64,000 nt of DNA, taken from contig JAGQKV010000019.1 of assembly GCA_020429915.1 (NCBI GenBank), positions 85,727 through 149,726 on the forward strand. The letters run 5' to 3'. This document shows positions 1 to 64,000 of this stretch, in pieces. A model generated the notes under the pieces. The model saw only the letters and a program-made list of their open reading frames with translations, was not told where the DNA came from and searched no databases. Source of the stretch: Candidatus Omnitrophota bacterium (GTDB lineage: Bacteria; Omnitrophota; Gorgyraeia; Zapsychrales; Zapsychraceae). How positions within the stretch are numbered: the stretch's first letter is position 1; every line of letters begins with the position of its first letter. A program made the position numbers and the translations under genes.

Positions 1-351
1 GATGAGATCCCAGACGGTACCGAAAGCATCGACATCGGACCCAAGACCCGTGAAGAATTTAAGAAAGTCCTGAGCACTGCCAAGACCATCGTTTGGAACG
101 GTCCGGTCGGCGTCTTCGAGATCGAACCCTACGCTCAGGGCACCAAGGAAATCGCCGAATACCTCGCGCAACTCGACGATGCCACCACGATCGTCGGCGG
201 CGGGGACTCGGCGGCGGCCGCCAAGAAGTTCGGCGTGGCCGAAAAAATGACACACATTTCAACCGGCGGTGGGGCGTCGCTCGAACTGCTGGAAGGCAAG
301 GAACTGCCCGGGATCGCCGCGTTGACCAACAAAGATGAGGTGAACGCATGA
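1..351 (+). CDS. pgk: Phosphoglycerate kinase, C-terminal fragment (5' end outside the window).
   Basis: Frame-1 translation from nt 1 gives ...[69 protein letters not shown]...[19 protein letters not shown], a typical PGK C-terminus. The stop TGA overlaps the tpiA ATG (ATGA). Confidence 0.85.
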
Positions 352-1115
352 GAAAATCAATTATTGCCGGCAACTGGAAACTCAACAAAACATGCAAGGA
401 GGCCGTTGAGCTGGTCACTGAACTCAACCGCGATTTGAGCGAGACCACGGATGTGGACGTGGTGGTCTGCCCGCCGTTTACGGCCCTGCGCGATATCAGC
501 GACGTTTTGGTCGACAGCAAGATCGGCCTGGGCGCGCAAAACCTTTATTGGGAAGACTCCGGGGCCTTTACCGGAGAAATCTCCGCGCCGATGATCAAGG
601 ACGCGGGCGCGCAGTACGTCATCATCGGTCACTCCGAACGGCGTCAGTTTTTCGGGGAAACCGACGAGACCGTGAACAAGAAGATCCGTGCGGCCCTGGC
701 GCATGACCTGACACCGATCGTCTGCGTCGGCGAGATGCTCGAAGACCGCGAGGCAGGCAAGACGGAAGATGTCATCAAGACCCAGTTCAGCGGATCGTTC
801 GCCGGATTGAGCGCGGAAGAGATGGAAAAGCTGGTTATCGCCTACGAACCGGTATGGGCGATCGGGACCGGCAAGACCGCGACCAAGGAACAGGCCCAGG
901 AAGTCCATCAACTGATCCGCCAGTTGCTGACTGCCGCGCACGGCGAAAGCACCGCGGAATCGATCCGGATCCAGTACGGCGGCAGCGTCAAGCCGGACAA
1001 TATCGCCGAGCTGATCGCTCAGCCCGACATCGACGGAGCGCTGGTCGGAGGAGCGAGTCTGAAGGCGGATTCGTTTACGCAAATCGTCAAGAATTCGCTG
1101 GGAGTGGCGAAGTAA
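348..1115 (+). CDS. tpiA: Triosephosphate isomerase.
   Basis: 255 aa. [14 protein letters not shown] and [14 protein letters not shown] signatures. Classic pgk-tpiA-secG order. Confidence 0.95.
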
Positions 1116-1136
1116 CCGCATAGAGGAGAGATTGAC

Positions 1137-1499
1137 ATGACAGGGTTTATTATGTTTATTCACGCGATTATCTGCATCTTGCTGACCGCGGTGATTTTGA
1201 TGCAAGCCGGACGCGGCGGGGGTCTGACCGAGGCCTTTGCCGGCGGTGAATCGATGTTCGGCGCGCAAACCAACGAGTTTATGATCAAGGCGACTTCCGT
1301 TTTGACCATCCTGTTCGTACTGACATGCCTGGGACTGGCGATCATGTCATCCCACAGCAGCAAATCGATCATGCCGGAACAGGTTGCGCCGCCGGTCGTC
1401 CCGGAAGCGCCGGCCCTGCCCAATCCGGATGCCGCGGCCACGGATATGATGGATAAGATTCCGGATAAGAAACCGGTCAAGCCGCAGCAACAGCTTTAA
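1137..1499 (+). CDS. secG: Preprotein translocase subunit SecG.
   Basis: 120 aa with two TM helices and an LTAVILMQAGRGGGL-type SecG motif. Position after tpiA is conserved. Confidence 0.8.
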   Translation: MTGFIMFIHAIICILLTAVILMQAGRGGGLTEAFAGGESMFGAQTNEFMIKATSVLTILFVLTCLGLAIMSSHSSKSIMPEQVAPPVVPEAPALPNPDAAATDMMDKIPDKKPVKPQQQL

Positions 1500-1536
1500 G
1501 CCGGGCGGCACGCCCGCGGGCCGGGCACCTTGATTT

Positions 1537-3282
1537 ATGGTAATTCAGGACTATTTCTATCCTAGTTTGGGGAAACGTGCCCTCGCGGCGCTGCTTGTCG
1601 TTCAGCTCATCTTTTGTCCTCCTTGTCTCGCCTTTGAACGCACGGCCAGGCATGGAGGACAAATTGTTTCCACCCTTTTGTCCGATCCCCGGACGTTCAA
1701 TCCGCTGGTCATCAAAGACGCCGGATCTTCCCGCGTCGTTTCCACGCTATTCGAAGGTTTGACGACGACGAATGCCTATGACGGGACTGTCGAGCCGAAT
1801 CTGGCGGAGTCATGGACGGTCAGTAACGACGGCCTGACGTGGACCTTTCATTTGCGCCACGATGTCCGCTGGAACGACGGGGAGCCGATGACCGCCGATG
1901 ACGTGGTCTTCACATTCAATGATCTCGTGTACAACGACGATATACCGGCCTCCGCCCGGGACATCTTTACGATCGAGGGCCAGGAGTTCGAGGTCTCCAA
2001 GATCGACGATTACACCGTACAGTTTGTCCTGCCGGTCAAGTTTGCCCCGTTCCTGCGCGCCTTGGGCCAGGAGATCCTTCCCAAACACCGGCTGAAGAAA
2101 TACGTCGATGACGGGACCTTTAACTTCACCTGGGGGATCGACACGCCCCCGGGAGACATTGTGGGAACCGGTCCGTTCATGATGAGGCGGTATGATCCGG
2201 GTCAACGGATCGTTTTGGTGCGCAATCCTTACTACTGGAAGAAGAGCAGGGAAGGGCATCAACTGCCGTACATCGACAAGTTAATTTATATGATCGTCCA
2301 AAGCGAGGACGTCATGATGCTGAAATTCCTCGAAGGGTCCACGGACTCCCTGGGGGTTTCGGGGCGCGACTATCCGTTGATCAAACCGCTGGAGAAAAAG
2401 AAGAACTTTACGGTCTATGAACTGGGCGCGGACTTCGGCAGTCAGTTCATCTTTTTCAATCAAAACCGGGGGAAGGATTCGGAGACGGGTAAACCGTACG
2501 TGCCGGAGCACAAGCTGCGCTGGTTTACGGACCTGAATTTTCGCCGGGCCGTGGCGCACGCGATTGATAAGGAGCAGATCATCGCAATTGTCAAAAACAA
2601 ACTCGGGTACCCGCAATACTCACCGATCGGGCCCGGGGCCGGATTCTTCCACAATCCGAACGTTCCCAAGCATGAGTACAATCCGGCCAAGGCCCGGCAA
2701 ATCCTGGCTGAGGCCGGTTATGTCGACCGTAACGGCGACGGCTTTATCGAGGACAAGGAAGGGAACCGGGTGGAATTCAACCTTAATACCAACGCGGGCA
2801 ATGATGAGCGGGAGGAGATCGCCGGGATCATCCGGACAGATCTTGAACGGATCGGCATGAAGGTCAACTTTCAGCAACTGGAATTCAACACGCTTGTGCG
2901 ACGGATCAACACCAGCTTTGACTGGGACGCGATCATCCTCGGTCTGACCGGCGGGGTCGAGCCGCACTTCGGCAAGAATGTGTGGGATTCCAGCGGTCAG
3001 CTGCACATGTGGTACCCCAAACAGGAATCGCCGGCCACCAAGTGGGAGGCGCGCATCGATGAAATCTTCAATAAGGCGGTGCAGGAGCTGGACCAGGACA
3101 AGCGCAAGGCTTACTACGATGAGTTTCAGGTTATTGTGGCAGAGAACCTGCCTTTGATTTACACCGTCCTCGGATCTTCGATCTCGGCGGTGCGCAATAA
3201 GTTCGGCAACCTTGATCCCACTAACCTCGGCGGGGTCTTTCACAATCTCGAAGAGCTGTACATTCTCGAGGAATACAAATAG
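1537..3282 (+). CDS. ABC transporter substrate-binding protein, family 5 (oligopeptide/dipeptide/nickel, OppA/DppA-like).
   Basis: 581 aa with a hydrophobic N-terminus. Followed by two permeases and two ATPases in Opp/Dpp order. Confidence 0.8.
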   Translation: MVIQDYFYPSLGKRALAALLVVQLIFCPPCLAFERTARHGGQIVSTLLSDPRTFNPLVIKDAGSSRVVSTLFEGLTTTNAYDGTVEPNLAESWTVSNDGLTWTFHLRHDVRWNDGEPMTADDVVFTFNDLVYNDDIPASARDIFTIEGQEFEVSKIDDYTVQFVLPVKFAPFLRALGQEILPKHRLKKYVDDGTFNFTWGIDTPPGDIVGTGPFMMRRYDPGQRIVLVRNPYYWKKSREGHQLPYIDKLIYMIVQSEDVMMLKFLEGSTDSLGVSGRDYPLIKPLEKKKNFTVYELGADFGSQFIFFNQNRGKDSETGKPYVPEHKLRWFTDLNFRRAVAHAIDKEQIIAIVKNKLGYPQYSPIGPGAGFFHNPNVPKHEYNPAKARQILAEAGYVDRNGDGFIEDKEGNRVEFNLNTNAGNDEREEIAGIIRTDLERIGMKVNFQQLEFNTLVRRINTSFDWDAIILGLTGGVEPHFGKNVWDSSGQLHMWYPKQESPATKWEARIDEIFNKAVQELDQDKRKAYYDEFQVIVAENLPLIYTVLGSSISAVRNKFGNLDPTNLGGVFHNLEELYILEEYK

Positions 3283-3284
3283 CC

Positions 3285-4250
3285 ATGTGGCGATACGTTA
3301 TCAAAAGACTCTTGATCTCTATTCCGATGCTGTTGGGGATATCTCTTCTGACCTTTGTGTTTATGCAGATGACGCCGGGCAATTACCTCGATACCCTCCG
3401 CCTGGACCCGACCGTGTCCGAGGACTTTATCACTGAACTGGAAAAGCTGTACCGCCTTGACCAGGGGATGATGGCCCAGTACTTTACCTGGCTGACCAAT
3501 ATTTTTCGCGGGGAATGGGGGTATTCCTTCCACTATCGTGTGGACGTCTTCGATATCATCAAAGGCCGGTTGTTCAATTCATTTATCTTGTCGTTGGCGA
3601 GTTTCCTGCTGACGTGGGCGGTGGCGATCCCGCTGGGGGTATGGGCGGCGCTGAACCGCAATAACCTGATCGACCGCGGGATCCAGTTCGGTTCCTATGT
3701 CAGTCTATCCATGCCGAGTTTCTTCCTGGCGATGATCCTCCTGTACTGGGCCTCGCAGACCGGATTTTTGCCGCTGGGCGGGATGTACTCGCCGAACCAT
3801 GACGATCTGGGTTTCTTCGGCAAGATCTGGGACGTGCTCAAACATTTGGCGATCCCGGCGGTGGCCTTGTCGATCGGCGGCATCGCGGGGCTGCAGCGTT
3901 TGATGCGCGGGAATATGCTGGAGATCCTCGGTCAAAAATATATCCTGACGGCCCGCTCCAAGGGGCTGCCCGAAAACCGGATCGTGTACCATCACGCCCT
4001 GCGCAACGCCATCAATCCGATGATCACCCTGCTCGGTTATGAGTTTTCCAGTCTCCTGAGCGGGGCGGCGCTGATCGAGATCATCTGCAGCTGGCCGGGG
4101 CTGGGGTCGCTTATGCTCACGGCGGTCCGTTCCAAAGACATTTACCTGGTCATGGCCAGTATGATGATGGGCGGGGCCATGTTCCTGATCGGCAATCTGC
4201 TGGCCGATATCGCCCTGGCCAAGGTCGACCCGAGGATTCGTTATGACTAA
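3285..4250 (+). CDS. ABC transporter permease (OppB/DppB-like).
   Basis: 321 aa polytopic membrane protein with the EAA-like loop of the binding-protein-dependent transport family. Operon position. Confidence 0.88.
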   Translation: MWRYVIKRLLISIPMLLGISLLTFVFMQMTPGNYLDTLRLDPTVSEDFITELEKLYRLDQGMMAQYFTWLTNIFRGEWGYSFHYRVDVFDIIKGRLFNSFILSLASFLLTWAVAIPLGVWAALNRNNLIDRGIQFGSYVSLSMPSFFLAMILLYWASQTGFLPLGGMYSPNHDDLGFFGKIWDVLKHLAIPAVALSIGGIAGLQRLMRGNMLEILGQKYILTARSKGLPENRIVYHHALRNAINPMITLLGYEFSSLLSGAALIEIICSWPGLGSLMLTAVRSKDIYLVMASMMMGGAMFLIGNLLADIALAKVDPRIRYD

Positions 4251-5349
4251 TCCCGCTACGCATTCCCTCAGCGAGTTTCAGATCGCCATGCGGACCTTCC
4301 GTAAAAACCGCCTGGCCATGCTGTGCGTGATGATCCTCGGCGCCTTGTATTTCAGCGCGATCTTTGCCGGATTCTTGTCACCCTATTCTTTTAAATCGGA
4401 ACGGCGCGAGCATTCCTACGCGCCGCCGACCCGGATTCATTTTGTCGATGAAAGCGGAGAATTCGGCTGGCCGTTCGTTTACGGGATCAAGCTGTCCTTT
4501 GACGAGTATTACAAGCGGATTTATCAGGAAGACCGCAGCGTGAAATATCCGGTGCAACTTTTTAATCACGGGGACGAGTACAAATTCCTCGGCCTGGTCC
4601 CGATGAACATTCATCTGTGGGGCGTGGAAGAGGGCGGGGCGGTGTATCTGCTGGGCGCCGACAACCGCGGCCGGGATTTGTTGTCGCGTATCCTGTGGGG
4701 CGGACGGGTCTCGCTGTCGATCGGTTTGATCGGCGTGGCGATTTCGTTTTCGATCGGATTGATTTTCGGCGGGATTTCCGGATATTACGGCGGATGGATC
4801 GACAATGTTTTGATGCGGGTCGCCGAGATGGTGATGATGGTCCCGGGATTCTATCTGCTGCTGGCGCTGCGCGCCGCGGTCCCCCCGGAGTTCAGTTCCG
4901 TTCAGGTGTACATCGCGATCGTGGTGATCCTGTCATTTATAGGCTGGGCGGGTCTGGCGCGGATCATCCGCGGGATGTGCCTGTCGCTGCGTGAGCGCGA
5001 ATTCGTGCTGGCGGCCAAGAGTATCGGCTTGTCGGATTTCTCAATCATCATCCGGCACATCCTGCCGCACACGCTGTCCTATTCGATCTTTGCGGTCATG
5101 CTGTCGATCCCCGGATATATCCTGGGCGAATCGGCGTTGAGTTTGCTCGGCTTGGGAATAGAGGACCCGTATTCCAGCTGGGGCTTGCTGTTGGCCGACG
5201 CGATGAGCATCGTCAAGATACGGTTTTACCCGTGGATCCTGATCCCGGCGTTCTTTATCTTCCTGACGATCATCAGCTTCAACGTCATCGGTGACGCCCT
5301 GCGCGACGCGCTGGACCCGATGATGAAGGCGGAGGGACAGCGGTCATGA
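4243..5349 (+). CDS. ABC transporter permease (OppC/DppC-like).
   Basis: 368 aa membrane protein. Overlaps the upstream permease by 8 nt. C-terminal half is typical OppC. Confidence 0.88.
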   Translation: MTNPATHSLSEFQIAMRTFRKNRLAMLCVMILGALYFSAIFAGFLSPYSFKSERREHSYAPPTRIHFVDESGEFGWPFVYGIKLSFDEYYKRIYQEDRSVKYPVQLFNHGDEYKFLGLVPMNIHLWGVEEGGAVYLLGADNRGRDLLSRILWGGRVSLSIGLIGVAISFSIGLIFGGISGYYGGWIDNVLMRVAEMVMMVPGFYLLLALRAAVPPEFSSVQVYIAIVVILSFIGWAGLARIIRGMCLSLREREFVLAAKSIGLSDFSIIIRHILPHTLSYSIFAVMLSIPGYILGESALSLLGLGIEDPYSSWGLLLADAMSIVKIRFYPWILIPAFFIFLTIISFNVIGDALRDALDPMMKAEGQRS

Positions 5350-6122
5350 GCCTGCTGACGATCAAAGATTTAACGGTGGTCATCGACAACCAGGCGCAGA
5401 CGCCGATCGTCAAGAACGTGTCGCTACGCGTCGAAGCGGGCGAGATCGTCGGTCTGGTCGGCGCCTCGGGCAGCGGCAAGACCACGACCGGTTACTCCGT
5501 GCTCGGTCTGCTCGATCCGGCCCTGGCGGTGCGCGCAGGTGAGATCATTTTCAAGGGAAAGAACCTGCTGCGCTGTCAGGAGGATTACCTGCGCAAGGTG
5601 CGCGGCGGGCAGATCAGCATGATTTTCCAGGAGCCGCTAAACGCCTTCAATCCGGTCTTCAGTATCGGCTACCAGATCGACGAGATGCTTCAGTTTCATT
5701 CCGACATGAACTCCGAGCAGCGACACAAGCGGACGCTGGAACTGCTCGACCTGGTCGGATTGCCGGAACCGCAGCGGGTCGTGAAGAATTATCCGCATCA
5801 GCTCAGCGGCGGCATGCGCCAGCGCGCTATGATCGCCCAGGCCATTGCCGCCAATCCCGCGTTGATCATCGCCGACGAACCGACCAGCAGTTTGGACGTG
5901 ACGCTGCAGGCGCGGATCATCGAGCTGTTCCAAAAGATCCGCAAGGAGCTGGGTCTGTCATTTTTATTGATCACCCATGATCTGGGCATGGTGGGCCATC
6001 TCTGCGACCGGACCGCGGTCATGTGTCAGGGCGAGATCGTGGAGACCGGCGAAACCACCAAGATCATTGACGAACCGCAGCATGAATATACCAAACGCTT
6101 ACTGGGGGCGCTGAAAGTCTGA
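5346..6122 (+). CDS. ABC transporter ATP-binding protein (OppD/DppD-like).
   Basis: Walker A GASGSGKT, signature LSGGMRQR, Walker B IIADEPTS. ATGA overlap with the upstream gene. Confidence 0.92.
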   Translation: MSLLTIKDLTVVIDNQAQTPIVKNVSLRVEAGEIVGLVGASGSGKTTTGYSVLGLLDPALAVRAGEIIFKGKNLLRCQEDYLRKVRGGQISMIFQEPLNAFNPVFSIGYQIDEMLQFHSDMNSEQRHKRTLELLDLVGLPEPQRVVKNYPHQLSGGMRQRAMIAQAIAANPALIIADEPTSSLDVTLQARIIELFQKIRKELGLSFLLITHDLGMVGHLCDRTAVMCQGEIVETGETTKIIDEPQHEYTKRLLGALKV

Positions 6123-6985
6123 TGATCCTCGAACTGAAAAACATCACCAAGACGTATCCGCTTAAGTCCGGCTTCGGTACCAAGACCGGCAAGGTTGTGC
6201 GCGCGGTCAACAATGTCAGCCTGGGCGTGGAGAAGGGGGAGAGCATCAGCCTGGTCGGCGAATCGGGGTGCGGGAAGACGACCCTGGCGCGGGTGATCAT
6301 GCAGCTGATTCGGCCCGACGGCGGTAACGTTCTCTATGACGGGAAAAAGGTTGACCGGACCAATATCGCCACCTACCGTAAGGACGTGCAGATGGTCTTC
6401 CAGGACCCTTATAGCAGTCTGGACCCGCGGTACACGATCCGCCGGGTCATCGATGAAGGCATGGCCCTCGACAAGACGCGCTTCAAGACCCAGCAGGAGC
6501 GCGAGATGCGTATCCAGAAGATGCTCGGGGCGGTCCAGTTGAAACAGGACATGCTCGGCCGGTATCCGCATGAGTTCAGCGGCGGCGAACGCCAGCGCAT
6601 CGCCATCGCCCGCGCGCTGGTTCTCAATCCGACGCTGTTGATCCTGGATGAAGCGGTCTCCTCGCTCGATGTGCTCGTTCAGGAAGAGATCCTCAAGCTG
6701 CTGACGTCATTGCAAAAAGATTTTAACCTCACCTACGTGTTTATTTCCCACAACCTGAAGGTCGTCAAACGGATCAGCCGGCGCGTGGCCGTCATGTACA
6801 AAGGCAAGATTGTCGAACTGGCCAAGACCGAGGACATCTTCAATAATCCGTTGCATTCGTATACGAGGGATTTATTGTCGGCGGCGGTGGACTACAAGTC
6901 GGTGATACGCGATATGGAAATCCGCATACCGGACGGGGCCCAGCTGGAAGACAAGGGGGGCGGGCATTGGGTTATGCCGGAATAG
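6122..6985 (+). CDS. ABC transporter ATP-binding protein (OppF/DppF-like).
   Basis: Walker A GESGCGKT, signature FSGGERQR, Walker B LILDEAVS. Confidence 0.92.
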   Translation: MILELKNITKTYPLKSGFGTKTGKVVRAVNNVSLGVEKGESISLVGESGCGKTTLARVIMQLIRPDGGNVLYDGKKVDRTNIATYRKDVQMVFQDPYSSLDPRYTIRRVIDEGMALDKTRFKTQQEREMRIQKMLGAVQLKQDMLGRYPHEFSGGERQRIAIARALVLNPTLLILDEAVSSLDVLVQEEILKLLTSLQKDFNLTYVFISHNLKVVKRISRRVAVMYKGKIVELAKTEDIFNNPLHSYTRDLLSAAVDYKSVIRDMEIRIPDGAQLEDKGGGHWVMPE

Positions 6986-7083
6986 AGGACGGGATTAATT
7001 TTGGATAAATTCCGAATCTTCGAATTTTCGAGACAATCTCGAATCTTCGAATCAACGAATCAGTTAAACGGCCGTTAAGTCTT

Positions 7084-9219
7084 ATGTTATCACTTAGATT
7101 TTGGAGAAACGTAAATCGTTGGATCGGCTGGATCGCGCTGGCTGTGCTTTTCGGTCTGACGATCCTGGTGACTAACATCGAGATCAAGGATGTGGACCTG
7201 TGGCTGCATTTGGCATCGGGACGGCATATCCTCGAGACGATGGGCATCCCGGCCCAGGACTTTCTCTCCTTTACCGTCAACAACCGGACCTGGAACAATC
7301 ATGAGTGGCTGTTCCAGATCATCACCCAACTGAGTTTTGAAGCGTTCGGCCCCGGCGGGCTGATCAATATCCGGGTGGTGGTGGTCTGTATGGTCCTGAT
7401 GCTGCTGGTGATGATCGGCTACAATGACCGCCGTTTGGGATTGACCGTGTTCCTGCTGGTCCTGGTCCTGCAGACATTCATGCTACGCCTGCAGCTGCGG
7501 CCGGATATGTTCAGCCTGCTGTACTTTATTCTGTTTATGTACACGCTCGCGGTGCAGATCGGCCAGCGCAGCTCATTGATATTTCTCTTTATCATCCAGG
7601 TGATGTGGGTCAACACGCACGGATTCTTTATCTTCGCGCCGGTACTGATCCTGCTGATGATCATCGCGGAATGGGCCAAACGCAACGTTAAGCTTCCCTA
7701 TGACTGGAACGCGGTCGGACGTTATACCGATGAGGAATTCACCCGGCTGTGCTGGGCGCTGTTGGTGGTGACGCTGGCATGCTTTGTGAATCCGCATCCG
7801 ATCCAGGGCGCGATCTATCCGCTGCAGGTCCTCACGTCGCTCGGCGGGGACACATCGATTTTCTTTCAGCACATCAAGGAGTTGGAAAAGCCGATCCGTT
7901 GGGACAATCTGCTGATGTGGCAGCAGAACTGGTCCTACCGGCTGCTGATCGTGCTGTCGACGCTGAGCTTCATCCTGAACCGCCGGCGGCTGGACATCGG
8001 GATGTTCGTGTTGTGGGTGATCTTCCTGATCTTTTCCCTGAATGCCTTGCGCAACATGATCTTCTTCGCGGTGATCGCGTATTTGGTCATCCTGATCAAT
8101 GTCCAGCACATCCGCTGGCGGCGGATCTTTTCGCCGGTCCTGCTGAAGAAGCGCCGGCTCAAGTACATGGGGTCGCTGGTCTTCAAGGGGATCCTGATCA
8201 CGTGGATGATCAACACCGGCTTGGACTTGTCGACGCACGGCTATTTCACATTCGATACGATGGAACGCAAAAGTGAGTTCGGCGGGATCACGCTCAAAAA
8301 TTATCCCTACCGCTCCGCTGATTTTCTGGTCGAAAACAAGATCAAGGGGAACTTCTTTAACGACTTCAACTCCGGCGCGTACCTGCTCGGCCGCGCGCAT
8401 CCGGATATCAAGGTCTACATGGACGGGCGCACCGAGGTGTACGGACCCGACTACTTCAAGACATACCTGAAGATCTGGAGGGGGGACGAGGAGCTCTTCC
8501 ACGAGCACGTCGCCAAATACAATATCACCGGGGCCTTTCTGAATTCCATACAACGCCCGGCCCCGGCGCGGTTCATACGGCACCTGTACCAAGATCCGGA
8601 ATGGGTGCTGGTCTATTTTGATTTCGACGCGGCGATCTTTCTGCGCGACATCCCCGCCAACCGGGAATGGATCGACAAGTTCGCGATCAACCTGGAAGAC
8701 TATGTGACCCCTAAGGTCGACATCGTTCCGATCGCCACCAAGCGCATCATTCCCTACGAGCATATTCAGCGCGCGCAGGCCCTCTTCGACATCGGTTTCC
8801 CGGACAAGGCCCGCGACGAGGCCTTTGAGGCGCTGCGCATTTACCCCAATGAGGCCGAGGCGCTCAAGGTCCTGGGCAAGGTGGCGGTGCTGCAGGGGGA
8901 ATACAGCAAGGCCTTTGCCATCCTGCGTAACGGTCTGCTCGTCAACAGCCGCGACAACGAGCTCCGCTATTATTTTGGCGTGAGCCTGTTTCATCTCGGC
9001 CGGTTCGAGGAGGCGGAACAGCAGATGCAGCGGGTGCTGGCCGCCAATCCGCGCAATACCAAGGCCCTGGTCCTGACCGCGTTGATCTACGCCTCCCAGG
9101 GCAAGACGGACATCGCGCGGCAACTTTGGCCCCGGCAGGACGGGGAGTTGTTCACGGTGGAGGAAACCGTGGCGGAGATCAATCCCAACAAAGAGCTGCT
9201 CGGCACATTGGAGTTGTGA
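7084..9219 (+). CDS. Large polytopic membrane protein with a C-terminal TPR array. Putative GT-C-type glycosyltransferase of an unrecognised family. Paralog 1 of a tandem pair.
   Basis: 711 aa with about 11 predicted TM segments in the first roughly 400 aa. Asp-rich first loop IEIKDVDLWLHL. TPR-like C-terminus (EAEALKVLGKVAVLQGEYSKAF...). Shares many motifs with the downstream ORF (WNNHEWLFQ, NTHGFF, LNRRRLDI, ERKSEFGGI, FNDFNSGAYLLGR, DGRTEVYGP). Confidence 0.8.
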   Translation: MLSLRFWRNVNRWIGWIALAVLFGLTILVTNIEIKDVDLWLHLASGRHILETMGIPAQDFLSFTVNNRTWNNHEWLFQIITQLSFEAFGPGGLINIRVVVVCMVLMLLVMIGYNDRRLGLTVFLLVLVLQTFMLRLQLRPDMFSLLYFILFMYTLAVQIGQRSSLIFLFIIQVMWVNTHGFFIFAPVLILLMIIAEWAKRNVKLPYDWNAVGRYTDEEFTRLCWALLVVTLACFVNPHPIQGAIYPLQVLTSLGGDTSIFFQHIKELEKPIRWDNLLMWQQNWSYRLLIVLSTLSFILNRRRLDIGMFVLWVIFLIFSLNALRNMIFFAVIAYLVILINVQHIRWRRIFSPVLLKKRRLKYMGSLVFKGILITWMINTGLDLSTHGYFTFDTMERKSEFGGITLKNYPYRSADFLVENKIKGNFFNDFNSGAYLLGRAHPDIKVYMDGRTEVYGPDYFKTYLKIWRGDEELFHEHVAKYNITGAFLNSIQRPAPARFIRHLYQDPEWVLVYFDFDAAIFLRDIPANREWIDKFAINLEDYVTPKVDIVPIATKRIIPYEHIQRAQALFDIGFPDKARDEAFEALRIYPNEAEALKVLGKVAVLQGEYSKAFAILRNGLLVNSRDNELRYYFGVSLFHLGRFEEAEQQMQRVLAANPRNTKALVLTALIYASQGKTDIARQLWPRQDGELFTVEETVAEINPNKELLGTLEL

Positions 9220-9226
9220 CAGTATT

Positions 9227-11581
9227 ATGAGCGAGATGGGAACCAAAATTCTGGAAAAGGCGAACATCTATGTCGGCCTGTTCGTGATCGGCGCGTTGTT
9301 CGGTCTTTTGATCTTTGTCTCGGGGGTTGAGATCAAGGACCTGGATCTGTGGTTGCACCTGGGCGTGGGCAAGTACATCATGCTGAGCGGATCGGTGCCG
9401 CAGGAGGATCTGTTTAATGTCGTGACCACCGGCCACTTCTGGAATAACCATGAGTGGCTGTTTCAACTTTTGGTGTGGAATGTCTTTTCGCAGTGGGGGG
9501 AGCAGGGCCTGTCGCAGATGCAGACGGTGGTGGTGACCTTCACGATGATGCTGCTGTTTTTTATCGGGTACAGCAAGGAGCGACAGTTCATCATGATCCT
9601 GTCGCTGATCTTCGTCTACTTCGTGTATATCTCGCGGTTTACCATCCGGCCGGACCTGTTCAGTCTGACTTTTTTTACGCTCTACATCTTTATTATGTCG
9701 CTGCACATCGACAAGCGTTGGTCGCTGCCGGCGCTGGTCATCGTGCAGGTCCTGTGGACGAATTTTCACGGGTTCTTTTTCTTCGGGCCGCTGTTTGTCC
9801 TGATCGGCCTGTTTTCGGAATGGATGAAACGTCACGTCAAGCTGCCGTGGGAGTGGAACCAGTCCGGCCGGTTGACCGACGAGGAGTACGGCCGGTTAAA
9901 GATCGCGCTGGTGCTGGTGTCGGTGGCGTGCCTGGCCAATCCCCAGGGCGTGGAAGGCGCGCTCTACCCGATCAAGGTATTCTTTTCGCTATCCGGCGGA
10001 GACAGCATCTTCTTCGATTATATCCAGGAACTCAAACCGCCCGTGGAATGGGGCGATTTCTTCGGCGGGGGAAATTACGCGTACTACAAGCTGATGATCA
10101 TCGTCTCGGCGCTCACTTTTTTCCTCAACCGGCGCCGGCTGGATATCAGCGCGTTGATTCTGTGGATTATCTTTCTGCTGTTTTCCCTGAAGGCGATTCG
10201 CAATATCTCGTTCTTCGCCTTTACCGCCTACCTGTGCATCATCTCCAACTGCTACTATCTGGCAGCCGCCGATGTAATCCCGCTGCGGTTCAACAGCAAA
10301 CGCTTCGTTTACATCACCGGCATTTTTTGCAAGATCCTGCTGCTCGGTTTTATCGCGGAGAATTACAACGTGATGGCCGAACGCGGGTATTACGACTTCG
10401 ACAAGTACCAACGCAAAAGCGAGTTCGGAGGCATCGCCAAGCGGACCTACCCGTCCGGGGTGGCGGACTTCATCATCGAGAACGGGATCAAGGCCAATAT
10501 CTTTAATGACTTCAATTCGGGCGCCTATTTGATCGGCCGCACCTTTCCCAATATCAAGGTGTTTATGGACGGCCGCACCGAACTGTACGGCGGAGAATTC
10601 TTCCGGCAGTATCTCAAGATTTGGGAGCAAGGCAATCCCGAGACCTTCGAGGCCATGGTCGCGAAATATAACCTGACCGGTGCCTTTCTTAATTCCTCCC
10701 GCGAGGATATTCCCAAGGAGATCATCAGATATCTCGATCGGCAGAAGGAATGGGTCCCGGTGTATTTTAATTCGGACGGGGTCTTCTTTTTGAAAGATGT
10801 CCCGGAACACCGCGCCATCATCGAGCGCTACGCGGTGGACTTCGAGAACTGGCAGCCGCCGTATACCGATTTGCTTAGGATGGGGATCGCCAAGGCCGAA
10901 CCTTATGAGCACAATTACCGGGCCTTCACGCTGGAAAGCATGGACTACGATGAAGCCGCGCTGCGCGAGGCCAAAGAGGCCCTGCGTATCAAGCCGAACT
11001 ATGCGGACCCGCTGAAACTGATCGGTAAGGTTTTTGCCAAACGCAAACAGTTCCGCTCGGCCTTTGAGGCGTTCCGGCACGCCTGCCTGTATGATCCCGG
11101 CAACAAAAAGCTGCGATACAATCTGGCGCTGTCGTATCTCGATATGTCGGAGTACGAGGGCGCAATTGCGGCGTACCGGGATATTCACGCGGCGTGGCCG
11201 ACCGATCCCAAGGCGGTTTTCTTTCTGTCCAAGGCCTATGCCTTTAACCGGCAGTATGACGAATCTTTGAAGATGTTCCAGGAGGCCGTAAAGATGGCCC
11301 CGGCCAGCGCGGGCGACGCGGTCAACATTGCCGATGTGATCTTCGCAGACGGCAAGTACGATACGGCCATTGAGATGTACCGGACGGCGCTGGATATCAA
11401 TGATAAATTACCCGCGGTCCATCGCAAAGTCGGCGAGGCCTATCGGGCGCTGGATCAGCCGGAACTGGCCGAAAAGCACCTGAAGCGGGCAGCCGAATTA
11501 AAACCTCCGGAAGACGAGGCCGCGGAAGACGCGGATGATTCTCCAGCGCCTGCTCCCGCTGTCGTGAACAGCGCTGAATAA
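9227..11581 (+). CDS. Large polytopic membrane protein with a C-terminal TPR array. Paralog 2 of the tandem pair, same putative GT-C-like family.
   Basis: 784 aa. Asp-rich loop VEIKDLDLWLHL. Same motif set as 7084-9219. Longer TPR region plus an acidic/Pro-Ala tail. Confidence 0.8.
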   Translation: MSEMGTKILEKANIYVGLFVIGALFGLLIFVSGVEIKDLDLWLHLGVGKYIMLSGSVPQEDLFNVVTTGHFWNNHEWLFQLLVWNVFSQWGEQGLSQMQTVVVTFTMMLLFFIGYSKERQFIMILSLIFVYFVYISRFTIRPDLFSLTFFTLYIFIMSLHIDKRWSLPALVIVQVLWTNFHGFFFFGPLFVLIGLFSEWMKRHVKLPWEWNQSGRLTDEEYGRLKIALVLVSVACLANPQGVEGALYPIKVFFSLSGGDSIFFDYIQELKPPVEWGDFFGGGNYAYYKLMIIVSALTFFLNRRRLDISALILWIIFLLFSLKAIRNISFFAFTAYLCIISNCYYLAAADVIPLRFNSKRFVYITGIFCKILLLGFIAENYNVMAERGYYDFDKYQRKSEFGGIAKRTYPSGVADFIIENGIKANIFNDFNSGAYLIGRTFPNIKVFMDGRTELYGGEFFRQYLKIWEQGNPETFEAMVAKYNLTGAFLNSSREDIPKEIIRYLDRQKEWVPVYFNSDGVFFLKDVPEHRAIIERYAVDFENWQPPYTDLLRMGIAKAEPYEHNYRAFTLESMDYDEAALREAKEALRIKPNYADPLKLIGKVFAKRKQFRSAFEAFRHACLYDPGNKKLRYNLALSYLDMSEYEGAIAAYRDIHAAWPTDPKAVFFLSKAYAFNRQYDESLKMFQEAVKMAPASAGDAVNIADVIFADGKYDTAIEMYRTALDINDKLPAVHRKVGEAYRALDQPELAEKHLKRAAELKPPEDEAAEDADDSPAPAPAVVNSAE

Positions 11582-11586
11582 CAATA

Positions 11587-11615
11587 TTGAAAAAGGCCGG
11601 CGCGCGGCTTATAAT
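11587..11615 (+). promoter_or_regulatory. Near-consensus sigma-70 promoter upstream of glgC.
   Basis: TTGAAA (11587-11592), 17-nt spacer, TATAAT (11610-11615), about 30 nt before the glgC ATG. Confidence 0.5.
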
Positions 11616-11645
11616 ACGATTTTTAAATTTTAATCCCACGACACC

Positions 11646-12851
11646 ATGCGCGAGATACTGACATTCATCCTGGCCGGCGGGCGCGGCGAACGCCTGGACC
11701 CCCTGACGCGGGACCGGGCCAAACCGGCGGTGCCGTTCGGCGGCATCTACCGGATCATCGACTTCACTCTGAGTAATTGCGTAAACTCAGGTATGCGAAG
11801 GATTTATGTGTTAACGCAGTACAAATCCTTTTCGCTGCAAAAGCATCTGCTCTCCGGCTGGGATATTGTGTCCAACCAGCTGGGCGAATTTATCGATGTT
11901 ATCCCGGCCCAGCAACGGATCGGGCAGGACTGGTATCGCGGGACGGCCGACGCGATTTATCAGAACAATTACGCGATCAAGGACCTCAATCCGGACCTGA
12001 TCCTGATTCTGGCGGGCGACCACATTTACAAAATGGACTACCGGGAGATGGTCAATTACCATCAGGCCAAAGGTGCAGATATGACCTTGGCCTGTATCCC
12101 GATGCCCAAGGAGACGGCCCGTGACTTCGGCGTGATTCAGGTCGACAAAGATAATCATGTGCGCGGATTTCAGGAGAAGCCGGACAAACCCAAGACGATT
12201 CCCGGCCGGCCGCAGGAGATTTATGCCTCGATGGGCATCTACCTGTTCAGTCGCAGCGCGCTGGACGCGGAGCTGGCTGTTGATGCCAAGAATAAAGACA
12301 GCCAGCATGACTTCGGCAAAAACATCGTGCCGCAGATGCTGGCGAATAAGCGCAAGATCTACGTCTATAATTTCACCGACGAAAAGAACCGCCCGCGATA
12401 CTGGCGCGACATCGGGACCCGGGACGCCTATTATCAGGCCAATATGGATTTGTTGCGGACCCGGCCGCCGTTCAATCTTTACGACCGCGGTTGGCCGGTC
12501 AGGACTTTTCACGAACAGTATCCGCCGATCATGACGATGAGCACGCGTTCGCACGACAGCTCGATTATCAATTCGATGATCTCCGGCGGGTGTATGCTCC
12601 AGGGGGCCAAGGTCGAGAATTCCGTTCTGTCGCCGAACGTCCGGATCGAGGCCGGCGCGCATGTCAAGAATTCGATCATTATGGAGAGCGTCACTATCGG
12701 CCGTAATGCCGTGATTCACAACGCGATTATCGACAAGGAAGTCAATATCCCGGGACGCATGCAAGTCGGTGTGGACCGCAAGGCGGATGAAAAGAACTTT
12801 ATCCTGACGACCTCCGGGATCGTCATCGCTTTGAAACGACAGAAGCTGTAA
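11646..12851 (+). CDS. glgC: Glucose-1-phosphate adenylyltransferase.
   Basis: 401 aa. N-terminus ILAGGRGERLDPLTRDRAKPAVPFGGIYRIIDFTLSNCVNSG plus a C-terminal left-handed beta-helix. Classic GlgC. Confidence 0.92.
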   Translation: MREILTFILAGGRGERLDPLTRDRAKPAVPFGGIYRIIDFTLSNCVNSGMRRIYVLTQYKSFSLQKHLLSGWDIVSNQLGEFIDVIPAQQRIGQDWYRGTADAIYQNNYAIKDLNPDLILILAGDHIYKMDYREMVNYHQAKGADMTLACIPMPKETARDFGVIQVDKDNHVRGFQEKPDKPKTIPGRPQEIYASMGIYLFSRSALDAELAVDAKNKDSQHDFGKNIVPQMLANKRKIYVYNFTDEKNRPRYWRDIGTRDAYYQANMDLLRTRPPFNLYDRGWPVRTFHEQYPPIMTMSTRSHDSSIINSMISGGCMLQGAKVENSVLSPNVRIEAGAHVKNSIIMESVTIGRNAVIHNAIIDKEVNIPGRMQVGVDRKADEKNFILTTSGIVIALKRQKL

Positions 12852-12867
12852 ACGAAAGAGGAACACC

Positions 12868-14076
12868 ATGATTGTGAAACCGAAGATTCGGGGCTTTATT
12901 TGCACCACCGCGCATCCGGTCGGCTGCGCGCACAATGTCCAACGACAAATCGACTATGTCCTCGGGCACGGTCCGATCAAAGACGGACCCAAGAAGGTGC
13001 TGGTCTTGGGGGCGTCCACGGGTTACGGTTTGGCATCACGGATCGTCGCGGCGTTCGGTTCCCGCGCTGAGACGGTGGGTGTCTTTTTCGAGAAGGAAGC
13101 CGACGGCAAGCGCACGGCCACGGCCGGATACTATAACTCCGTCGCGCTGGAAGAAAAGATTCTGGCCGAGGGGCTGTATACCCGCAGCGTCAACGGCGAT
13201 GCATTTTCCGACGAAGTCAAACAGCAGGTGGTCGAGATCCTCAAGAGGGATGTCGGCCCGGTCGATCTGGTTGTCTACAGTGTCGCCGCGCCGCGCCGTG
13301 TTCATCCGCGCACCGGCAAGGTCAGCAAGTCGGTGCTCAAACCGGTGGGAAGAGGATATACCAACAAGTCGATCGATATGCAGAATGCCGCCCTCGAAGA
13401 GGTAACGTTGCCGGCCGCCACGGAGGAAGAAATCGAACAGACGGTGGCCGTGATGGGCGGAGAGGACTGGCACTACTGGATCGACATTCTGGAGGAAAAC
13501 GGTCTGCTCGCCGACGGGGTCACGACCGTGGCATATTCTTACATCGGCCCCGAGGTCACGCAGGGTGTCTACCGCAACGGGACGATCGGCAGAGCCAAGG
13601 ATCATCTCGAGCGCACTGCCAATGAGCTCGACGCGCGACTGAAGAAAATCAACGGCCGCGCGCTGATCTCCGTCAACAAGGCCCTGGTCACCCAGTCTTC
13701 CTCGGCCATTCCCTTTATTCCGCTCTACTTCGTCATCCTCAGCAAGGTCATGAAAGAAAAGGGCCTGGAGGAAGACACGGTCATGCAGATCGACCGCCTG
13801 TTCCGCGATTTTCTTTACAGCGGTGAGCCGCCCGCCACCGATGAAGCCGGCTTCATTCGGCTGGACGACCGGGAATTGCGTGATGATGTCCAGGCGATCG
13901 TCAACGAACGTTGGGACCAGCTCACCCAGGAGACGCTCAGCGGCCTGGCCGACCTGGAGGGCTACCAATCCGACTTTTTGCGGTTGTTCGGTTTCGGCCT
14001 GCCCGGTGTCGACTATGACGCGGACGTCGACGTCGGCCGCACCCTGCCGTCCTTAAAAGAATCCCCCGCATCTTAA
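12868..14076 (+). CDS. fabV: trans-2-enoyl-ACP/CoA reductase, FabV/TER family.
   Basis: 402 aa. N-terminus MIVKPKIRGFICTTAHPVGCAHNVQRQIDYV and GASTGYGLASRI match the FabV hallmark. Confidence 0.88.
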   Translation: MIVKPKIRGFICTTAHPVGCAHNVQRQIDYVLGHGPIKDGPKKVLVLGASTGYGLASRIVAAFGSRAETVGVFFEKEADGKRTATAGYYNSVALEEKILAEGLYTRSVNGDAFSDEVKQQVVEILKRDVGPVDLVVYSVAAPRRVHPRTGKVSKSVLKPVGRGYTNKSIDMQNAALEEVTLPAATEEEIEQTVAVMGGEDWHYWIDILEENGLLADGVTTVAYSYIGPEVTQGVYRNGTIGRAKDHLERTANELDARLKKINGRALISVNKALVTQSSSAIPFIPLYFVILSKVMKEKGLEEDTVMQIDRLFRDFLYSGEPPATDEAGFIRLDDRELRDDVQAIVNERWDQLTQETLSGLADLEGYQSDFLRLFGFGLPGVDYDADVDVGRTLPSLKESPAS

Positions 14077-14333
14077 CCCACCTTTATCCCGGCCCGGCCG
14101 GTGTTTTTCGGTAATGGCAGAGAATGTCAAAATGTGCGCGAGATTGACGTAATTCTCCTGCAATTGCCGCAATTTTGGGCAATCCGTCATAAAATACAGA
14201 ATTTTTAGGCATTTAGAAAAAACCGATTATATGATTGACAAGGCACAGGGTCGATAATAAAGTGGTTAAGTATTTCCGAAAATGCTTAACCCCCCTAAAA
14301 TGAGCTATTTATAAAATGTCAGAGCAGGAAATC

Positions 14334-14483
14334 ATGACAATTGACGAGGTGGCGGATTATCTGCGCGTTAAAAAGCGCACCATCTACGAATGGCTCAAAA
14401 AGGGGAAGATTCCGGCTATTAAAACGGTCGGGCAGTGGCGTTTCAAGAAATCGAAAATCGATGACTGGCTCGAAAGCCAGTAA
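14334..14483 (+). CDS. Small helix-turn-helix (excisionase/HTH_17-type) DNA-binding protein.
   Basis: 50 aa MTIDEVADYLRVKKRTIYEWLKKGKIPAIKTVGQWRFKKSKIDDWLESQ. Below the 60-aa cutoff of the supplied ORF track. Lies immediately upstream of acpP. Confidence 0.55.
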   Translation: MTIDEVADYLRVKKRTIYEWLKKGKIPAIKTVGQWRFKKSKIDDWLESQ

Positions 14484-14499
14484 CACGAGGAAGGCAGCT

Positions 14500-14760
14500 A
14501 TGGCACACCCAGAAGATAACGCTAACGTGGAAGCACAGATCCGGGCATTGGTGGCGGAAATATTGGAAGAAGAGCCTGAGTCGATCAAGAATGATGCACA
14601 TTTTGTCAAGGACCTGGGCATGGATTCCATGATGGCGCTCGAGATACTGGCGAGCATCGAAAAGATGTACCGGATCGCTATTCCCGAAGAATCGCTGACT
14701 AAATTCACCAATCTCAATGAGACGGTCAAGGTCGTCTCGGAGATCTTGGCGGATAAATGA
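14500..14760 (+). CDS. acpP: Acyl carrier protein.
   Basis: 86 aa from the ATG preceded by GAGGAAGG. DLGMDSM phosphopantetheine-attachment motif. The track ORF 14341-14760 is an upstream out-of-context extension of this frame. Confidence 0.85.
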   Translation: MAHPEDNANVEAQIRALVAEILEEEPESIKNDAHFVKDLGMDSMMALEILASIEKMYRIAIPEESLTKFTNLNETVKVVSEILADK

Positions 14761-14783
14761 CGTGCCCCGGCACATAAGGGAGT

Positions 14784-17700
14784 TTGCCCATGTATTTTAA
14801 GAAGTTGGAAATTTTCGGCTTCAAGTCTTTTGCCGAGAAGACCGTCCTTAACTTCGAAGAAGGGATCACCGCTATCGTCGGGCCCAACGGCTGCGGCAAG
14901 AGTAACGTGTTCGATTCTATCCGGTGGGTTCTCGGTGAGCAGAGCATCAAACAGCTGCGCGGGTCCTCCAAGGAAGACATTATATTTAACGGCACGCAAA
15001 GCAAACCCGCCCTCAGCATGGCCGAGGTCAGTCTGACATTCTCCAACCAATCACGTGCCCTGCCGATCGAGTATGACGAGGTGACCGTGACCCGCAAGCT
15101 CTTCCGTTCAGGTGAGAGCGAGTACCTCCTTAATAAGACCCAGGTCCGTTTAAAAGACATTCAGGAATTGTTCATGGGGACCGGTATAGGATCGGCGGCC
15201 TATTCACTGATCCCCCAGGGGAAAGTGGACCTGGTCGTCAGCGCCAAACCGGAGGAACGTCGCTCGATTTTCGACGAAGCGTCCGGGATTACCAAGTACA
15301 AGGCCAAGAAAAAGGAGGCCCTGAACAAGCTCAAGGCGACCGAAGACAATCTCCTGCGCGTCAACGATATCGTCACGGAAGTCAAGCGCCAGATCACGTC
15401 CTGCGAACGCCAGGCCAACAAGGCCCGCAAATACAAAGAGGAATTCGAAAAGCTCAAGGATCTGGAATTCCGCATGGCCCGTTTTCAGATGAGCCAGTAC
15501 ACCGGCAAGAAAGAGCGGTTGACGCAAAAGATCCGGCAGCATCAGCGCCGGCTCGAGGAGCTGACCGTACAGCATGAGCAGGCCGCCCAGGCCCTTTCCC
15601 GCGAGATCAACGTGCTCAGCGAAGTGGAACAGCAGATCAACGATATCAATGCCCGGCAGATCAAGCTCGACGGTCAAATTGACATCAACAACCGTCAGAT
15701 CGGTTTCAATCACGAACGGATCGAAACCCTTACTCAGACCGGAATCCGCCAACGGGAACAGAAGGAACAACTCATCGAACGCTGCCGGCAGCAACAGGAG
15801 AAGATTGAAGGATACCGTCAGGCGTTGGAAAAGTTACAGGCCGCCAGCCTCACCAACAAAGAACGGCTGCGGCAGAAACGCGACGAATTGGCTGCGCTGG
15901 AATCGTTGATCGAAGAGGCCCGCCAGCGGATCACCGACGATGAGGACAAAATCCTGTCCTTCATGGCGCATCAGGAACGCGTGCGCGACAATCTTACCGA
16001 GGTGATGAAGACGGTCCAGAATTGTCTGGCCCGCAAGAAACGTCTCGAACTCGAACTCGAGAAGGTGTCGCAGGAAAAACAGGAATGCGATCAGCGTCTG
16101 CAAAACATCGGCTATCAGATCAATACCATCGAAGGCAGTATTCACGATCTGCGGGCCGAACGGGTCAAGAAGGAAGAGGTCATCACGCATCTCAAGGAAC
16201 GTCTGCGGCATACCAACGATACCATCAACTCAAAAGAGAAGGAAAGCGTCTTTCTCAAGTCGCAGAAGGCATTTATTCAGCAGATGACCACCCAGTACAA
16301 AGGGATGCCGAACCCGATCATGGAAGGGCGGATGATCGTCGACAGCAAGCCGCAGCAAAACCATTCGGGGATCATCGGAAAGGTTACGGAGGTGGTGCCG
16401 CTGGAGCAGACGATTCCCACTTTATTTGAATTCCGCAAACAGCCGGCGCCCAAACCTAAATATGAAATCACCTGCGAGTTCAAGTTTGTGGAACTCGATC
16501 AGCAAAAACTGATTGACCGTATCGAGTCGATCCAGACGGAAATAACCGACCTGCTGCGCCAAAAGAACGAGTTGGAGGAAATCCTGAACGTCGAGCAGGA
16601 AGTTCTGCAGGAATTCGGCGACGAGATATTTGCGAAGGAAAAGACGCGCTCCATCCTCGAGGCCCAGAAAGACGATATCTCCGCCGGCGCCCGCAAGTTA
16701 TTGGACGAACTTTCCATCGTGGACCAGGAAACGGTGGAGGTGGAGCAGACCCTCACCGACGCTAAGGCCAAGGAACAAGAATTCACCTTCGAGCTGGAAA
16801 CGATCAACCAGGAAATCGAGTGGTGTCAGAACGATATCAAGGAAAAGCAGCGTGCCATTAATACCCGGGCCCAGGAACGCGAGAACGTCAGCGTGACCAT
16901 CGCCCAGATTGAGACCGAGGTCCAGTCGGAACAAGAGAAGATCAACGACCAGCAGGACAATTTACGCATGTTCAGTGAGGCGCTCGACAACTGGTTGGAG
17001 GAGATCCAGAAAATCGACGAAGATCTCACCAAGCATGATTCCAAACACCAGGAATATCAGCGCGAAATCGAAGAATTGACGGCGAAGATTCAGCAATTGC
17101 GGACGGAGAAGGATTCGACGGAGGAAGTGTTGCGCGATTGCCGCTCCCGCAAGGAGGAACTGACCGGCCGCATCAAAGAGATTCGCGGCCAGTTAACTGC
17201 TGCCGAAGACGAACTGGAAACCATCAAGCGCTCGCTGCATGAGATGCAGATGGAGGCGCAGGAACTGGAATTTTCCGAGAAAGGGATCAAGGACCGGCTG
17301 TTGCAGTCCTATCGTATCGACTACGATGAGATGCTGGCCGGACTTCCCGCCAACGATTCCGAGGAAAATCCGTTCAACCCCGAGCAGGCCGAGACGGAGC
17401 TGACCGGCTTGCGCAAGCGTTGTGAATCCTTCGGCAACGTCAACCTCGACGCGATGGATGAATATGAAGGATTGAAGGAACGTTATGAATTTCTCACCCA
17501 GCAGCAGGCCGATCTTCTGGAGGCCAAATCGCAGCTGCTGAGCACCATCAGCAAGATTAACCGCTCGACACGGCAAATGTTCATGGATACGTTCAACAAG
17601 GTCAGCGAAGAGTTCCGGATCTACTTCCGCATGTTATTCGGCGGCGGAGAGGCCCAGCTGATTTTGCTCGATCCGGAAAACGTGCTTGAGTCGGGCATCG

Positions 17701-18068
17701 ACATTATCGCCCGGCCTCCGGGCAAGAAGTTGCAGAACATCAGCCTGCTGTCCGGGGGAGAGAAAACCTTGACGGCGATCGCGCTGATCTTCGGCGTCTT
17801 CAAAGTCAATCCGTCCCCCTTCTGCGTACTGGACGAAATCGATGCCGCGCTGGACGAGTCCAATGTCGGCCGCTTCAGCTATCTGCTGCAGGAATTCGCC
17901 AAGATCGCTCAATTCATTGTCATTACCCACAATAAGAAAACCATCGCCAGTTCGGATGTCATGTACGGCATTACGATGCCGGATACGGGAATATCCAAGG
18001 TGGTTTCCGTAAAATTCGCTGAGGACGAGAAGAAGCCGCAGACGGCCGCGGAAGCAGCCGCCGTTTAA
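14784..18068 (+). CDS. smc: Chromosome segregation protein SMC.
   Basis: 1094 aa. N-terminal Walker A GPNGCGKSN, long coiled coils, C-terminal LSGGEKTLTAIALIFGVF...CVLDEIDAALDE signature. Confidence 0.9.
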   Translation: MPMYFKKLEIFGFKSFAEKTVLNFEEGITAIVGPNGCGKSNVFDSIRWVLGEQSIKQLRGSSKEDIIFNGTQSKPALSMAEVSLTFSNQSRALPIEYDEVTVTRKLFRSGESEYLLNKTQVRLKDIQELFMGTGIGSAAYSLIPQGKVDLVVSAKPEERRSIFDEASGITKYKAKKKEALNKLKATEDNLLRVNDIVTEVKRQITSCERQANKARKYKEEFEKLKDLEFRMARFQMSQYTGKKERLTQKIRQHQRRLEELTVQHEQAAQALSREINVLSEVEQQINDINARQIKLDGQIDINNRQIGFNHERIETLTQTGIRQREQKEQLIERCRQQQEKIEGYRQALEKLQAASLTNKERLRQKRDELAALESLIEEARQRITDDEDKILSFMAHQERVRDNLTEVMKTVQNCLARKKRLELELEKVSQEKQECDQRLQNIGYQINTIEGSIHDLRAERVKKEEVITHLKERLRHTNDTINSKEKESVFLKSQKAFIQQMTTQYKGMPNPIMEGRMIVDSKPQQNHSGIIGKVTEVVPLEQTIPTLFEFRKQPAPKPKYEITCEFKFVELDQQKLIDRIESIQTEITDLLRQKNELEEILNVEQEVLQEFGDEIFAKEKTRSILEAQKDDISAGARKLLDELSIVDQETVEVEQTLTDAKAKEQEFTFELETINQEIEWCQNDIKEKQRAINTRAQERENVSVTIAQIETEVQSEQEKINDQQDNLRMFSEALDNWLEEIQKIDEDLTKHDSKHQEYQREIEELTAKIQQLRTEKDSTEEVLRDCRSRKEELTGRIKEIRGQLTAAEDELETIKRSLHEMQMEAQELEFSEKGIKDRLLQSYRIDYDEMLAGLPANDSEENPFNPEQAETELTGLRKRCESFGNVNLDAMDEYEGLKERYEFLTQQQADLLEAKSQLLSTISKINRSTRQMFMDTFNKVSEEFRIYFRMLFGGGEAQLILLDPENVLESGIDIIARPPGKKLQNISLLSGGEKTLTAIALIFGVFKVNPSPFCVLDEIDAALDESNVGRFSYLLQEFAKIAQFIVITHNKKTIASSDVMYGITMPDTGISKVVSVKFAEDEKKPQTAAEAAAV

Positions 18069-19312
18069 GGCAGGCAGGTCCGGTTCTTTCCGGAGAATTT
18101 AGCGACGTACATTGCCTTGTCGGCCATGCCGATCAGTTCGGCTTTATCGGCCGCGTCGTCGGGGAATGTGGCGACGCCCATGCTGGCCGTGACGGTCATA
18201 CCGTTGGGAAGCAGACCGACTTGGTGTGATTCGATATTTTTGCGCAGACGTTCGGCAATCGTGAAGGCTTGTTTGCGGCTGGTGTTGGTCAGAATGATAC
18301 CGAACTCCTCGCCGCCGTACCGGCAGACGAAATCGATGTCCCGGGATGACTTTTTCAGGACTCCGGCCACTTCCTTTAAAACGCAGTCGCCGGTCTGGTG
18401 GCCGAAGCTGTCATTCAGCATTTTAAAATCATCCAGGTCCAGAATGACCAGGCTGACCGTTTGGTGATTGCGTTTGGCCTGTTCGATCGCCGCGTTCAAC
18501 CGATCCTGAAAGAACCCGTGGTTGTAGACTTCCGTGAGCGAGTCCGTGTAGCTTTTATGTTTGATGCGTTCGTAGAGCTGTGAATTCTCGATCGCCAGGC
18601 CGGCCTGGTTGCACAGCATGGTAAACATTTTGATATCGTCTTCGTTGACCGGCCGGCGCGTAAAGTGATTGTCGGCCACGATGACCCCGTTGACCGTGTC
18701 TTTGGCCTTCAGCGGCATCACCACCAGCTCCTGTGATTTAAGTTTTTCCAGGAGCGGATCCTCGGCATACTGCTGCAGCTCATCGTCGCCCAGATGGACA
18801 GGTGCCCCGAAATGATAGACGTATGCCAGGAGGTTATTTTTCTCGGTGGTGAGGGGGATCTTGAGTTCTTTGACCGCCTGAAAGAGGGACGAGTGGGCGC
18901 GTTGGCCGCGCGCGTCCTCGGCGATCAGATCGTCGAGTTGATAATTTTGTTCGGCTATGTATTTCCAAATTTTTTGCGCGTGTTCCAGGGAGTCCGGGCC
19001 CAAAGCCACCTTGGGTTCCAGGCAGCGTTCCTTGCTATTGACCAAGTAAAGGATGGCGCGGTTGAAGCCCAGTCCGTCATGCGACGTCACGCTGGTGAGG
19101 ATAATATAGAGGATGGACTCCAGTTCCAGGGTGGTGCGCATGGCGTTGCTGATCTCGTAGAGCATTTTGAGATCATGCTGAGCGCGGGCTAACTTATCGT
19201 TATATGCGGGTGTAGTTTCCATAAAATCGCCCATTCCGGTCAATATTTTACAGTTGGCGGCCAAAAAATGCCAGTTTGAACTGACTTTTTTTAATGACTT
19301 AAAAGGTAACAT
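18065..19312 (-). CDS. GAF-domain diguanylate cyclase (GGDEF; motif GGEEF).
   Basis: 415 aa. C-terminal RYGGEEFGIIL with DDFKMLND. N-terminal GAF-like region. The only confident minus-strand gene. Its 3' end overlaps the smc stop by 4 nt. Confidence 0.85.
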   Translation of the reverse strand: MLPFKSLKKVSSNWHFLAANCKILTGMGDFMETTPAYNDKLARAQHDLKMLYEISNAMRTTLELESILYIILTSVTSHDGLGFNRAILYLVNSKERCLEPKVALGPDSLEHAQKIWKYIAEQNYQLDDLIAEDARGQRAHSSLFQAVKELKIPLTTEKNNLLAYVYHFGAPVHLGDDELQQYAEDPLLEKLKSQELVVMPLKAKDTVNGVIVADNHFTRRPVNEDDIKMFTMLCNQAGLAIENSQLYERIKHKSYTDSLTEVYNHGFFQDRLNAAIEQAKRNHQTVSLVILDLDDFKMLNDSFGHQTGDCVLKEVAGVLKKSSRDIDFVCRYGGEEFGIILTNTSRKQAFTIAERLRKNIESHQVGLLPNGMTVTASMGVATFPDDAADKAELIGMADKAMYVAKFSGKNRTCLP

Positions 19313-19480
19313 CCCGCTATATGCTTGTCAAGAAATCGGCGGGCAACAATCATTTCGCGGGTTTGTAAGTGTAATTGTATCAGCATTTTATGAGATTGTG
19401 GAAAAGGAAGCGCTTCCTTGACACCCAATAGGGCGTGTGGTATACTTTAGGCTCAAATTGCTGTAACTACCTGAAATTAT

Positions 19481-20059
19481 ATGGGTTTTAATTGGGTCGA
19501 CATAGTTATGGCCGTGATTATTCTGAAAGGGATGCATTCCGTACAGAAAAGCATCTTCGTTACAGAAGTATATCACTTTGTCGGTGCCGCACTTGCGACG
19601 TTTATCACGCTGCATTATTACGTCGGATTCGGTCATTATCTGCACAAGAGTTTCTCCGTGCCGGAATCGGTGCAAAGTTTCGCCGCATTCTGTTTGCTGG
19701 GGGGCGGGATCATCTTCTTCTTTTTCGTATCCCAGGGAGGATGGAAGGCCCTCTTGAGCGTGACCATGCCGAATTTTCTGGAACACTGGGGATGTCTCGT
19801 GCTGGCGGCGTTGCGGAATTTTATGTACGCGGGATTGGCCTTTTTGGCATTGACCATGTTTGATAACGGCCTGTTTGCCCGCGAGACCCAGGGGTCCTTC
19901 GGCAGTCGGATATTTCAAAACATGTCGATAGCGACCTACAGCTTTATGCACCAGAATATCGTGCAGCCGCTGTTCAAGCACGAGCGGTTTAACGATCAGG
20001 TTTACCATATTATCTCGCCTCCGCGGAAGACGCCGGTCGAGGTCAAGAAAGAACAGTAG
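19481..20059 (+). CDS. cvpA: CvpA-family membrane protein.
   Basis: 192 aa with 4 TM segments. N-terminus NWVDIVMAVIILKG resembles the CvpA/colicin V production family. Confidence 0.55.
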   Translation: MGFNWVDIVMAVIILKGMHSVQKSIFVTEVYHFVGAALATFITLHYYVGFGHYLHKSFSVPESVQSFAAFCLLGGGIIFFFFVSQGGWKALLSVTMPNFLEHWGCLVLAALRNFMYAGLAFLALTMFDNGLFARETQGSFGSRIFQNMSIATYSFMHQNIVQPLFKHERFNDQVYHIISPPRKTPVEVKKEQ

Positions 20060-20076
20060 TCCCTGAGGAGATCCGG

Positions 20077-21030
20077 TTGAAAATACGTGACATATACCAG
20101 CTCTGTGTTGAAGAAGGGATGAAGGCGGACCCGCGGACCAGGGAACAGGTCCGGAAGTACTTTAGCGACAAGCGTAAGGAGTTGCGCGGTTTATCGGCGC
20201 GCGATAAGAAGTTCTTTGATAAAGATTGTTTGTTTAATCCCTATGCGGACACGCGGGTACTCTACGGTGATCCGCAACGGGAAGTCAGGCGTATCCTGGT
20301 CGGTATCGACATCGGTCCGGGTGAAATCGTCATGGCCGATCAGCTTGCGTATCGCGGGGACGAGATCGACTTGATTATCGCGCATCACCCCGAAGGGGCG
20401 GCCCTGGCCGGATTGCACGACGTGATGCATATGCAGACCGATTTTCTGACGAATATCGGTTTGAAGGAAGAATCGGCCCGGCAGATGATGAAGTCGCGTA
20501 TCGACGAGATCGGCCGCCGGTTGCATTCGATCAATCACACGCGGGCCGTGGACAGCGCGCGGTTGCTTGATATTCCGCTGATGTGCTGCCATACGCCGGC
20601 CGACAATCACGTGAACACATATTTGCAGAGACTGGTCAACCGGGAAAAGCCCAAGACCCTGAAGAGTATCGTCGGTCTCCTGATGAAGGAGCCGGAATAC
20701 GTCGAGGCCGCCCGCCTCAAAGCGGGACCGGAGATTCTCGTCGGAAAAGAAAGTTCCAAGGCCGGCCGGGTTCACGTGGACATGACCGGCGGGACCGAGG
20801 GATCGGCCACCGTCTTCGGACGGATGTCGCAGTGCGGGGTCGAAACGCTGTTGGGGATGCATTACTCCGAGAATCACTATAAAAATATCAAGGCGGAACA
20901 CATCAACGTGGTGAATGCGGGGCATATGGCGAGTGATAATTTGGGGATGAATTTGCTGTTGGACAAGATTGAAAAGAAGGGTAAGGTTGAGATCATTGCG
21001 TGTTCCGGGTTCCGCAGGTTCAGACGCTGA
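20077..21030 (+). CDS. Nif3-family dinuclear metal-centre protein.
   Basis: 317 aa. DLIIAHHPEG and C-terminal NAGHMASDNLGMN align with the two His clusters of YbgI/NIF3. Confidence 0.55.
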   Translation: MKIRDIYQLCVEEGMKADPRTREQVRKYFSDKRKELRGLSARDKKFFDKDCLFNPYADTRVLYGDPQREVRRILVGIDIGPGEIVMADQLAYRGDEIDLIIAHHPEGAALAGLHDVMHMQTDFLTNIGLKEESARQMMKSRIDEIGRRLHSINHTRAVDSARLLDIPLMCCHTPADNHVNTYLQRLVNREKPKTLKSIVGLLMKEPEYVEAARLKAGPEILVGKESSKAGRVHVDMTGGTEGSATVFGRMSQCGVETLLGMHYSENHYKNIKAEHINVVNAGHMASDNLGMNLLLDKIEKKGKVEIIACSGFRRFRR

Positions 21031-22805
21031 TGGCCCGCATACCGGATGAAATTGTCGATCAGGTCAAAGATCGCAGCGATATCGTTGAGATCGTTTCGGG
21101 GTATGTGACCCTGAAGAAGGCCGGGAAGGATTTCAAGGCGTTGTCTCCGTTTAACAGCGAGAAGACGCCGTCGTTCATTGTCAGTCCGCAAAAACAGATT
21201 TTTAAATGCTTTTCGAGCGGTATCGGGGGCAACGTCTTTACCTTTATCATGCACATGGAAAGGCTGGAATTTCCCGAGGCGGTCCGGTTTCTGGCCCGCA
21301 AATGCGGGATCGAGGTGCCGGAAGACAGGGAATACGACGACGGCGCCACCAAAGTGCGCGACCAGATATTCGGCGCCAACAACCAAGCCGCCCAGTATTA
21401 TCATGAGCTATTGCTACACGATGCATCGCCGGCCGCAGCCCGGGCACGCGAGTACCTGAAGAATCGCGGCGTCACGCTCGAAACCGTTAAGAATTTTCGC
21501 TTGGGATTCGCGCCGGACAGTTGGGACAGTCTGATACGGCATATGCAGAACAGAAACGTGACCCTGCGCGTCCTGGAGCAAGCCGGTTTGATCAAGGCCC
21601 GGCAGAACAAAGAAGGTTTTTACGACGGTTTTCGCAACCGGATTATTTTTCCGATCACCGACACCCAGGGACGTGTCCGGGCGTTCGGCGCGCGGGCCCT
21701 GGCCGATGACGGGGCCAAGTACATCAATTCGCCGGAAACGGCGGTGTACACGAAAGGGGAGCACGTCTACGGCTTTGAACTGGCCAAAGCGACGGTGACC
21801 CAGGAAGATTTTGTGGTGATTGTCGAGGGGTACATGGATTGTGTGATGCCCCATCAGGCAGGTTTCGCGAACATCGTGGCCTCCCTGGGAACGGCACTGA
21901 CCCAACAGCAGGTCCGGAACATCCGGCGTTTTACGCACAATGTCGTTATGCTGTACGACAACGACAAGGCGGGCGAGGCCGCGATGATCCGCAGTTTCGA
22001 TATGCTCATTGAAGAAGGAATGAACGTACGGGTCGCCAGTCTGGAGGTCGGCGAAGATCCCGATTCGTTCGTTCGAAAAAACGGCGTAGAGGAGTTTCAG
22101 GCGCGCGTCGCCGCGGCGGTCGATTTGTTCGATTACAAATTGAACAAACTCTGCCAGCGGTTTGATCCGGCGACCGTTCAAGGCAAGGCCAAGATTTGCG
22201 ACGAGATGATCCCCACCATCGACCGCTACCCGCACGCGGTCAAACAGGCGGGATACATCCAGCAGCTGGCGGCCAAGATCGGCATTTCGGAGAAAGTCCT
22301 TAACGTCGAGTTGACCAAGCACCGCGAAGGCATCCGCCGGCCGGCCACTCCCGTGGAAGTCCGGGAACCCCGGCCGGAACCGTCAGCACCGCCGCGCACC
22401 GTCGAATGCAGTCTCCTGAAGTTGTTGCTGGAGGAGCAGGCTTATATCGCGACGACGCGGGCGGAATTGAGCGCGGAGGATTTTCAGGACCGCAAGGTTC
22501 GCGCCGTGATCGATAAGATCTACGAGATCGCGGACCAGGGGCGGGAGGTTCAAAGTTCGGATTTGGTCAACCGTTTTGAAGATCAGGATATAGTTCGGCT
22601 CATTGCTCGATTGGCTACGGACGATCAACTTATCGCCGGAGACAAAGACAAAATCCATCGCGATTGCGTCACCCGGCTCAAACAGGATCGGATCAAGAGC
22701 CATCGCAAGGAGCTGATTGAAAAAATGAAGCAGGCCCAGGAAGCAGGAGACACGGAAGCGCTCGAACGTCTCAAACAGGAATTTTACCAATCTATCAAAA
22801 ACTGA
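21030..22805 (+). CDS. dnaG: DNA primase.
   Basis: Zn-finger region FKCFSSGIGGNVFTFIM, TOPRIM region VIVEGYMDCV. dnaG-rpoD synteny. Start taken at the ATG overlapping the upstream stop (MARIPDEIVDQ). Confidence 0.9.
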   Translation: MARIPDEIVDQVKDRSDIVEIVSGYVTLKKAGKDFKALSPFNSEKTPSFIVSPQKQIFKCFSSGIGGNVFTFIMHMERLEFPEAVRFLARKCGIEVPEDREYDDGATKVRDQIFGANNQAAQYYHELLLHDASPAAARAREYLKNRGVTLETVKNFRLGFAPDSWDSLIRHMQNRNVTLRVLEQAGLIKARQNKEGFYDGFRNRIIFPITDTQGRVRAFGARALADDGAKYINSPETAVYTKGEHVYGFELAKATVTQEDFVVIVEGYMDCVMPHQAGFANIVASLGTALTQQQVRNIRRFTHNVVMLYDNDKAGEAAMIRSFDMLIEEGMNVRVASLEVGEDPDSFVRKNGVEEFQARVAAAVDLFDYKLNKLCQRFDPATVQGKAKICDEMIPTIDRYPHAVKQAGYIQQLAAKIGISEKVLNVELTKHREGIRRPATPVEVREPRPEPSAPPRTVECSLLKLLLEEQAYIATTRAELSAEDFQDRKVRAVIDKIYEIADQGREVQSSDLVNRFEDQDIVRLIARLATDDQLIAGDKDKIHRDCVTRLKQDRIKSHRKELIEKMKQAQEAGDTEALERLKQEFYQSIKN

Positions 22806-22820
22806 TGTTGGAGTGAACAC

Positions 22821-24419
22821 ATGAAAAAAGAGAAAAAGCCAAAAGACGATATCCAGAACGATATCGAAAAGTTGGTGACCTTGGGCAAGAAGAAGGGATT
22901 TTTGACTTATGACGAAGTCAACGAGGCGCTTTCCGAATCTGTAGAGTCTTCCGAAGAAATCGACAAGGTATTTGATATTCTCGACGGGAAAGACATCAAG
23001 ATCATCGAATCCGACGACGGTGATGACGACGACAAAAAGGAGACCCTGGAAGGGGAATCCCGTGAGCAGGAGATTCGCCGGATCCGCGAAGAGAGCAAGG
23101 AAGACGACGTTTACTCGGACAAATTCATCCCGCTTGATGACCCGGTCAAGATGTACCTGAAGCAGATGGGTTCCATTCCTCTGCTATCGCGTGAAAATGA
23201 AATTAGTCTGGCTAAGCGTATCGAGGAAGCGGAACTGAAATTTGCCGAGGCTTTGTACGTGACGGCATACGCCCGGCGCGAAGCGTTGGCCAAGATCAAG
23301 GAAGTTCTCAGTGAGGAAGTTAATCCCGAGGACGTTATCAAGGACGAGCTCGAACGCCGGCCGAAGCTGATCCAGGAATTGAAGCAGATCCGCGCCAGCG
23401 TCACGCGCACGCGCGTCGGTTCCGACAAGTCAGCCATGATGTTGGCACAGTTCAAGCTGACCGCCGCCTTTAACGAAAATCTCGTTGAACGGATTATTGC
23501 CATGGTGGATCGGATCGAGAAGATCGAGCGCAAGCTGAAAGGCAAGCGCAAGGTTCCCAACGTGACGGCGCTGCGTAAGGAAAAAACGCAGTTGAGCAAG
23601 GAACTCGGCCAGCCGGTCAAGAAGGTCAAGGAACAGCTGCGCGTTATCAAGATCCGTCAGTCCAAATTCAACAAAGCGAAGAAACTGCTGGTCGAAGCCA
23701 ATCTGCGTCTGGTCGTGTCGATTGCCAAGAAATACATCAACCGCGGATTGTCGTTCCTCGACCTGATTCAGGAAGGCAACATGGGCCTGATCCGTGCGGT
23801 GGAGAAATTCGAATACAAGCGCGGATACAAGTTTTCGACTTACGCGACGTGGTGGATCCGTCAGGCCATCACCCGTTCGATCGCCGATCAGGCACGAACG
23901 ATCCGCATTCCGGTCCACATGACCGAGACGATCAACAAGATCATCCGCGTGTCCCGCCTGTTCGTGCAGGAGTACGGGCGCGAACCGACGGCGCAGGAAA
24001 TCGCCAAACAAATGCGCATTCCCATCGCCAAGGTGAAGGAAATTCTCAAGATCTCCCAGGTGCCGATCTCACTCCAAACGCCCATCGGTGATGAAGGCGA
24101 TACGCACTTCGGTGATTTTATCGAAGACAAGAAAGCCGTTTCGCCGGCCAATGCGACGTTGCAGTCCATGTTGAAGGACGAAATCACCGCGGTCCTCAAC
24201 ACGCTGGACGAACGCGAGCGTAAGATACTGGAGCTGCGCTTCGGTATCCATGACGGGACGACCCGCACGCTGGAGGAAGTCGGCAGCGAGTTTAACGTCA
24301 CGCGGGAGCGTGTCCGCCAGATCGAATCCAAGGCCTTACGCAAGCTGCGCCATCCCACGCGGTCACGCCGGGTCAAGCAGTTCCTTGACATGGCCTCTAA
24401 GGAAGATGTTATAATTTAA
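22821..24419 (+). CDS. rpoD: RNA polymerase sigma factor RpoD (sigma-70).
   Basis: 532 aa. Region 2 [20 protein letters not shown]. Region 4 [29 protein letters not shown]. Confidence 0.95.
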
Positions 24420-24425
24420 TCCGGT

Positions 24426-24453
24426 CCCGGGAAGCGCCGGTGCGCTTCCCGGG
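24426..24453 (+). terminator. Strong hairpin after rpoD (putative terminator).
   Basis: Perfect 12-bp stem CCCGGGAAGCGC/GCGCTTCCCGGG with loop CGGT. Weak U-tract (ATTAATTT). Confidence 0.45.
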
Positions 24454-24487
24454 AGGATTAATTTCCGGAAAATCGTTATTTTTAGTT

Positions 24488-25303
24488 ATGCGTTTGACAA
24501 CCCCTCTCATAGCAGTCAGTCTACTCATTGCGACATCTCTGCCGGCCGTCGCTGAAAAGATGGTCGATCCTGAGGTGACGCGAACCCTCTGCAACCAGAT
24601 CATCAAGCAAGTCTACAAAGACATCGAACAGCAGAAGCCGAAATTTCCCGACCTTGAATTGTACAATCTCATCGCGCTGAAGGAAAACGACTGGGGGTAC
24701 AGTTATATTAAGTACCATTACGTTGATATCCAAGGCAGCCGGAAAAAGGACGAGCTGAAGTTCCTGATTGAGTTTCTGCCGATCGACGCGGAGCAGAGTT
24801 ATGAATACGACGGCACGCATCTGGAGTATTCTTTTCCGCTGTTGAATGTCAAACTGGTTGTCTACCAGAATGACAGCGCCAAGCAGGAGCAGATCGAAGT
24901 CATGCCGTTCGTGAAGCGCCACGCGCGCAAGTTGCTGGATTATCAGACCCAGTTCATGCCCGTCCGGTTCCGGTTGTATCCCGAGCAGGAAACGTACCGG
25001 GTGGGCGAAGAAGTCACGCTGGTCGCGGAGCTGGATAACCTGTCCGGAGCGAATATCAAGCTCAAAGATCTGTCCTCCCGGTCCGTGGCCATGACCGATG
25101 ATCCCTCCAAGTGGGGCTTCGACCTCGGCCGCCGGCCCCGCAATGCCGGAACGGAGATGCTGCGGCCGAACGGGAACCTGAAGCGTAAATTCCGCATAGG
25201 GACCTTTGACAAGCCGCAGACCAAGTTTATCCACGCCATTTATCTTATGGAATTCCGGGGCGCCGAACCGACCATAACCACTCAGATCAATATCGTGGAA
25301 TAG
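24488..25303 (+). CDS. Hypothetical secreted protein.
   Basis: Start chosen at MRLTTPLIAVSLLIATSLPAVA (signal-peptide-like). The track start at 24440 lies inside the terminator hairpin. No recognisable domain. Confidence 0.5.
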   Translation: MRLTTPLIAVSLLIATSLPAVAEKMVDPEVTRTLCNQIIKQVYKDIEQQKPKFPDLELYNLIALKENDWGYSYIKYHYVDIQGSRKKDELKFLIEFLPIDAEQSYEYDGTHLEYSFPLLNVKLVVYQNDSAKQEQIEVMPFVKRHARKLLDYQTQFMPVRFRLYPEQETYRVGEEVTLVAELDNLSGANIKLKDLSSRSVAMTDDPSKWGFDLGRRPRNAGTEMLRPNGNLKRKFRIGTFDKPQTKFIHAIYLMEFRGAEPTITTQINIVE

Positions 25304-25397
25304 CCCGCCGGCCCTGCCCGCGCAAACCGTCCGCCTTCCGAACTCTAAATAATTGACACTGATACACTTTCCGAGATATTAACGGGGATCAAATCAG

Positions 25398-25426
25398 TTG
25401 AAAATCCACAGGTCATATGATATGCT
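25398..25426 (+). promoter_or_regulatory. Candidate sigma-70 promoter upstream of the tRNA and zinc-ribbon genes.
   Basis: TTGAAA, 17-nt spacer, TATGCT. The tRNA 5' end is about 115 nt further downstream, so the assignment is uncertain. Confidence 0.3.
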
Positions 25427-25547
25427 GAAGGACAAAATTTGCGGCTAAGACGGTGTTTCTGCAGTTTTTAACGGCTTTCGGCCCGGGGCGGGTCGCGCTT
25501 GGCAGATACCGCTATCGAATATTCATCATAAGGATGGAATGCTTTTC

Positions 25548-25621
25548 GGGCCTTTAGCTCAGTCGGTTAGAGCAGCTGACTCATAATCAGTTGGTCCCTG
25601 GTTCAAGTCCAGGAAGGCCCA
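25548..25621 (+). tRNA. tRNA-Met (anticodon CAT). Elongator-type anticodon stem. Could alternatively be tRNA-Ile2 (lysidine).
   Basis: Cloverleaf: acceptor GGGCCTT/AAGGCCC, D-arm GCTC...GAGC, anticodon loop CTCATAA, T-arm CCTGG-TTCAAGT-CCAGG, discriminator A. No encoded CCA. Confidence 0.85.
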
Positions 25622-25666
25622 GAGAGTTTGCCTCCGTTTCACGGATCACCAATAAAGGATACTCAC

Positions 25667-26389
25667 GTGGAAACTTCGGTCCATGATCAGATCAAACGCA
25701 TGGTAGAAATTCAGAAACTGGACGGCGAAATTTACGACTTGCGCAAGGAGATGGGCGAAAAGCCGAAACTGATTGACAAGTTGAAAGGCGAATTCGAGGC
25801 GACCAAGGCCAAACTGAACGGTCTGGAAGAGAAGGCCAAATCCATCGTGGTCTCCCGCAAGGAATTCGAACTTGAGCTTCAATCCAAGGAGGACGTTATC
25901 GCCAAGGCGAACGCCGATCTCAATCAGCTGAAGACCAATAAGGAATATTCGGCAAAAATATCGGAAATCGAAAGCCTGAAGGCCGATAAGTCGCAGGTCG
26001 AGGAGAAGATATTGCGATCCTACGACGCGGCCGACGCGGTCAACGCCGATATCGAGAAGGAAAAGGCGGAGGTGGCCGAGCGGGAGAAGGTTTATCTCTC
26101 GAAGAAGAAGGAAATCGAAGATGAGGTGCGGGTGCTGGACGACCGCGTCAAGGTCCTGGATTCCCAGCGCAGCGAGATCGCGCCGCACATCGATCCGCAG
26201 ATACTCAAGCAGTACGAAAAGCTGCTGGAAGTCAAGGAAGGGCGTGCCATCGTTCCGGTGAACGGTTTGGCCTGCGGCGGCTGCTACATGAATGCGATGC
26301 CTCAGACCGTGAATCAAATCAAGATGCGGCAGGAACTCATCCGTTGCGAGTATTGCGCGCGATTTTTATATTTAGAGGACGATCTTTGA
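25667..26389 (+). CDS. C4-type zinc-ribbon, coiled-coil protein (COG1579/DUF164 family).
   Basis: Long coiled coil followed by C-terminal CGGC...CEYC zinc ribbon. The family is classically found upstream of rnhA. Start uncertain: GTG 25667 has an AAAGGA RBS; ATG 25700 is an alternative. Confidence 0.7.
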   Translation: METSVHDQIKRMVEIQKLDGEIYDLRKEMGEKPKLIDKLKGEFEATKAKLNGLEEKAKSIVVSRKEFELELQSKEDVIAKANADLNQLKTNKEYSAKISEIESLKADKSQVEEKILRSYDAADAVNADIEKEKAEVAEREKVYLSKKKEIEDEVRVLDDRVKVLDSQRSEIAPHIDPQILKQYEKLLEVKEGRAIVPVNGLACGGCYMNAMPQTVNQIKMRQELIRCEYCARFLYLEDDL

Positions 26390-26853
26390 GCCAAGGGGAA
26401 CTGCTCATCAACATTGACGGGGCGTCGAGCGGCAATCCCGGTCCGGCCGGAATCGGGGTGGTGATCCGGCAGGACGGCACGATCATCCACGAAATATCCA
26501 AGGCCATCGGTGAGGCCACCAACAATGTGGCGGAATACACCGCGTTGGTATACGCTTTACAGGAGGCCCTGATCCGACGGGCCGACACGGTCACGGTGAT
26601 CACCGACAGCGAGTTGGTGCACCGGCAGGTGACCGGAGAATACAAGGTCAAGAACGCGAATATCAAACCGCTCTTTGAACAGGTTCAGCATCTGTTGCGC
26701 GGCTTTAAGCAGGTGAAAATGAAACACGTGCTGCGCGAAGAAAACAAGGATGCGGACCGGTTAGCGACAAAATCGATCAAGTCTAAGCAGGCACAAGTGG
26801 TTGCCCCGTTGTTCGATAACCACGGGGAGGAAAGTCCGAGCTCCACAGGATGA
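26386..26853 (+). CDS. rnhA: Ribonuclease HI.
   Basis: TTG start overlapping the upstream stop, with a GAGGA RBS. INIDGASSGNPGPAGIGVV...EYTALVYAL...VITDSELV...DADRLA catalytic motifs. The 3' end runs into rnpB. Confidence 0.75.
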   Translation: MSQGELLINIDGASSGNPGPAGIGVVIRQDGTIIHEISKAIGEATNNVAEYTALVYALQEALIRRADTVTVITDSELVHRQVTGEYKVKNANIKPLFEQVQHLLRGFKQVKMKHVLREENKDADRLATKSIKSKQAQVVAPLFDNHGEESPSSTG

Positions 26854-27152
26854 TGCACCCAGGTAACGCTGGGCCCCGCTGTCAGCGGGAGGATTAGAGC
26901 TACAGTGACGATACTTGGCGATCGGTCGGCGACCAATCGCCTTGGGTGAAACGAGCAATCTCTGCATGGAGCAATGCTAAATAGGCAGAAACTTCGGTGA
27001 TGCTGCGCATCACCGTGACGAACTGATCCGGTTCGTTTGATCTGCGGGTAGGCTGCAAGAGTTCGCGGAGTGATCCGCGAAGTCAGTTGAATAACCACTC
27101 TTGGCGTTCTGACGAACGCCTTGCACTCAACTCGGCTTATGTCTGCTGTGAC
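26781..27152 (+). ncRNA. rnpB: RNase P RNA, bacterial type A (M1 RNA homolog).
   Basis: P4 5' strand GGAAAGTCCGAGCTCC (26828-) pairs with ACTCGGCTTATG (27130-), showing a compensatory CCGAG/CTCGG change. Also GGGTGAAA, GGGTAGGCTGC and GGTAACGC conserved blocks. Ends approximate, set by a putative P1 helix. Confidence 0.8.
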
Positions 27153-27294
27153 ACCGTTCCGGTTCAGGCCTTCGGGCCTGATACCGGATCCGTCATGATC
27201 CCCGGCCGCGGGGCGGAAAATTTAGCGATCGTTAAGATAAAGTCACACAAATAGGAAACGGGTTCCCTTCGAGGGACCATGGAGGAGGACGTCA

Positions 27295-28050
27295 ATGTCA
27301 GGACATAGTAAATGGGCAAGTATTAAGCATAAAAAAGGCGCAGCTGACGCCAAGCGGGGTGCCGCCTTTTCGAAGATGGCCAAAGAGCTCACCGTTATCG
27401 CCAAAAACGGAGGAGGAAATCCCGACACGAACGCGACGCTGCGCAATGCCATCGACCGCGCCCGCGGTATCAACATGCCCAAGGACAAGATTGAGAACGC
27501 CATCAAGAAAGGCACGGGCGAGATCCCCGGTGTAACTTATGAGGAGATTTCTTTTGACGCCTACGGTCCGGGCGGTGTGGCCATGATGATTACCGGCCTG
27601 ACTGATAACAACAACCGCACCACTGCGGAGATCAAGGCCATTCTGAAACGCAAGAACGGAAGTTCCGCCGGTGCCGGGGCGACGTCGTTCCTGTTCTCCA
27701 AAACCGGATACATCTCCATCGAGAAGGACAAGGTCGGTGAAGATGAAATCATGGAAATCGCTATCGAGGCCGGCGCCGAAGATGTGAAGACGGACGGCGG
27801 CTTTTATGAAATCTATACGGATATCAGTAATCTGCAGGCCGTCAAGGAAGCCATCGCGGCGAAGGAGATCCCGGTTGTCACCGCCGAGATGACGATGATC
27901 CCCAGCACCACGGTCAAGCTGGAAGGCAATGACGCCAAGTCCCTGCTGGCCTTGGTGGAGGCGCTCGAAGAGCATGAGGACGTGCAGAACGTCTACGCGA
28001 ATTTTGAGATTTCTGACGAAGAAATGGAACGCATCGCGGCCGAAGAGTAA
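27295..28050 (+). CDS. yebC: YebC/PmpR-family transcriptional regulator.
   Basis: MSGHSKWASIKHKKGAADAKRG N-terminus. 251 aa. Precedes ruvC-ruvA as in many bacteria. Confidence 0.9.
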   Translation: MSGHSKWASIKHKKGAADAKRGAAFSKMAKELTVIAKNGGGNPDTNATLRNAIDRARGINMPKDKIENAIKKGTGEIPGVTYEEISFDAYGPGGVAMMITGLTDNNNRTTAEIKAILKRKNGSSAGAGATSFLFSKTGYISIEKDKVGEDEIMEIAIEAGAEDVKTDGGFYEIYTDISNLQAVKEAIAAKEIPVVTAEMTMIPSTTVKLEGNDAKSLLALVEALEEHEDVQNVYANFEISDEEMERIAAEE

Positions 28051-28526
28051 TGCGCATTGTCGGCGTTGATCCGGGGACTCGGGCCACGGGATACGGGTTC
28101 ATCGAAGCCCGTGGCAGCCGTCTGACATTGCTGGAGGTGGGCACCATCGTTCCCAAGGCCGCGGACGGGTTGCCGCAGCGGATCCACAAGATTTACTCCA
28201 TCCTCGATTCACTGATCGGACAGTACCAGCCGGAAATTCTTGTCCTGGAAAAGTTGTATTCGCATCACCGGCACCCCGCTACGGTGGCGGTGATCGGGCA
28301 TGTCCGCGGAGTCATTTGCCTGCTGACAGCCGCGCGGGGACTGCGGCTGGTTGAGCACAGCGCCAAACGGATTCGCAAAGCAGTTACGGGCAACGGGAAT
28401 GCCACCAAGGCCCAGACCCGGCGCATGATCGCCCATGTATTCGGTATCGATGAGAAGGTGTTGACCCTGGATGCCAGTGACGCGTTGGCCCTGGGGCTGG
28501 GCTACATTTACATGAACGGCAGGTGA
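28050..28526 (+). CDS. ruvC: Holliday junction resolvase RuvC.
   Basis: MRIVGVDPGTRATGYG...LVLEKLY... catalytic carboxylates. 158 aa. Confidence 0.92.
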   Translation: MRIVGVDPGTRATGYGFIEARGSRLTLLEVGTIVPKAADGLPQRIHKIYSILDSLIGQYQPEILVLEKLYSHHRHPATVAVIGHVRGVICLLTAARGLRLVEHSAKRIRKAVTGNGNATKAQTRRMIAHVFGIDEKVLTLDASDALALGLGYIYMNGR

Positions 28527-28527
28527 G

Positions 28528-29157
28528 ATGATTGTCAAAATCCGCGGACAACTGGTCGAAAAAAAGGAACATTCGGTTGTCTTGGGCGTACAGGGCCTAT
28601 ATTATGAAGTGATGGTACCGCAATCGGTGCTCCGCCGCATCGAAGAGGCGCCGGATGCCCCGCAGGAGATCGAATTGATCACGTATCATTATCTGCAGGT
28701 CAGCCAGTCCAGCGCCGTGCCGGTCCTGATCGGATTCTTGAACGAAATCGAATGCGAATTTTTCCAGCAGTTCATTAAGGTCTCGGGGATCGGTCCGCGA
28801 GCCGCCGTCAAGGCGATCAGCAAACCGATCAGCGAGATCACGCAGGCCATACACCAGGGGGACACAGCCAGCCTTAAGACACTGCCCGGCATAGGTTTGC
28901 AGCGCGCCAAGGAAATCGTGGCCAAGTTGCAGGATAAAGTCGGCAAATACGGCCTGATTCAGGATGCGGCATTGCCCGAAATCCCGGCTGATGCGGTGCC
29001 GGACTGGCAGAACGAAGCTCTGGATGTCTTACTGCAACTGCAGTACAAGAGACCCGAGGCGCAAGTGATGATCCAAAGAGCGCTTGAGCGCAACGAAAAG
29101 ATCAACTCGGCCCAGGAGCTTCTCAACGAAATCTATAAGCAAAAGGTGAGCGGTTAA
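28528..29157 (+). CDS. ruvA: Holliday junction DNA helicase subunit RuvA.
   Basis: 209 aa. MIVKIRGQLVEK OB-fold N-terminus and the helix-hairpin-helix region GIGPRAAVKAI/LPGIGLQRAKEIV. No ruvB follows. Confidence 0.9.
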   Translation: MIVKIRGQLVEKKEHSVVLGVQGLYYEVMVPQSVLRRIEEAPDAPQEIELITYHYLQVSQSSAVPVLIGFLNEIECEFFQQFIKVSGIGPRAAVKAISKPISEITQAIHQGDTASLKTLPGIGLQRAKEIVAKLQDKVGKYGLIQDAALPEIPADAVPDWQNEALDVLLQLQYKRPEAQVMIQRALERNEKINSAQELLNEIYKQKVSG

Positions 29158-30050
29158 TGGAGAATAATTCAACTGAACCTCTGCAGCACATTCAAGGTAC
29201 CGTAGAAGCCCTTCTCTTTGTCAATGAAAGACCTATCACGCTGGAACAGATTAAACGCACCCTGGTGACGGTGTCGCCAACGGAAATCAAGGCGGCCATT
29301 GCCGCGCTGAACGACGGCTATCAGGCCCGGCACGCCGGGATAACTATCGAGGAGATCGCGGGCGGATACCAGATGCTGAGCAATCCCAGTTACGTGTCTT
29401 ATATCCGTAAGTTTTACAAGACCAAGCATAAGGAAAAGTTGTCCAAACCGGCGCTGGAAACGTTGGCCATTATCGCTTACAAGCAGCCGGTCACGCGGGC
29501 TGACGTTGAGCTGATCCGCGGCGTCAATTCCGACGGTATCGTCGCCAATCTGCTGGACAAGGAACTGATCAAACTCGCCGGACGCAAGGACGTGCCGGGG
29601 CGGCCTTTCCTTTACGCCACCACCAAGCAGTTTCTGGAATACTTCGGATTAAAATCTCTGGATAATCTGCCCAATCTGGCTGAACTGGAGGCGTTGCAGA
29701 AGAATCGGGACGATGATCTCGCGGATGCCCAATCCGTCGACGGAATCCCGCCGGAGGAATTGCCGCTGAATGATTTGGAACGGCAAAAACAGTCGGCCAT
29801 CGCCAAGGCCGAGGCTGCGGCGCCCGCATCGGTTCCGCATACAGCGACCGAACCGGGGGAGCCCATTCAGGAGCTGGAAGAACTGGATCACAGTGGGCCG
29901 GAAGAGGCGGAAGTCCCCCGGAACGAGTCCGGCGAAGATACGGTAGACTCAATTAATGAACCGGCCGAACAGGAGGCCGAACCGGTGGGGGCATCCACGG
30001 AACAGACGCCGTCCACGGAATACGAGAGTGATGAGCCTAGACAGTCTTAG
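29157..30050 (+). CDS. scpB: Segregation and condensation protein B, with an acidic C-terminal extension.
   Basis: EALLFVNERPITLEQI...GGYQMLSNPSY...LETLAIIAYKQPVTRADVELIRGV winged-helix ScpB domains. No scpA in the window. Confidence 0.85.
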   Translation: MENNSTEPLQHIQGTVEALLFVNERPITLEQIKRTLVTVSPTEIKAAIAALNDGYQARHAGITIEEIAGGYQMLSNPSYVSYIRKFYKTKHKEKLSKPALETLAIIAYKQPVTRADVELIRGVNSDGIVANLLDKELIKLAGRKDVPGRPFLYATTKQFLEYFGLKSLDNLPNLAELEALQKNRDDDLADAQSVDGIPPEELPLNDLERQKQSAIAKAEAAAPASVPHTATEPGEPIQELEELDHSGPEEAEVPRNESGEDTVDSINEPAEQEAEPVGASTEQTPSTEYESDEPRQS

Positions 30051-31092
30051 AAAGAAAATTGATAGCATCGATGCCCGCATGATAGATCTGCTGAATGAGC
30101 GGGCTGCGCTGTGCCAGGAGATCGGACAGCACAAATTGAAATCCCGCAAGGGAATTTATGCCCCGGCCCGCGAGAAGCAGGTCCTGGAAAACATCCGCAA
30201 GCTTAACAAGGGGCCGATGACCGCCGAGGCGTTTGAGGCGATCTACCGGGAAATCATGTCCAGTTCACTGGCCCTTGAGAAGCCGTTGCAAATTGCCTAT
30301 CTGGGCATCGACGGGTCATACACGCACCTGGCGGCCAACAAGAAATTCGGCTCGCAGGTCGACTACCTGCCCTGCGATACGGTCCTTGATGTCTTTCAAC
30401 AGGTGGAAAGCGATGCCTGCGACTACGGTGTGGTCCCGATCGAGAACTCCACCGAAGGCGTGGTCACCCATACCATCGATATGCTGGTCGATTCCGAGTT
30501 GAAGATTTGTGCTCAGATCTTGATGAAGATATCCCACAATCTCGTTTCAAAGGTCTCGCTCCGGCAGGTGAAGAAGATCTACTCCAATCCGCAGGTCTTC
30601 GGCCAGTGTCGGAACTGGCTGCACAAGAATATACCCGGCGCGGCGCTGGTGCCGTGTGAGTCCACCAGCAAAGCCGCGCAGAAGGCGGCCAAGGAAAAGC
30701 AGACCGGCGCGATTTGCTCCAGCCTGGCGGCCCAAATTTACGGATTAAAGGTGCTGAAGAGTAACATTCAGGATATCGCGCACAACAGCACCCGGTTTCT
30801 CGTCATCGCCAAACAGGACGTTCCCGCGACCGGTCGGGACCGGACCACGATCCTTTTTTCCATCAAGGACAAGGCCGGAGCCCTGCACGCGATGCTGACG
30901 CCGTTTCTTAAACACAAAATCAATTTGACGAAAATCGAGTCCCGACCATCGAAAAAGCGTGCGTGGGATTATTATTTCTTTGTCGACTTTGAAGGGCACC
31001 GCACCGACCGCAAGGTGAAGCTCGCCCTGAGTCAGCTGGAGAATATGTGCAAGTACCTGAAAGTTGTCGGCTCGTACCCCGTCGTGGACTGA
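30031..31092 (+). CDS. pheA: Bifunctional chorismate mutase / prephenate dehydratase.
   Basis: CM domain LDSLRKKIDSIDARMIDLLNERAALCQEIGQHK, PDT domain, C-terminal ACT (ESRPSKKRAWDYYFFVDFEGH). Start at the ATG at 30031 overlapping scpB; the Arg-rich track extension is rejected. Confidence 0.88.
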   Translation: MSLDSLRKKIDSIDARMIDLLNERAALCQEIGQHKLKSRKGIYAPAREKQVLENIRKLNKGPMTAEAFEAIYREIMSSSLALEKPLQIAYLGIDGSYTHLAANKKFGSQVDYLPCDTVLDVFQQVESDACDYGVVPIENSTEGVVTHTIDMLVDSELKICAQILMKISHNLVSKVSLRQVKKIYSNPQVFGQCRNWLHKNIPGAALVPCESTSKAAQKAAKEKQTGAICSSLAAQIYGLKVLKSNIQDIAHNSTRFLVIAKQDVPATGRDRTTILFSIKDKAGALHAMLTPFLKHKINLTKIESRPSKKRAWDYYFFVDFEGHRTDRKVKLALSQLENMCKYLKVVGSYPVVD

Positions 31093-31093
31093 C

Positions 31094-32188
31094 ATGTCTG
31101 ATCTGATCAGTAAGGCCAAGAGCACCGTATTGACCGTAAAACCTTATGTTCCGGGCAAACCGATTGATGAGGTGAAGCGCGAGCTCGGTTTGCAGAACGT
31201 GATCAAACTGGCCTCCAACGAAAATCCCTATCCGCCGTCGCCCAAGGTCCTGAAAGCCCTGCAAGAGGCCCTGCCATCGGTCAACCGCTATCCCAACGGC
31301 GACTGTCATACCCTGCGCGAGGAACTGAGCAAGTTTCTCAACGTGAAACCCGCGCAACTCATTTTCGGCAACGGCTCCGACGAGCTGATCGTGCTGGCGG
31401 TACGCTTGTTTGTACGCGAGGGCGACGAAGTCATCATCGCCCAGCCCTCATTTTTGGTCTACGACATAGCCTCCAAGATTGCCGGCGCCGATATCGTCAG
31501 TGTGCCGCTCAAAGATTTTCATTACGATCTGGACGCGATGCAAGAGGCCGTCACACCGCGGACGCGAATTATCTTTCTCGGCAATCCCGACAACCCGGCC
31601 GGAACTTATCTGACGCAGCGGGCAGTGGAAGAATTCCTGGCGGGAGTCCCCAGGGATGTGCTGGTCTTTATCGACGAAGCTTATTTTGAGTATGTCCAGG
31701 CGGAAGATTATGTGGACTCGCTGGGTTTGCTGGACCGCTATCCGAATCTGATTGTTTCCCGGACTTTCTCCAAGATGTACGGGCTGGCCGGACTGCGCGT
31801 CGGCTATGCGGTCGGCGGGGAAGAGCTGTGCGGTCTGTTTAACCGGATCCGCGAACCGTTCAATGTGAATTCCATGGCCCAGGCCGCGGCCGTTGCCTGT
31901 CTGCAGGACCAAGCCTACTACCGGGATATCGCCCGGCAGGTCGAAGAGCAGCGCCGGTATCTTTATATTGAACTCACCCGGCTGAACCTGGAATACCGAG
32001 AAACCTACACCAATTTTATTATGGTGAAGGTTTCCCGGGACGCCAAAGAGATGACCGGTCACTTGATGCGCCTCGGCGTCATCGTGCGCGACATGAGCTT
32101 CTGGGGAATGAACAATTATATCCGCGTTTCCATCGGAACGGCGGAAGAAAACCGGACGTTTGTCGCAGCCCTGGAGAAAATCATATGA
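31094..32188 (+). CDS. hisC: Histidinol-phosphate / aromatic aminotransferase.
   Basis: LASNENPYPPSP, PLP-lysine region FSKMYGLAGLRVGY. 364 aa from the ATG 2 nt after the pheA stop. Confidence 0.85.
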   Translation: MSDLISKAKSTVLTVKPYVPGKPIDEVKRELGLQNVIKLASNENPYPPSPKVLKALQEALPSVNRYPNGDCHTLREELSKFLNVKPAQLIFGNGSDELIVLAVRLFVREGDEVIIAQPSFLVYDIASKIAGADIVSVPLKDFHYDLDAMQEAVTPRTRIIFLGNPDNPAGTYLTQRAVEEFLAGVPRDVLVFIDEAYFEYVQAEDYVDSLGLLDRYPNLIVSRTFSKMYGLAGLRVGYAVGGEELCGLFNRIREPFNVNSMAQAAAVACLQDQAYYRDIARQVEEQRRYLYIELTRLNLEYRETYTNFIMVKVSRDAKEMTGHLMRLGVIVRDMSFWGMNNYIRVSIGTAEENRTFVAALEKII

Positions 32189-33201
32189 TCGTCGTTTTTA
32201 AACCCGACGCGACTCCCGAGCAAGTGGAACAGATCCTGACCAAGGCGGCCGAGCTCGGACTCAAGACCAATGTTTCCGAAGGGGTGGAACGGACCATCGT
32301 CGGTCTGATCGGTCCGGAAGACGTACTGCAGGTCACGCCGCTGGCTGCCTTTGAGGGCGTCGAGAAAGTCATTCCGGTGCTGGCCCCGTACCGTTTGGTA
32401 TCCCGGGAGTACCAGCCCGAGGATTCGGTCGTTGATATCAACGACCACATCCGCATCGGCGGATCGCGCCTGCATGTCATCGCCGGGCCGTGCTCGGTAG
32501 AAGGGGAGGAACGGCTGCTGGAAGTCGCGGCGAAAGTCAAGGCGGCCGGAGCGACGCTCTTGCGGGGCGGGGCGTTCAAGCCGCGCACGTCCCCCTATGA
32601 TTTTCAGGGGCTGGGCGAGGAAGGGCTAAAGATTTTGCAGAAGGCCGGCAAGGAGTATCAGTTAGCCACGGTTTCCGAGGTCATGGACCCTCGGGACGTC
32701 GAGTTGATGTGCGGATATGTGGACGTGTTGCAGGTCGGCGCACGCAATATGCAGAACTTTTCGTTGCTCAAAGAGTTGGGCAAGGTGGACAAGCCGGTCC
32801 TGCTCAAACGCGGGATCAGCGCCACCATCAAGGAATGGCTGATGTCGGCGGAGTATATCCTGGCCAACGGGAACTTCAGGGTTATCTTTTGCGAACGCGG
32901 GATCCGCACCTTCGAAACGGCTACCCGCAACACACTGGATATCAACGCGGTGAGCGTGGTTAAGCAATTGTCTCATCTGCCGGTCCTTGTCGATCCCAGT
33001 CATGCCACCGGGCGCTGGGGACTCGTCGCGCCGGCGGCCCGGGCTTCGATCGCCGCAGGTTGCGACGGTCTGATGATCGAAGTGCATCAAAATCCCAAGG
33101 CGGCTCTCTCCGATGGTGTTCAGTCCCTGGTCCCGGAAAACTTTGAAACCTTAATGCGTGAGCTTCAGCCTTTGGCCCACGCCGTACAACGAGAACTTTA
33201 A
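32185..33201 (+). CDS. 3-deoxy-7-phosphoheptulonate (DAHP) synthase, class I-beta, with an N-terminal regulatory domain.
   Basis: 338 aa. AGPCSVE...KPRTSPY...GARNMQN...LKRG...DPSHATG motifs of AroA(G)/KDOPS-type DAHP synthase. Confidence 0.88.
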   Translation: MIVVFKPDATPEQVEQILTKAAELGLKTNVSEGVERTIVGLIGPEDVLQVTPLAAFEGVEKVIPVLAPYRLVSREYQPEDSVVDINDHIRIGGSRLHVIAGPCSVEGEERLLEVAAKVKAAGATLLRGGAFKPRTSPYDFQGLGEEGLKILQKAGKEYQLATVSEVMDPRDVELMCGYVDVLQVGARNMQNFSLLKELGKVDKPVLLKRGISATIKEWLMSAEYILANGNFRVIFCERGIRTFETATRNTLDINAVSVVKQLSHLPVLVDPSHATGRWGLVAPAARASIAAGCDGLMIEVHQNPKAALSDGVQSLVPENFETLMRELQPLAHAVQREL

Positions 33202-33213
33202 CAAAGCGAGCGA

Positions 33214-34080
33214 ATGATGATTGGAAGAACAAATTGTACGTTTAAACGCGTCACGATTGTGGGTGTCGGATTAATGGGCGGATCGCTGGCCATGGCTCTC
33301 AAGAAATACGAAGTGGCCAAGGAGATCACCGGTCTGTCCCACCGGCAGACTTCGTTGCAAACGGCACTGGAAATGAAAGCCATCGATCTGGGTGTCTCCG
33401 ATGTCCGCAAGGGAGTTCAAAACGCCGATTTGGTCGTTCTGGCCACTCCGGTGGACGACATTATCAAACTGATGAAGACCATCAAACCGTACCTGAAACG
33501 GGGGACGGTGGTAACGGATGTCGGCAGTACGAAGCTGGAGATCGTCGAGGCCGCCGAGGAAATCCTGCCGTATCCGGGGATGTTTGTCGGCAGCCACCCC
33601 TTGGTTGGTTCGGAGAAGAAAGGCGTTCAGCACGCCAGCGGTGAACTGTTCGACGGGTCGATTTGCGTGATGACGCCTACGAAGAAGACCAGTCAGGTCG
33701 CCAAGGCACGCGTCAAACAGATGTGGTCGCGCGTCGGGGCCGACGTCAAATACCTGAATCCCCCCGATCACGACGACAGTTTGGCGTATATCAGTCATCT
33801 GCCGCATCTGGTGGCATTCGGCCTGATGGAAATGCTCCCCGACCAGTACCTCGATCTGGCCACCAAGGGGTTGCGCGACACGACCCGCATTGCCGCGTCG
33901 TCGCCGAAGATGTGGAACGATATTTGCGTGTCGAATGTCAAAAATGTTGTGAAGGCCCTCGACGAATATATTGCGGACCTGTCCCAGCTGCGGATCGCCA
34001 TGATCAATCGCGACGAAAAGGCCCTGATCAAACATTTCACCACCGCCAAGGAAAAGCGCGAAAAGATCGCCGAACAATGA
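33214..34080 (+). CDS. tyrA: Prephenate dehydrogenase.
   Basis: Rossmann VTIVGVGLMGGSLA, catalytic GSHPLVG. 288 aa. Confidence 0.85.
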   Translation: MMIGRTNCTFKRVTIVGVGLMGGSLAMALKKYEVAKEITGLSHRQTSLQTALEMKAIDLGVSDVRKGVQNADLVVLATPVDDIIKLMKTIKPYLKRGTVVTDVGSTKLEIVEAAEEILPYPGMFVGSHPLVGSEKKGVQHASGELFDGSICVMTPTKKTSQVAKARVKQMWSRVGADVKYLNPPDHDDSLAYISHLPHLVAFGLMEMLPDQYLDLATKGLRDTTRIAASSPKMWNDICVSNVKNVVKALDEYIADLSQLRIAMINRDEKALIKHFTTAKEKREKIAEQ

Positions 34081-34739
34081 TCATTACCATCGACGGTCCG
34101 GCCGGGGCGGGTAAAAGTACGATTGCCAAGCGTCTGGCCAAGGAGCTCAAGATCACATATCTGGATACCGGCGCCATGTACCGGGCCGTGACCCTAAAGG
34201 CGCTTCAGCAGGGGGTCGACACCCTGGATGAGGACGCGCTGGCCGAGCTGGCGGCCGTCACACGGGTACAGGTCTTGCCGGCGGAGGACGGCGTCCGGGT
34301 GTTGCTCGATGACGTCGATGTCACTGCGGCCATCCGCACCGAGGAGGTGACCCGGCACAGCAGTATCGTGGCCGGCAAACCCAAGGTTCGCGCCACGATC
34401 GTGGATTGGCAGCGCAGGATCGGCCGTGAGCAAAGTATTGTCATTGAAGGCCGCGATATCGGGACGGTCGTCTTTCCCGACGCGGAGGTGAAGTTTTTTA
34501 TGGACGCGGAACTTGAAGAACGCGTCCGGCGCCGAGCCCGGGAACTGGAAGAGGCCGGACATCCCGTGGACCGTGAGGCGCTGACCGCGGACCTGCGTGA
34601 ACGCGACCGCCGTGACCAGGAACGCTCGGTCGGACCCTTGGTCAAGGCCGAAGACGCGGTGGCGATCAATACCACCGCCTATACCATCGACGAGGTGGTC
34701 GCCAAGATGCTCGAGGAGATCCGCCGGCATAACCAATAA
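34077..34739 (+). CDS. cmk: Cytidylate kinase.
   Basis: MIITIDGPAGAGKSTIAKRLAKEL...LDTGAMYRA. Start at the ATG overlapping the tyrA stop; the long track extension (33663-) is rejected. Confidence 0.9.
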   Translation: MIITIDGPAGAGKSTIAKRLAKELKITYLDTGAMYRAVTLKALQQGVDTLDEDALAELAAVTRVQVLPAEDGVRVLLDDVDVTAAIRTEEVTRHSSIVAGKPKVRATIVDWQRRIGREQSIVIEGRDIGTVVFPDAEVKFFMDAELEERVRRRARELEEAGHPVDREALTADLRERDRRDQERSVGPLVKAEDAVAINTTAYTIDEVVAKMLEEIRRHNQ

Positions 34740-34767
34740 ACCGAATGACCATCGTCACAGTAACCCT

Positions 34768-36558
34768 ATGGACAAATCCCGCATACGAAATTTCTCCATC
34801 ATCGCCCATATCGATCACGGCAAATCCACACTGGCCGATCGCCTGCTGTTGACCACCGGCGCCATCGACGAGCGGAAGTTCAAGAATCAACTGCTCGATG
34901 ACATGGATCTCGAACGCGAACGCGGCATCACCATCAAGGCGTCGGCAGTTCGTCTGCAGTACAAGGCCAAGGACGGTCATGCGTATGTGTTTAATCTGAT
35001 CGACACTCCGGGCCACGTGGATTTTGCCTACGAAGTCGAGAAGTCGTTGCGCGCCTGCGAGGGGGCGTTGCTGGTGAGCGACGCGTCGCAGGGCGTGGAA
35101 TCGCAAACGGTGGCCAACTATTACCTGGCCATCGATAACAATCTCGAAATCCTTCCCGTTATTAACAAGATCGACATCGCCAATATAGATTTGGACTATG
35201 CCAAACTGCAGATGATGGAAGTCTTCAACTTTGATGAGGAAGATATGGTGTGCGTCTCCGCCAAGGAGGGGATCAACATCATCGACTTGTTTGAAAAGAT
35301 TATCGAGGTGATCCCGGCTCCGGAAGGCAGTAATGACGCTCCGCTGGAGGCGCTGATCTTCGATATGAAATACGACATTTACAAAGGGATCATCATCTAC
35401 GTGCGGGTGTATAACGGACAGCTGAAACCCGGGATGAAAATCCGGATGATGAATATGGACAAAACCCTGAATGTCGAAGAAAGCGGCGTTTTTGTCCCGG
35501 AAATCACCAAGAACAAGGGGCTCAGTGCCGGTGAAGTCGGTTATATCACCTGCAACATTCACGAGCCTAGCGAGGTGCGGGTCGGAGACACCATCACGGA
35601 TCCGGCCAACCCGGTCAGCCAACCGCTCGAAGGATATCGCCAGCTGAATCCGTTAGTCTTCTGCGGGGTGTATCCGGTGAATTCCAAGGACTTTATGCCG
35701 CTGCGTGAGGCTATCAGCAAGCTGCGCCTGAATGATCCCAGTTTCGTCAATGAGCCCGAGACGTCCCAATCGTTCGGTCACGGATTCCGCTGCGGTTTTC
35801 TCGGACTGTTACACATGGAGATCGTGCAGGAACGTCTGGAGCGGGAGTACAACCTGAATCTGATCCTGACCACACCGAACGTGAAGTACCAGGTGGTCCA
35901 CAAGGACGGTAAAACCGATTTTATCGAAAGCCCGAATGAACTGCCGGAGGCGGGTGCCTACGACCGCATTGAGGAACCGATCCTGACGGTCACCATCCTT
36001 TCTCCGGTCAGCCACATGGACGGCGTGATGGAGCTGGCCAAGCGCAAACGCGGAACGTTTGTCAGCAGCGAATATGTCTCGGACCGGATGAAGATCCTTT
36101 TTGATATCCCGCTGTCCGAGGTAATCGTCGATTTCAACGATATGATCAAATCCATCACCCGGGGCTACGGATCGATTGATTATAAATTTAAGGGATATTT
36201 GCCGACAAAAGTGTCAAAACTTGATATATTAATCAACGATAAAATTTGCGATGCTTTTTCCTTTTTGGTACACAAGGACCGGGCCTATGAAAAGGGGCTG
36301 GCCTTGGTGACCAAACTCAAAGAGCTGATCCCGCAGCAGCTGTTCGAGGTGAGGGTGCAGGCCAGTTGTGACGGCCGCATCATCTCCAGCGCGCGGATCA
36401 AATCGATGGGTAAGAACGTCACCGCGAAGTGTTACGGTGGGGATATCACCCGCAAACGCAAATTGTGGGAGAAACAAAAGGAAGGCAAGAAGAAGCTCAA
36501 ACAAATCGGCAATGTCGAATTGCCGCAGGAAGCCTTCACCGCGGCGCTGAAATTATGA
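34768..36558 (+). CDS. lepA: Elongation factor 4.
   Basis: IRNFSIIAHIDHGKSTLADRLL G-domain, LIDTPGHVDF, and the characteristic LepA C-terminal domain. 596 aa. Confidence 0.95.
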   Translation: MDKSRIRNFSIIAHIDHGKSTLADRLLLTTGAIDERKFKNQLLDDMDLERERGITIKASAVRLQYKAKDGHAYVFNLIDTPGHVDFAYEVEKSLRACEGALLVSDASQGVESQTVANYYLAIDNNLEILPVINKIDIANIDLDYAKLQMMEVFNFDEEDMVCVSAKEGINIIDLFEKIIEVIPAPEGSNDAPLEALIFDMKYDIYKGIIIYVRVYNGQLKPGMKIRMMNMDKTLNVEESGVFVPEITKNKGLSAGEVGYITCNIHEPSEVRVGDTITDPANPVSQPLEGYRQLNPLVFCGVYPVNSKDFMPLREAISKLRLNDPSFVNEPETSQSFGHGFRCGFLGLLHMEIVQERLEREYNLNLILTTPNVKYQVVHKDGKTDFIESPNELPEAGAYDRIEEPILTVTILSPVSHMDGVMELAKRKRGTFVSSEYVSDRMKILFDIPLSEVIVDFNDMIKSITRGYGSIDYKFKGYLPTKVSKLDILINDKICDAFSFLVHKDRAYEKGLALVTKLKELIPQQLFEVRVQASCDGRIISSARIKSMGKNVTAKCYGGDITRKRKLWEKQKEGKKKLKQIGNVELPQEAFTAALKL

Positions 36559-37157
36559 AAGAGATCGATACCAAAAAACGAGGTTTGTGGGACAAGAATT
36601 CGCCCTTCCGCGAATGGACCGAGTCGATTGTCATCGCCTTTATCCTCGCGATGCTGATCCGGACATTCTTTCTGCAGGCCTTTAAGATCCCCAGCGGCTC
36701 GATGCGGGACACACTCATCGAAGGCGACCGTTTGATGGTCAATAAATTGCGTTACGGTGCCAAAGTTCCGTTCAGCGACAAACGATTGCCCGGTTTCAAT
36801 CAGCCGCAGCGCGGCGACATCATCGTGTTTAAGTATCCCAAGAACCCCAAGCGCGACTTTATCAAGAGGCTGATCGGCTTCGGCGGCGAGACGGTGGAAA
36901 TTATCGAGGGTGATATCTACATCAACGGAAATCTGATCATGGATCCGCGCATCAAAAACATATTTTATTATAACGACACCCCGTACGGCGAAGAGGGGGA
37001 ACCGACGGTCATCCCCGAGGGCTTCGTTTTTGTCTTGGGTGACAATTCCGGTTCCAGTCACGACAGCCGCAAATGGGGCTTTGTGCCGGAGGAAAACATT
37101 ATCGGCCGGGCCGAGCTGATCTATTGGCCGTTTAGCCGGATCCGGATTTTGGAGTAG
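36555..37157 (+). CDS. lepB: Signal peptidase I.
   Basis: IPSGSMRDTL (catalytic Ser box), RGDIIVFKYP, GDNSGSSHDSR boxes. ATGA overlap with lepA. Confidence 0.9.
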   Translation: MKEIDTKKRGLWDKNSPFREWTESIVIAFILAMLIRTFFLQAFKIPSGSMRDTLIEGDRLMVNKLRYGAKVPFSDKRLPGFNQPQRGDIIVFKYPKNPKRDFIKRLIGFGGETVEIIEGDIYINGNLIMDPRIKNIFYYNDTPYGEEGEPTVIPEGFVFVLGDNSGSSHDSRKWGFVPEENIIGRAELIYWPFSRIRILE

Positions 37158-37161
37158 CGCC

Positions 37162-37506
37162 ATGCGCCGTCTGCTGATCGCCTTGGGATGCGCCTTGCTG
37201 CTGACCGGTTGCGAAACGGTCAAGAACGTGGAAAGGCAGCGGGAATATCTCGAGGAGACCGAAGTGGCGGTCGGCGTGATTGCCGAGGCGGTCACCGGTC
37301 AGGCGCTCAGTGAGGAAGAAAAGAAAGAGCTGCAAGAGCAAATCAGAAATGATCCGGAAGCCCAATCGGCCGTGCAGGCGATTGCCGACTCCCACACCAA
37401 ACCGATGCGCATGAAGTATTCCCCGGCAACCGGTAAACGCTACGCCGGTCACCTCGAAGTGGATCCCGAGACCGGCGTCAAGCTGCTCTGGCTTGACGAG
37501 GAGTAG
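37162..37506 (+). CDS. Hypothetical lipoprotein.
   Basis: 114 aa. Lipobox LLLTGC after a signal peptide. No recognisable domain. Confidence 0.5.
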   Translation: MRRLLIALGCALLLTGCETVKNVERQREYLEETEVAVGVIAEAVTGQALSEEEKKELQEQIRNDPEAQSAVQAIADSHTKPMRMKYSPATGKRYAGHLEVDPETGVKLLWLDEE

Positions 37507-37517
37507 ACCCACGTCCC

Positions 37518-38159
37518 ATGATAATCCTGCTGATCGGAATTGTCGTTAGCTACATTGTCGGATCGATTCCCACCGCCTATATCTTCGGAAAACTACTCAA
37601 AGGTATCGATATCCGCGAGCACGGATCCGGTAATGTCGGGGCCACAAACGTATTTCGCGTCCTCGGCAAATGGCCCGGGATCGTGGTGCTGCTGCTGGAC
37701 ATCTATAAAGGTTTCTGGGCGGTCGGCATTGTCTCGGAGATTCTGGGCATGACGTCGGTCTGGCAGCGCGTGTTGATGAGCGTGGCCGTGGTCGCCGGGC
37801 ACAACTACACCGTGTTTCTGGATTTCAAGGGCGGCAAGGGGGTAGCCACCAGCCTCGGGGCCCTGCTCGGTCTGGCCCTGCGCATACCCTCCATCGGCCC
37901 GGTTTTACTGATCACGCTGGGCGTTTTTCTGCTGATCTTTCTGTCCTCACGGATCGTTTCCCTGTCGTCCATTTGCGCCGCCGCAGCGCTGCCCCTGATG
38001 ACCTTTATCCTGCCCCAACCTGTCGAAATCCGGGCCTTGGGCCTGCTGATTGGAGGGTTTGTAATCTTCCGCCACCGTCCCAATATCCAGCGTCTGCTGA
38101 CCGGTTCCGAGCCCCGGGTTCCGCTATTCGGAGCTTCCCGTAAAAACCCCAAAAAATAA
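37518..38159 (+). CDS. plsY: Glycerol-3-phosphate acyltransferase PlsY.
   Basis: GSIPTAYIFGK...GSGNVGATN...AGHNYTVFLDFKGGKGVAT PlsY motifs. 213 aa. Confidence 0.9.
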   Translation: MIILLIGIVVSYIVGSIPTAYIFGKLLKGIDIREHGSGNVGATNVFRVLGKWPGIVVLLLDIYKGFWAVGIVSEILGMTSVWQRVLMSVAVVAGHNYTVFLDFKGGKGVATSLGALLGLALRIPSIGPVLLITLGVFLLIFLSSRIVSLSSICAAAALPLMTFILPQPVEIRALGLLIGGFVIFRHRPNIQRLLTGSEPRVPLFGASRKNPKK

Positions 38160-38361
38160 TCCCCTTCAGACACCCTGTCCCGGACGGTATCCCTAACCGA
38201 TTGCGGGCGTGGGCCCCCCGGAACTGCCTTTTCGGCCATGTCCATGTCATTTGAGGAAAGCGGTTTCTTACCGACGGGCCTGTCGTCTTGTGACGGGTAC
38301 GCCGGGTGTTATACTTGGAATGTTCGCGACAAATGAATGCCGGACAAACGTCAGGATATGA

Positions 38362-38715
38362 ATGAAAACTATCAATTTCAAGAGACACAAGGACGTCAAA
38401 CGCGGCACAAAATATCTGCACATCAGTTCTCGGACCGAGAGCAAGGAGTGCATTACCTTAGTGCGTAAGGGATTCCTGTACAAGGCACAAATTTCTCAGG
38501 AAACGGAGCCGGAACAAAGCTCCCCTGAAATCTTCATCCGCAAGGCGATCGATACCGAAAAGAACATCGAAAAGTTCAGTTTTCATGTAAAGGGTACGTT
38601 TTACATGTCCCATGCCAGAAAGTCGATTCGCGTCGATTTTCATCATTCACTGAACATCAAGATCGTCTGGAAGAAGAAGGTTTTCTCCCCCGAAAAGTCA
38701 GAGGTTCTGACTTAA
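38362..38715 (+). CDS. Orphan hypothetical protein in a low-GC islet.
   Basis: 117 aa ORF with AT-rich codon usage, atypical for the window. Followed by a strong intrinsic terminator. No domain recognised. Confidence 0.35.
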   Translation: MKTINFKRHKDVKRGTKYLHISSRTESKECITLVRKGFLYKAQISQETEPEQSSPEIFIRKAIDTEKNIEKFSFHVKGTFYMSHARKSIRVDFHHSLNIKIVWKKKVFSPEKSEVLT

Positions 38716-38737
38716 AACGAGCCTGTACCACCCAAGA

Positions 38738-38772
38738 ACAGCGGAAGGGACTATCTCTTCCGCTGTTTTTTT
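38738..38772 (+). terminator. Rho-independent terminator.
   Basis: 10-bp stem ACAGCGGAAG/CTTCCGCTGT, 9-nt loop, then a T7 run. Confidence 0.75.
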
Positions 38773-38875
38773 ATTATTTGAATATTTAACCTCTCAGAAT
38801 GTTCTTGATCCCGAGGGGTTTTTTTTGGTAATATATTGGCTCGGTTAAACTTTACATCCATGTGCTAAATGTATT

Positions 38876-39595
38876 ATGTTAAAACACTTACGGTTAGTTA
38901 TCGTGCTCTTCGTCCTGAGCGGATGTGCCGCCAAGATGCAGAAGGCCGTAGTGGAACCCGAGCCGCCCGCCCTTCCGGTTGTCAACGCAGTCGTCCCCGT
39001 AATTGAGGATGCCAGCCCGCCGGTCACCTTGGAGGTCACCGGCACCCAGACCGCGGCCCTGCCTCAGGAAAACCAGGCAACAGCGGAAATCCCTGAGGCG
39101 GAGCGGGAACCCGTCGGCATAGTTTTTGCCAAGACACAGTTCGAGGGAGTTCTCAAGACCAGTTATGTCCGGCTTGCGATCGTAAATCTCGAGGATCCCG
39201 CGAAGACCTTCGAACTGCAGATCGGCGAAAAAACGGCCCCGCAGCCGTTCTCTTTCAATGTCAAGACGGTCAACCCGGGCTACTTTTTTATCGAACTGCC
39301 GTCGGGCCCCTACCGTTTTTCATCCGTTTCGATCCCGGTCGGGGGAGCCACCGCCACGGAACCGCTGGACGTCACCTTCCAGGTGCTGCCGGACCAAATC
39401 AATTATCTGGGGACCTTGCGTTTGAACGGAACCAAGGAGACAATCAAACTCGGTGGAGTGCCGGTGATCAAACCGGGCTTCGAATACCAGGCCCAGGTTA
39501 TCGACGAACTGCAGGAAGGGATCGCCACCTTCAAGCAGCGTTATCCCAATGTCCCCGGCACGCTCACCAATCAACTGATGCGAATCAACCGCTGA
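38876..39595 (+). CDS. Hypothetical lipoprotein.
   Basis: 239 aa. Signal peptide plus lipobox VLSGC. Pro/Ala-rich linker then a beta-rich domain. Directly upstream of dsbD with overlapping stop/start. Confidence 0.55.
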   Translation: MLKHLRLVIVLFVLSGCAAKMQKAVVEPEPPALPVVNAVVPVIEDASPPVTLEVTGTQTAALPQENQATAEIPEAEREPVGIVFAKTQFEGVLKTSYVRLAIVNLEDPAKTFELQIGEKTAPQPFSFNVKTVNPGYFFIELPSGPYRFSSVSIPVGGATATEPLDVTFQVLPDQINYLGTLRLNGTKETIKLGGVPVIKPGFEYQAQVIDELQEGIATFKQRYPNVPGTLTNQLMRINR

Positions 39596-41688
39596 TGAAT
39601 TTCTTCAAACGTAACCGGATAGCGCGTCTCATCGCGTGTATGATATTACTGCTTGGTTTCGGTGTGTCGTCGGCCCCGGCGCAGACCGAACCGGTGCGCC
39701 AGGCCAATACCGAGGTGGAACTCATTCCGCAGTTCTTGAGCTTGTCCCGCGGTCAAGAATTCTGGGTCGGAGTCCGATTCACCCCCGATCCCGATTGGCA
39801 CACCTACTGGCGCAATCCCGGAGATTCGGGGTTGCCACCCAGCGTGGATTGGCAGTTTCCGCCGGGATTCACAGTAGAGGAGGTGGTCTGGCCGCGTCCG
39901 CACCGGATCCTGGCCGGACCGTTGGTGACCTTCGGGTATGACGGTGAGACATTCCTGCTGTTTCGCATCCGCTCACCGACGGATGTGTTCCCCACCGACG
40001 AAATCCCGCTGACGGCCAGGGTCAAGTGGTTGACCTGCCAGGAAATCTGTATCCCCGGAACGGCCAGCTTCAGCTGGACTTTTGCTGTCAGTGATGCGAG
40101 CCCGGCGCCCAATCCCCGATTTCTCAAGTACCACAAAAAACACCGCGAACAGTATCCTTTTCACGAAGACGTGAACGCGATTCGGGCGTATGATCGCGGA
40201 CCGGTATGGGAGATTGTATACAGGCCGTCCCAATTCGTCCCCGGAATGGATCAGGTCCAGTTTTATCCGTATGATGCCGATATCGTCGATTATCAGGCGA
40301 TGCATGAATTTACCGTCAAGGACGGGGTGTATTCCGTCCGAATTAAGAAAGCGGAGACCGCGGATGAAGGATCTATCCAACGGTTGGAGGGATTGTTGGT
40401 ATTTGATAAAGAAGGCTATCCGCCATTGAGGCCTGTGAGGATTGACGTGGCCCTGGAGAAGTCGGAAATGGAATTCGGCTCCCGGCCGATCACCGGGCTG
40501 AGCAGTCTCTGGGGGGCCATGGTCTTTGCCTTTATCGGCGGACTCATTCTTAATCTGATGCCGTGCGTACTGCCGGTCCTATCGATCAAGGTGCTCAGCC
40601 TGATAGAAAAATCCAAACACGGGGACGACAAGATCTTCGGCAGCGGTGTCATGTTCACCTTCGGCGTGGTCGTGAGCTTTTGGGTCCTGGCCGGGGTGAT
40701 GCTGGGCCTGCGCTTTGCCGGCCAGCAGATCGGTTGGGGATTCCAGTTTCAGTCGCCGTATTTCATTGTCTTCATGGCTGTGCTGTTTTTTTGCCTGGCA
40801 TTGAATCTGTTCGGCCTGTTCGAAATAGGGACCGGGCTGACCCGGGTCAAGGCGAGTGACAATTCTTTCATGAACGGCGTGCTGGCCACCATTGTGGCGA
40901 CGCCCTGTACGGCGCCGTTTATGGGATCGGCTATCGGTTATGTTCTGACAAAGCCGCCGGTTTATACCGTGATCGTCTTTACGGCCCTCGGTTTCGGCAT
41001 GGCCGCGCCGTATTTGCTTTTGACCAAATATCCCCGCTTTCTCCGGGCGGTACCCAAACCCGGGCCCTGGATGGCGCACCTCAAGCAGTTCCTGGGATTT
41101 GTCCTGATGGCGGTGGTGGTGTGGTTGTGCTGGGTGCTGTCGCTCCAGAATGGGGCTTTGTCGGTGATCCTGCTGTTGGGCGGTTTGCTGATCCTCGGAC
41201 TCGGTTGCTGGGTCTATGCCGTAAGCCGCAAAGGTCCGGTAATGCTGGTCGTGGCGGCGTTGATCGGCCTGGCGGGATTGTACACCGCCTGCCTGGCGGC
41301 TGCCACGCCGGAGGCCGCGGCGGAGGAGGGGATCGTTTGGGAGCCCTATGATGAGGAAAAGTTGCTGGCCTACCTGAAAACCGACCGTCCGGTTTTCCTG
41401 GATTTTACCGCCGCCTGGTGCCTGTCATGCCAGGTGAACGACCGCACCGTATTTCAAGACAAACGGGTGGCGGCCCGGTTCCGCGAACTCGACGTAATCG
41501 CCGTCAAAGCGGACTGGACCAATCATGATCCGAAAATCACCCGGGCGGTCAATGGCTACGGCAAGAACAGCATCCCGTTTTACGTCCTGTACCCGCGGGA
41601 CAAAGTTAAAGAGTATATTATGTTGCCCGAACTCATTACCCCGGGGATCGTACTGAACGCACTGGAGAAGTACGCCGTCGATCCGTGA
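39595..41688 (+). CDS. dsbD: Thiol:disulfide interchange protein DsbD (periplasmic N-domain, CcdA-like TM core with two Cys, C-terminal thioredoxin domain).
   Basis: 697 aa. Central TM domain with LMPCVLPVLS and ATPCTAPF cysteines. C-terminal Trx motif AAWCLSCQ. Confidence 0.85.
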   Translation: MNFFKRNRIARLIACMILLLGFGVSSAPAQTEPVRQANTEVELIPQFLSLSRGQEFWVGVRFTPDPDWHTYWRNPGDSGLPPSVDWQFPPGFTVEEVVWPRPHRILAGPLVTFGYDGETFLLFRIRSPTDVFPTDEIPLTARVKWLTCQEICIPGTASFSWTFAVSDASPAPNPRFLKYHKKHREQYPFHEDVNAIRAYDRGPVWEIVYRPSQFVPGMDQVQFYPYDADIVDYQAMHEFTVKDGVYSVRIKKAETADEGSIQRLEGLLVFDKEGYPPLRPVRIDVALEKSEMEFGSRPITGLSSLWGAMVFAFIGGLILNLMPCVLPVLSIKVLSLIEKSKHGDDKIFGSGVMFTFGVVVSFWVLAGVMLGLRFAGQQIGWGFQFQSPYFIVFMAVLFFCLALNLFGLFEIGTGLTRVKASDNSFMNGVLATIVATPCTAPFMGSAIGYVLTKPPVYTVIVFTALGFGMAAPYLLLTKYPRFLRAVPKPGPWMAHLKQFLGFVLMAVVVWLCWVLSLQNGALSVILLLGGLLILGLGCWVYAVSRKGPVMLVVAALIGLAGLYTACLAAATPEAAAEEGIVWEPYDEEKLLAYLKTDRPVFLDFTAAWCLSCQVNDRTVFQDKRVAARFRELDVIAVKADWTNHDPKITRAVNGYGKNSIPFYVLYPRDKVKEYIMLPELITPGIVLNALEKYAVDP

Positions 41689-41739
41689 TCAAGAGAGAAA
41701 ATCCAACACCGAGTAAAACTCAAACGAAAGGATAATCAC

Positions 41740-42351
41740 ATGAAAAAACTGACCGCACTTATGGGAGCGCTGGTCCTGGCTGCCGTCGTCGGCACGGGCT
41801 TGGCGCAAGCCACCGTGCAAAACGGCGCCATGGCGCCGGACTTCACGCTGAAAGATTCCAACGGGAACACGCATTCGCTGTCCGATTTCAAAGGCAAGTA
41901 TGTTGTTCTGGAATGGGTCAACTTCGACTGCCCCTTCGTGAAGAAGCACTACGTTCCCGGCAACATGCAGGCCCTGCAAAAAGACCTGACCGCCAAAGGG
42001 GTCGTCTGGCTGTCGATCAATTCATCGGCGCCCGGCAAGCAGGGCAGTTATTCCCCCTCGGAAGTCAATCAGATCATGGAAAACAGCAGCGCCATGCCCA
42101 CCGCTTACCTGTTTGATTCCGACGGAAAAGTCGGAAAACAGTACGGCGCCAAGACGACACCGCATATGTTTGTGGTCGATCCGGAAGGTATGCTGGCTTA
42201 CCAGGGGGCTATCGACAGCATTCCCAGCTTTGATTCGGCTGATATCCCCAAGGCCCGCAATTACGTGACCGCCGCTATCGACAATCTGATGAGCGGAGAG
42301 CCGGTGGCCGACGCCGCGACCACCCCGTACGGCTGTTCGGTAAAGTACTAA
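41740..42351 (+). CDS. Secreted thioredoxin-fold (redoxin/AhpC-TSA-like) protein.
   Basis: 203 aa with a signal peptide. FKGKYVVLEWVNFDCPFV resembles the redoxin-family active-site context. Adjacent to dsbD. Confidence 0.55.
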   Translation: MKKLTALMGALVLAAVVGTGLAQATVQNGAMAPDFTLKDSNGNTHSLSDFKGKYVVLEWVNFDCPFVKKHYVPGNMQALQKDLTAKGVVWLSINSSAPGKQGSYSPSEVNQIMENSSAMPTAYLFDSDGKVGKQYGAKTTPHMFVVDPEGMLAYQGAIDSIPSFDSADIPKARNYVTAAIDNLMSGEPVADAATTPYGCSVKY

Positions 42352-42478
42352 TTCCCCTTGTTTCCGCCTGGCCGGGGCTCCGGTCAGGCGGAAAATATCT
42401 TATTCCCCGGTAGCATCCCGTCGAGCCTGTGTTAGAATAGGGAAGAAATCATTCGCCTATCTGCCATACCGCACGCCC

Positions 42479-44287
42479 ATGGACAATTACAACTATGGAA
42501 TCATAGGGAACTGTTCCAGTGCCGCGCTGGTATCGACCGACTGCAGCATCGACTGGTTGTGCCTGCCGAATTTCGATTCTCCCTCGCTGTTTGCCCGCAT
42601 CCTCGACCAAGCCGACGGCGGGCATTTCAAGATTACGGGATACGAACAGCATGACAGCCACCAGGAATATCTGCGGCTGACCCCGATCCTGCGGACGGTT
42701 GTCCATACCGCGCACGGTTCCTACCAAGTCAACGATTACATGCCACGCTACCGGGATGCCCGCGGCGAGTACCAGTGCCCGTCCGAGGTCCACCGGATGA
42801 TCCGCGTCCTTTCCGGTAATCCCAAAATCCACATTGATTTTGCACCCCGTCCCAACTATGCCCTCGGCGCGCCGGAATTCCGACCCACGTCCGACTATAT
42901 CAAAATCACGTCCACCAAAGGGCCCTACAACAGTTACTATCTCTACAGTAATCTCGATTTCGACAAGATCCTCAGCGGCGAGGAGATCGAACCGGAACCG
43001 GTCAGCTATTTCGTGCTGTCCTATCATGAAAAGCTGGAACAAATCAACTGCGACCGGATTTACCTGGCCTATCAGCGGACCAAATCCTACTGGCTGGAGT
43101 GGATGCAGCGTTCGCGCTATACCGGACGTTTTGCGGAGGAGTTTCAACGTTCTTCCATTACCCTGAAATTGCTGATGTACCAGCGTACGGGAGCCGTGAT
43201 CGCCGCACCAACGACCTCGCTCCCCGAGATTATCGGGCAGGAGCGCAATTGGGACTATCGCTTTTGCTGGGTGCGAGACGCGGCGATGATCGTCGATACT
43301 TACGTGCGTATCGGTCATATCCAGACGGCCGACGGATTTATCAATTTTCTGCTCAACCGTATGCAGCTCAAACATGAGGACATCGGTGTGATGTACGGGA
43401 TCAACGGGGAGGAGAAGCTTGACGAGGTCATCCTGGACCACCTGCCCGGTTACAAAGACTCCAAGCCGGTCCGTATCGGCAACGCGGCCTATCTGCAGAA
43501 GCAGAATGATCTGTACGGAGAGCTTATCGAGACGATCTATACATACTTTTTCATCAACCGGCGGGCCAGTTTTCAGGTCAATGAGGAGATTTGGACCATG
43601 GTCCGTTCGCTGGTCAACCGGGTCCGGGACTGCTGGCGGGAGAAGGACAGCGGTATTTGGGAGCGCCGGGAGGCCATGCAGCACTACACGCATTCCAAAC
43701 TGATGGCCTGGGTGGCCATGGACCGCGCCTGCAAAATCGCCCGGTTTATCCGCAAACCCGAGTATGTCAACGGCTGGGCCCAGCTGGCCGAGGACATCAA
43801 AGTTGATATTTTGAAGAATGCGTGGAACGAAGACCTCAAATGTTTTACAATGTACTACGGTTCGGAGTTATATGACGCGTCCAACCTGCTGATGCTGCAT
43901 TACGGGTTTCTCAGCCCGGACGATCCTCGGATGATCTCCACGGTCGAGGAACACTACAAGCATCTGGTGAAGAACGGATTTACATTCCGCTACACGTCCG
44001 ATGATGAATTCGGCACGCCGGAAAACGCCTTTATTGTCTGCTCCTTCTGGATGATCAACGCCCTGTACCTGATCGGCCGGGAGGACGAGGCCCGACAAAT
44101 GTTTGATCACGTGCGCTCCTGCGCCAATCATCTCGGTCTGTTTTCCGAGGACGTCGACATCACCACCAAGAGATTGACCGGAAATTTTCCGCAGGGTTAT
44201 TCCCATCTGGCCTATATTCAGACCGCCCTATTACTGGAGACGGATTACAATTGGAGCGACGCGTGCGCTCTGAAACCGAATAACTAA
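42479..44287 (+). CDS. Glycoside hydrolase family 15 (glucoamylase/glucodextranase/trehalase-like).
   Basis: 602 aa. N-terminal YGIIGNCSSAALVSTDCSIDWLCLPNFDSP is the GH15-related N-domain. C-terminal (alpha/alpha)6 catalytic region with the WEE/R motif (IWERRE). Confidence 0.85.
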   Translation: MDNYNYGIIGNCSSAALVSTDCSIDWLCLPNFDSPSLFARILDQADGGHFKITGYEQHDSHQEYLRLTPILRTVVHTAHGSYQVNDYMPRYRDARGEYQCPSEVHRMIRVLSGNPKIHIDFAPRPNYALGAPEFRPTSDYIKITSTKGPYNSYYLYSNLDFDKILSGEEIEPEPVSYFVLSYHEKLEQINCDRIYLAYQRTKSYWLEWMQRSRYTGRFAEEFQRSSITLKLLMYQRTGAVIAAPTTSLPEIIGQERNWDYRFCWVRDAAMIVDTYVRIGHIQTADGFINFLLNRMQLKHEDIGVMYGINGEEKLDEVILDHLPGYKDSKPVRIGNAAYLQKQNDLYGELIETIYTYFFINRRASFQVNEEIWTMVRSLVNRVRDCWREKDSGIWERREAMQHYTHSKLMAWVAMDRACKIARFIRKPEYVNGWAQLAEDIKVDILKNAWNEDLKCFTMYYGSELYDASNLLMLHYGFLSPDDPRMISTVEEHYKHLVKNGFTFRYTSDDEFGTPENAFIVCSFWMINALYLIGREDEARQMFDHVRSCANHLGLFSEDVDITTKRLTGNFPQGYSHLAYIQTALLLETDYNWSDACALKPNN

Positions 44288-44312
44288 ATTAACAATTGGT
44301 AAGGAGGAAGAC

Positions 44313-44831
44313 GTGAGAGTACACTCATTACTCGGCATCTTGGCTGTTTCGCTATTCCTGATCGGATGTTCCACCCATACGCAAAGCCCCACGGCGGTGA
44401 ATCGCTTGCAGATCCAGGTCGCCCAGATGGAACGGCAGCTGGAAAACCGGGACAAGGCCATCGGTGATCTGCAGGCCCAGGTTCACGATATGTCTTCCGA
44501 GCTGAACGAGATCAAGACCTACTCGCTGTACGAACCGATCGAGGAGTACGACTACCGGAAAACCGCGCGCGCACCGTTGATTGAAGAGGATGAAGACGAA
44601 CCCGCGGTCCGTGAGACCGAACAGGACGAACGGATTATTCGGGTCAAGGCGACCGAACGGGAAGTTCAGCAGGCCTTAAAGAATGCCGGCTTCTATAACG
44701 GCAAGATCGACGGCAAGATCGGCGCCCAGTCCCGGAAGGCCATTCAAGACTTTCAGCTGGACCACAAACTGAAGGCCGACGGTATAGTCGGCCGCCGGAC
44801 CTGGACCGAACTCAAGACCTACCTTGATTGA
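44313..44831 (+). CDS. Lipoprotein with a C-terminal peptidoglycan-binding (PG_binding_1-like) domain.
   Basis: Lipobox LIGC. Coiled-coil middle. C-terminus LKNAGFYNGKIDGKIGAQSRKAIQDFQ...DGIVGRRTW is a typical PG-binding repeat. Confidence 0.6.
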   Translation: MRVHSLLGILAVSLFLIGCSTHTQSPTAVNRLQIQVAQMERQLENRDKAIGDLQAQVHDMSSELNEIKTYSLYEPIEEYDYRKTARAPLIEEDEDEPAVRETEQDERIIRVKATEREVQQALKNAGFYNGKIDGKIGAQSRKAIQDFQLDHKLKADGIVGRRTWTELKTYLD

Positions 44832-45660
44832 GAACGACCTCGCTGACCGCCGGCCCGCGGTGAGCGTCTTCGGCTGCGGCTGGATGGGATTGCCCGTTGC
44901 CTGCCGGCTGCGCAGCGAAGGTTATCCTGTGAAAGGATCAACCACGGCGGCCGCCAAGATTCCCGTTCTCCGGGAGGCCGGGATACAGCCGTATCTGCTG
45001 TGTTGTGCGCCCGAACTCAGTGGAGAAGATGCGTCGGAATTCTTTGCCTCCGAAATTCTCTTTTTAACGCTGCCGTTTCGACGTAACATGCCCGACCCCG
45101 AAGAGTACCGGCGCCAAATTGCCGCGGTGATCGACCAGGCCCGCACCGGATCGGTGCGATGGATTATTTTTACCAGTTCCACATCCGTATACCCGCCCGC
45201 CGGCACCGAGGTGACGGAGGATGACATCATCGTCCCGCAGAACGCGCGGCAACGCGTACTGCGCGACGTCGAGCAGGACATACTCGGCGCTGCGCCGATT
45301 TCGGGAACGGTGCTTCGTTTCGGCGGATTGTATGGCGGTGATCGTGAGCTGGGCCGGTTTCTCGGGGGTACGGCCGCCGTCCAGCGGGACGGTGAAAGCC
45401 GCGTAAACCTGATCCATCTGGACGATTGTGTGGGCATCGTGAGCGCGGTGATTGCCGCCGGTGCGACGGGGGAGATCTTCAACGCCGTCGGCGACGCCCA
45501 TCCGACCCGGCGTGAATTGTATACCCGCAAGGCCCGGGAATGCGGATTACCCGCTCCCGATTTTGCCGGCTCACCGGGGGGGCCGGATAAAATCGTGTCC
45601 AACCGCAAACTGAAGACGGTTCTGTCTTATTCCTTCATTCATCCCGATCCGCTGGAGTGA
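44824..45660 (+). CDS. NAD(P)-binding Rossmann-fold protein (SDR/epimerase-like).
   Basis: N-terminal VFGCGWMGLPVA glycine-rich NAD(P)-binding motif. 278 aa. Overlaps the upstream gene by 8 nt. Confidence 0.55.
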   Translation: MIENDLADRRPAVSVFGCGWMGLPVACRLRSEGYPVKGSTTAAAKIPVLREAGIQPYLLCCAPELSGEDASEFFASEILFLTLPFRRNMPDPEEYRRQIAAVIDQARTGSVRWIIFTSSTSVYPPAGTEVTEDDIIVPQNARQRVLRDVEQDILGAAPISGTVLRFGGLYGGDRELGRFLGGTAAVQRDGESRVNLIHLDDCVGIVSAVIAAGATGEIFNAVGDAHPTRRELYTRKARECGLPAPDFAGSPGGPDKIVSNRKLKTVLSYSFIHPDPLE

Positions 45661-45661
45661 C

Positions 45662-47485
45662 GTGATGAAGTTTTCTTCTCTGAGTAAAGCCTGGTTGGCG
45701 ACGCCGGCCTTCGTGCTGGCCGCTTTTCTCCTTTACGGAAACACCCTCTCCAGCGCCTTTCATTTCGACGATTTCATCTTTATTGTGCAGAATCCGGAAC
45801 TGACCGATCCCTTTGATATCCGCACGATCTGGGCAGAAGGCAGCGCTCCGACGAGATTTATCGCTTACTGGACCTTCGCCTGGAACTACTATTTTCATCA
45901 GTACGACGTGACCGGCTATCATGTCGTCAATATTTTGATTCACGCGCTGAACGCGATGTTGGTTTATTGGGTCACCGGGTTGCTGGCGACCCGTCTGGCC
46001 GAATCAAACCGGATGCCCGCCAGCCGTGTGCGGGTCGCCGCTGTCATCGCGGCCTTGATTTTCCTGTGTCATCCGCTGCAAACCCAGGCGGTCACGTACT
46101 TGTGCCAACGTTTTGCCTCGTTGGCGACGCTATTCTATGTGCTCGCCGTCGGGTGTTATGTGCGGGGGCGCATGACCGCGCGACCGGTATGGTGGGCCGC
46201 CGCGGGCGTTGCGGCCTTGGCCGGGATGTTCACCAAGCAGATCGTCATGACCCTGCCTGTGACGGTGCTCCTAACGGAATGGTTTTTCTTTCGCGAGGCG
46301 AGGATCACTCCGCGCGCGGTTTGGCGTCACTGGAGATTAATGGCGATGGGAGGGGCGGTATTCCTGCTAATCCCGGCGGTCTATTCTTTCAATGTGCAAT
46401 CCATCCTGCTGCGGGAGTATGAATCCTTGTCCCACCGCGGCGATACACTTGATTTGTGGACCTATTTCCTGACCCAGTCGCGGGTTATCTGGACTTACAT
46501 CCGGTTGCTCGTGTTCCCGGTCGGGCAAAACCTATTGTATGATTTTTCCGCCTCTACCGTGTGGTGGGAGCCGAAGGTCATCGCGGGTTTCAGCGGCATT
46601 ATCGCGCTGACGGCGGCGGCCCTGGTGTGGCGCCGGCGCTATCCGTTGGCTGCCTTCGGTGTCTTGTGGTTTTTTACGACGCTGCTGGTGGAGTCGAGCA
46701 TTATTCCCATCCGGCACGTGATCTTTGAGCACCGCCTGTATCTGCCGATGTTCGGGGTTGCGCTGGTCGCGGCTCAAGTCTTTACCGGACGGCGGCTGCC
46801 GGTCAAAGCGGGGATCGCTTTGGTCACCGCGGCCGTCGTAACGCTTTCCGTGCTGACGATCCGCCGCAATGCCGTGTGGCGCGACGGCATTACCTTATGG
46901 TCGGATGTCCTCGAGAAGTCTCCCGGCCTGATCCGGCCTTACACCCATTTGGCCACCGCCTATTTGAACCAGGGGAATTATGAGCGGGCACTGGAAATCT
47001 ATTCGGCGGCCATCGCGACCGATCCCGAACGGGCCGAGTCCTACAACAACCGCGGAAATGTGTACACGGTCCTCAAACAATATGACCGTGCCCTCGACGA
47101 CTACCGGCAGGCGCTGGTGTTGGACCCGACACTGGAAAAGACGTACAATAACGTCGGGATCATCTACAATAAACGAAAACAATTTGCCGAGGCCCTCGAC
47201 CACTATAACCGGGCGATCGCGCTCAATCCGTCCAATGCCGGCGCGTATTTTAACCGGGCCAATGTGTATCTGCAGCGGAATGAACTCGACAAGGCCTTTG
47301 CCGATTATACGCGCAGTATCGAGAGTAACCCGTTTCAGAAAAAAGCGTATTACTACCGTTCGCAGATTTACGCGACGGGTGGAGATTTTGAGAACGCGTT
47401 GCAGGATGTCCTCGAGGCCCAGTCACTGGGTGTGAAGGTGGATAAGCGGTATGTCGAAGATTTAAGGAAGAAGGTGGCGCCATGA
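45662..47485 (+). CDS. TMTC/PMT-like polytopic membrane protein (DUF1736-type) with C-terminal TPR repeats. Putative protein O-glycosyl(mannosyl)transferase. Paralog 1.
   Basis: 607 aa. Loop-1 motif NTLSSAFHFDDFIFIVQNPEL. HPLQTQAVTYLCQRFASLATLFYV, RLLVFPVGQNLLYDF, IPIRHVIFEHRLYLP. C-terminal TPRs (YNNRGNVY...). Confidence 0.8.
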   Translation: MMKFSSLSKAWLATPAFVLAAFLLYGNTLSSAFHFDDFIFIVQNPELTDPFDIRTIWAEGSAPTRFIAYWTFAWNYYFHQYDVTGYHVVNILIHALNAMLVYWVTGLLATRLAESNRMPASRVRVAAVIAALIFLCHPLQTQAVTYLCQRFASLATLFYVLAVGCYVRGRMTARPVWWAAAGVAALAGMFTKQIVMTLPVTVLLTEWFFFREARITPRAVWRHWRLMAMGGAVFLLIPAVYSFNVQSILLREYESLSHRGDTLDLWTYFLTQSRVIWTYIRLLVFPVGQNLLYDFSASTVWWEPKVIAGFSGIIALTAAALVWRRRYPLAAFGVLWFFTTLLVESSIIPIRHVIFEHRLYLPMFGVALVAAQVFTGRRLPVKAGIALVTAAVVTLSVLTIRRNAVWRDGITLWSDVLEKSPGLIRPYTHLATAYLNQGNYERALEIYSAAIATDPERAESYNNRGNVYTVLKQYDRALDDYRQALVLDPTLEKTYNNVGIIYNKRKQFAEALDHYNRAIALNPSNAGAYFNRANVYLQRNELDKAFADYTRSIESNPFQKKAYYYRSQIYATGGDFENALQDVLEAQSLGVKVDKRYVEDLRKKVAP

Positions 47486-49731
47486 ATTTAGCCAAGTCCG
47501 CGGCCGTCCGGCTGAGCGCCGCGGTGATTATTATTGTGACCGTCGGACTGCTGGCCTACGCGAACAACTACCGCAACAGCTGGCACTTCGACGACCAAAG
47601 CTATATCGTGCAGAATCCGACCATCCGCTCGCTGGACAACTTCAGGGGGATGTGGGATCGGTTGAGCGCCCCGGGGCGGGTTGTCGTTCTGTACAGCTTC
47701 GCTCTCAATTACCATTTCGGCGGGACCGATGTTTTCGGATACCATGTCGTTAACAATGCGATTCATGTTACCGCCGCGGTGTTCGTCTTCGGCATTGTCT
47801 GGATGCTGATGGCCACACCCCGGATGGCGGGATCACCTCCGGCCCGTGGCCGTTGGTTGGTGGCCCTGTTCACAGCATTGATCTTTGTCAGTCATCCGTT
47901 GCAGACGCAGGCGGTTACTTATATTTGTCAACGTTTCGCGTCGTTGGCGACCCTGTTTTATGTTATGAGCGTGTTTTGGTATCTGTGCGGCCGGTTACGC
48001 CGTAGGGGGGCGTCCGTCTATTTTGTCCTGGCTGCGGTGTCCGCGGTCCTGGGGATGTTCAGCAAGCAGATCGTGATTACGTTACCGGTTGTAATCCTGA
48101 TTATCGAATGGCTTTTTTTCGGGGCGTTTACACGGCACGGGGGAAGGCTCCGTATTCCCTGGAAAGTCATCGTCCCCTTGGCCGTGCTGCTTATGATTAT
48201 TCCCGCGCTGTATTCATTTCGGGCCGGGGCCATTCTCTCGATCAAGCACAAATCCTCGGGATCATACCGCGGTGAACTCATCAACCGGCAATCGTATTCA
48301 TTGACGCAATTGCGCGTTATTCCGACGTACATACGCCTGCTCGTGTTTCCCGTGGGACAAAACCTCTTGTATGATTTCAAGACATCCAAGAGTCTGACGG
48401 AACCCAAGACGCTGGCCGGATTAATACTGATCCTGAGTTTGATCGCGCTCGCCCTGGCGCTGCGCCGACGGAACCCGCTGGCGGCCTTCGGAATCTTTTG
48501 GTTTTTTGTGACACTTTCGGTTGAATCCACTGTCATACCGATCCGGCACGTCATTTTTGAGCACCGGGTGTATTTGCCGAGCGTCGGATTTTGTTTGTTG
48601 GCTGCCTCGCTGGTCTATCAGTGGTCCCGGCAACCCCGCCGGGCAGCCGCGGTATTGTCTGTGATTGTTTTGGCCCTGACCGTGCTGACGCACGAACGCA
48701 ACAAGGTGTGGCGGGATGAACTGACGTTGTGGGAAGACGTCAAAGAAAAGTCGCCGCACAAGATGCGCCCGTATCTGAATACCGGCATCGCGCATTCGGC
48801 GAACGGGGAGTTTGAAAAGGCTATTGCCGATTTTCAGATCGCGCTGGAAAAGGTCCCCAACAGCATCATGGCGCTCAATAATCTCGGGATCACCTACACC
48901 CGGCAGCATCGTTATGAAGAGGCCCTCGCCGCGTTTGACCGCGCGTTGGCCATCAGCGACAAATGGGAGGAGGTGTGGAACAATCGCGGCGATGTCTTTC
49001 GGCACCGCGGGGAATTTGCCGCGGCCTTGGCCGACTATGACCGGGCCTTGTCCATCAATCCGCAGATGTACCAAACATTAAGCAATCGCGGGGTGGTTCT
49101 GGCACACTTGGGCCGCGACGAAGAGTCCTTGGCTGATTTTCAACGGTCGCTGGAGATCGCGCCGGGTTTTATTGAGGCCCACCAAAATCGTGGGAATTTG
49201 CTGGGCCGGATGCGCCGCTACGAAGAGGCCATTGCAGATTTCACGGTGGTCATTCGCAGCAATCCACGCATTCCGCAAATCTATAACAACCGGGGCAACG
49301 CCTACCGGCGGCTTAAGCAATATGACCTGGCACTGGCCGACTACAACCGGGCGATTGACCTCGACCCGGATTTTGCCGAGGCCTACAATAACCGGGGAGT
49401 GGTGTATCGTGAACAGGGTCGGGCAGACCTTGCCCTCAAGGACTACGATAAGGCCCTGTCACTCGATCCCCGCTACGTCACCGCATACAATAACCGCGGA
49501 AATCTTCATAAGGTGGAAGGGCGCTACGGAGCTGCCCTTGAGGACTTCAACACCGCGTTGAAGATCGAACCGGAAAACCGGTACGTGTATTTTAACCGTG
49601 CCAAGACGCATTTAAGCCGGCATGATTTTCAGGCCGCCCTGCGCGATGCTGAAATATCCCGGCATCTCGGCTACAGTCAGGCGGCGCCGTTTATCAACCG
49701 TATCAAGCAGGTGATGCATGCCCGGCCTTGA
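47482..49731 (+). CDS. TMTC/PMT-like membrane-TPR protein, paralog 2.
   Basis: 749 aa. WHFDDQSYIVQNP and the same conserved blocks as 45662-47485. 8-9 C-terminal TPR units. ATGA overlap with paralog 1. Confidence 0.8.
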   Translation: MNLAKSAAVRLSAAVIIIVTVGLLAYANNYRNSWHFDDQSYIVQNPTIRSLDNFRGMWDRLSAPGRVVVLYSFALNYHFGGTDVFGYHVVNNAIHVTAAVFVFGIVWMLMATPRMAGSPPARGRWLVALFTALIFVSHPLQTQAVTYICQRFASLATLFYVMSVFWYLCGRLRRRGASVYFVLAAVSAVLGMFSKQIVITLPVVILIIEWLFFGAFTRHGGRLRIPWKVIVPLAVLLMIIPALYSFRAGAILSIKHKSSGSYRGELINRQSYSLTQLRVIPTYIRLLVFPVGQNLLYDFKTSKSLTEPKTLAGLILILSLIALALALRRRNPLAAFGIFWFFVTLSVESTVIPIRHVIFEHRVYLPSVGFCLLAASLVYQWSRQPRRAAAVLSVIVLALTVLTHERNKVWRDELTLWEDVKEKSPHKMRPYLNTGIAHSANGEFEKAIADFQIALEKVPNSIMALNNLGITYTRQHRYEEALAAFDRALAISDKWEEVWNNRGDVFRHRGEFAAALADYDRALSINPQMYQTLSNRGVVLAHLGRDEESLADFQRSLEIAPGFIEAHQNRGNLLGRMRRYEEAIADFTVVIRSNPRIPQIYNNRGNAYRRLKQYDLALADYNRAIDLDPDFAEAYNNRGVVYREQGRADLALKDYDKALSLDPRYVTAYNNRGNLHKVEGRYGAALEDFNTALKIEPENRYVYFNRAKTHLSRHDFQAALRDAEISRHLGYSQAAPFINRIKQVMHARP

Positions 49732-50674
49732 TTCCGGACAACGTTATATTTTGACCGTGACCTTGAACACAACCGTCGACACGATGCTCCGCTACCGGCG
49801 CGTTGGAGGAAGTTGCCGTTTCGAGAAGGAAACCCGTGTGGCCGGCGGAAAGGGGCTCAATGTGTCACGAGCCCTGCGCCGGCTGGGCCGGGCGAGTCTG
49901 GCTGCCGGAATCGTCGGCGGTTGTACCGGGCGGGACATCGAACAGCTGTTACGCCGGGAAGGTCTGCGGTACCGGTTTTATCGGAACGACGCCGAGAGCC
50001 GACAGAATCTCATTCTGTGTCTGCCGGAGTTGTCCCCGGCCAACCGGGTCTTCCGGCAGACGCCGTCGATTTCGGGCCATGGATACAGGGAGTTCCGCGG
50101 ACTCTACCGGGACGCCCTGCATCGGGCCGACATGGCGGTGCTCAGCGGTAGTGTGCTGGACGGACTTCCGCCGGCGGTATACGCGGATTTGATCCGCGAT
50201 GCGCGCCGACGAAAGATTCCGGTGCTGCTGGATGCCAGCGGCACCCCCCTGCGTGAGGGTTTGAGGGCCCGGCCGACGTTCATCAAGCCGAACCTAACCG
50301 AAATTCAACACGCCACCGGTATCCGCGTCCGGACGTTAAACGACGCGGTGAAGGCTGCCGCATCGTTGCGGCGGATGGATCTTCCCAATATTTATCTCAG
50401 CCTCGGCGAGCGCGGGGCGATCGGTTGCAATCATAACGAATTGTGGTATGCTAAGGCGCCGAAGGTCGCCGTCCGCAATACAGTCGGCTGCGGGGACGCG
50501 TTCGTCGCCGCCGTTTGCGCCGCTCACTTGGACAAGCTGTCTTTGTCTGTTGCGCTTTCGTTGGCCGTGGCGGCGGGAACCGTCAGCGCGACCAATTTTG
50601 TTCCGGGTTTGGTCGATCCGACTGCCGTACGCGATATGGCCGCCCGCATTAAATTGAGGAAACTCCCTTTATAG
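49718..50674 (+). CDS. PfkB-family carbohydrate kinase (1-phosphofructokinase/tagatose-6-P kinase-like).
   Basis: 318 aa. GGKGLNVSRAL N-motif and C-terminal TVGCGDAFVAA (PfkB signature 2). Overlaps the upstream gene by 14 nt. Confidence 0.75.
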   Translation: MPGLDSGQRYILTVTLNTTVDTMLRYRRVGGSCRFEKETRVAGGKGLNVSRALRRLGRASLAAGIVGGCTGRDIEQLLRREGLRYRFYRNDAESRQNLILCLPELSPANRVFRQTPSISGHGYREFRGLYRDALHRADMAVLSGSVLDGLPPAVYADLIRDARRRKIPVLLDASGTPLREGLRARPTFIKPNLTEIQHATGIRVRTLNDAVKAAASLRRMDLPNIYLSLGERGAIGCNHNELWYAKAPKVAVRNTVGCGDAFVAAVCAAHLDKLSLSVALSLAVAAGTVSATNFVPGLVDPTAVRDMAARIKLRKLPL

Positions 50675-50686
50675 GAAAGGACCGGC

Positions 50687-51325
50687 ATGGAAACGTTGGA
50701 AGCACACGCCTCCGAATCCACTCACTATATCGACGATACCCTGAGGGCCGAGATCATTGCCCTGTCCAAAGACTTTAAACGTTCCTGGATCAGTCTGGGC
50801 CGGCATTTGTACGCGGTTTGGCAGGACAAACTCTACCGCAACTGGGGTTTTGAGAAGTTCGAGAACTATATCGAAGGGGAAGTGGGACTCAAAAAGAATC
50901 TGGCCACGAAGCTGCTGCGGTCGTACCTCTTTCTCGAGCAGGACGAACCCCAATACCTGGACGCCGAGTTTACCAACGAGCGGGACGCCATGAAAGTGCC
51001 CGGGTATGAAGAAATTAACTTTCTGCGCTTAGCCAAGCACAAGAAGGAAGTGAAGAGAGACGACTACGCCCGGATGAAGAAGGATGTGTTCGAGAAGGGC
51101 AAGAACGCGACGGTGATGCGCAAGGATCTGACCGCGTTGATGAAGGAACGCAAATACGTCGATCCGGATCAGGAGCGCGAAGACCGTCATCAGACAGCCA
51201 TCCGCCGGGTCGTCCATTCCCTGAAGAACTTCCAGAAGGATATGGAAGCCCTGCAGCTCATTCCCGCCGCCATTATGGACGACACCAAGAAATTGCTCGA
51301 CCGCCTGGAAGCCGAGCTGGATTAA
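50687..51325 (+). CDS. Hypothetical protein (first gene of the ATP-grasp cluster).
   Basis: 212 aa, charged and helical. No domain recognised. 2-nt gap to the next gene. Confidence 0.5.
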   Translation: METLEAHASESTHYIDDTLRAEIIALSKDFKRSWISLGRHLYAVWQDKLYRNWGFEKFENYIEGEVGLKKNLATKLLRSYLFLEQDEPQYLDAEFTNERDAMKVPGYEEINFLRLAKHKKEVKRDDYARMKKDVFEKGKNATVMRKDLTALMKERKYVDPDQEREDRHQTAIRRVVHSLKNFQKDMEALQLIPAAIMDDTKKLLDRLEAELD

Positions 51326-51327
51326 GG

Positions 51328-52359
51328 ATGCCGCTAAAATCTCCCGTTAACCTCGATTCGATCAGCGATGAGGCGCTGCTCGGGACCCGGGTCTGCGATC
51401 TTCCTGTTACGGTATCCGGGACCTGGCTGGCGGACTGCGTGGAGCAACTGTACCGGGAGTTGGCGGACAACGGTATTTTGTTCCGGCCAAAATGCTTCCT
51501 TGCCGACGAGTGGCTCACACCGGAAAATGAAACCTGTATCGGCATTCCTTTTTACCTGGCACATCCGCGATTGACCGCCTTGGAAAAACATTTTATGGAA
51601 CGTGCGGAAGGCGAGGAGCGGACCGAGTGCATGAAGCTGTTGCGACATGAGGCCGGTCACGCATTGTACTACGCCTACCGCATCCACGCCCGCCGGAAGT
51701 GGCAGCGTTTGTTCGGTTCGGCCAAGACCGAGTACGGTGAGACCTACCGCTACCGGCCCTACAGCCGCAATTTTGTCAGACATCTCGAGGGCCATTACGC
51801 CCAATACCATCCTGAAGAAGATTTTGTGGAAACGTTCGCCGTCTGGCTCACGCCCGGACTGGACTGGCGCAGCCGTTACCGCGGCTGGAAGGCGCTGGAC
51901 AAACTCAATTACGTGGATCGCCTGATGAATACCTTGCGCGGTCGTCCGCCGCGGCACACCAGCGCCCGTCAATATTGGCGGATCTCTACGCTGCGTTGCA
52001 CCCTGCGGCATTATTACAAACGCAAACGCCGTGCCATGGCCGAGGAATTTCCCGACTTTCATGATTCATTTCTGAAAAAGCGTTTTCTTTCGGGGACGGA
52101 AAACGGCACCGGATCGCAGCCCGCCGCCGCCATTTTGCGTAAATACCGGAAAGAGCTGGTGGACAACATCGCCCTGATTTCCGGAGAACCCAAACACTTG
52201 ATCCGGGAGTTGCTCACGGCCATTCAGAAACGCAGCCGTCAATTGGATCTCTCCACCGTTGACAATGAATCCGCCGTACTGCTGAGCATCTCCGCTTACA
52301 TTACGTCACTCGCCAAGAATTATCAGTACACCGGTCGCTACCGGGGAAAGAAGGCATAA
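51328..52359 (+). CDS. HExxH-motif protein (putative zinc-dependent hydrolase or regulatory domain).
   Basis: 343 aa. LLRHEAGHALYYAY contains HExxH, with a downstream acidic block HPEEDFVETFAVWL. Confidence 0.5.
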   Translation: MPLKSPVNLDSISDEALLGTRVCDLPVTVSGTWLADCVEQLYRELADNGILFRPKCFLADEWLTPENETCIGIPFYLAHPRLTALEKHFMERAEGEERTECMKLLRHEAGHALYYAYRIHARRKWQRLFGSAKTEYGETYRYRPYSRNFVRHLEGHYAQYHPEEDFVETFAVWLTPGLDWRSRYRGWKALDKLNYVDRLMNTLRGRPPRHTSARQYWRISTLRCTLRHYYKRKRRAMAEEFPDFHDSFLKKRFLSGTENGTGSQPAAAILRKYRKELVDNIALISGEPKHLIRELLTAIQKRSRQLDLSTVDNESAVLLSISAYITSLAKNYQYTGRYRGKKA

Positions 52360-52365
52360 CAGGCT

Positions 52366-53373
52366 ATGGGTAGACGAACAAAGGTCTTGATGTTGTTCAG
52401 CAGTCCGTATAACCGTCCGCGGGGATACGATTACGCCGAGGAATTCGCGGACCCCGATGACATGTATACCGAGAATGATGTCCATCGCGCCCTGCTGGAG
52501 AATAACTACGATGTGCGCCTGTTGGGAATTCACAATGATCTGGGAACTTTTTTCGAAGAGATCCGGGAGGATCGACCGGATGTCATCTTTAACCTGATGG
52601 AAGTCTTCGACGGAAAATCGCATTTGGAAAAGAATATCGCCGCCCTGTTGGAAATGGTCGGCATTCCATTTACGGGTTCTTCGTCCGACACGCTGCACCT
52701 GTGCAATAACAAGGAGCTGAACCGCAAGCTCTTTCGTTTTCACCGGATCAAGATTCCATACTTTCAAGCCTTTCACCGTCATCACAAGGTTTGGTTGCCC
52801 AGGAAAATGAGTCTGCCCTGTATCGTTAAACCATTGGCCGAAGAGGCCTCGCGGGGGATCTCCCAGGCCTCGATCGTCGACAGCGAGGAGGCGTTTGTGG
52901 ACCGGGTCCGCTTTATTCATGAGAAGATGCAGCAGGACGCAATCGGGGAGGAGTTTATCGACGGGCGCGAGCTCTATGTTACGGTCATGGGACACAAGAA
53001 GCTGACGGTTTTTCCGCCGCGTGAGATGCGTTTTGGTGAACTGCCGGAGGACGCACGCATCGCGACTTACAAAGCCAAGTGGGACGATCAGTACCGGGCC
53101 AAGTGGGGGATTAAGAGTGTGCATGTCGGCAAGCTTCCCGCGGGGGCCGAGCAGGAGATTGCCGAGGTCTGCAAACGCGCCTACCGCGCGTTGAACGCGC
53201 GTAGCTACCTGCGGTTCGATATTCGGCTTAACAGCGCCGGTCAGGTGTACATCATCGAACCCAATGCCAACCCGTGTATCGCCCGTGTTGACGAAGTGGC
53301 GCTCAGCGCGGAGAAGGCCGGGGTAGCGTTTTCCCGGTTGATCAGGAAGATCGTGCAGCTTGCCGTTAAATAA
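52366..53373 (+). CDS. ATP-grasp ligase of the D-alanine--D-alanine ligase-like family.
   Basis: 335 aa. Pre-ATP-grasp domain, PCIVKPLAEEASRGI, ELYVTVMG, and C-terminal FDIRL...YIIEPNANP Mg/ATP-binding motifs. Confidence 0.75.
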   Translation: MGRRTKVLMLFSSPYNRPRGYDYAEEFADPDDMYTENDVHRALLENNYDVRLLGIHNDLGTFFEEIREDRPDVIFNLMEVFDGKSHLEKNIAALLEMVGIPFTGSSSDTLHLCNNKELNRKLFRFHRIKIPYFQAFHRHHKVWLPRKMSLPCIVKPLAEEASRGISQASIVDSEEAFVDRVRFIHEKMQQDAIGEEFIDGRELYVTVMGHKKLTVFPPREMRFGELPEDARIATYKAKWDDQYRAKWGIKSVHVGKLPAGAEQEIAEVCKRAYRALNARSYLRFDIRLNSAGQVYIIEPNANPCIARVDEVALSAEKAGVAFSRLIRKIVQLAVK

Positions 53374-53525
53374 CTTACCCGCCTGCCGTAGTTATTTCCG
53401 CTTTCTCAAAATCGTAAATCTTACGGTTTCCCGTCGAAAAAATTATTTTAATCGCTTGATTTTGTCGGCATTATCCCAATAATAAAAAGTGTGTCCTTTA
53501 ACAATCTCAGTTAAAAGGAGGCTCC

Positions 53526-54722
53526 ATGACCGACCCGACGCAGATCCCCTTCCTGATTAAGCTCCTCGATGACGAATCACCCAACATTCAAAGCAAAGTC
53601 AAAAGAGAGCTCGATGCCTTCGGCCCCCTGCTGATGAGTGAACTGCGCAAGATTTCATTTCCGCTGTCCAACAGACAAAAGGAAAGTCTGGATCTGATTT
53701 TCGAACGCCAGCAACGGGCGCAGCTGCGTCGTTTGTGGTCGAGCTGGTACACGGTGGAAGGAGGGTATCCCCGGTTGGAGGCGGCCTTGAGCCTTATCAG
53801 CGACTATCTGACCGCCTATGATTACGACATCCGTCTCAGCGGTTTATTGGATGATTTGGCGACGCAATACCGGCGCAAGTACAACAGCAAGGATCCGCGA
53901 CTGCTCGCGCAATTTCTGTTTGATGATCTGGGCATGCAGGGAAACGATGAGGATTACTACAATCCCCAGAACAGCAATATGAACTTTGTCATCAACGAGA
54001 AACAGGGGATCCCCATCAGTCTGGTGAGTATTTACATGCTCGTCGGATACCGGGTGGGAATACCCATTGAGGGATGCCCGTTTCCGGGACATTTCCTGGC
54101 CCGTATCGAATTGTACGGCCAGAACGCGTTTATTGACTGTTACAGTAACGGTCAGCTAATCATGGAAAGCGATTTTCTCAAAGCCCGTGACGAGATCGCC
54201 GAAAACATCACCGATACCCTGTATGAACAAATCTCGACCGAGGCCATGATCCGCCGGTATCTGGCGAACCTGGTGCGAGCCTTCCAGATCGAGGAGGACC
54301 TGACATCCGCCAATTTTGTCGCCGGGCTGTTCGAGGACCTGGAATTCCGCATCGCCAACAAGACCTTCGAAACCATCACGCCGGATCAGATCATCAATTG
54401 CAGTGAACCGCGCTATCTTCCCGGGAATCTGGTTAAACACAGCCGCTACGGTTACCGGGCTATTGTCGTGGACATCGATCCGGAATGCCGGGCCACGGAC
54501 GAATGGTACTATGGTAATCAAACCCAACCATCCCGTGAGCAGCCGTGGTTTCACCTGCTGGTCCACGATTCGGAACAGGTCACGTATGTGGCGGAAAACA
54601 ATTTATTGCCGGATGAGTCCCGTCACGAGATCAAGCATCCGCTGTTATCCTATTTCTTCGTCCGCTCGGATGGAGGCGCTTATCTGCGCAACGAGAATCA
54701 GTGGCCGGAAACGGATTTTTAG
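53526..54722 (+). CDS. Fusion protein: N-terminal transglutaminase-like/SirB1-type domain plus C-terminal YccV/HspQ-like (hemimethylated-DNA-binding-type) domain.
   Basis: 398 aa. C-terminus VKHSRYGYRAIVVDIDPEC...WFHLLVHD closely resembles HspQ (RHSLLGYLGVVVDVDPEY...WYHVVMED). Confidence 0.65.
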   Translation: MTDPTQIPFLIKLLDDESPNIQSKVKRELDAFGPLLMSELRKISFPLSNRQKESLDLIFERQQRAQLRRLWSSWYTVEGGYPRLEAALSLISDYLTAYDYDIRLSGLLDDLATQYRRKYNSKDPRLLAQFLFDDLGMQGNDEDYYNPQNSNMNFVINEKQGIPISLVSIYMLVGYRVGIPIEGCPFPGHFLARIELYGQNAFIDCYSNGQLIMESDFLKARDEIAENITDTLYEQISTEAMIRRYLANLVRAFQIEEDLTSANFVAGLFEDLEFRIANKTFETITPDQIINCSEPRYLPGNLVKHSRYGYRAIVVDIDPECRATDEWYYGNQTQPSREQPWFHLLVHDSEQVTYVAENNLLPDESRHEIKHPLLSYFFVRSDGGAYLRNENQWPETDF

Positions 54723-54734
54723 TGATTTCAGGGC

Positions 54735-54763
54735 TTGACGGCCACATTTATGTGTGGTATAAA
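54735..54763 (+). promoter_or_regulatory. lexA promoter with an embedded palindrome (candidate SOS operator).
   Basis: TTGACG, 17-nt spacer, TATAAA. The spacer contains CCACA-N6-TGTGG (54742-54757), positioned for autorepression. Confidence 0.5.
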
Positions 54764-54770
54764 GTAGGCT

Positions 54771-55370
54771 ATGAACAGTCCCCGACTCACTAATAAGCAG
54801 AAAGACGTCCTCAAATACATTTACCGAAGTATCCGGCAAAACAAGCTGCCGCCCACCATTCGCGAAATCGCCCGCGAATTCGGATTTTCTTCCACAGGAA
54901 CTGTCAGGGATTATCTAAAAGCCTTGGTTTCCAAAGGTTACATCCGCATCACTGCCAACAAGTCACGGGCTATTGAGCTGGTCTCGGAAAGTCTGTTTTC
55001 GCTGCCAATTCTTGGCCGCGTGCAGGCCGGGTTGCCGACATTGGCCGTAGAGGAGATCGAAGGCTACCTGAATCTCGATGCCCTTCTGTTTGAGGAGGAA
55101 TCGGCCTTTGCTCTGCGGGTCCGGGGCGACAGCATGAACGGTGCCGGCATCATGCCGGATGACCTGGTCCTCGTCCGCCGGCAAAATGTGGCCCAGACCG
55201 GCGAGACCGTGGTGGCGCTCATTGACGAGGAAGCCACCGTCAAATACCTCCAAAAGCAAAACGGCGGCTATGTCCTGCAGGCCGCCAATCCCGCCTATCC
55301 GCCTATTCCGGTCGACGAAAACGTGTCCATTATCGGCAAGGTGATCAGCGTCGTCCGCCGTTACCGCTAA
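54771..55370 (+). CDS. lexA: LexA repressor.
   Basis: 199 aa. N-terminal winged HTH (LTNKQKDVLKYI...IREIAREFGFSSTGTV). Cleavage-site region. S24 peptidase motifs GDSMNGAGI and K in VVALIDEEATVKYL. Confidence 0.9.
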   Translation: MNSPRLTNKQKDVLKYIYRSIRQNKLPPTIREIAREFGFSSTGTVRDYLKALVSKGYIRITANKSRAIELVSESLFSLPILGRVQAGLPTLAVEEIEGYLNLDALLFEEESAFALRVRGDSMNGAGIMPDDLVLVRRQNVAQTGETVVALIDEEATVKYLQKQNGGYVLQAANPAYPPIPVDENVSIIGKVISVVRRYR

Positions 55371-55485
55371 GTCGTCCCGTCCTAAAGACTGCTTCGCCCT
55401 CAATTTCTCATTGTCTTTACTGGTCGATCATAGGATAATGTAGCCTGCGTTTAATCCGAAACGGAAGATAAAACAGGGAAGTGGT

Positions 55486-56733
55486 ATGGAATCCGGTGGA
55501 AAATTGATCATGTTCCTCAGCCGGCATTTTGAGGAAATCACCTATGCCTTGGCCGCGCTGCTGAGCCTTTTTTTGGGCATGTATGTCATTTATCAGTTCA
55601 AGCGGCGGCCGCTGGGCGTGCAGGTGCGTTCGTACGTCGAGACCGCCATCGGATCGACGCTCATCTTCCTGTTGCTTTTCGGCAGCACCTTGATATTGGC
55701 CATTTATTGGGCCAACTACAAAAGCCCCTATATCCACTTCGATCTGTATGATTCCATCTCCCGGAATGCCAACTGGGTACGAGAGGATTTGACCATTTAC
55801 CTGGTCAACGACAATGAGCTGATCGCCTTATCATGTGACGGTAACCATCAGGAAGTAGTCTTTACCAGCGACGAGGAGCCCATCCGGCAGTTCGAGTTCT
55901 CGCCGCACGGCCGTTACATACTGGTTTCCACGTATAAAAAGTTGTTCATGATCGATACCGAGGAGAAGAAAGATTGGTTGGTCGATCAGGTCCAGTTGCC
56001 CGGTTCCGAGGAAGATCTGAAGGGATCGATCTCCGGGATCAGCTGGTCGCCCGGAGGGGACAGGTTCTCATATGAACTATCCCGTTGGTCGAATTTCGGG
56101 TCGCAGGCCAAGGTCTACATCTACGATATCAACGACCGTAGCAAGAAGTCGATTGACAGCCCCACCCGCCGGCTGGGTACGCTCTACTGGGACCTGGCCG
56201 GAGAGAATCTGTATTACCTCAAACAGGCTTCCAGTGAACTTGAGGAAAGGCAATTGGTATACAAGCTGAAGGTCTACCGTGTGGACCTGAGCGATCTTAA
56301 GGTTCATTTCGTGGATGATATCATGATGGAAGAGGAGAACTTTTCTCCGATCCATTTGTCATTGCTGGGGATAAAACTATATCAGCCGGAGCGTGGGTTG
56401 ACCTTCGACCGCTTGGGGAATCAAACCGTGCTGAAATCCCGGCAGGGTCACCTGATCGGGATCGACCGTTACAACTATTTCTTCTACCAAGGCAAGTGGT
56501 TCCGCCGACGTCTGTTCCGGGTCAAACGTGACGTAGACACGAGTAAGAAACAGACGATGGTCAACGCCTATGGCGAGCACGTGTTGCGTCAGATCCGGTG
56601 GACGCCGTCCGGCCGTTATGTGGTGATGGACCATAGTTACTGGGGCATTCTCATTATGGACCCGCGGCGCCAGAAGGTGGCCCAGATTTATCCCTATGAC
56701 GTCAATGTTTACGGCTGGTTTTCGGAAATTTAG
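55486..56733 (+). CDS. Membrane-anchored beta-propeller (TolB/WD40-like) protein, function unknown.
   Basis: 415 aa. Two N-terminal TM helices. Repeated FSPHGRY/WSPGGDRF/WTPSGRY blade motifs. Confidence 0.5.
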   Translation: MESGGKLIMFLSRHFEEITYALAALLSLFLGMYVIYQFKRRPLGVQVRSYVETAIGSTLIFLLLFGSTLILAIYWANYKSPYIHFDLYDSISRNANWVREDLTIYLVNDNELIALSCDGNHQEVVFTSDEEPIRQFEFSPHGRYILVSTYKKLFMIDTEEKKDWLVDQVQLPGSEEDLKGSISGISWSPGGDRFSYELSRWSNFGSQAKVYIYDINDRSKKSIDSPTRRLGTLYWDLAGENLYYLKQASSELEERQLVYKLKVYRVDLSDLKVHFVDDIMMEEENFSPIHLSLLGIKLYQPERGLTFDRLGNQTVLKSRQGHLIGIDRYNYFFYQGKWFRRRLFRVKRDVDTSKKQTMVNAYGEHVLRQIRWTPSGRYVVMDHSYWGILIMDPRRQKVAQIYPYDVNVYGWFSEI

Positions 56734-56797
56734 TGTCAAAGATCTTGTGTTCGTATCCGAATGCGGCTAGAATAAGCATAGTATCCCTGATTGTCAA

Positions 56798-56980
56798 ATG
56801 ACAAACGACACACCACTCGCATTTTCCAAGGAACAACTCAACGGCATCATCGACCAGATTGCCTCCGATTCCAGTGTCGGCATAGACACACGGTTGACCC
56901 ACGCGGTCAGCATTGCCTACTTGCAGCGTATCGAGGCCCGCCTCGAACGCGTTGAGCAAAGCTTGAACCTTCAGGATTAG
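56798..56980 (+). CDS. Small hypothetical ORF (60 aa).
   Basis: ATG embedded in the palindrome TTGTCAAATGACAA. Helical, amphipathic prediction. No similarity recognised. Weak. Confidence 0.2.
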   Translation: MTNDTPLAFSKEQLNGIIDQIASDSSVGIDTRLTHAVSIAYLQRIEARLERVEQSLNLQD

Positions 56981-57108
56981 CAGAGACCACTTCGAATAAA
57001 ACAACGCGCCTATTGAAGGAAGCGCATCCGGAAGCGAATTGCGTATGCCCGCCAGACGGTGCTGTGGCCGAGAGCATGGCTTCCGACGGCATCAAAAAGG
57101 AGAACAAT

Positions 57109-57702
57109 ATGAAAAACTCGTGGCTGATTTGGGTGTTTGTGGTTGGGATCGTACTGACGATTTTAATAGCGTTTAATTATCAGGGGGCGCAGGATACCGT
57201 TCCCCTCAGTGAGATCTTCCCGGAAACCGAGACGTATCCGTTGGAAATAGAATATGTTGACGAGCAGCCGGTCAGCGAACCGCCCGCGATCGCGCGTACC
57301 GCACCGGCAGCAAGTCAGCCGGTGACGCAAATCGTCCGGACGCCGACCGAGCCGCCGAGTCCACCGGTGCCGGAGCCGGTCGTCGCAAAAGTCGCTGCGG
57401 CACCGCCTAAACCTGCGCCTGCGGCCGCTCAAACTCCCGCGGCCGCCCAAACAACTGCGGCCAAGCCATACAAATACAGCATCCAGGTGGCATCGTTCAA
57501 GGACAAAGATAAGGCGCAGCAGAAGGTCGAAGAGCTGAACCAGAAGGACTACCAGGCCTTTCTCGTTTCCAAGGATCTCCGCGACAAAGGCACTTGGCAT
57601 CGTGTGTATGTGGGTAAATTTGATTCCAAATCCGAAGCCGACAGCTATCTGCCGAAGGTCAAAAAGAATTATTCATCCAGTTTTATTATCGCCACCAAAT
57701 AA
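57109..57702 (+). CDS. SPOR-domain (peptidoglycan-binding) membrane-anchored protein.
   Basis: Start at the ATG with an AAAAGGAGAAC RBS. One TM helix, Pro/Ala-rich linker. C-terminal SPOR domain YSIQVASFKDKDKAQQKVEEL...WHRVYVGKFDSKSEA. Confidence 0.7.
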   Translation: MKNSWLIWVFVVGIVLTILIAFNYQGAQDTVPLSEIFPETETYPLEIEYVDEQPVSEPPAIARTAPAASQPVTQIVRTPTEPPSPPVPEPVVAKVAAAPPKPAPAAAQTPAAAQTTAAKPYKYSIQVASFKDKDKAQQKVEELNQKDYQAFLVSKDLRDKGTWHRVYVGKFDSKSEADSYLPKVKKNYSSSFIIATK

Positions 57703-57710
57703 ACTTGAAG

Positions 57711-57765
57711 GAATGCCATTCCCCATGCGATCCCCGGAAACGGGGCCATGGGGATTTATACTTTT
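57711..57765 (+). terminator. Rho-independent terminator (nested hairpins plus T-rich tail).
   Basis: GGAATGCCATTCC, then CCCCATG...CCCCGGAAACGGGG...CATGGGG, followed by ATTTATACTTTT. Confidence 0.5.
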
Positions 57766-57814
57766 ATGACCTTCAGGCCCGGGCCGAAAGGGACGGGCGG
57801 AGCCCCATCCGCAA

Positions 57815-59563
57815 TTGGAGCCTATGAACGCCAAACTCAGAAATATCGGTTCCGGTCTGCTGATTTTCCTGCTGGGTTGTCTGGTGTATGCCAACGGTTT
57901 GAACGTGCATGGGTTCGAATTCCGTGACGATGAGGTGTTCTATAAAAAGAGTACCCAGGAAATGGTGGCGACCGGCGAGATCCTTTCGCCGAAGTACTTC
58001 GGCGAAGATCGGTTCCAGAAGCCCATACTCTACTACTGGTTCATCCTCGCCGCCTACCGGGTATTCGGAGTGAGCTGGTTTGCCGCTCGCATCACTTCGT
58101 GTCTGTTTGCCGCCGGTGCCTTGGTCCTGACCTGGTTAATTGCGAAATCCCTGTTTGACCGCCGCACGGGATACGTCAGCGTCTTCATTCTGATGACGAT
58201 GCCGCTGTTCTTTCGTCATGCCAAGAATGCCGTCCCGGACATGGCGCTCAATTTCTTTATCGTCTTGGCCCTGTATCTGTTTATCCGTTTCGTTGAAGAC
58301 GGGCACCGCTGGCGTTTTGCCGCCGGTTTCTTCCTGGCCTGCGGCGCCGGATTTATGGTCAAGGGTTTTGCCGCGTTGCTGTTTCCCTACCTGACCGTGA
58401 TCCTGTACGCGGTCTGGGAACGGGACTGGAGCATCCTGCGGGATATGCGCTTCTTCCGCGGCACTCTGCTGTTTCTGGCCGTGGTTCTGCCGTGGTTTAT
58501 TTTTATGACCGTTGTTCACGGAAGCGAATACATCGAGTACATGTGGTTCCGGGAGACCACGGACCGCTTGTTGAAGGTGGAGGAAGGCCATTTCGTGCTA
58601 CGCAAGATCGGAGACTTTCTGCGTCACTTCGGATTTTATGTCGCGGTCCTCTTCCAGCAGTATGCCCCGTGGTGTCTCGTTTCCGGCGCCGCGCTGGTGG
58701 CTGCATTTGTCGGTTGCCGGCGGGGAGGGGACCACCGGGAGCCCTACCGGTTTTTGATGTTGTGGATTGCGACCGTAATCGTCTTTTTCTCCTTCATGTA
58801 TTTTACGATCAGCCACTACATGCTGGTCTTATCCACACCGCTGGCCATAGCTACCGCCGCGTTCGTGCTGCGTCCCCTGCCCGACACACGCTGGCTGGCT
58901 GTGCTGATGACATGGTTACGCCGGCATCTGCTTTTTCTGGCTTATTTTGTGTTGCTTGCCGTCTACGTATTCGTGCTGCTGTTTTTCGGCGGTGCTCCGC
59001 TCGTCCTGGCGGGGGCGGTCGGCGCCCTGGGTGTGACGATCGGTATTCTAGGAATTCGCACTCCCGGTCCGGTTGCGCCGGTGGCCCTGCTGGCGGCCCT
59101 GCTGGCGGCGGTGATGTTCCAAACCCCGTATCTTTCACAGCTGGGCCTGACGACCCACACTGCCTGGCGAAAATTTGCCGGGGAAATTCAGCGGAGGGGC
59201 CATCAACCTTATACGGTCGGAGTGGCCAGCCATGATCTCCATGAAAAAGAGCTGCAGATCTATTTTCCGAGCCAGCGCATCGGCAAATATGCCAACGACA
59301 ATGAGGAGTACACGGTCTATATGTTGCGCCAGCTCTTCGGCAATAAGCAAAGAGTCTATTGTCTGATGACGGAAAAAGACTATAATAAGTACTTAAAAGA
59401 CACCCGGGAACCGGTGGAGATCATTCGGCGGGATTATATGCTGCGAAAGAGGCTGAATATTGACGGCGGATTCTTCATGGCCCTCTTGCGGTTGGATCGC
59501 CGGACGATCTTTCACTATTTCATGGAAAATGTGGTGTTGATCAAGAGGGAGCAACGTGTCTGA
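57815..59563 (+). CDS. ArnT/PMT-family (GT-C fold, GT39/GT83-like) polyprenyl-phosphate-sugar-dependent glycosyltransferase.
   Basis: 582 aa with about 12 TM segments. Loop-1 motif FEFRDDEVFY. KPILYYW, RHAKNAVPDMALNFF. Confidence 0.8.
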   Translation: MEPMNAKLRNIGSGLLIFLLGCLVYANGLNVHGFEFRDDEVFYKKSTQEMVATGEILSPKYFGEDRFQKPILYYWFILAAYRVFGVSWFAARITSCLFAAGALVLTWLIAKSLFDRRTGYVSVFILMTMPLFFRHAKNAVPDMALNFFIVLALYLFIRFVEDGHRWRFAAGFFLACGAGFMVKGFAALLFPYLTVILYAVWERDWSILRDMRFFRGTLLFLAVVLPWFIFMTVVHGSEYIEYMWFRETTDRLLKVEEGHFVLRKIGDFLRHFGFYVAVLFQQYAPWCLVSGAALVAAFVGCRRGGDHREPYRFLMLWIATVIVFFSFMYFTISHYMLVLSTPLAIATAAFVLRPLPDTRWLAVLMTWLRRHLLFLAYFVLLAVYVFVLLFFGGAPLVLAGAVGALGVTIGILGIRTPGPVAPVALLAALLAAVMFQTPYLSQLGLTTHTAWRKFAGEIQRRGHQPYTVGVASHDLHEKELQIYFPSQRIGKYANDNEEYTVYMLRQLFGNKQRVYCLMTEKDYNKYLKDTREPVEIIRRDYMLRKRLNIDGGFFMALLRLDRRTIFHYFMENVVLIKREQRV

Positions 59564-60281
59564 TCCGGAATCCCGGGAAAATCGCGTCAAAAAGGTCATT
59601 TGTTCGGTCATCTTCCCGGTCTATAATGAGGAAGAGTCTCTGGAGCCGTTGCTGTCCGAAGTGCTCACCGTGATGTCCGGTCTGAACAAGCCTTACGAGA
59701 TTATCTTTGTGGACGACTCCTCATCGGATGACTCCCCGAGAATTTTAAGTCGGTTCCGGGACGAGCTTCCGGAGATTATCCGCATCGTCACCTTGCCGGA
59801 GCGCAGCGGTCAGACCAAGGCGTTGCGGGTTGGCCTGGATAAGGCCCGCGGTGAAGTTGCCGTGACGCTGGACGCGGATCTGCAGAATGATCCTGCGGAT
59901 ATCCCGGCGTTGTTACAGAAGCTGGAAGAGGGATTTGACTGTGTTTGCGGTTGGCGGAGAGACCGTCAGGATACGCTTGTGAAGGCGGCGTTATCCAAGC
60001 TGGGAAATATCCTGCAACGGATATTTACCCGGCTGACCATTCATGACGTCTCTTGTACCCTGCGGGCCTACCGGCAAGAGTGTATCGCGCGCATTCCGCT
60101 CAACTGGGAGGGGCAGCATCGGTTCATACCCTTGTGCCTTTCGCTCCAGGGATTTAAGGTGGGGGAGATCGAAAGTCACCACCGCGCGCGCCGGTTCGGT
60201 GCGACCAAATACAGTCACAAAAGGATTTTTCGGGTCGTGACCGATTTTTTCAGAATACTTAAAGCGGGAGGCAAGGCGTGA
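59556..60281 (+). CDS. GT2-family polyprenyl-phosphate glycosyltransferase (ArnC/DPM1-like).
   Basis: CSVIFPVYNEEESL, IFVDDSSSD (DxD), LDADLQND. 241 aa. Overlaps the upstream GT-C gene. Confidence 0.85.
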   Translation: MSDPESRENRVKKVICSVIFPVYNEEESLEPLLSEVLTVMSGLNKPYEIIFVDDSSSDDSPRILSRFRDELPEIIRIVTLPERSGQTKALRVGLDKARGEVAVTLDADLQNDPADIPALLQKLEEGFDCVCGWRRDRQDTLVKAALSKLGNILQRIFTRLTIHDVSCTLRAYRQECIARIPLNWEGQHRFIPLCLSLQGFKVGEIESHHRARRFGATKYSHKRIFRVVTDFFRILKAGGKA

Positions 60282-60604
60282 CGGGCGAGATGTTTTTGGG
60301 AATGGAAATGAAGTACTGGTTGATTATCGGCTTTATCGGGCAACTCACCTTCGGGGCGCGGTTTATCGTGCAATGGATATGTTCGGAATTCCGCCAGGAA
60401 AGCCACATTCCGGTGGCCTTTTGGTATCTGAGCATCGTGGGCGGGTTGATTCTGCTGATGTACGCGATTTCGCGACAGGATCCGGTTTTCATCATGGGCC
60501 AGTCGATGGGTGTATTGATTTATGCCCGTAATTTACGGCTGATTTACAAGAAAAAACGGCGCCGGACCACCTTTAAACAATCGGTGGAGCTGTCCGGCAC
60601 TTGA
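60278..60604 (+). CDS. Small membrane protein of the lipid-A-biosynthesis N-terminal (LAB_N) domain family.
   Basis: 108 aa with 3 TM segments. YWLIIGFIGQLTFGARFIVQW. Commonly partnered with ArnC-like GT2 enzymes. Start may be the internal Met. Confidence 0.55.
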   Translation: MTGEMFLGMEMKYWLIIGFIGQLTFGARFIVQWICSEFRQESHIPVAFWYLSIVGGLILLMYAISRQDPVFIMGQSMGVLIYARNLRLIYKKKRRRTTFKQSVELSGT

Positions 60605-60688
60605 CAGGCACCCGGCTTAGCGGTTGAATTTTTTCCGAAAAGCCGATAGAATTGAACAGGTTTAGCGCCTAAGTAAAGAGGAGTATTC

Positions 60689-61066
60689 GTGAAGATACTT
60701 ATTGTTGATGATTCCGTTATGGACCGGCGGTTGACGATCAATCTGCTCCGTAAAAACAACGTCACCAATGATATCCTGGAGGCGGTTGACGGCGAGGAGG
60801 GATTGGAGGTCCTGAGTCAACATTATAAGGAAATTTGCCTGATCTTGCTCGACTGGCAGATGCCGAAAATGGATGGGATCGAATTCATGAAAGGGGTGGT
60901 TAAGGTCCCCGAAGTCGCTTCGATCCCGATTGTGATGATCACCGCTTCCGGTTCCGATGACAGCAAGCGGGAGGCGCGTGACGCGAATCCCAGCTTGGCC
61001 GGCTATGTGGTCAAGCCTTTCAAACCGGCTGAACTTCTGGAAACGATCCAACCTTATCTTAAGTAA
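60689..61066 (+). CDS. Single-domain response regulator (CheY-like receiver).
   Basis: 125 aa. ILIVDDS, phospho-acceptor D in ILLDWQMPKMDG, and K in VVKPF. Confidence 0.85.
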   Translation: MKILIVDDSVMDRRLTINLLRKNNVTNDILEAVDGEEGLEVLSQHYKEICLILLDWQMPKMDGIEFMKGVVKVPEVASIPIVMITASGSDDSKREARDANPSLAGYVVKPFKPAELLETIQPYLK

Positions 61067-61079
61067 ACGGTGTACCCGC

Positions 61080-61676
61080 ATGGTGCATATACCGCTTGAC
61101 GACAACGATCAACTCGACGAACGCTACATCCAGGCGTTGATGCTTTCCCGTGTCATTAAGCGCATTCTCAAGAATCGCGCCGACATCGAGCTGTCCTCCA
61201 ATCCCGTCTTTATCGAAAAACCCATCGCGGAATTCATGAATCGTCTGAAGGTCGACAGTATCGACAAGTTCAACGAAACGACCTATATTTCATCGATTAA
61301 TTTCTACAAAGACCGTGCTTCACTCGACAAACACGAAGCCCTCGGCGCTTTGATCATTTATGTCGGCGCAAGTTATCTGGTGGAGTTGGTCAAAAAACTT
61401 GACTATCCGGAGGTGGACGAGGATGATCCGGAGGCTATGCTGGATGCTATCGGAACATTCTGCAATCTGATCGCCGGCAACTTTAAGGCCGGCCTGACGC
61501 AGTTGGGATATATCGAGCTGGTCATGTCGCATTTTTCCGGATACGAAAACAAGGTGCTACTCGGGGTCGACTTCTCACCCAATGAATCCCGCATGTATGA
61601 AATCGAATTCGAAATCCGCGGCGAGAAGCGGATCGTAGCCGAGTTCTCCATGGCGTCCATACCTCTGGAAACCTGA
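61080..61676 (+). CDS. Hypothetical protein, possibly CheX/CheC-like phosphatase fold.
   Basis: 199 aa. MLDAIGTFCNLIAGNFKAG resembles the CheC/CheX D/E..G..NI..G motif. Adjacent to the orphan receiver. Low confidence. Confidence 0.35.
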   Translation: MVHIPLDDNDQLDERYIQALMLSRVIKRILKNRADIELSSNPVFIEKPIAEFMNRLKVDSIDKFNETTYISSINFYKDRASLDKHEALGALIIYVGASYLVELVKKLDYPEVDEDDPEAMLDAIGTFCNLIAGNFKAGLTQLGYIELVMSHFSGYENKVLLGVDFSPNESRMYEIEFEIRGEKRIVAEFSMASIPLET

Positions 61677-61750
61677 TTGTCACCGGCCCGGCAGCCGAAC
61701 CCGCGGGCATACCTGTTAGCCGAACGTTTCAATACCGAAAGGGATTACTT

Positions 61751-62383
61751 ATGAGCGGAAAAAGCAAACAATGGATCACCGTTGCCGTTGTCGTGGCCGT
61801 CGTGGCTGTGGTGGCGGGCGTTCGTTTATACCTGAACAATCAGGCCGTCAACGCCGTCACCGGACGGACAAAGGGAAATCCTCAAGCCAAGGTAAAGATC
61901 GTCGAGTTCATTGATTTTCAATGTCCTGCCTGCGCGCAGGGTGCGAAAATGCTGAATGCCCGCTTTAAGCAGTATCCGGATCAGCTTCATTTGGAAATGA
62001 AGTACTTCCCGCTCAAGATGCACGCGCATGCCTTTCTCAGTTCACGTTTTGCCGAGTGTGCCGCCCGTCAGCAGAAATTCTGGGAATACCATGATCAGTT
62101 GATATATAAACAAAAGGATTGGAGCCAAGTCGTGAATGCGTATCCTATGTTTCAACAGATGGCCCAGGAGGTCGGTGTGGACATGGACCAATTACACGGG
62201 TGCCTGAACGACACGCGCGTGGACAAGGTAATCAGTGAGCATCAGACCGAAGGGCGCAAACGCGGGGTTCGCAGTACGCCGACATACTACGTCAACGGAG
62301 ATATGGTCGTGGGAACGCGGGATTTGGACAAGCGCATCAAGGAGTTGCTGGAAGAACCGGATGAACAGGGAGGCCAAAATTAA
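61751..62383 (+). CDS. DsbA-family thiol:disulfide oxidoreductase, membrane-anchored.
   Basis: 210 aa. N-terminal TM helix. CxxC active site FIDFQCPACAQG. Confidence 0.75.
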   Translation: MSGKSKQWITVAVVVAVVAVVAGVRLYLNNQAVNAVTGRTKGNPQAKVKIVEFIDFQCPACAQGAKMLNARFKQYPDQLHLEMKYFPLKMHAHAFLSSRFAECAARQQKFWEYHDQLIYKQKDWSQVVNAYPMFQQMAQEVGVDMDQLHGCLNDTRVDKVISEHQTEGRKRGVRSTPTYYVNGDMVVGTRDLDKRIKELLEEPDEQGGQN

Positions 62384-62819
62384 TCCGTTTGTCATCATTC
62401 GATTAGTGATCGGGACGATATTTGTCGTCTCCGGGTTCGAGAAGGCGATCACACCGTACCAGAACTTTCAGTACGTCATCCAGGCCTACCGGCTTTTTCC
62501 GGAGTTTGCCGAACCGCTCATCGCCCAGATATTTCCCTGGATCGAACTGCTCACCGGTATATTTTTGATATTGGGTTTATGGTTGCGCTGGGCCCTGACC
62601 GTCTCGGGTTTGATGCTGGCCGGCTTTCTGACGATTGTGGGCCAGGCCTTGATACGCGGGTTACCGATCGGCGAGTGCGGTTGTTTCGGGTCGTTGATCA
62701 GTCTGCCGCTCTACGGTGTTTTTACGATGGATACGATCCTGATGACCGGCACGGTTCTGGCCTATAAGAACTTGGCCAAGACCTCCCGATGGGCGATCGA
62801 CGGCCGGTCAAATGAGTAG
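62361..62819 (+). CDS. MauE/DoxX-like membrane protein (probable partner of the adjacent DsbA-like protein).
   Basis: 152 aa with 4 TM segments. Conserved GECGCFG motif. Confidence 0.6.
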   Translation: MNREAKINPFVIIRLVIGTIFVVSGFEKAITPYQNFQYVIQAYRLFPEFAEPLIAQIFPWIELLTGIFLILGLWLRWALTVSGLMLAGFLTIVGQALIRGLPIGECGCFGSLISLPLYGVFTMDTILMTGTVLAYKNLAKTSRWAIDGRSNE

Positions 62820-64000
62820 GCGACATCGACTTATCGGTTTAGTGTGTTTAACGTTACTGCTGGGGGAGACTATGGTATCTGCGGAAGGCTTTATCAAGCG
62901 CCCGAACGTCAGCGGACAGTTTTATACGGACGATCCCGGCGAGTTGTCCCGGCAAGTCGACGCCTTCATCGGCAACGCCAGCGTCGATCCCTACGAGACG
63001 GCGGTGCCGATTATCATCGCGCCGCACGCCGGCTATTACTTCTCCGGCGCAGTGGCCGGACACAGTTTTAAGGCCGTCAAGAACCGCGATATCCAGACGG
63101 CCGTCGTCCTGGCGCCCAGTCATTTTTACGGTTTCGACGGAGTCTCGATTTGGGACAAGGGAGGGTTCGAAACACCACTGGGTGTTATCGATGTCGATGA
63201 AGATTTTGCCGGCGAGCTGAGCGCGGCCGGCGATGACTTTGTTTTTGATGCCAAGGCGTATGAACGGGAGCATGCGTTGGAGGTGGAGCTTCCATTCATT
63301 CAACGTGCCTTTCCCGAGGCGCGGCTTGTTCCCGTAATTATCGGCACGCCCACTCCGAAGACTTTGCTTGACTTTGCCCGCGCTTTAGACCGGCTGATCG
63401 GCGACCGCAAAGATGTATTGGTCGTGGTCAGCACGGACCTCTCCCACTATCATCCCGACGAGGTGGCTCGCGATATGGATGCCACCGCCATCGAAGCGAT
63501 CAAGAATCTTCAGGCCGAAAGAATTTACCGCGAATGCCGGCAGGGTTCGATGGAGATGTGCGGTTGCATGCCGGTCACGGCGGCGCTGCTGTTGGCGAAA
63601 CTGCGCGGGTTGACCAGCGTGGACCTGTTGCGTTACAGCAATTCGGGCGATGTCAGCCGCGACAAAGATCGGGTGGTCGGTTACAGCGCGTTGGCGATAT
63701 ATGGCCAGGCACAAGCCGGATCCGAAACGGGGGGACTCAATACGGGGCAAAAGCAGCGTCTTTTGGACCTCGCTCGCGAGGCGATAACCACCTATGTCGT
63801 GGACGGGAGAAAGATTCCCGTCAATGAGCCGGATCCCCGGCTGAGCGCGGAGGAAGGAGCCTTCGTTTCGGTGTACAAAGGCGATCGGTTGCGCGGTTGC
63901 ATAGGAAATATCATCGCCGACGGCCCCTTGTGCGGGACCGTGCGGAATATGGCCATCGCGGCGGCGACCGAAGATCCGCGTTTTGCGGCAATACGGCCGG
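62812..64000 (+). CDS. Memo-like (AmmeMemoRadiSam system protein B) fused to an AMMECR1 domain (AmmeMemoRadiSam system protein A). 3' end outside the window.
   Basis: Translation (not in the supplied track; no stop before the window end): IIIAPHAGYYFSGAVAGHSF...VLAPSHF...VVSTDLSHYHPD...EMCGCMPV (Memo/extradiol-dioxygenase-like), then SVYKGDRLRGCIGNIIADGPLCGTVRNMAIAAATEDPRF (AMMECR1 CxG-containing core). Confidence 0.75.
   Translation, partial: MSRRHRLIGLVCLTLLLGETMVSAEGFIKRPNVSGQFYTDDPGELSRQVDAFIGNASVDPYETAVPIIIAPHAGYYFSGAVAGHSFKAVKNRDIQTAVVLAPSHFYGFDGVSIWDKGGFETPLGVIDVDEDFAGELSAAGDDFVFDAKAYEREHALEVELPFIQRAFPEARLVPVIIGTPTPKTLLDFARALDRLIGDRKDVLVVVSTDLSHYHPDEVARDMDATAIEAIKNLQAERIYRECRQGSMEMCGCMPVTAALLLAKLRGLTSVDLLRYSNSGDVSRDKDRVVGYSALAIYGQAQAGSETGGLNTGQKQRLLDLAREAITTYVVDGRKIPVNEPDPRLSAEEGAFVSVYKGDRLRGCIGNIIADGPLCGTVRNMAIAAATEDPRFAAIRP

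Follow-up and report, generated by a model that had tools for sequence, protein, structure and literature searches.

Two adjacent genes, A and B, in a 64,000-nucleotide stretch of DNA from a Candidatus Omnitrophota bacterium (the window) encode paralogous membrane proteins. By profile comparison, they belong to a bacterial branch of the TMTC-like family (CAZy family GT105), with homology across the whole domain of 11 transmembrane (TM) helices. On balance, we favor the explanation that A and B are TMTC-like protein glycosyltransferases of the GT-C type in the inner membrane, and that the kinase encoded just downstream (gene K) stands outside the glycosylation chemistry.

Gene layout and membrane topology

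Gene A (45662..47485, forward strand), which we annotate as a TMTC-like GT-C glycosyltransferase, encodes 607 amino acids if translation begins at the GTG at 45662. The ATG at 45665 is the likelier start, because GGAG lies about 7 nt 5' of it and because a homologue that is 92% identical to A (P0001) has the same length of 606 amino acids and begins with MKFSS. Gene B (47482..49731, forward strand) encodes a paralogue of 749 amino acids with the same 11-TM domain. The two proteins are 44% identical over 579 amino acids (E = 1e-145), which is far beyond chance. The junction reads ...GCG CCA TGA, with the ATG of B at 47482; the ATGA overlap is real, and B is translationally coupled to A. Gene K (49718..50674, forward strand; 318 amino acids) shares the last 14 nt of B (49718-49731) and has a Shine-Dalgarno-like AGGTGA upstream of its start codon. 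On the other side of the pair, an SDR gene (44824..45660, forward strand) stops 1 nt before gene A; it encodes an atypical SDR or NAD-dependent epimerase-like protein of 278 amino acids, which is related to the PDB entries 3gpi and 3ius (E about 3e-9) and has a weak match to Pfam Epimerase.

K lies midway in a nine-gene co-directional block of a compact genome, there is no strong terminator-like hairpin between 42479 and 53373, and K is probably co-transcribed with B. A scan for promoters was uninformative (15 sites found, with 10.9 expected). Envelope-related genes also lie nearby in the window: those for a PG_binding_1 protein, a GH15 enzyme, and a Ddl-like ATP-grasp enzyme.

The original prediction described these three open reading frames, their overlaps, several sequence motifs, and C-terminal TPR arrays, and all of these are present; only the start of A needs revision. 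FHFDD occupies residues 33-37 of A (nt 45758-45772, with D36 and D37 at nt 45767-45772) and WHFDD occupies residues 34-38 of B (nt 47581-47595). The motifs HPLQTQAVTY(L/I)CQRFASLATLFYV, RLLVFPVGQNLLYDF, and IPIRHVIFEHR were found as well. Pfam TPR_1 matches the C-terminal halves of both A (E = 1.9e-37) and B (E = 2.6e-75), with eight TPR_1 stretches in B among the matches listed.

Both proteins have a GT-C fold with a multi-span membrane domain. The structural model of A (pLDDT 90.8) has 11 TM helices, with the catalytic domain at residues 1-404 and the TPR domain at residues 409-605 (46886..47476, forward strand; 12 helices, or about 6 repeats). The array of B is longer, at about 9-10 repeats. 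The TPR domain of A is predicted to be periplasmic because it lies downstream of the 11th TM helix. Furthermore, the loops on the inferred cytoplasmic side contain 12 lysines or arginines in 37 residues, versus 9 in 141 residues on the periplasmic side. By the positive-inside rule, the N-terminus of each protein is predicted to be cytoplasmic, and the FHFDD loop, like the TPR domain, is predicted to face the periplasm rather than the cytoplasm.

The first periplasmic loop of A (EL1; 45752..45907, forward strand; residues 31-82), which contains FHFDD and R65, is the putative catalytic and donor-phosphate loop. Across 45 family members, including B, sixteen residues are invariant: D36, R65, H87, N90, H94, H137, P138, Q149, R150, R170, K192, P286, Q289, E356, H357, and Y360. 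D37 is conserved in 43 of the 45. The conserved residues lie on the periplasmic side: loop 1 contains FxFDD and R65, loop 2 HPxQTQAV, loop 3 K192, loop 4 PxGQN..Y, and loop 5 EHRxY.

Relationship to TMTC proteins and other GT-C families

TMTC1-4 are protein O-mannosyltransferases of the endoplasmic reticulum that act on cadherins. Single-sequence scans of the membrane domains of A and B against Pfam and NCBIfam gave nothing useful, neither A nor our profile A2 had a real match among PDB sequences, and Foldseek against the PDB found TPR proteins only. The link to the TMTCs comes instead from TMTC sequences that we rebuilt from a published supplementary alignment. When profile A2 was aligned to the N-terminal domains of the TMTCs with hhalign, the probability was 99.95% (E = 5.1e-38) over 382 columns (15-410 versus 5-430), and hmmsearch gave E = 2e-35 to 6e-24 for the homology of the membrane domain. 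In the reverse direction, an HMM for TMTCs matched both A (E = 1.5e-13) and B (E = 4.2e-17). As a negative control, we used a profile for the first pair of genes in the window (7084-11581), whose products also combine a GT-C domain with TPRs: its E value was 0.49 against the TMTCs and 0.071 against profile A2. These comparisons bear out the original prediction of TMTC-like glycosyltransferases with TPR arrays. Full-length prokaryotic homologues of TMTCs have been mentioned previously (PMC7801869).

The TMTCs (topology from PMC7801869 and PMC6801728) resemble A and B in having 11 TM helices, an N-in/C-out arrangement, and an extracytoplasmic C-terminal TPR array. The shared motifs include FxFDD..I..N, the arginine of SHKSYRP, (Y/F)HxxNxxxH, HPxxTxAV, and the lysine of KE(T/Q)xxT, along with LLxxP in loop 4, E...Y.P..G in loop 5, and a terminal RN. 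In particular, the FVFDD of the TMTCs and the arginine of SHKSYRP align with the loop-1 motif of A and with R65.

Several signature residues of the TMTCs do differ in A and B. The histidine and lysine of SHKSYRP are proposed to bind the donor phosphate, while A and B keep only the arginine; the other two positions are a gap, alanine, or proline in A and vary from one family member to another. In the KE(T/Q)xxT motif of loop 3, K192 (45/45) and T197 (44/45) are conserved, while the glutamate position is split between glutamate (26) and glutamine (19), with Q193 in both A and B. The DW motif of loop 4 is absent, as it corresponds to L292-Y293 in both proteins; across the family, the first position is aspartate in 33 sequences and leucine in 11, and the second is tyrosine in 42 of 45. 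Before TM10, the TMTCs have ERxxY whereas A and B have EHRxY: E356 and Y360 align, the arginine position is taken by H357, and R358 (43/45) lies one residue further on. Q193 and L292 correspond to positions that are predicted to bind metal in models of TMTCs. We considered a joint loss of the metal site and rejected it, as the two positions vary independently among the relatives. The lipid carrier must also differ, as it would be a bacterial polyprenol for A and B versus dolichol for the TMTCs.

The original prediction had given A and B a DUF1736 label, and had named the lack of a DUF1736 or PMT-like HMM hit as grounds for rejecting its proposal. Neither protein matches PF08409 (TMTC_DUF1736), PMT, or PMT_2, even at E ≤ 10, and none of 22 family members matches PF08409 at E ≤ 1. 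The label is thus not supported, and the stated ground for rejection applies if it is taken literally. Human TMTC3, our positive control, does match PF08409 (E = 1.1e-31), and this is its only meaningful Pfam match. [quoted passage not shown]

The PMT/POMT proteins (GT39) share with A and B an acidic pair in loop 1 and 11 TM helices. They differ in carrying a MIR domain (a beta-trefoil inserted in a loop), in place of which A and B have TPRs; no MIR domain was found in A or B among the Pfam matches listed. Two of 22 relatives have weak matches to PMT_2 (best E = 0.005).

The original prediction also counted five GT-C enzymes in the window, and at the level of the fold the count stands. As to family, the protein encoded at 57815-59563 (PMT/ArnT-like, of the PMT_2 type) matches Pfam PMT_2 and PMT, and because the TMTC HMM does not match it, we place it in a different family from A and B. 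It and ArnT (GT83) share the GT-C fold and, presumably, a lipid-linked donor with A and B, and in this comparison hhalign gave a weak alignment over the first 200 residues (probability 57%, E = 1e-4) that paired FDD with RDD. Unlike A and B, ArnT has 13 TM helices, lacks a TPR domain, and modifies lipid A. Nor does the TMTC HMM match the first pair. We considered whether the first pair could be family members of A and B and rejected this (hhalign E = 0.071 to 0.31); it is a separate STT3/DPY19-like GT-C family.

Proposed donor, acceptor, and division of labor

GT-C enzymes use polyprenyl-phosphate-sugars that are made by GT2 glycosyltransferases. Judging from the fold, A and B would take a sugar from such a donor, presumably one linked to undecaprenyl phosphate. 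A GT2 gene (59556..60281, forward strand; Pfam Glycos_transf_2, E = 5.4e-33) adjoins the PMT_2-type gene, away from A and B; its product is a candidate for making a polyprenyl-phosphate-sugar that would also serve A and B. Among 51-52 distant loci, 8 to 11 have a GT2 homologue no more than about 10 kb from a TM-TPR gene, and GT2 genes with C-terminal TM helices lie near the family gene in 11 of 51. The SDR gene is a possible partner of A and B as well: in Omnitrophota, it occurs with TM-TPR genes at four loci (L001, L068, L069, and L072) and both are missing from a fifth (L075).

Within the membrane domain, D36 and D37 may act on the acceptor, while R65, K192, and H357/R358 may hold the donor phosphate. 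By analogy with TMTC1-4 and cadherins and with TfpW and pilin, the sugar would be transferred to hydroxyl groups of envelope proteins that are captured by the TPR domain. TfpW of Pseudomonas aeruginosa is a GT-C arabinosyltransferase / oligosaccharyltransferase that glycosylates group IV type IV pilin; it has 646 amino acids, 11 TM helices, a DDX motif, and a TPR domain (bioRxiv 10.1101/2020.04.19.049825). Our literature search for a characterized bacterial TMTC-like enzyme found no other. As judged from its published description, TfpW matches A and B in its cytoplasmic N-terminus, 11 TM helices, DDX in loop 1, Y-x6-P in loop 4, and periplasmic C-terminal TPR domain. Furthermore, type IV pilin genes lie near the family gene in 9 of 51 distant loci, and in 7 of these (L012, L019, L032, L036, L038, L040, and L041) a distant relative of A lies directly downstream of the pilin gene on the same strand, which mirrors the pilA-tfpW order. 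Unlike tfpW, A and B are not downstream of a pilin gene, as no open reading frame anywhere in the window has a prepilin N-terminus. Also unlike the TfpW system, no genes for D-Araf biosynthesis were seen near A and B.

A less probable alternative, which we still take seriously, is that A and B are GT-C transferases that modify a lipid or polysaccharide, with the TPR domain as a periplasmic scaffold. The acceptor could be lipid A or the LPS core (as for ArnT), an exopolysaccharide, or a polymer linked to peptidoglycan. The PG_binding_1, GH15, and Ddl-like neighbors are cell-envelope genes, and the commonest neighbor in the distant loci is a DD-carboxypeptidase-like gene (15/51, mostly from one clade of Burkholderiales). 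Such envelope-related neighbors, both in the window and at these 15 distant loci, would also suit a glycan or cell-wall acceptor. Among HHpred templates for TMTCs, ArnT is reported to be the best (PMC7801869), and TPRs are also found in polysaccharide-export proteins, with weak matches to PgaA and BcsC. On the other hand, the TMTCs, which are the closest relatives of known function, and TfpW, which is the architectural twin, both act on proteins, and the seven loci with a pilin gene directly upstream also argue for a protein acceptor.

A and B might instead function only when paired in an obligate heterodimer, in the manner of Pmt1-Pmt2 or POMT1-POMT2. This is unlikely, and a little more so than a lipid or polysaccharide acceptor. 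The ATGA coupling would favor equimolar synthesis, a divergent genome (L069) keeps both an A-type and a B-type gene (at about 57% identity), and PMTs are described as acting as dimers (PMC7759382). However, another Omnitrophota locus (L072) has a B-type gene alone in an otherwise identical gene order. Also, the family gene is present in a single copy in 44 of 52 distant loci and in six copies in a row at another, which looks more like diversification of acceptors, and all of the invariant residues of the catalytic loops are present in both copies. Given their different TPR lengths, we suggest that A and B most likely serve different sets of acceptors.

It is hard to credit that A and B lack transferase activity and are TPR membrane scaffolds that retain the GT-C fold, as PIG-U does: Q193 and L292 are not acidic and there is no match to PF08409, but 45 sequences from many phyla all keep the sixteen polar or charged residues of the loops, the DD aspartate among them, and the independent variation at the Q193 and L292 positions is not what a joint loss would give.

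The PfkB-family kinase

As the original prediction stated, K is a PfkB-family kinase (Pfam E = 5.4e-41). More precisely, it falls in the 1-phosphofructokinase/hexose-kinase subfamily: it scores above the cutoff of TIGR03168 (249.5 bits versus 216.4, residues 11-313) and below that of TIGR03828, the equivalog model for FruK (233.1 bits versus 292). Its best relatives in the PDB are fructose-1-phosphate and tagatose-6-phosphate kinases, and its likeness to FruK, LacC, and PfkB includes a full-length match to the fructose-1-phosphate kinase 2abq (E = 1.4e-36). K diverges faster than its neighbors (39-50% identity, versus 51-73% for the 212-aa and 343-aa proteins). Members of the 1-phosphofructokinase subfamily are known to phosphorylate sugar phosphates for cleavage by aldolases and are not known to make glycosyl donors.

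The original prediction went on to propose that K is a dedicated sugar-activation step, so that A, B, and K would form one functional module. The 14-nt overlap and the AGGTGA sequence fit this idea, and wherever an Omnitrophota locus has B the overlap is kept, with kinases that range from 76% to 50% identical. Nevertheless, we consider it very improbable, and it is largely refuted by synteny. In 51 distant loci, the surroundings of the TM-TPR genes (about 10 kb) contain no homologue of K. (A metagenome scan for relatives of K yielded three distant loci only and was uninformative; we traced homologues of K through exact-protein look-ups instead.) Locus L075 has the order PG_binding - K - 215 aa - Peptidase_Mx and lacks both TM-TPR and SDR genes; there, K stays with the downstream genes despite the absence of the glycosyltransferase genes. 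The biochemistry of its subfamily does not fit donor synthesis either. Donors for GT-C enzymes come from GT2 enzymes, which do recur beside family members. The position of K inside a long co-directional block of a compact genome also counts against the idea.

Thus, K is most likely an enzyme of central sugar-phosphate metabolism that is a neighbor of A and B in the same long operon, and this 1-phosphofructokinase-family enzyme would take no part in the glycosylation chemistry. Because the overlap with B is conserved in Omnitrophota, K may nonetheless have a lineage-specific functional link to A and B.

A large bacterial family

A and B are unexceptional members of a bacterial family that is very large and unstudied, with 96,866 clusters in a representative library at 50% identity. 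The best 150 of these 96,866 matches are all close bacterial relatives, with no eukaryotic TMTC among them. No Pfam or NCBIfam model describes the membrane domain, so nearly all members are entered in public records as "tetratricopeptide repeat protein." For this reason, genome annotation may overlook roughly 10^5 probable glycosyltransferases, which the profile that we built would recover.

TfpW is proof that a protein of this architecture can glycosylate a protein. We tentatively raise a broader possibility, which we hold with less confidence than the roles proposed for A, B, and K: the family could be a widespread and unrecognized system that O-glycosylates proteins in the periplasm, with the TfpW type of pilin modification as one special case, and the animal TMTCs could have their prokaryotic root in it. 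A and B would then act on envelope proteins other than pilins, with clients chosen by each TPR array and the sugar perhaps shaped by the co-varying SDR gene.

The bacterial family offers an accessible model for the catalytic domain of the TMTCs, which are human disease genes and for which our searches of the PDB turned up no solved structure. Across the wider family, several signature residues of the TMTCs appear to be dispensable, namely the glutamate of KE, the aspartate of DW, and the histidine and lysine of SHKSYRP.

Genes A and B and their kinship to TMTC proteins

Gene A (45662-47485, 607 aa), gene B (47482-49731, 749 aa) and the PfkB-family kinase gene K (49718-50674, 318 aa) were all found on the + strand where the original prediction had placed them. 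As described, A and B overlap through an ATGA and B and K share 14 nt, and the start codons of B and K are each preceded by a Shine-Dalgarno-like purine run. A probably begins at ATG 45665 rather than at GTG 45662, because GGAG lies about 7 nt upstream of this ATG and because a 92%-identical homologue is 606 aa long and begins with MKFSS. Proteins A and B share 44% identity across 579 residues (E = 1e-145), their C-terminal halves contain strong TPR arrays, and every motif that had been quoted for them is present.

The window was also said to encode five GT-C enzymes, and this count holds. The others are the first pair, of another GT-C plus TPR family (7084-9219 and 9227-11581; 41% identical to each other), and an ArnT-like gene with PMT and PMT_2 matches (57815-59563, + strand). 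Pfam has no model for the membrane part of the first pair. The ArnT-like gene overlaps a following GT2 gene by 7 nt (57815-60600, + strand), and in relatives a small gene with a LAB_N domain comes after the GT2 gene; 57815-60600 has the look of a self-contained cassette in which a lipid-linked sugar is both made and used.

The proposed check for DUF1736-like or PMT-like domains came out negative. PF08409, PMT, and PMT_2 were all absent from A and B, even at E ≤ 10, and residues 1-410 of both proteins matched no Pfam or NCBIfam family. Of 22 diverse relatives, none matched PF08409 and two matched PMT_2 weakly (best 0.005). Searched against PDB sequences, neither A nor the family profile found a match. 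In a positive control, human TMTC3 (N-terminal domain) matched PF08409 at 1.1e-31 (residues 256-327) and had no further significant Pfam match. Pfam thus sees TMTCs only via the TM7-TM8 loop of 75 residues, so the absence of a PF08409 match in A and B means just that this loop has diverged. The proposed check was too narrow to judge kinship with TMTCs.

For a more direct comparison, ten TMTC N-terminal domains (human TMTC1-4; zebrafish 1, 3, and 4; Drosophila 1 and 4; and Xenopus 2) were rebuilt from a published alignment (Additional file 1 of PMC7801869). We searched them with a profile of 22 bacterial membrane domains from the A/B family (A2), with Z set to 1e6. All 10 were found at full length, with E-values from 2e-35 to 6e-24. 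Using hhalign, A2 and the TMTC alignment matched with 99.95% probability (E = 5.1e-38) across 382 columns (15-410 vs 5-430). In the reverse direction, the TMTC HMM matched A (1.5e-13) and B (4.2e-17) and matched neither the first pair nor the window's PMT_2-type protein. As a negative control, a profile of the first pair, which also combines GT-C and TPR regions, gave E-values of 0.49 with TMTC and 0.071 with A2. These controls imply that the TMTC match is specific and does not reflect hydrophobic composition. We are confident that A and B belong, by family and by fold, to a bacterial TMTC-like (GT105-like, TfpW-like) group of GT-C proteins.

A confident AlphaFold model of A (pLDDT 90.8, pTM 0.87), for which 45 sequences were used, places 12 TPR helices after 11 transmembrane helices. 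The predicted fold is GT-C, and the closest solved structures are protein O-mannosyltransferases. Pmt4 scored highest (18.7, with 329 residues aligned), followed by Pmt2 (18.0), ALG12 (17.9), STT3B (17.4), and AglB (16.0). Two fold searches of the PDB returned no solved TMTC structure. The original prediction depended on the FHFDD loop (residues 31-82) not being cytoplasmic. Lysine and arginine make up 12 of 37 residues in the loops of A that were assigned to the cytoplasm, as compared to 9 of 141 in the others; this bias places the N-terminus inside and the FHFDD loop and the TPR domain in the periplasm.

We compared the signature residues of TMTCs to those of 45 family sequences, using the hhalign alignment and column counts. 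As had been anticipated for loop 1, the FVFDD of TMTCs aligns with the bacterial FxFDD (D36 in 45/45, D37 in 43/45). The (Y/F)HxxNxxxH and HPxHTEAV motifs correspond to GYHxxNxxxH (H87, N90, and H94 invariant) and HPxQTQAV (H137 and P138 invariant) in bacteria, and A and B retain the conserved residues of all three motifs. In contrast, only the arginine of SHKSYRP is kept in the bacterial family (R65, 45/45), and A and B lack the histidine and the lysine. The lysine of KE(T/Q)xxT is invariant (K192), but the next residue is glutamate in 26 sequences and glutamine in 19, including A and B (Q193). At the DW of TMTCs, the family has aspartate (33) or leucine (11) and then tyrosine (42/45), with L292-Y293 in A and B. 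The AERVLY motif corresponds to E356-H357-R358-x-Y360, with an invariant histidine (H357) at the position of the TMTC arginine. Positions 193 and 292, which are non-acidic in A and B, vary independently across relatives, so the bacterial branch cannot require acidic residues there. Furthermore, B keeps every invariant residue of the family. Judged from these residues, both paralogues look catalytically competent.

The kinase and the surrounding gene block

The adjacent kinase was said to be of the PfkB family, which is correct, and to hint at a dedicated sugar-activation step, which both its subfamily and its synteny oppose. K passes the curated cut-off of TIGR03168, the 1-phosphofructokinase/hexose-kinase subfamily (249.5 vs 216.4), and falls short of that of the FruK equivalog (233.1 vs 292); fructose-1-phosphate and tagatose-6-phosphate kinases are its closest relatives with solved structures. 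Enzymes of the 1-phosphofructokinase subfamily produce sugar bisphosphates for aldolase cleavage and are not known to produce glycosyl donors. The check for co-occurrence with TMTC-like genes agrees: in none of 51 distant loci was a homologue of K seen within about 10 kb of TM-TPR genes (members of the A/B family).

Within Omnitrophota, kinases that are 76%, 68%, 50%, and 44% identical to K occupy the same conserved stretch, PG_binding - SDR - (A) - B - K - 212 aa - 343 aa - Ddl-like, where the SDR is an epimerase-like gene. One locus (L072) has a B-type copy alone, with no A-type gene. Another (L075), whose kinase is 39% identical, has the order PG_binding - K - 215 aa - Peptidase_Mx, with neither a TM-TPR gene nor an SDR gene, which implies that K is tied to the genes downstream of it. 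The SDR is found or missing together with the TM-TPR genes: both are present in L001, L068, L069, and L072, and both are absent from L075. It is an atypical, NAD-dependent epimerase-like protein (44824-45660, + strand; similar to PDB 3gpi and 3ius, E ~3e-9) whose gene ends 1 nt before A. This shared presence and absence makes the SDR a more plausible partner of A and B than the kinase.

The overlap of B and K would seem to link them, but other features of the region are likelier to account for it. Between 38 and 56 kb, the only long-stem terminator-like hairpins are at 38734-38770 (17 pairs) and 42361-42394 (15 pairs), on the + strand and flanking the DsbD-AhpC genes. They likely mark the start of a nine-gene block that includes A, B, and K. 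There is no hairpin of comparable strength between 42479 and 53373, which puts K mid-way in this co-directional block, and so the overlap most likely results from compact packing. Nearly all genes in the window are on the + strand and the cumulative GC skew climbs steadily from 0 to 1.2, which fits a leading-strand region in a compact genome; this alone would make short overlaps likelier even where genes are unrelated. Elsewhere the window holds ordinary chromosomal genes (Opp transporter, SMC, DnaG, RpoD, aromatic amino-acid genes, and LepA), and the nearest public relative, Candidatus Omnitrophota MAG HK-STAS-OMNI-4 (93% identity), shares the DsbD-to-LexA gene order. K is most likely a neighbour of A and B and not their partner.

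The stretch from K to the Ddl-like ATP-grasp gene (49718-53373, + strand), whose order is conserved across Omnitrophota, may be a functional module. The 212-aa protein is charged and soluble and matches no family, and the 343-aa protein resembles HEAGH zinc peptidases (weak Peptidase_Mx match). L075 keeps the first three genes of this stretch without TM-TPR genes (3970-6934; the contig stops inside the third). The kinase diverges faster than its neighbours (L068-L075 vs window 49718-52359): where it is 39-50% identical, the 212-aa and 343-aa proteins are 51-73% identical and the Ddl-like protein about 73-75%.

Recurring neighbours and the size of the family

To find genes that recur near the family, we clustered the ORFs within 6 kb of a TM-TPR gene in the 51 distant loci. 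A GT2 glycosyltransferase with C-terminal TM helices, the type that produces polyprenyl-phosphate-sugars, is near the family gene in 11 of these loci, from several phyla; with the window's own GT2 (59556-60281) as the query, 8 loci with such a GT2 were found. Type IV pilin genes are nearby in 9 of the 51 loci. Two further recurrent neighbours are clade-specific (Burkholderiales only). In seven loci, from Deltaproteobacteria, Gammaproteobacteria, Halobeggiatoa, Halothiobacillus, and Magnetococcales, a pilin gene with a GFTLIEL prepilin N-terminus lies just upstream on the same strand (L012 9419-9823; L019 8558-9001; L032 7045-8224; L036 9280-9852; L038 345-800; L040 9286-9825; and L041 9160-9594).

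[quoted passage not shown] TfpW has been described as a GT-C enzyme of 646 aa that has its N-terminus in the cytoplasm, crosses the membrane with 11 TM helices, and carries a periplasmic TPR domain; its loop-1 DDX motif is required for pilin glycosylation, and its loop 4 bears a Y-x6-P motif (bioRxiv 10.1101/2020.04.19.049825). By comparison with this published description, A has a matching Y279-x6-P286. The GT2 and pilin neighbours and the parallel to TfpW support the view that family members draw on a lipid-linked donor and act on proteins. The same can only be inferred for A and B themselves, as no pilin gene was found in the 64-kb window. They would most likely glycosylate envelope proteins, taking the sugar from a polyprenyl-phosphate donor, and we consider the chances that their acceptor is a protein to be about even.

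When the family profile was run against 1.84 billion cluster representatives, 96,866 matched at E ≤ 1e-3 and 23,076 of these at E ≤ 1e-30. Relatives are found in Omnitrophota, Nitrospirota, Desulfobacterota/Deltaproteobacteria, Myxococcales, Planctomycetota, Bacteroidota, Acidobacteriota, Gemmatimonadota, Burkholderiales, and several Gammaproteobacteria, among many groups. Tandem copies are common (at least two family genes in 8 of 52 loci), so the A/B pair is typical of the family and not special. An extreme tandem expansion in an uncultured bacterium has six paralogues head to tail on one strand (L003 5054-17152). The pair adds to an already very large known family, nearly all of whose members are publicly labelled "tetratricopeptide repeat protein". 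The practical interest of A/B-type proteins is that their catalytic half is matched by no public domain model.

Follow-up and report, generated by a model that had tools for sequence, protein, structure and literature searches.

A cytoplasmic zincin-type metallopeptidase and a Ddl-clade ATP-grasp ligase encoded as a conserved gene pair in at least ten bacterial phyla

In the window, which is the whole stretch of 64,000 nucleotides of Candidatus Omnitrophota DNA analysed here, two adjacent genes encode a zincin-type metallopeptidase and an ATP-grasp ligase of the Ddl clade. These two genes are a self-contained, translationally coupled module which is spread over at least 10 bacterial phyla, and both proteins of the pair are cytoplasmic. 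We lean towards the view that the pair is a two-enzyme system that makes and breaks an amide (peptide-type) bond in the cytoplasm, acting on a substrate other than D-Ala. The original prediction had proposed an undescribed ligation system consisting of three tightly spaced genes, followed by a transglutaminase-like fusion gene and lexA. The gene order is as described, the first three ORFs lying on the plus strand with intergenic gaps of 2 and 6 nt, and the homologues found for each of the three proteins show that these are genuine genes. An undescribed system is still tenable for the pair, since a full-text literature search found no published description of it, whereas the triad is not the unit. 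Two papers considered as possible descriptions concern other families, an M28-like protein in the case of CA_C2195 and a TupA-like ATP-grasp in the case of CfmP.

50687-51325, plus strand: gene for a 212-aa, all-helical protein, an Omnitrophota-specific neighbour and not a component of the module
51328-52359, plus strand: gene 1 of the pair, cytoplasmic zincin-type metallopeptidase, 343 aa
52366-53373, plus strand: gene 2 of the pair, Ddl-clade ATP-grasp ligase, 335 aa
53526-54722: Transglut_core2 + YccV-like gene, downstream of the ligase
54771-55370: LexA gene (TIGR00498, 198.9 bits)

Conservation of the pair and its gene neighbourhood

Linkage was counted in the best 80 loci of the HExxH family, taking one locus per species, the family as a whole occurring in at least 591 GTDB species. 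These include members of the Omnitrophota, Planctomycetota, Verrucomicrobiota, Acidobacteriota, Myxococcota and Bdellovibrionota, as well as of the Gemmatimonadota, Nitrospirota, Alpha- and Gammaproteobacteria and others. An ATP-grasp gene was found directly after the HExxH gene, on the same strand, in 78 of the 80 species-level genomes, and this pairing is among the strongest visible gene linkages. The median gap between the two genes is 1 nt; it is 30 nt or less in 71 of the 78 pairs, and in 37 of them the genes overlap, mostly by 4 nt. The functional tie between the ATP-grasp enzyme and the HExxH protein that had been suspected is thus upheld by one gene order throughout and by translational coupling. 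Over the 78 pair-bearing loci the percent identities of zincin and ligase co-vary (r = 0.86), and a reciprocal check placed a zincin gene ahead of the ligase homologues P0225 and P0205. At one locus (L007) the pair stands alone in a wholly different gene context. Two exceptions occur among the best 80 loci, and the contig of one leaves no room for a ligase gene; at locus L090 a zincin is present with no ligase within 5 kb, and a search there for a substitute ligase was also negative.

All-against-all clustering of 727 ORFs from the 80 loci recovered the pair only and no third conserved partner, other gene families recurring in at most 6 of the 80 loci. Two apparently larger families (clusters 2 and 3) consist of antisense ORFs over the pair in GC-rich genomes and were discarded. 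The 80 loci show no linked transporter or regulator, and no conserved small ORF (18-90 aa) lies within 700 nt on either side of the pair in the 78 loci. The module is single-copy and has a conserved chromosomal context. Readings as a mobile element or as anti-phage defence were rejected, as tblastn found no plasmid homologue and none of the four proteins matched a PADLOC model.

The 212-aa protein belongs to a small helical family restricted to the Omnitrophota. It has 87 homologues, most without a source name, and nearly all of the named ones are from Omnitrophica/Omnitrophota. The earlier remark that it lacks a recognisable domain is borne out by the lack of any Pfam, NCBIfam, PADLOC or PDB sequence match, and no Pfam family was detected across 36 members either. 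Its gene is absent from 76 of the 78 pair-bearing species loci and from L004-L009, occurs without the pair in L010-L014, and stands beside the pair only in the window and in L021, L023 and L095-L097. In these five loci the order PfkB, 212-aa gene, zincin, ligase recurs at 48-63% identity, the taxonomy of L021 and L023 being less certain than that of L095-L097 (Omnitrophota). The 212-aa gene and the pair thus occur separately, and the triad is not conserved as a unit.

A link to the transglutaminase-like fusion gene and lexA had also been hinted at, and it did not hold up. Both genes follow the pair in L004, but the transglutaminase-like/YccV gene is beside it in none of the 80 loci of other species, and lexA in none save for a weak, opposite-strand LexA-like match (L022). 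In the window, a 152-nt AT-rich gap with a sigma-70-like site lies between the pair and the transglutaminase-like gene, whose domain reads QGIPISL at the position of the catalytic Cys, so that this residue is missing. Outside a subset of Omnitrophota these two genes are unlinked to the pair and, like the 212-aa gene, they are neighbours and not components.

A three- or five-gene operon, with the 212-aa protein as subunit or substrate, the transglutaminase-like protein as peptidase partner and LexA in control, would draw on the short gaps in the window, on the PfkB-led gene order in L095-L097 and less certainly in L021 and L023, and on the arrangement in L004. However, genes overlap or lie at most 25 nt apart all along the co-directional stretch from about 42479 to 53373, which comprises at least nine genes, and the 212-aa gene itself starts 12 nt after the end of PfkB (which adjoins the pair in 1 of the 80 species loci, L023). 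As tight packing extends over so many genes, gaps of 2 and 6 nt are hardly informative on function. With the separate occurrence of the 212-aa gene, the near-complete lack of the other neighbours in the 80 loci and the missing Cys also against it, such an operon is very improbable and already largely refuted by comparative genomics.

The ATP-grasp ligase compared with Ddl

53077-53082, plus strand: omega-loop region, Lys238-Trp239, equivalent to DdlB Lys215 (kept) and Tyr216 (replaced)
53212-53265, plus strand: catalytic/Mg2+ block Arg283, Asp285, Glu298 and Asn300, equivalent to DdlB Arg255, Asp257, Glu270 and Asn272, in 54 of 54 sequences
53290-53295, plus strand: acidic pair Asp309-Glu310 at the position of DdlB Ser281-Leu282

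The search for ligase homologues gave 3424 matches. The protein matches the Pfam family Dala_Dala_lig_C with 82.8 bits and no other Pfam family above its cut-off, a RimK-family domain included. Scores against the NCBIfam Ddl models NF002378 and TIGR01205 were 121.9 bits (cut-off 243) and 106 bits (cut-off 245.65), and with every one of the 25 listed models for Ddl, Van and archaeal Ddl-like enzymes, equivalogs included, the ligase scores far under the cut-off, at about half of it. The family profile, when searched against the PDB, detected Ddl/VanA only (1e-34 to 1e-10), followed by L-amino-acid ligase. In public gene calls the ligase begins 8 codons further downstream (327 aa); we favour the start at 52366 because the homologue alignment keeps the first beta-strand, KVLMLF.

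Residues were mapped on E. coli DdlB through a sequence alignment at about 24% identity, with the reference sequence verified against PDB 2dln, and 54 aligned ligase-family sequences were compared with DdlB. Lys97, Lys144, Glu180, Glu187 and Lys215 of DdlB correspond to Lys116, Lys155, Glu195, Glu202 and Lys238 of the window ligase, and with the four residues of the catalytic/Mg2+ block this makes nine ATP, Mg and catalytic residues, every one of which is kept in all 54 family sequences. The earlier description of this enzyme as a Ddl relative with intact ATP/Mg motifs is therefore accurate.

The residues that hold the two D-Ala substrates are different. In the D-Ala1 triad Glu15-Ser150-Tyr216, Ser150 is replaced by Ala161 (in the family Ala 34, Ser 12, Gly 8) and Tyr216 by Trp239, Trp being present in all 54 members and invariant in alignment A4. 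Glu15 is not reliably alignable, as the N-terminal 40 residues of the ligase diverge; an invariant Glu36 (A4 numbering) at the start of helix 1 is a residue other than DdlB Glu15. The loop that had been singled out for checking substrate specificity, the omega loop, exceeds that of DdlB by about 14 residues. Ser281 and Leu282 of DdlB bind the D-Ala2 carboxylate, whereas both columns are acidic (Asp or Glu) in all 54 family sequences, and the third residue of this site, Gly276, is variable.

The ligase thus shares one ATP-grasp sub-clade with Ddl and Van enzymes and keeps all of their ATP, Mg2+ and transition-state residues, but differs in its low model scores and identity, its D-Ala sub-sites and its omega loop. 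No cell-wall gene context (dcw/mur or vanH-vanA-vanX) was found in the window or in the 80 other genomes, in agreement with the original view that this is not a peptidoglycan setting. The ligase is not an orthodox Ddl and cannot be a normal D-alanine ligase. The automatic label 'D-alanine-D-alanine ligase' (JGI names) is probably wrong and may mislead peptidoglycan inference in poorly known phyla.

The zincin-type metallopeptidase

51646-51660, plus strand: HEAGH zinc-binding/catalytic motif, His107, Glu108 and His111 (residues 107-111)
51742-51801, plus strand: conserved loop TYRYRPYSRNFVRHLEGHYA (residues 139-158), model pLDDT below 50
51796-51831, plus strand: 'acidic block' YAQYHPEEDFVE (residues 157-168), with the invariant columns of alignment A2

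The HExxH protein gave 7104 matches among 8000 scored candidates (90% clusters), and its homologues number 1932 clusters at 50% identity. An N-terminal beta/alpha region with a DEW...IPFYL motif is followed by the HExxH helix, a second helix that bears the Glu, and a C-terminal domain made of helices (AlphaFold2 model, pLDDT 83.8, pTM 0.79). The protein has neither a signal peptide nor a hydrophobic N-terminus. Two alignments were used, A1 with 37 sequences (Omnitrophota) and A2 with 25 sequences down to 32% identity. His107, Glu108 and His111 are invariant in both, and all 78 pair-bearing loci have HExxH. Tyr157 and Glu164 do not vary in A2, down to 32% identity, and along with His161, Pro162, Asp165 and Glu168 they make up the invariant positions of YAQYHPEEDFVE, which a strict regular expression recovers in 76 of the 78 loci. 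The HExxH motif and the downstream acidic block noticed earlier are hence both genuine features of the family. By analogy with lethal-factor/PPEP-type zincins, the third zinc ligand is probably Glu164 (or Glu168), and the transition-state residue probably Tyr157.

Between the two motifs lies the loop TYRYRPYSRNFVRHLEGHYA, in which the wider family (A2) shows little or no variation at Tyr140, Ser146, Val150 and Tyr157, and the Omnitrophota (A1) likewise at Arg143, Pro144, Tyr145 and His152. The monomer model does not place this loop, and it is a candidate lid or an interface with a partner or substrate.

The match to the Pfam family Peptidase_Mx (PF15887) is borderline, at 27.6 bits against a cut-off of 27 for residues 104-174 (profile positions 89-164 of 236), and only about 70 residues around the active site fit the Pfam model; distant members of the zincin family score 26.8-31.7 bits. 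The zincin profile reached only E = 0.44 against the Peptidase_Mx structure 4l7a (BACCAC_01431 of Bacteroides). The HExxH helix and the downstream '(P)xED(F/I)AE' helix are common to both proteins, YAQYHPEEDFVE aligns with the PYAGSKPSEDIAE segment of 4l7a, and the HExxH, the helix with the conserved Glu and a 4l7a-like fold were all recognised. The modelled fold resembles zincins of the anthrax-lethal-factor, Pro-Pro-endopeptidase and MtfA type, that is the lethal-factor-like (M34)/MtfA (M90) subtype. Membership in those families is not seen at the sequence level, as no such Pfam family was matched (E <= 0.01) and neither the single sequence nor the profile gave a PDB match. Unlike Peptidase_Mx and the lethal-factor-like relatives compared (PPEP-1/2/3, and MtfA of family M90), the present zincin has its own N-terminal DEWxxP...IPFYL motif and some 130 aa of C-terminal helices as a further domain, is cytoplasmic and is locked to an ATP-grasp partner. 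To our knowledge, none of Peptidase_Mx, PPEP, MtfA and lethal factor is paired with a ligase. In the longer homologues (P0342, P0384 and others) no additional Pfam domain was detected, so that they give no fusion clue.

Possible reactions and precedents

The ligase would be expected to activate a carboxylate as an acyl-phosphate and then to join it to an amine. As the alignable residues of both Ddl sub-sites are replaced, both partners would be bound otherwise than D-Ala is in Ddl, and the invariant acidic pair at the D-Ala2 carboxylate position argues for a positively charged nucleophile, which may be a Lys/Orn/Arg-type side chain, a polyamine or a peptide N-terminus. The zincin, having a complete HExxH...Tyr...Glu site, would hydrolyse a peptide bond in a pathway common to the ligase, most likely reversing or trimming the ligase product in a writer/eraser or a synthesis/turnover arrangement. 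A terminus or side chain of a peptide or protein is favoured over a free dipeptide because the fold relatives of the zincin all cut polypeptides. The linkage, the folds, the intact catalytic residues and the substrate residues unlike those of Ddl are established, and from these we infer a common bond for the two enzymes, the charge of the nucleophile and the class of substrate; the zincin could instead prepare the substrate of the ligase, adjacency and coupling being no proof of a common bond.

It is possible, with some doubt, that the product of the ligase is a free dipeptide or a pseudopeptide containing a basic amine moiety, with the zincin as its dedicated hydrolase, as in carnosine synthase and carnosinase or the NAGGN ligase with an M42 peptidase. 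Ddl, VanA and L-amino-acid ligase, the characterised enzymes to which the ligase is most closely related, all couple small molecules, which argues for such a product rather than a protein tag; no third gene, precursor gene or carrier gene would be needed, both proteins are cytoplasmic, and the broad range in free-living environmental bacteria suits a metabolic role. An osmolyte, a storage compound and a signalling compound have been proposed as examples. However, lethal-factor/PPEP/MtfA-type zincins act on polypeptides, which they cut along an extended groove, and dipeptidases normally have other folds, the additional helical domain and the conserved flexible loop suggest recognition of a macromolecule, and transporters and regulators are not linked to the pair. 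A role in the cell wall, in which the ligase would supply an alternative dipeptide or side chain for peptidoglycan precursors while the zincin removes the normal product, is unlikely. It has a precedent in VanA and VanX, as in van operons the gene of a Ddl-type ligase adjoins that of a zinc hydrolase, and it is consistent with the Ddl/VanA clade of the ligase and with PG_binding_1 and SPOR-domain genes within a few kb of the pair in Omnitrophota. Yet these neighbours are not conserved outside the Omnitrophota, the 80 genomes show no linkage of the pair to a mur, ddl, fts or vanH-type gene, those D-Ala1 and D-Ala2 residues that can be aligned are all replaced by others, among them an acidic pair that would repel the carboxylate, and the lethal-factor/MtfA-like zincin does not have the VanX/LAS (M15) fold. 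The least credible alternative is a RiPP or graspetide-like cluster, where the ATP-grasp enzyme would cross-link a ribosomal precursor and the zincin remove the leader; ATP-grasp plus protease is indeed the basic graspetide layout (PMC8939145), but the ligase is in the Ddl clade and not in the graspetide/RimK-like one, no conserved small ORF accompanies the pair within 700 nt in the 78 loci, no transporter is linked, and the module is single-copy in a conserved chromosomal context.

For a pair that makes and breaks an amide bond, a more specific version, tentative and rather doubtful, is that the Ddl-derived ligase tags a basic group of a specific cytoplasmic protein or peptide, namely its N-terminus or a Lys-type side chain, with an amino acid or other short tag, which the zincin, possibly in complex with the ligase, removes. 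Precedents for writers and erasers are RimK, which adds a poly-Glu tail to ribosomal protein S6, with RimB; tubulin tyrosine ligase/TTLL with carboxypeptidases; and LysX/LysW/LysK. Compared with these systems the ligase clade is different (no RimK Pfam match), so is the peptidase fold, and protein tagging is a putative reading for the pair. An ATP-grasp/alpha-E/transglutaminase-like system for peptide tagging, to which the original prediction alluded, was reportedly predicted by Iyer et al. in 2009. The general concept of an ATP-grasp 'writer' encoded with, or matched by, a metallo- or other peptidase 'eraser' has been described (PMC3495828), and the same source summarises the predicted bacterial operon of ATP-grasp, alpha-E domain and transglutaminase-like peptidase. 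The likeness to our pair lies in the combination of an ATP-grasp amidoligase and a peptidase that is predicted to undo the tag. By contrast, no alpha-E domain protein was matched among the neighbours of the pair, and the nearby Transglut_core2 + YccV fusion is Cys-less and unlinked in other lineages.

If the proposal is correct, a Ddl-derived enzyme and a dedicated zincin would have been recruited outside cell-wall synthesis in hundreds of species of at least 10 phyla, yielding a new metabolite or a new reversible modification of proteins or peptides. A writer/eraser pair, if such it is, would parallel in prokaryotes the tubulin tyrosination/glutamylation cycle, using different protein folds. 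Comprising two genes, cytoplasmic and without an accessory partner, the module is an unusually clean target for reconstitution.

Linkage of the zincin and ligase genes

The original prediction grouped three genes into a peptide-ligation operon, and all three ORFs were confirmed on the forward strand, separated by gaps of 2 and 6 nt.

Genes and segments discussed in the window
42479-53373, + strand: nine packed genes (GH15-like, PG_binding_1, unknown 278-aa, two TPR proteins, PfkB, 212-aa, zincin, ligase)
49718-50674, + strand: PfkB-type hexose kinase, upstream of the 212-aa gene (domain match)
50687-51325, + strand: 212-aa gene (ORF call)
51328-52359, + strand: gene for the HExxH protein (zincin), 343 aa (ORF call)
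51742-51801, + strand: zincin residues 139-158 (YxxRPYSxxFVxHLxxxY), one of the family's best-conserved segments
52366-53373, + strand: gene for the ATP-grasp protein (ligase), 335 aa (ORF call)
53526-54722, + strand: Transglut_core2 and YccV-like fusion, downstream of the ligase (domain match)
54771-55370: LexA, downstream of the Transglut_core2/YccV-like gene (domain match)

Using one genome per GTDB species, relatives of the zincin were detected in at least 591 species, labelled Omnitrophota, Planctomycetota, Verrucomicrobiota, Acidobacteriota, Myxococcota, Bdellovibrionota and Gemmatimonadota, and also Nitrospirota, Alpha- and Gammaproteobacteria, Dormiibacterota, Binatia, Auribacterota and a Brevinematales bin. 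At 78 of the best 80 of these loci, an ATP-grasp gene lies immediately 3' of the zincin gene on the same strand. One exception (L074) is a contig that leaves only ~350 nt past the zincin. The other (L090; Planctomycetota bin1080, CP070830.1, zincin homologue at 4935-5993) is the sole well-covered genome of the 80 without a ligase near the zincin; no ATP-grasp gene occurs within 5 kb, and the genes around the homologue encode an MntP-like protein, a TPR protein, a methyltransferase and a 233-aa protein without assigned function. With start and stop assigned explicitly for the 78 pairs, the median gap between the two genes is 1 nt; it is at most 30 nt in 71 pairs, and the genes overlap in 37, mostly by the 4-nt ATGA type. 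Identities of the zincin and ligase homologues to the window proteins co-vary (r = 0.86), and a reciprocal search from the ligase gave the same pairing. Clustering of all 727 ORFs in the 80 loci yielded no further family that recurs with the pair. Next in size were two ORF 'families' rejected as partners, being antisense ORFs over the pair itself, and then comes a single-domain response regulator, seen at six loci, mostly of Omnitrophota.

The 212-aa gene is a local neighbour and not part of this unit. Only 87 relatives of its product are detectable; a minority are source-named, nearly all of those being labelled Omnitrophica/Omnitrophota. Relatives at 43-50% identity are found in unrelated surroundings whose vicinity lacks both zincin and ligase, namely 3' of an alpha/beta-hydrolase gene (L010-L011), 3' of PfkB and followed by a SPOR-domain gene (L012), or 3' of a PilZ gene (L013-L014). 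Conversely, the 212-aa gene is missing beside the pair in another lineage of Omnitrophota, where PfkB is directly 5' of the zincin (L004-L006), and in a wholly different neighbourhood (L007-L009); it is present at two of the best 80 species loci and absent from the other 78. Close spacing is also not peculiar to the three genes, since the whole run of ~42479-53373 is packed, all genes being co-directional with overlaps or gaps of at most 25 nt. The three genes are therefore highly improbable as a functional unit. What stands of the predicted ligation system is genuine: a module that is widespread and seems not to have been characterised, although it has two genes rather than three.

A tie of the pair to the transglutaminase-like gene and lexA did not hold up either. 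Among the best 80 species loci the former is found near the pair at none, LexA at none bar one weak opposite-strand match, and PfkB at one. Only certain Omnitrophota (the window and L004) have the transglutaminase-like gene 3' of the pair; where both genes stand beside the pair, this is local synteny shared by part of the phylum. The 398-aa product of 53526-54722 comprises Transglut_core2 (109.9 bits) fused to a YccV/HspQ-like domain (79.3 bits), a combination which we take to be that of eukaryotic FBXO21. Its His (PGHF) and Asp (FIDCY) are retained, but QGIPISL stands where a transglutaminase would have its catalytic Cys, so it is probably a binding module rather than a peptidase.

Features of the two proteins

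Strong PDB matches of the ligase sequence and of its family profile were only to Ddl and VanA (down to 1e-34), with L-amino-acid ligase, PurD/PurK-type enzymes and biotin carboxylases matching far more weakly; the ligase is therefore a Ddl-clade enzyme. Judged from its sequence by curated criteria, however, it is not a Ddl, with scores of 121.9 bits (cut-off 243) and 106 bits (cut-off 245.65), and it shares 24% identity with DdlB. When 54 sequences of the family were aligned to E. coli DdlB (sequence checked against 2dln), the ATP, Mg and transition-state residues Lys97, Lys144, Glu180, Glu187, Lys215, Arg255, Asp257, Glu270 and Asn272 (DdlB numbering) were kept in all 54, bearing out the intact motifs that had been predicted. 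The substrate residues differ from those of Ddl. In the same alignment the Ser150 position is Ala, Ser or Gly, Tyr216 is an invariant Trp and Gly276 is variable; the N-domain loop HGRGGEDG becomes FNLxExF, the omega-loop region is ~14 residues longer than that of DdlB, and Ser281-Leu282, which contact the D-Ala2 carboxylate, give way to two residues that are invariably acidic (Asp309-Glu310 in the window ligase). This acidic pair at the carboxylate-binding site, placed there by a low-identity alignment, points to a cationic nucleophile. 'D-alanine-D-alanine ligase' is the name that JGI pipelines give to members of the family; it is probably wrong given the sub-threshold scores and replaced substrate residues, and such a label could distort inferences on peptidoglycan synthesis in the phyla bearing the pair. 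Public gene calls start the ligase at 52390, eight codons downstream (327 aa; 9063 in locus L001). Homologue alignment supports the ATG at 52366, with the first beta-strand KVLMLF kept and the 6-nt gap to the zincin stop.

The zincin matches Peptidase_Mx (Pfam PF15887) with 27.6 bits against a cut-off of 27, over residues 104-174 only, and NCBIfam has no model for it. At most, it appears to be a borderline and divergent relative of Peptidase_Mx. Three blocks are conserved among 25 aligned sequences down to 32% identity, DEW(F/L)xP...I(G/A)IPFYLxHPxL, LLRHExGH and PYSxxFVxHLxxxYAQxHPxEDFAETFAVWLxP, with His107, Glu108, His111, Tyr157, His161, Pro162, Glu164, Asp165 and Glu168 invariant. Zincins of the PPEP-1/lethal-factor type take their third zinc ligand, a Glu, from the helix that follows HExxH; a Tyr lying a few positions N-terminal to this Glu serves to stabilise the transition state. 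By this pattern, Glu164 and Tyr157 fit as putative third zinc ligand and transition-state residue, respectively. No signal peptide was found in the zincin, which is therefore predicted to be cytoplasmic. In the AlphaFold2 model, residues 139-158 form the sole internal stretch with pLDDT below 50; the segment resembles a lid, or an interface that requires a partner, and may become ordered only when bound to the ligase or substrate.

A putative amide-bond cycle

Most simply, the pair would represent two halves of one amide-bond cycle, because the genes are co-encoded in fixed order, usually translationally coupled and without another constant partner, and both sites are intact. We consider a general amide-bond ligation/hydrolysis module somewhat probable. 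The ligase would form the bond via an acyl-phosphate, the mechanism common to all ATP-grasp amidoligases, and the zincin would hydrolyse that bond or trim the ligase product. A substrate that is a peptide, or else the terminus or a side chain of a protein, is somewhat favoured, since the fold relatives of the zincin act on polypeptides and the zincin has an extra helical domain; within the general module, a true protein or peptide tagging cycle is doubtful. The relatives of the ligase act on small molecules, which favours a metabolite as its product, a reading that is possible if somewhat unlikely. A cell-wall role is quite improbable. Against Ddl the ligase fails on score, both sub-sites and gene context, the last agreeing with the predicted position outside a peptidoglycan context. 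Hardly credible is a RiPP pathway, as there is no precursor peptide and no conserved small ORF was found within 700 nt on either side of the pair.

Couples of ligase and peptidase include VanA/VanX, RimK/RimB, TTL with carboxypeptidases, LysX/LysK, cyanophycin synthetase with cyanophycinase and carnosine synthase with carnosinase; the pair works like these and belongs to none. It also differs from the operon to which the original prediction alluded, which has an alpha-E protein and an active transglutaminase, both lacking here. Defence-system models and plasmid sequences gave no match for the pair, and a full-text literature search returned no description of it, although an earlier mention may exist. 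The kind, an ATP-grasp ligase with a cognate peptidase, is already known as a general idea (PMC3495828), and the pair is apparently an uncharacterised variant. Points in its favour are a pairing that is exceptionally well conserved, a specificity clearly unlike that of Ddl and experimental simplicity.

The surrounding region in Omnitrophota

Window proteins match those of Candidatus Omnitrophica/Omnitrophota MAGs (P0001 100%, P0121 99%, P0241 100%), and the gene order of the window is also found in public contigs. The pair seems to have been inserted into a region of conserved synteny in Omnitrophota, because parts of the window backbone (PG_binding_1 ... PfkB ... LexA ... Tricorn-like ... SPOR ... 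PMT_2 ... GT2) recur in others of the phylum (L004, L012, L095) both with and without it. A 152-nt AT-rich gap follows the ligase, with a sigma-70-like site at 53456-53483 that is a consensus match only.

Six bins labelled Planctomycetia/Planctomycetales, Nevskiaceae (Gammaproteobacteria), Brevinematales and Auribacterota (L019, L022, L023, L025, L027, L030) carry zincins 50-54% and ligases 53-61% identical to those of the window; one, L023, also has the 212-aa gene. As these pairs are as window-like as those of true Omnitrophota, either horizontal transfer or mis-binned or mislabelled Omnitrophota contigs are suggested.

Two tandem paralogues of 607 and 749 aa (45662-47485 and 47482-49731, + strand) overlap by 4 nt, each with a multi-pass membrane N-terminal half of ~400 aa and a C-terminal TPR array. 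The membrane halves have no significant Pfam match and contain an 'HFDD' motif; the architecture is, we presume, reminiscent of TMTC-type GT-C glycosyltransferases. The gene 3' of lexA (55486-56733, + strand) has a product of 415 aa that bears a membrane anchor at its N terminus and matches beta-propellers weakly (Tricorn_2nd in precomputed annotation); the gene is likewise located 3' of lexA in other Omnitrophota (L004, L095).

Follow-up and report, generated by a model that had tools for sequence, protein, structure and literature searches.

A fused transglutaminase-like and YccV-like protein of Candidatus Omnitrophota related to animal FBXO21, a candidate adaptor for regulated proteolysis

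Organization of the locus

The window, i.e., the whole 64-kb stretch of DNA analysed here, is 99% identical to the Candidatus Omnitrophota MAG JACKFL010000006.1. The target gene, a real CDS of 398 aa, occupies positions 53526..54722 (+). Its Shine-Dalgarno sequence, AAGGAGG (53515..53521, +), was read from the sequence 4 nts ahead of the ATG, and a consensus scan placed a promoter-like site of sigma-70-like appearance further upstream (53456..53483, +; TTGATT, 16 nts, AATAAT, with 9/12 matches). Similar elements of the CTTGnnTTT...TAATATAAA type are found 5′ of the orthologue in three related loci (L004, L005 and L007). An imperfect inverted repeat, TCCTTTAAC-N7-GTTAAAAGGA, at 53494-53519 overlaps the Shine-Dalgarno sequence; a hairpin formed by this repeat could mask the ribosome-binding site of the target. 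The repeat is not obviously kept in the orthologous upstream regions.

Upstream of the target, a gene pair at 51328-53373 (+) encodes a 343-aa HExxH peptidase-like protein and a Ddl-like ATP-grasp protein, the gene for the latter ending 152 nts 5′ of the target in front of an AT-rich gap. In the 343-aa protein, the HExxH motif reads HEAGH and Peptidase_Mx is matched at the borderline (27.6 bits for a cut-off of 27), and the ATP-grasp protein scores far below the Ddl cut-offs (121.9 vs 243). Both genes are jointly present or jointly absent in the related loci, L013 being cut at the contig end and containing the ATP-grasp gene only, which suggests a two-gene peptide-ligase/peptidase module. A 212-aa protein is encoded before the pair (50687-51325, +); it is kept in 8 Omnitrophota-like loci with 49-99% identity, always just 5′ of the target or of the ATP-grasp module, and it has no Pfam, NCBIfam or PADLOC match and a weak PHROG match (E 0.0026). 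Downstream, lexA (54771..55370, +) starts 48 nts 3′ of the target and is identified by TIGR00498 (198.9 bits) together with the Peptidase_S24 and LexA_DNA_bind domains. It is followed by a gene for a 415-aa protein (55486-56733, +) with an N-terminal hydrophobic segment and faint beta-propeller-type Pfam matches, whose position is kept in 7 related loci with a low sequence identity (24-53% when L001 is set apart). The window also contains two ordinary housekeeping RNAs, a bacterial class A RNase P RNA (26784-27153, +; 149 bits) and a tRNA (25548-25621, +).

Domain architecture

The target is a soluble three-part protein, in which an ARM/HEAT-like repeat and further helices precede a Cys-less transglutaminase-like core and an extended YccV-like barrel with a conserved tail. 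The single ARM/HEAT-like helical repeat (53529..53660, +; aa 2-45) was recognised from a profile match, from conservation and from the helices of a structural model. The family profile, when compared with PDB sequences, matches designed armadillo repeats and the HEAT repeats of PP2A-A over aa 2-45, and residues L10, L13, L14, D15, D16, L29, G33 and L36 are conserved in this segment. In the AF2 model of the protein (pLDDT 86.8, pTM 0.73), helices occupy residues 4-15, 19-31 and 34-40.

The central part is a PF13369 Transglut_core2 domain (53844..54263, +; aa 107-246), matched by Pfam over model positions 6-154 of 155 with 109.9 bits for a threshold of 23.5 (E 1e-31). Its signature comprises DYYxPxN, G161-x-P163, R176, F186-P187-x-H189-F-L, D204 followed by C205, G209, R244 and N248. 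Transglutaminases, N-acetyltransferases, LapG and PNGase have the same fold. The C-terminal part is a PF08755 YccV-like domain, i.e., an HspQ-type SH3-like beta-barrel (54414..54674, +; aa 297-383), which scores above the gathering threshold (79.3 bits, E 3e-22). Both matches are strong and do not overlap. The barrel is followed by a conserved C-terminal tail (54675..54719, +; aa 384-398) containing G384, Y386, R388, N389 and W393-P, which recurs in FBXO21 (Y-x-P-N...YPED) and is not reached by any of the HspQ alignments.

The original prediction, based on peptides that are indeed present in the ORF, had described the C-terminal ~100 aa as HspQ/YccV-like. This is borne out by the PF08755 match and by the NCBIfam model TIGR02097 (79.3 bits vs a cut-off of 38.05), and the domain search that had been proposed for PF08755 and PF13369 matched both families. 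In agreement, the fold of the C-terminal domain is that of HspQ, whose structure 5ycq is the only solved one matched at the sequence level. The assignment of the N-terminal domain to the SirB1 type stands only in part: the N-terminal domain of SirB1 does belong to PF13369, but the SirB1 equivalog model NF008188 gives 21.8 bits vs a cut-off of 391, and neither TPR_9 nor any other TPR family was found in the target by the Pfam scan.

Homologues and distribution

A word-indexed search returned 1458 homologues; of the 120 best ones, more than 100 are proteins of about 400 aa with both Pfam domains. An exhaustive profile search against 1.84 billion cluster representatives retrieved 9486 relatives at E ≤ 1e-3 and 706 at E ≤ 1e-30. 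Among the best 150 profile relatives, about 70 have the fused form, the rest being an N-domain-only form of about 275 aa. In reference genomes, the fused form is found in Omnitrophota, Planctomycetota (Ca. Uabimicrobium), Lentisphaeria, Eisenbacteria, Acidobacteriota (Holophagae, Acanthopleuribacter and Sulfidibacter) and FCPU426, and the N-only form in Bacteroidota, Ignavibacteria, Hydrogenedentota, Verrucomicrobiota and Fibrobacterota. The idea that the N-only form reflects a split gene was rejected, as a separate YccV-like ORF is absent within 10 kb of the N-domain-only homologues. A defence-system or phage origin was rejected, PADLOC having given zero matches and PHROGs none for the target protein. 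The target is a typical member of a large, database-visible and experimentally unstudied family, and the gene itself adds only family membership to what is known. Cultured carriers of the family include Acanthopleuribacter pedis, Sulfidibacter corallicola and Candidatus Uabimicrobium amorphum.

Several homologues are named "heat shock protein HspQ" or "hemimethylated DNA binding protein" at their source (PGAP and IMG). For the ~400-aa two-domain family, the PGAP name HspQ is an over-annotation because the equivalog model TIGR02097 fires on the C-terminal domain alone, and because HspQ is set apart by its single-domain size, by the score of the enterobacterial HspQ model NF010729 (31.9 bits for the target vs a cut-off of 135) and by the conserved tail. 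HspQ is a small single-domain protein of ~105 aa, whereas in the target the YccV domain accounts only for aa 297-383. The automatic name is consequently misleading for the fused PF13369-YccV proteins.

An incomplete catalytic site

In papain and transglutaminase-fold enzymes, the nucleophilic Cys is located at the N-terminus of the core helix. In the target, helix 163-176 opens with Pro163 within the motif G161-x-P163 (G161-I-P163 in the protein itself). Conservation was followed in three samples: 101 full-length homologues, a curated alignment of 27 sequences, and 81 sequences that represent about a dozen phyla. The Pro is present in 81/81 sequences of the last sample and is also constant in the two others, while His189 (80/81) and Asp204 (81/81) are placed on the next two strands after the helix. 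Pro163 probably corresponds to the nucleophile position, a mapping made from topology, the G-x-[C/P] motif and the literature, because the PDB-sequence profile search returned only HspQ and ARM/HEAT repeats and no canonical transglutaminase aligned to the N-domain. The Cys-His-Asp triad that the original prediction had proposed to look for is thus incomplete, with an invariant Pro at the presumed nucleophile position and His189 and Asp204 retained, and the target lacks the full triad of an active transglutaminase or papain-like cysteine enzyme.

A SirB1-type protein and three animal FBXO21 proteins have the G-x-P, FPxHFL and ID signature without any change; the incomplete triad is therefore a family-wide signature that includes FBXO21 and no peculiarity of the target gene. 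The FBXO21 domain has been classed as an inactive transglutaminase-like domain, and bacterial PF13369 proteins are without an experimentally defined function (PMC10318531).

Two further residues, Cys184 and Cys205 (codons 54075-54077 and 54138-54140), flank the His189/Asp204 pair, Cys205 adjoining Asp204. The two might serve as a redox or metal site, or as an alternative catalytic one. Both are missing in FBXO21 and in the SirB1-type protein, which have Val or Asn at position 184 and Ala, Val or Pro at position 205. These cysteines raise the question of an active enzyme, in which the nucleophile would have moved to Cys205 or Cys184 and would work with His189 and Asp204; the protein would then be a peptidase, an amidase or a transferase, and its YccV domain would hold the client. 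Such an enzyme would account for the conservation of Cys205 (78/81) and Cys184 (67/81) beside the His and Asp in bacterial members from about a dozen phyla, and the fold, which the enzymes listed above share, is compatible with it. It is nonetheless unlikely. The canonical nucleophile position is a Pro in all 81 sequences, and FBXO21 and the SirB1-type protein keep the His and Asp without either Cys; therefore, the conservation of the pair is independent of a Cys partner. Moreover, the residue next to an Asp on a beta-strand normally faces the opposite side, and Cys205, as the strand neighbour of Asp204, is expected on the opposite face. Finally, the corresponding domain of FBXO21 is listed as inactive (PMC10318531).

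Relationship to FBXO21

An FBXO21-like fragment served only as bait, and all comparisons were made with the source-named database proteins retrieved with it, which carry PF12937 (F-box-like), PF13369 and PF08755. One of these aligns collinearly with the target over aa 131-395 of the query (E 2e-24), and a brachiopod FBXO21 aligns with it in both domains. Three FBXO21 proteins match bacterial fused proteins as two collinear domains, with per-domain E values of about 1e-8 to 1e-18, and some of the alignments extend back to about aa 48-70 of the bacterial family members. The parallel that had been drawn with the two domains of FBXO21 thus holds: it is backed by the literature (PMC10318531), and real FBXO21 proteins align collinearly with the bacterial sequence. 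The C-terminal domain of the target matches FBXO21 over the core and the tail (102-105 aa, 51 bits) and HspQ over the core alone (68 aa, 39 bits); by these scores, HspQ is less close to it than is the extended YccV domain of the FBXO21 type. FBXO21 is the closest known relative of the target, which is a bacterial homologue, over the full length, of the part of the animal protein that serves as substrate receptor, i.e., of everything after the F-box.

Gene neighbourhood, promoters and lexA

Gene order around the family was studied by tblastn of the neighbours against 80 related loci, by Pfam-labelled contexts of two distant homologues and by unbiased clustering of 583 flanking ORFs. The order of genes for the 212-aa protein, the HExxH peptidase-like protein, the ATP-grasp protein, the target, LexA and the 415-aa protein occurs only in Omnitrophota-like loci. 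In the tblastn comparison of the 80 loci, none of these neighbours is found beside family members in other phyla. The two distant homologues have unrelated surroundings, with a prolyl oligopeptidase gene in the case of Uabimicrobium and with glycosyltransferase and bacillithiol genes in that of a Lentisphaeria genome. The sole cross-phylum cluster of flanking ORFs, a generic response-regulator receiver domain in 13 loci, was judged to be due to chance. The neighbourhood was accordingly set aside as a functional clue, only lineage-specific synteny having been found.

Systems combining ATP-grasp and transglutaminase-like peptidase proteins are an established theme of comparative genomics, and the upstream pair could on this model carry out a peptide ligation or modification whose product is processed by the transglutaminase-like domain of the target. 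The pair is encoded close by on the same strand in the window and in seven related loci (L001, L003, L004, L005, L016, L025 and L026). Such a coupling is nevertheless highly improbable, as the pair is missing in L002, L006 and L007 with the target in place, is never beside the family outside the Omnitrophota-like lineage, and is parted from the target by the 152-nt AT-rich gap with its promoter-like site. In addition, the target domain is without the Cys used by such systems.

The lexA gene has its own promoter (54735..54763, +; TTGACG, 17 nts, TATAAA), read from the sequence in the 48-nt gap; this promoter serves lexA and not the target, and TTGAC(A) and TA-rich -10 elements are kept at the same place in 7 related loci. 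A 16-bp palindrome, CCACATTTATGTGTGG (54742..54757, no strand), lies between the -35 and -10 elements. Its consensus, CCACAC-N4-GTGTGG, is recognisable before lexA in 6/7 related loci (L001, L003, L004, L005, L025 and L026), L002 retaining only the right half-site GTGTGG. When one mismatch is allowed, the 64-kb window contains this site alone; when as many as 3 are allowed, it contains 15, which is fewer than the 22.4 expected by chance, and none of them is at 53374-53525, 5′ of the target. CCACAC-N4-GTGTGG is a plausible candidate for the LexA operator (SOS box) of Omnitrophota; to our knowledge, it is unlike the classical SOS box consensuses.

The original prediction had considered a role in the damage response from the adjacency to lexA. 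A related explanation is that the target is a DNA-binding or regulatory protein, acting on hemimethylated DNA or as a SirB1-like regulator, together with LexA in this response. It is very unlikely, in spite of the Pfam family name, of a lexA gene that adjoins the target and is kept in several Omnitrophota-like loci (L001-L004 and L026), and of a search that found no terminator-like site between the two genes. Transcription may run on from the target into lexA, but this would not bring the target under the control of LexA. The role in the damage response is not upheld: lexA has its own promoter with an operator-like palindrome, none precedes the target, and it is only in Omnitrophota-like loci that the two genes adjoin. 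Even there, LexA is directly beside the target in L001-L004 and L026, further downstream and parted from it in L005 and L025, and non-adjacent in L007, so that the adjacency looks like a lineage-specific gene order and not like a functional link. An operator in the target promoter region would be the mark of the SOS regulon; with none of the predicted kind there, the target would on present sequence data lie outside the SOS response.

A proposed role in regulated proteolysis

The reading preferred here, with a rough probability of 0.45 and hence tentative, is that the target is non-catalytic and serves regulated proteolysis as a recognition or adaptor protein. It is put forward because YccV-type domains select substrates for proteolysis and because the N-domain is without a nucleophile and resembles menin. 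In every case studied, YccV-type domains take part in substrate selection for energy-dependent proteolysis (10.1101/2024.07.05.602318, PMC6719616, PMC7647994), and their recurrence in protease and E3 substrate selection agrees with the suggestion in the original prediction that HspQ-like domains act in protease specificity. A client peptide would dock into the old active-site cleft (P163, H189, D204, R176, N248 and the DYYxPxN loop), onto the YccV barrel, or onto both, and the protein would then deliver clients to, or tune, an AAA+ protease such as Lon or ClpXP/ClpAP-ClpS. The conserved cleft residues probably cluster in space, as deduced from topology only.

This role would be analogous to that of HspQ, which is a Lon activator and ClpS inhibitor (PMC6719616), of POLDIP2/PDIP38, which acts with CLPXP (PMC7647994; 10.1101/2024.07.05.602318), of ClpF, which acts with ClpS1/ClpC (as cited in 10.1101/2024.07.05.602318), and of FBXO21 in the SCF-proteasome pathway, whose YccV domain binds FBXO21 substrates (10.1101/2024.12.13.628427; PMC4887211).

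Several points weigh against an adaptor. Neither Lon, Clp nor any other gene recurs beside the family across phyla in the 80 loci and 583 flanking ORFs. YccV was first described as a hemimethylated-DNA-binding protein. In addition, His189, Asp204 and, in bacteria, Cys205 and Cys184 are more strongly conserved than a simple scaffold seems to require, which makes catalysis, metal sensing or redox sensing conceivable. A more elaborate proposal, which must be considered a long shot, is that the bacterial proteins represent the ancestral FBXO21 receptor, a pre-ubiquitin adaptor in which these four residues form a redox, metal or catalytic site gating the hand-over of clients to Lon or Clp.

If they are protease adaptors, the PF13369-YccV proteins would constitute a new class of bacterial adaptors and would offer a simple prokaryotic model of substrate recognition by the FBXO21 receptor module. 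FBXO21 is under study as a drug target (10.1101/2024.12.13.628427). The cultured carriers make the adaptor idea testable.

Comparison with known systems

HspQ/YccV of E. coli and Salmonella consists of a single domain of about 105 aa, whereas the 398-aa target has two extra regions, and HspQ has no aligned counterpart to the tail at aa 384-398. In POLDIP2/PDIP38, the partner of the YccV domain is an ApaG/DUF525 domain, and in plant ClpF it is a UVR domain, instead of the transglutaminase-like domain of the target. SirB1/YchA has the same PF13369 core with the G-x-P, FPxHFL, ID and R..NL motifs (P0368), but the target is without TPR_9 and has a YccV domain after the core and an ARM/HEAT-like repeat before it. 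An AF3-predicted complex of YchA/SirB1 with uS11 (2026 preprint) was set aside as uninformative, its authors having found the relevant site to be poorly predicted. The N-domain most resembles menin, which combines a transglutaminase-like domain with a helical scaffold, with only 6% identity, i.e., a likeness at the level of the fold.

FBXO21 has PF13369 followed by PF08755 in the same order as the target. Both share DYYN, GIPIS (with the Pro at the nucleophile position), FPxHFL, IDxxxxG and R..NL, and further KHxxYxY, DPxC, QP[WF], HPxxxx[YF]F and the tail Y-x-x-N...[WY]PE. They differ in that the two domains of FBXO21 are spaced by an additional helical insert, roughly 70-90 aa long, and in that FBXO21 is without the Cys184 and Cys205 of the bacterial proteins. 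The target has an ARM/HEAT-like N-terminus in place of the F-box (no PF12937 or PF00646 match in Pfam) and therefore no SCF link.
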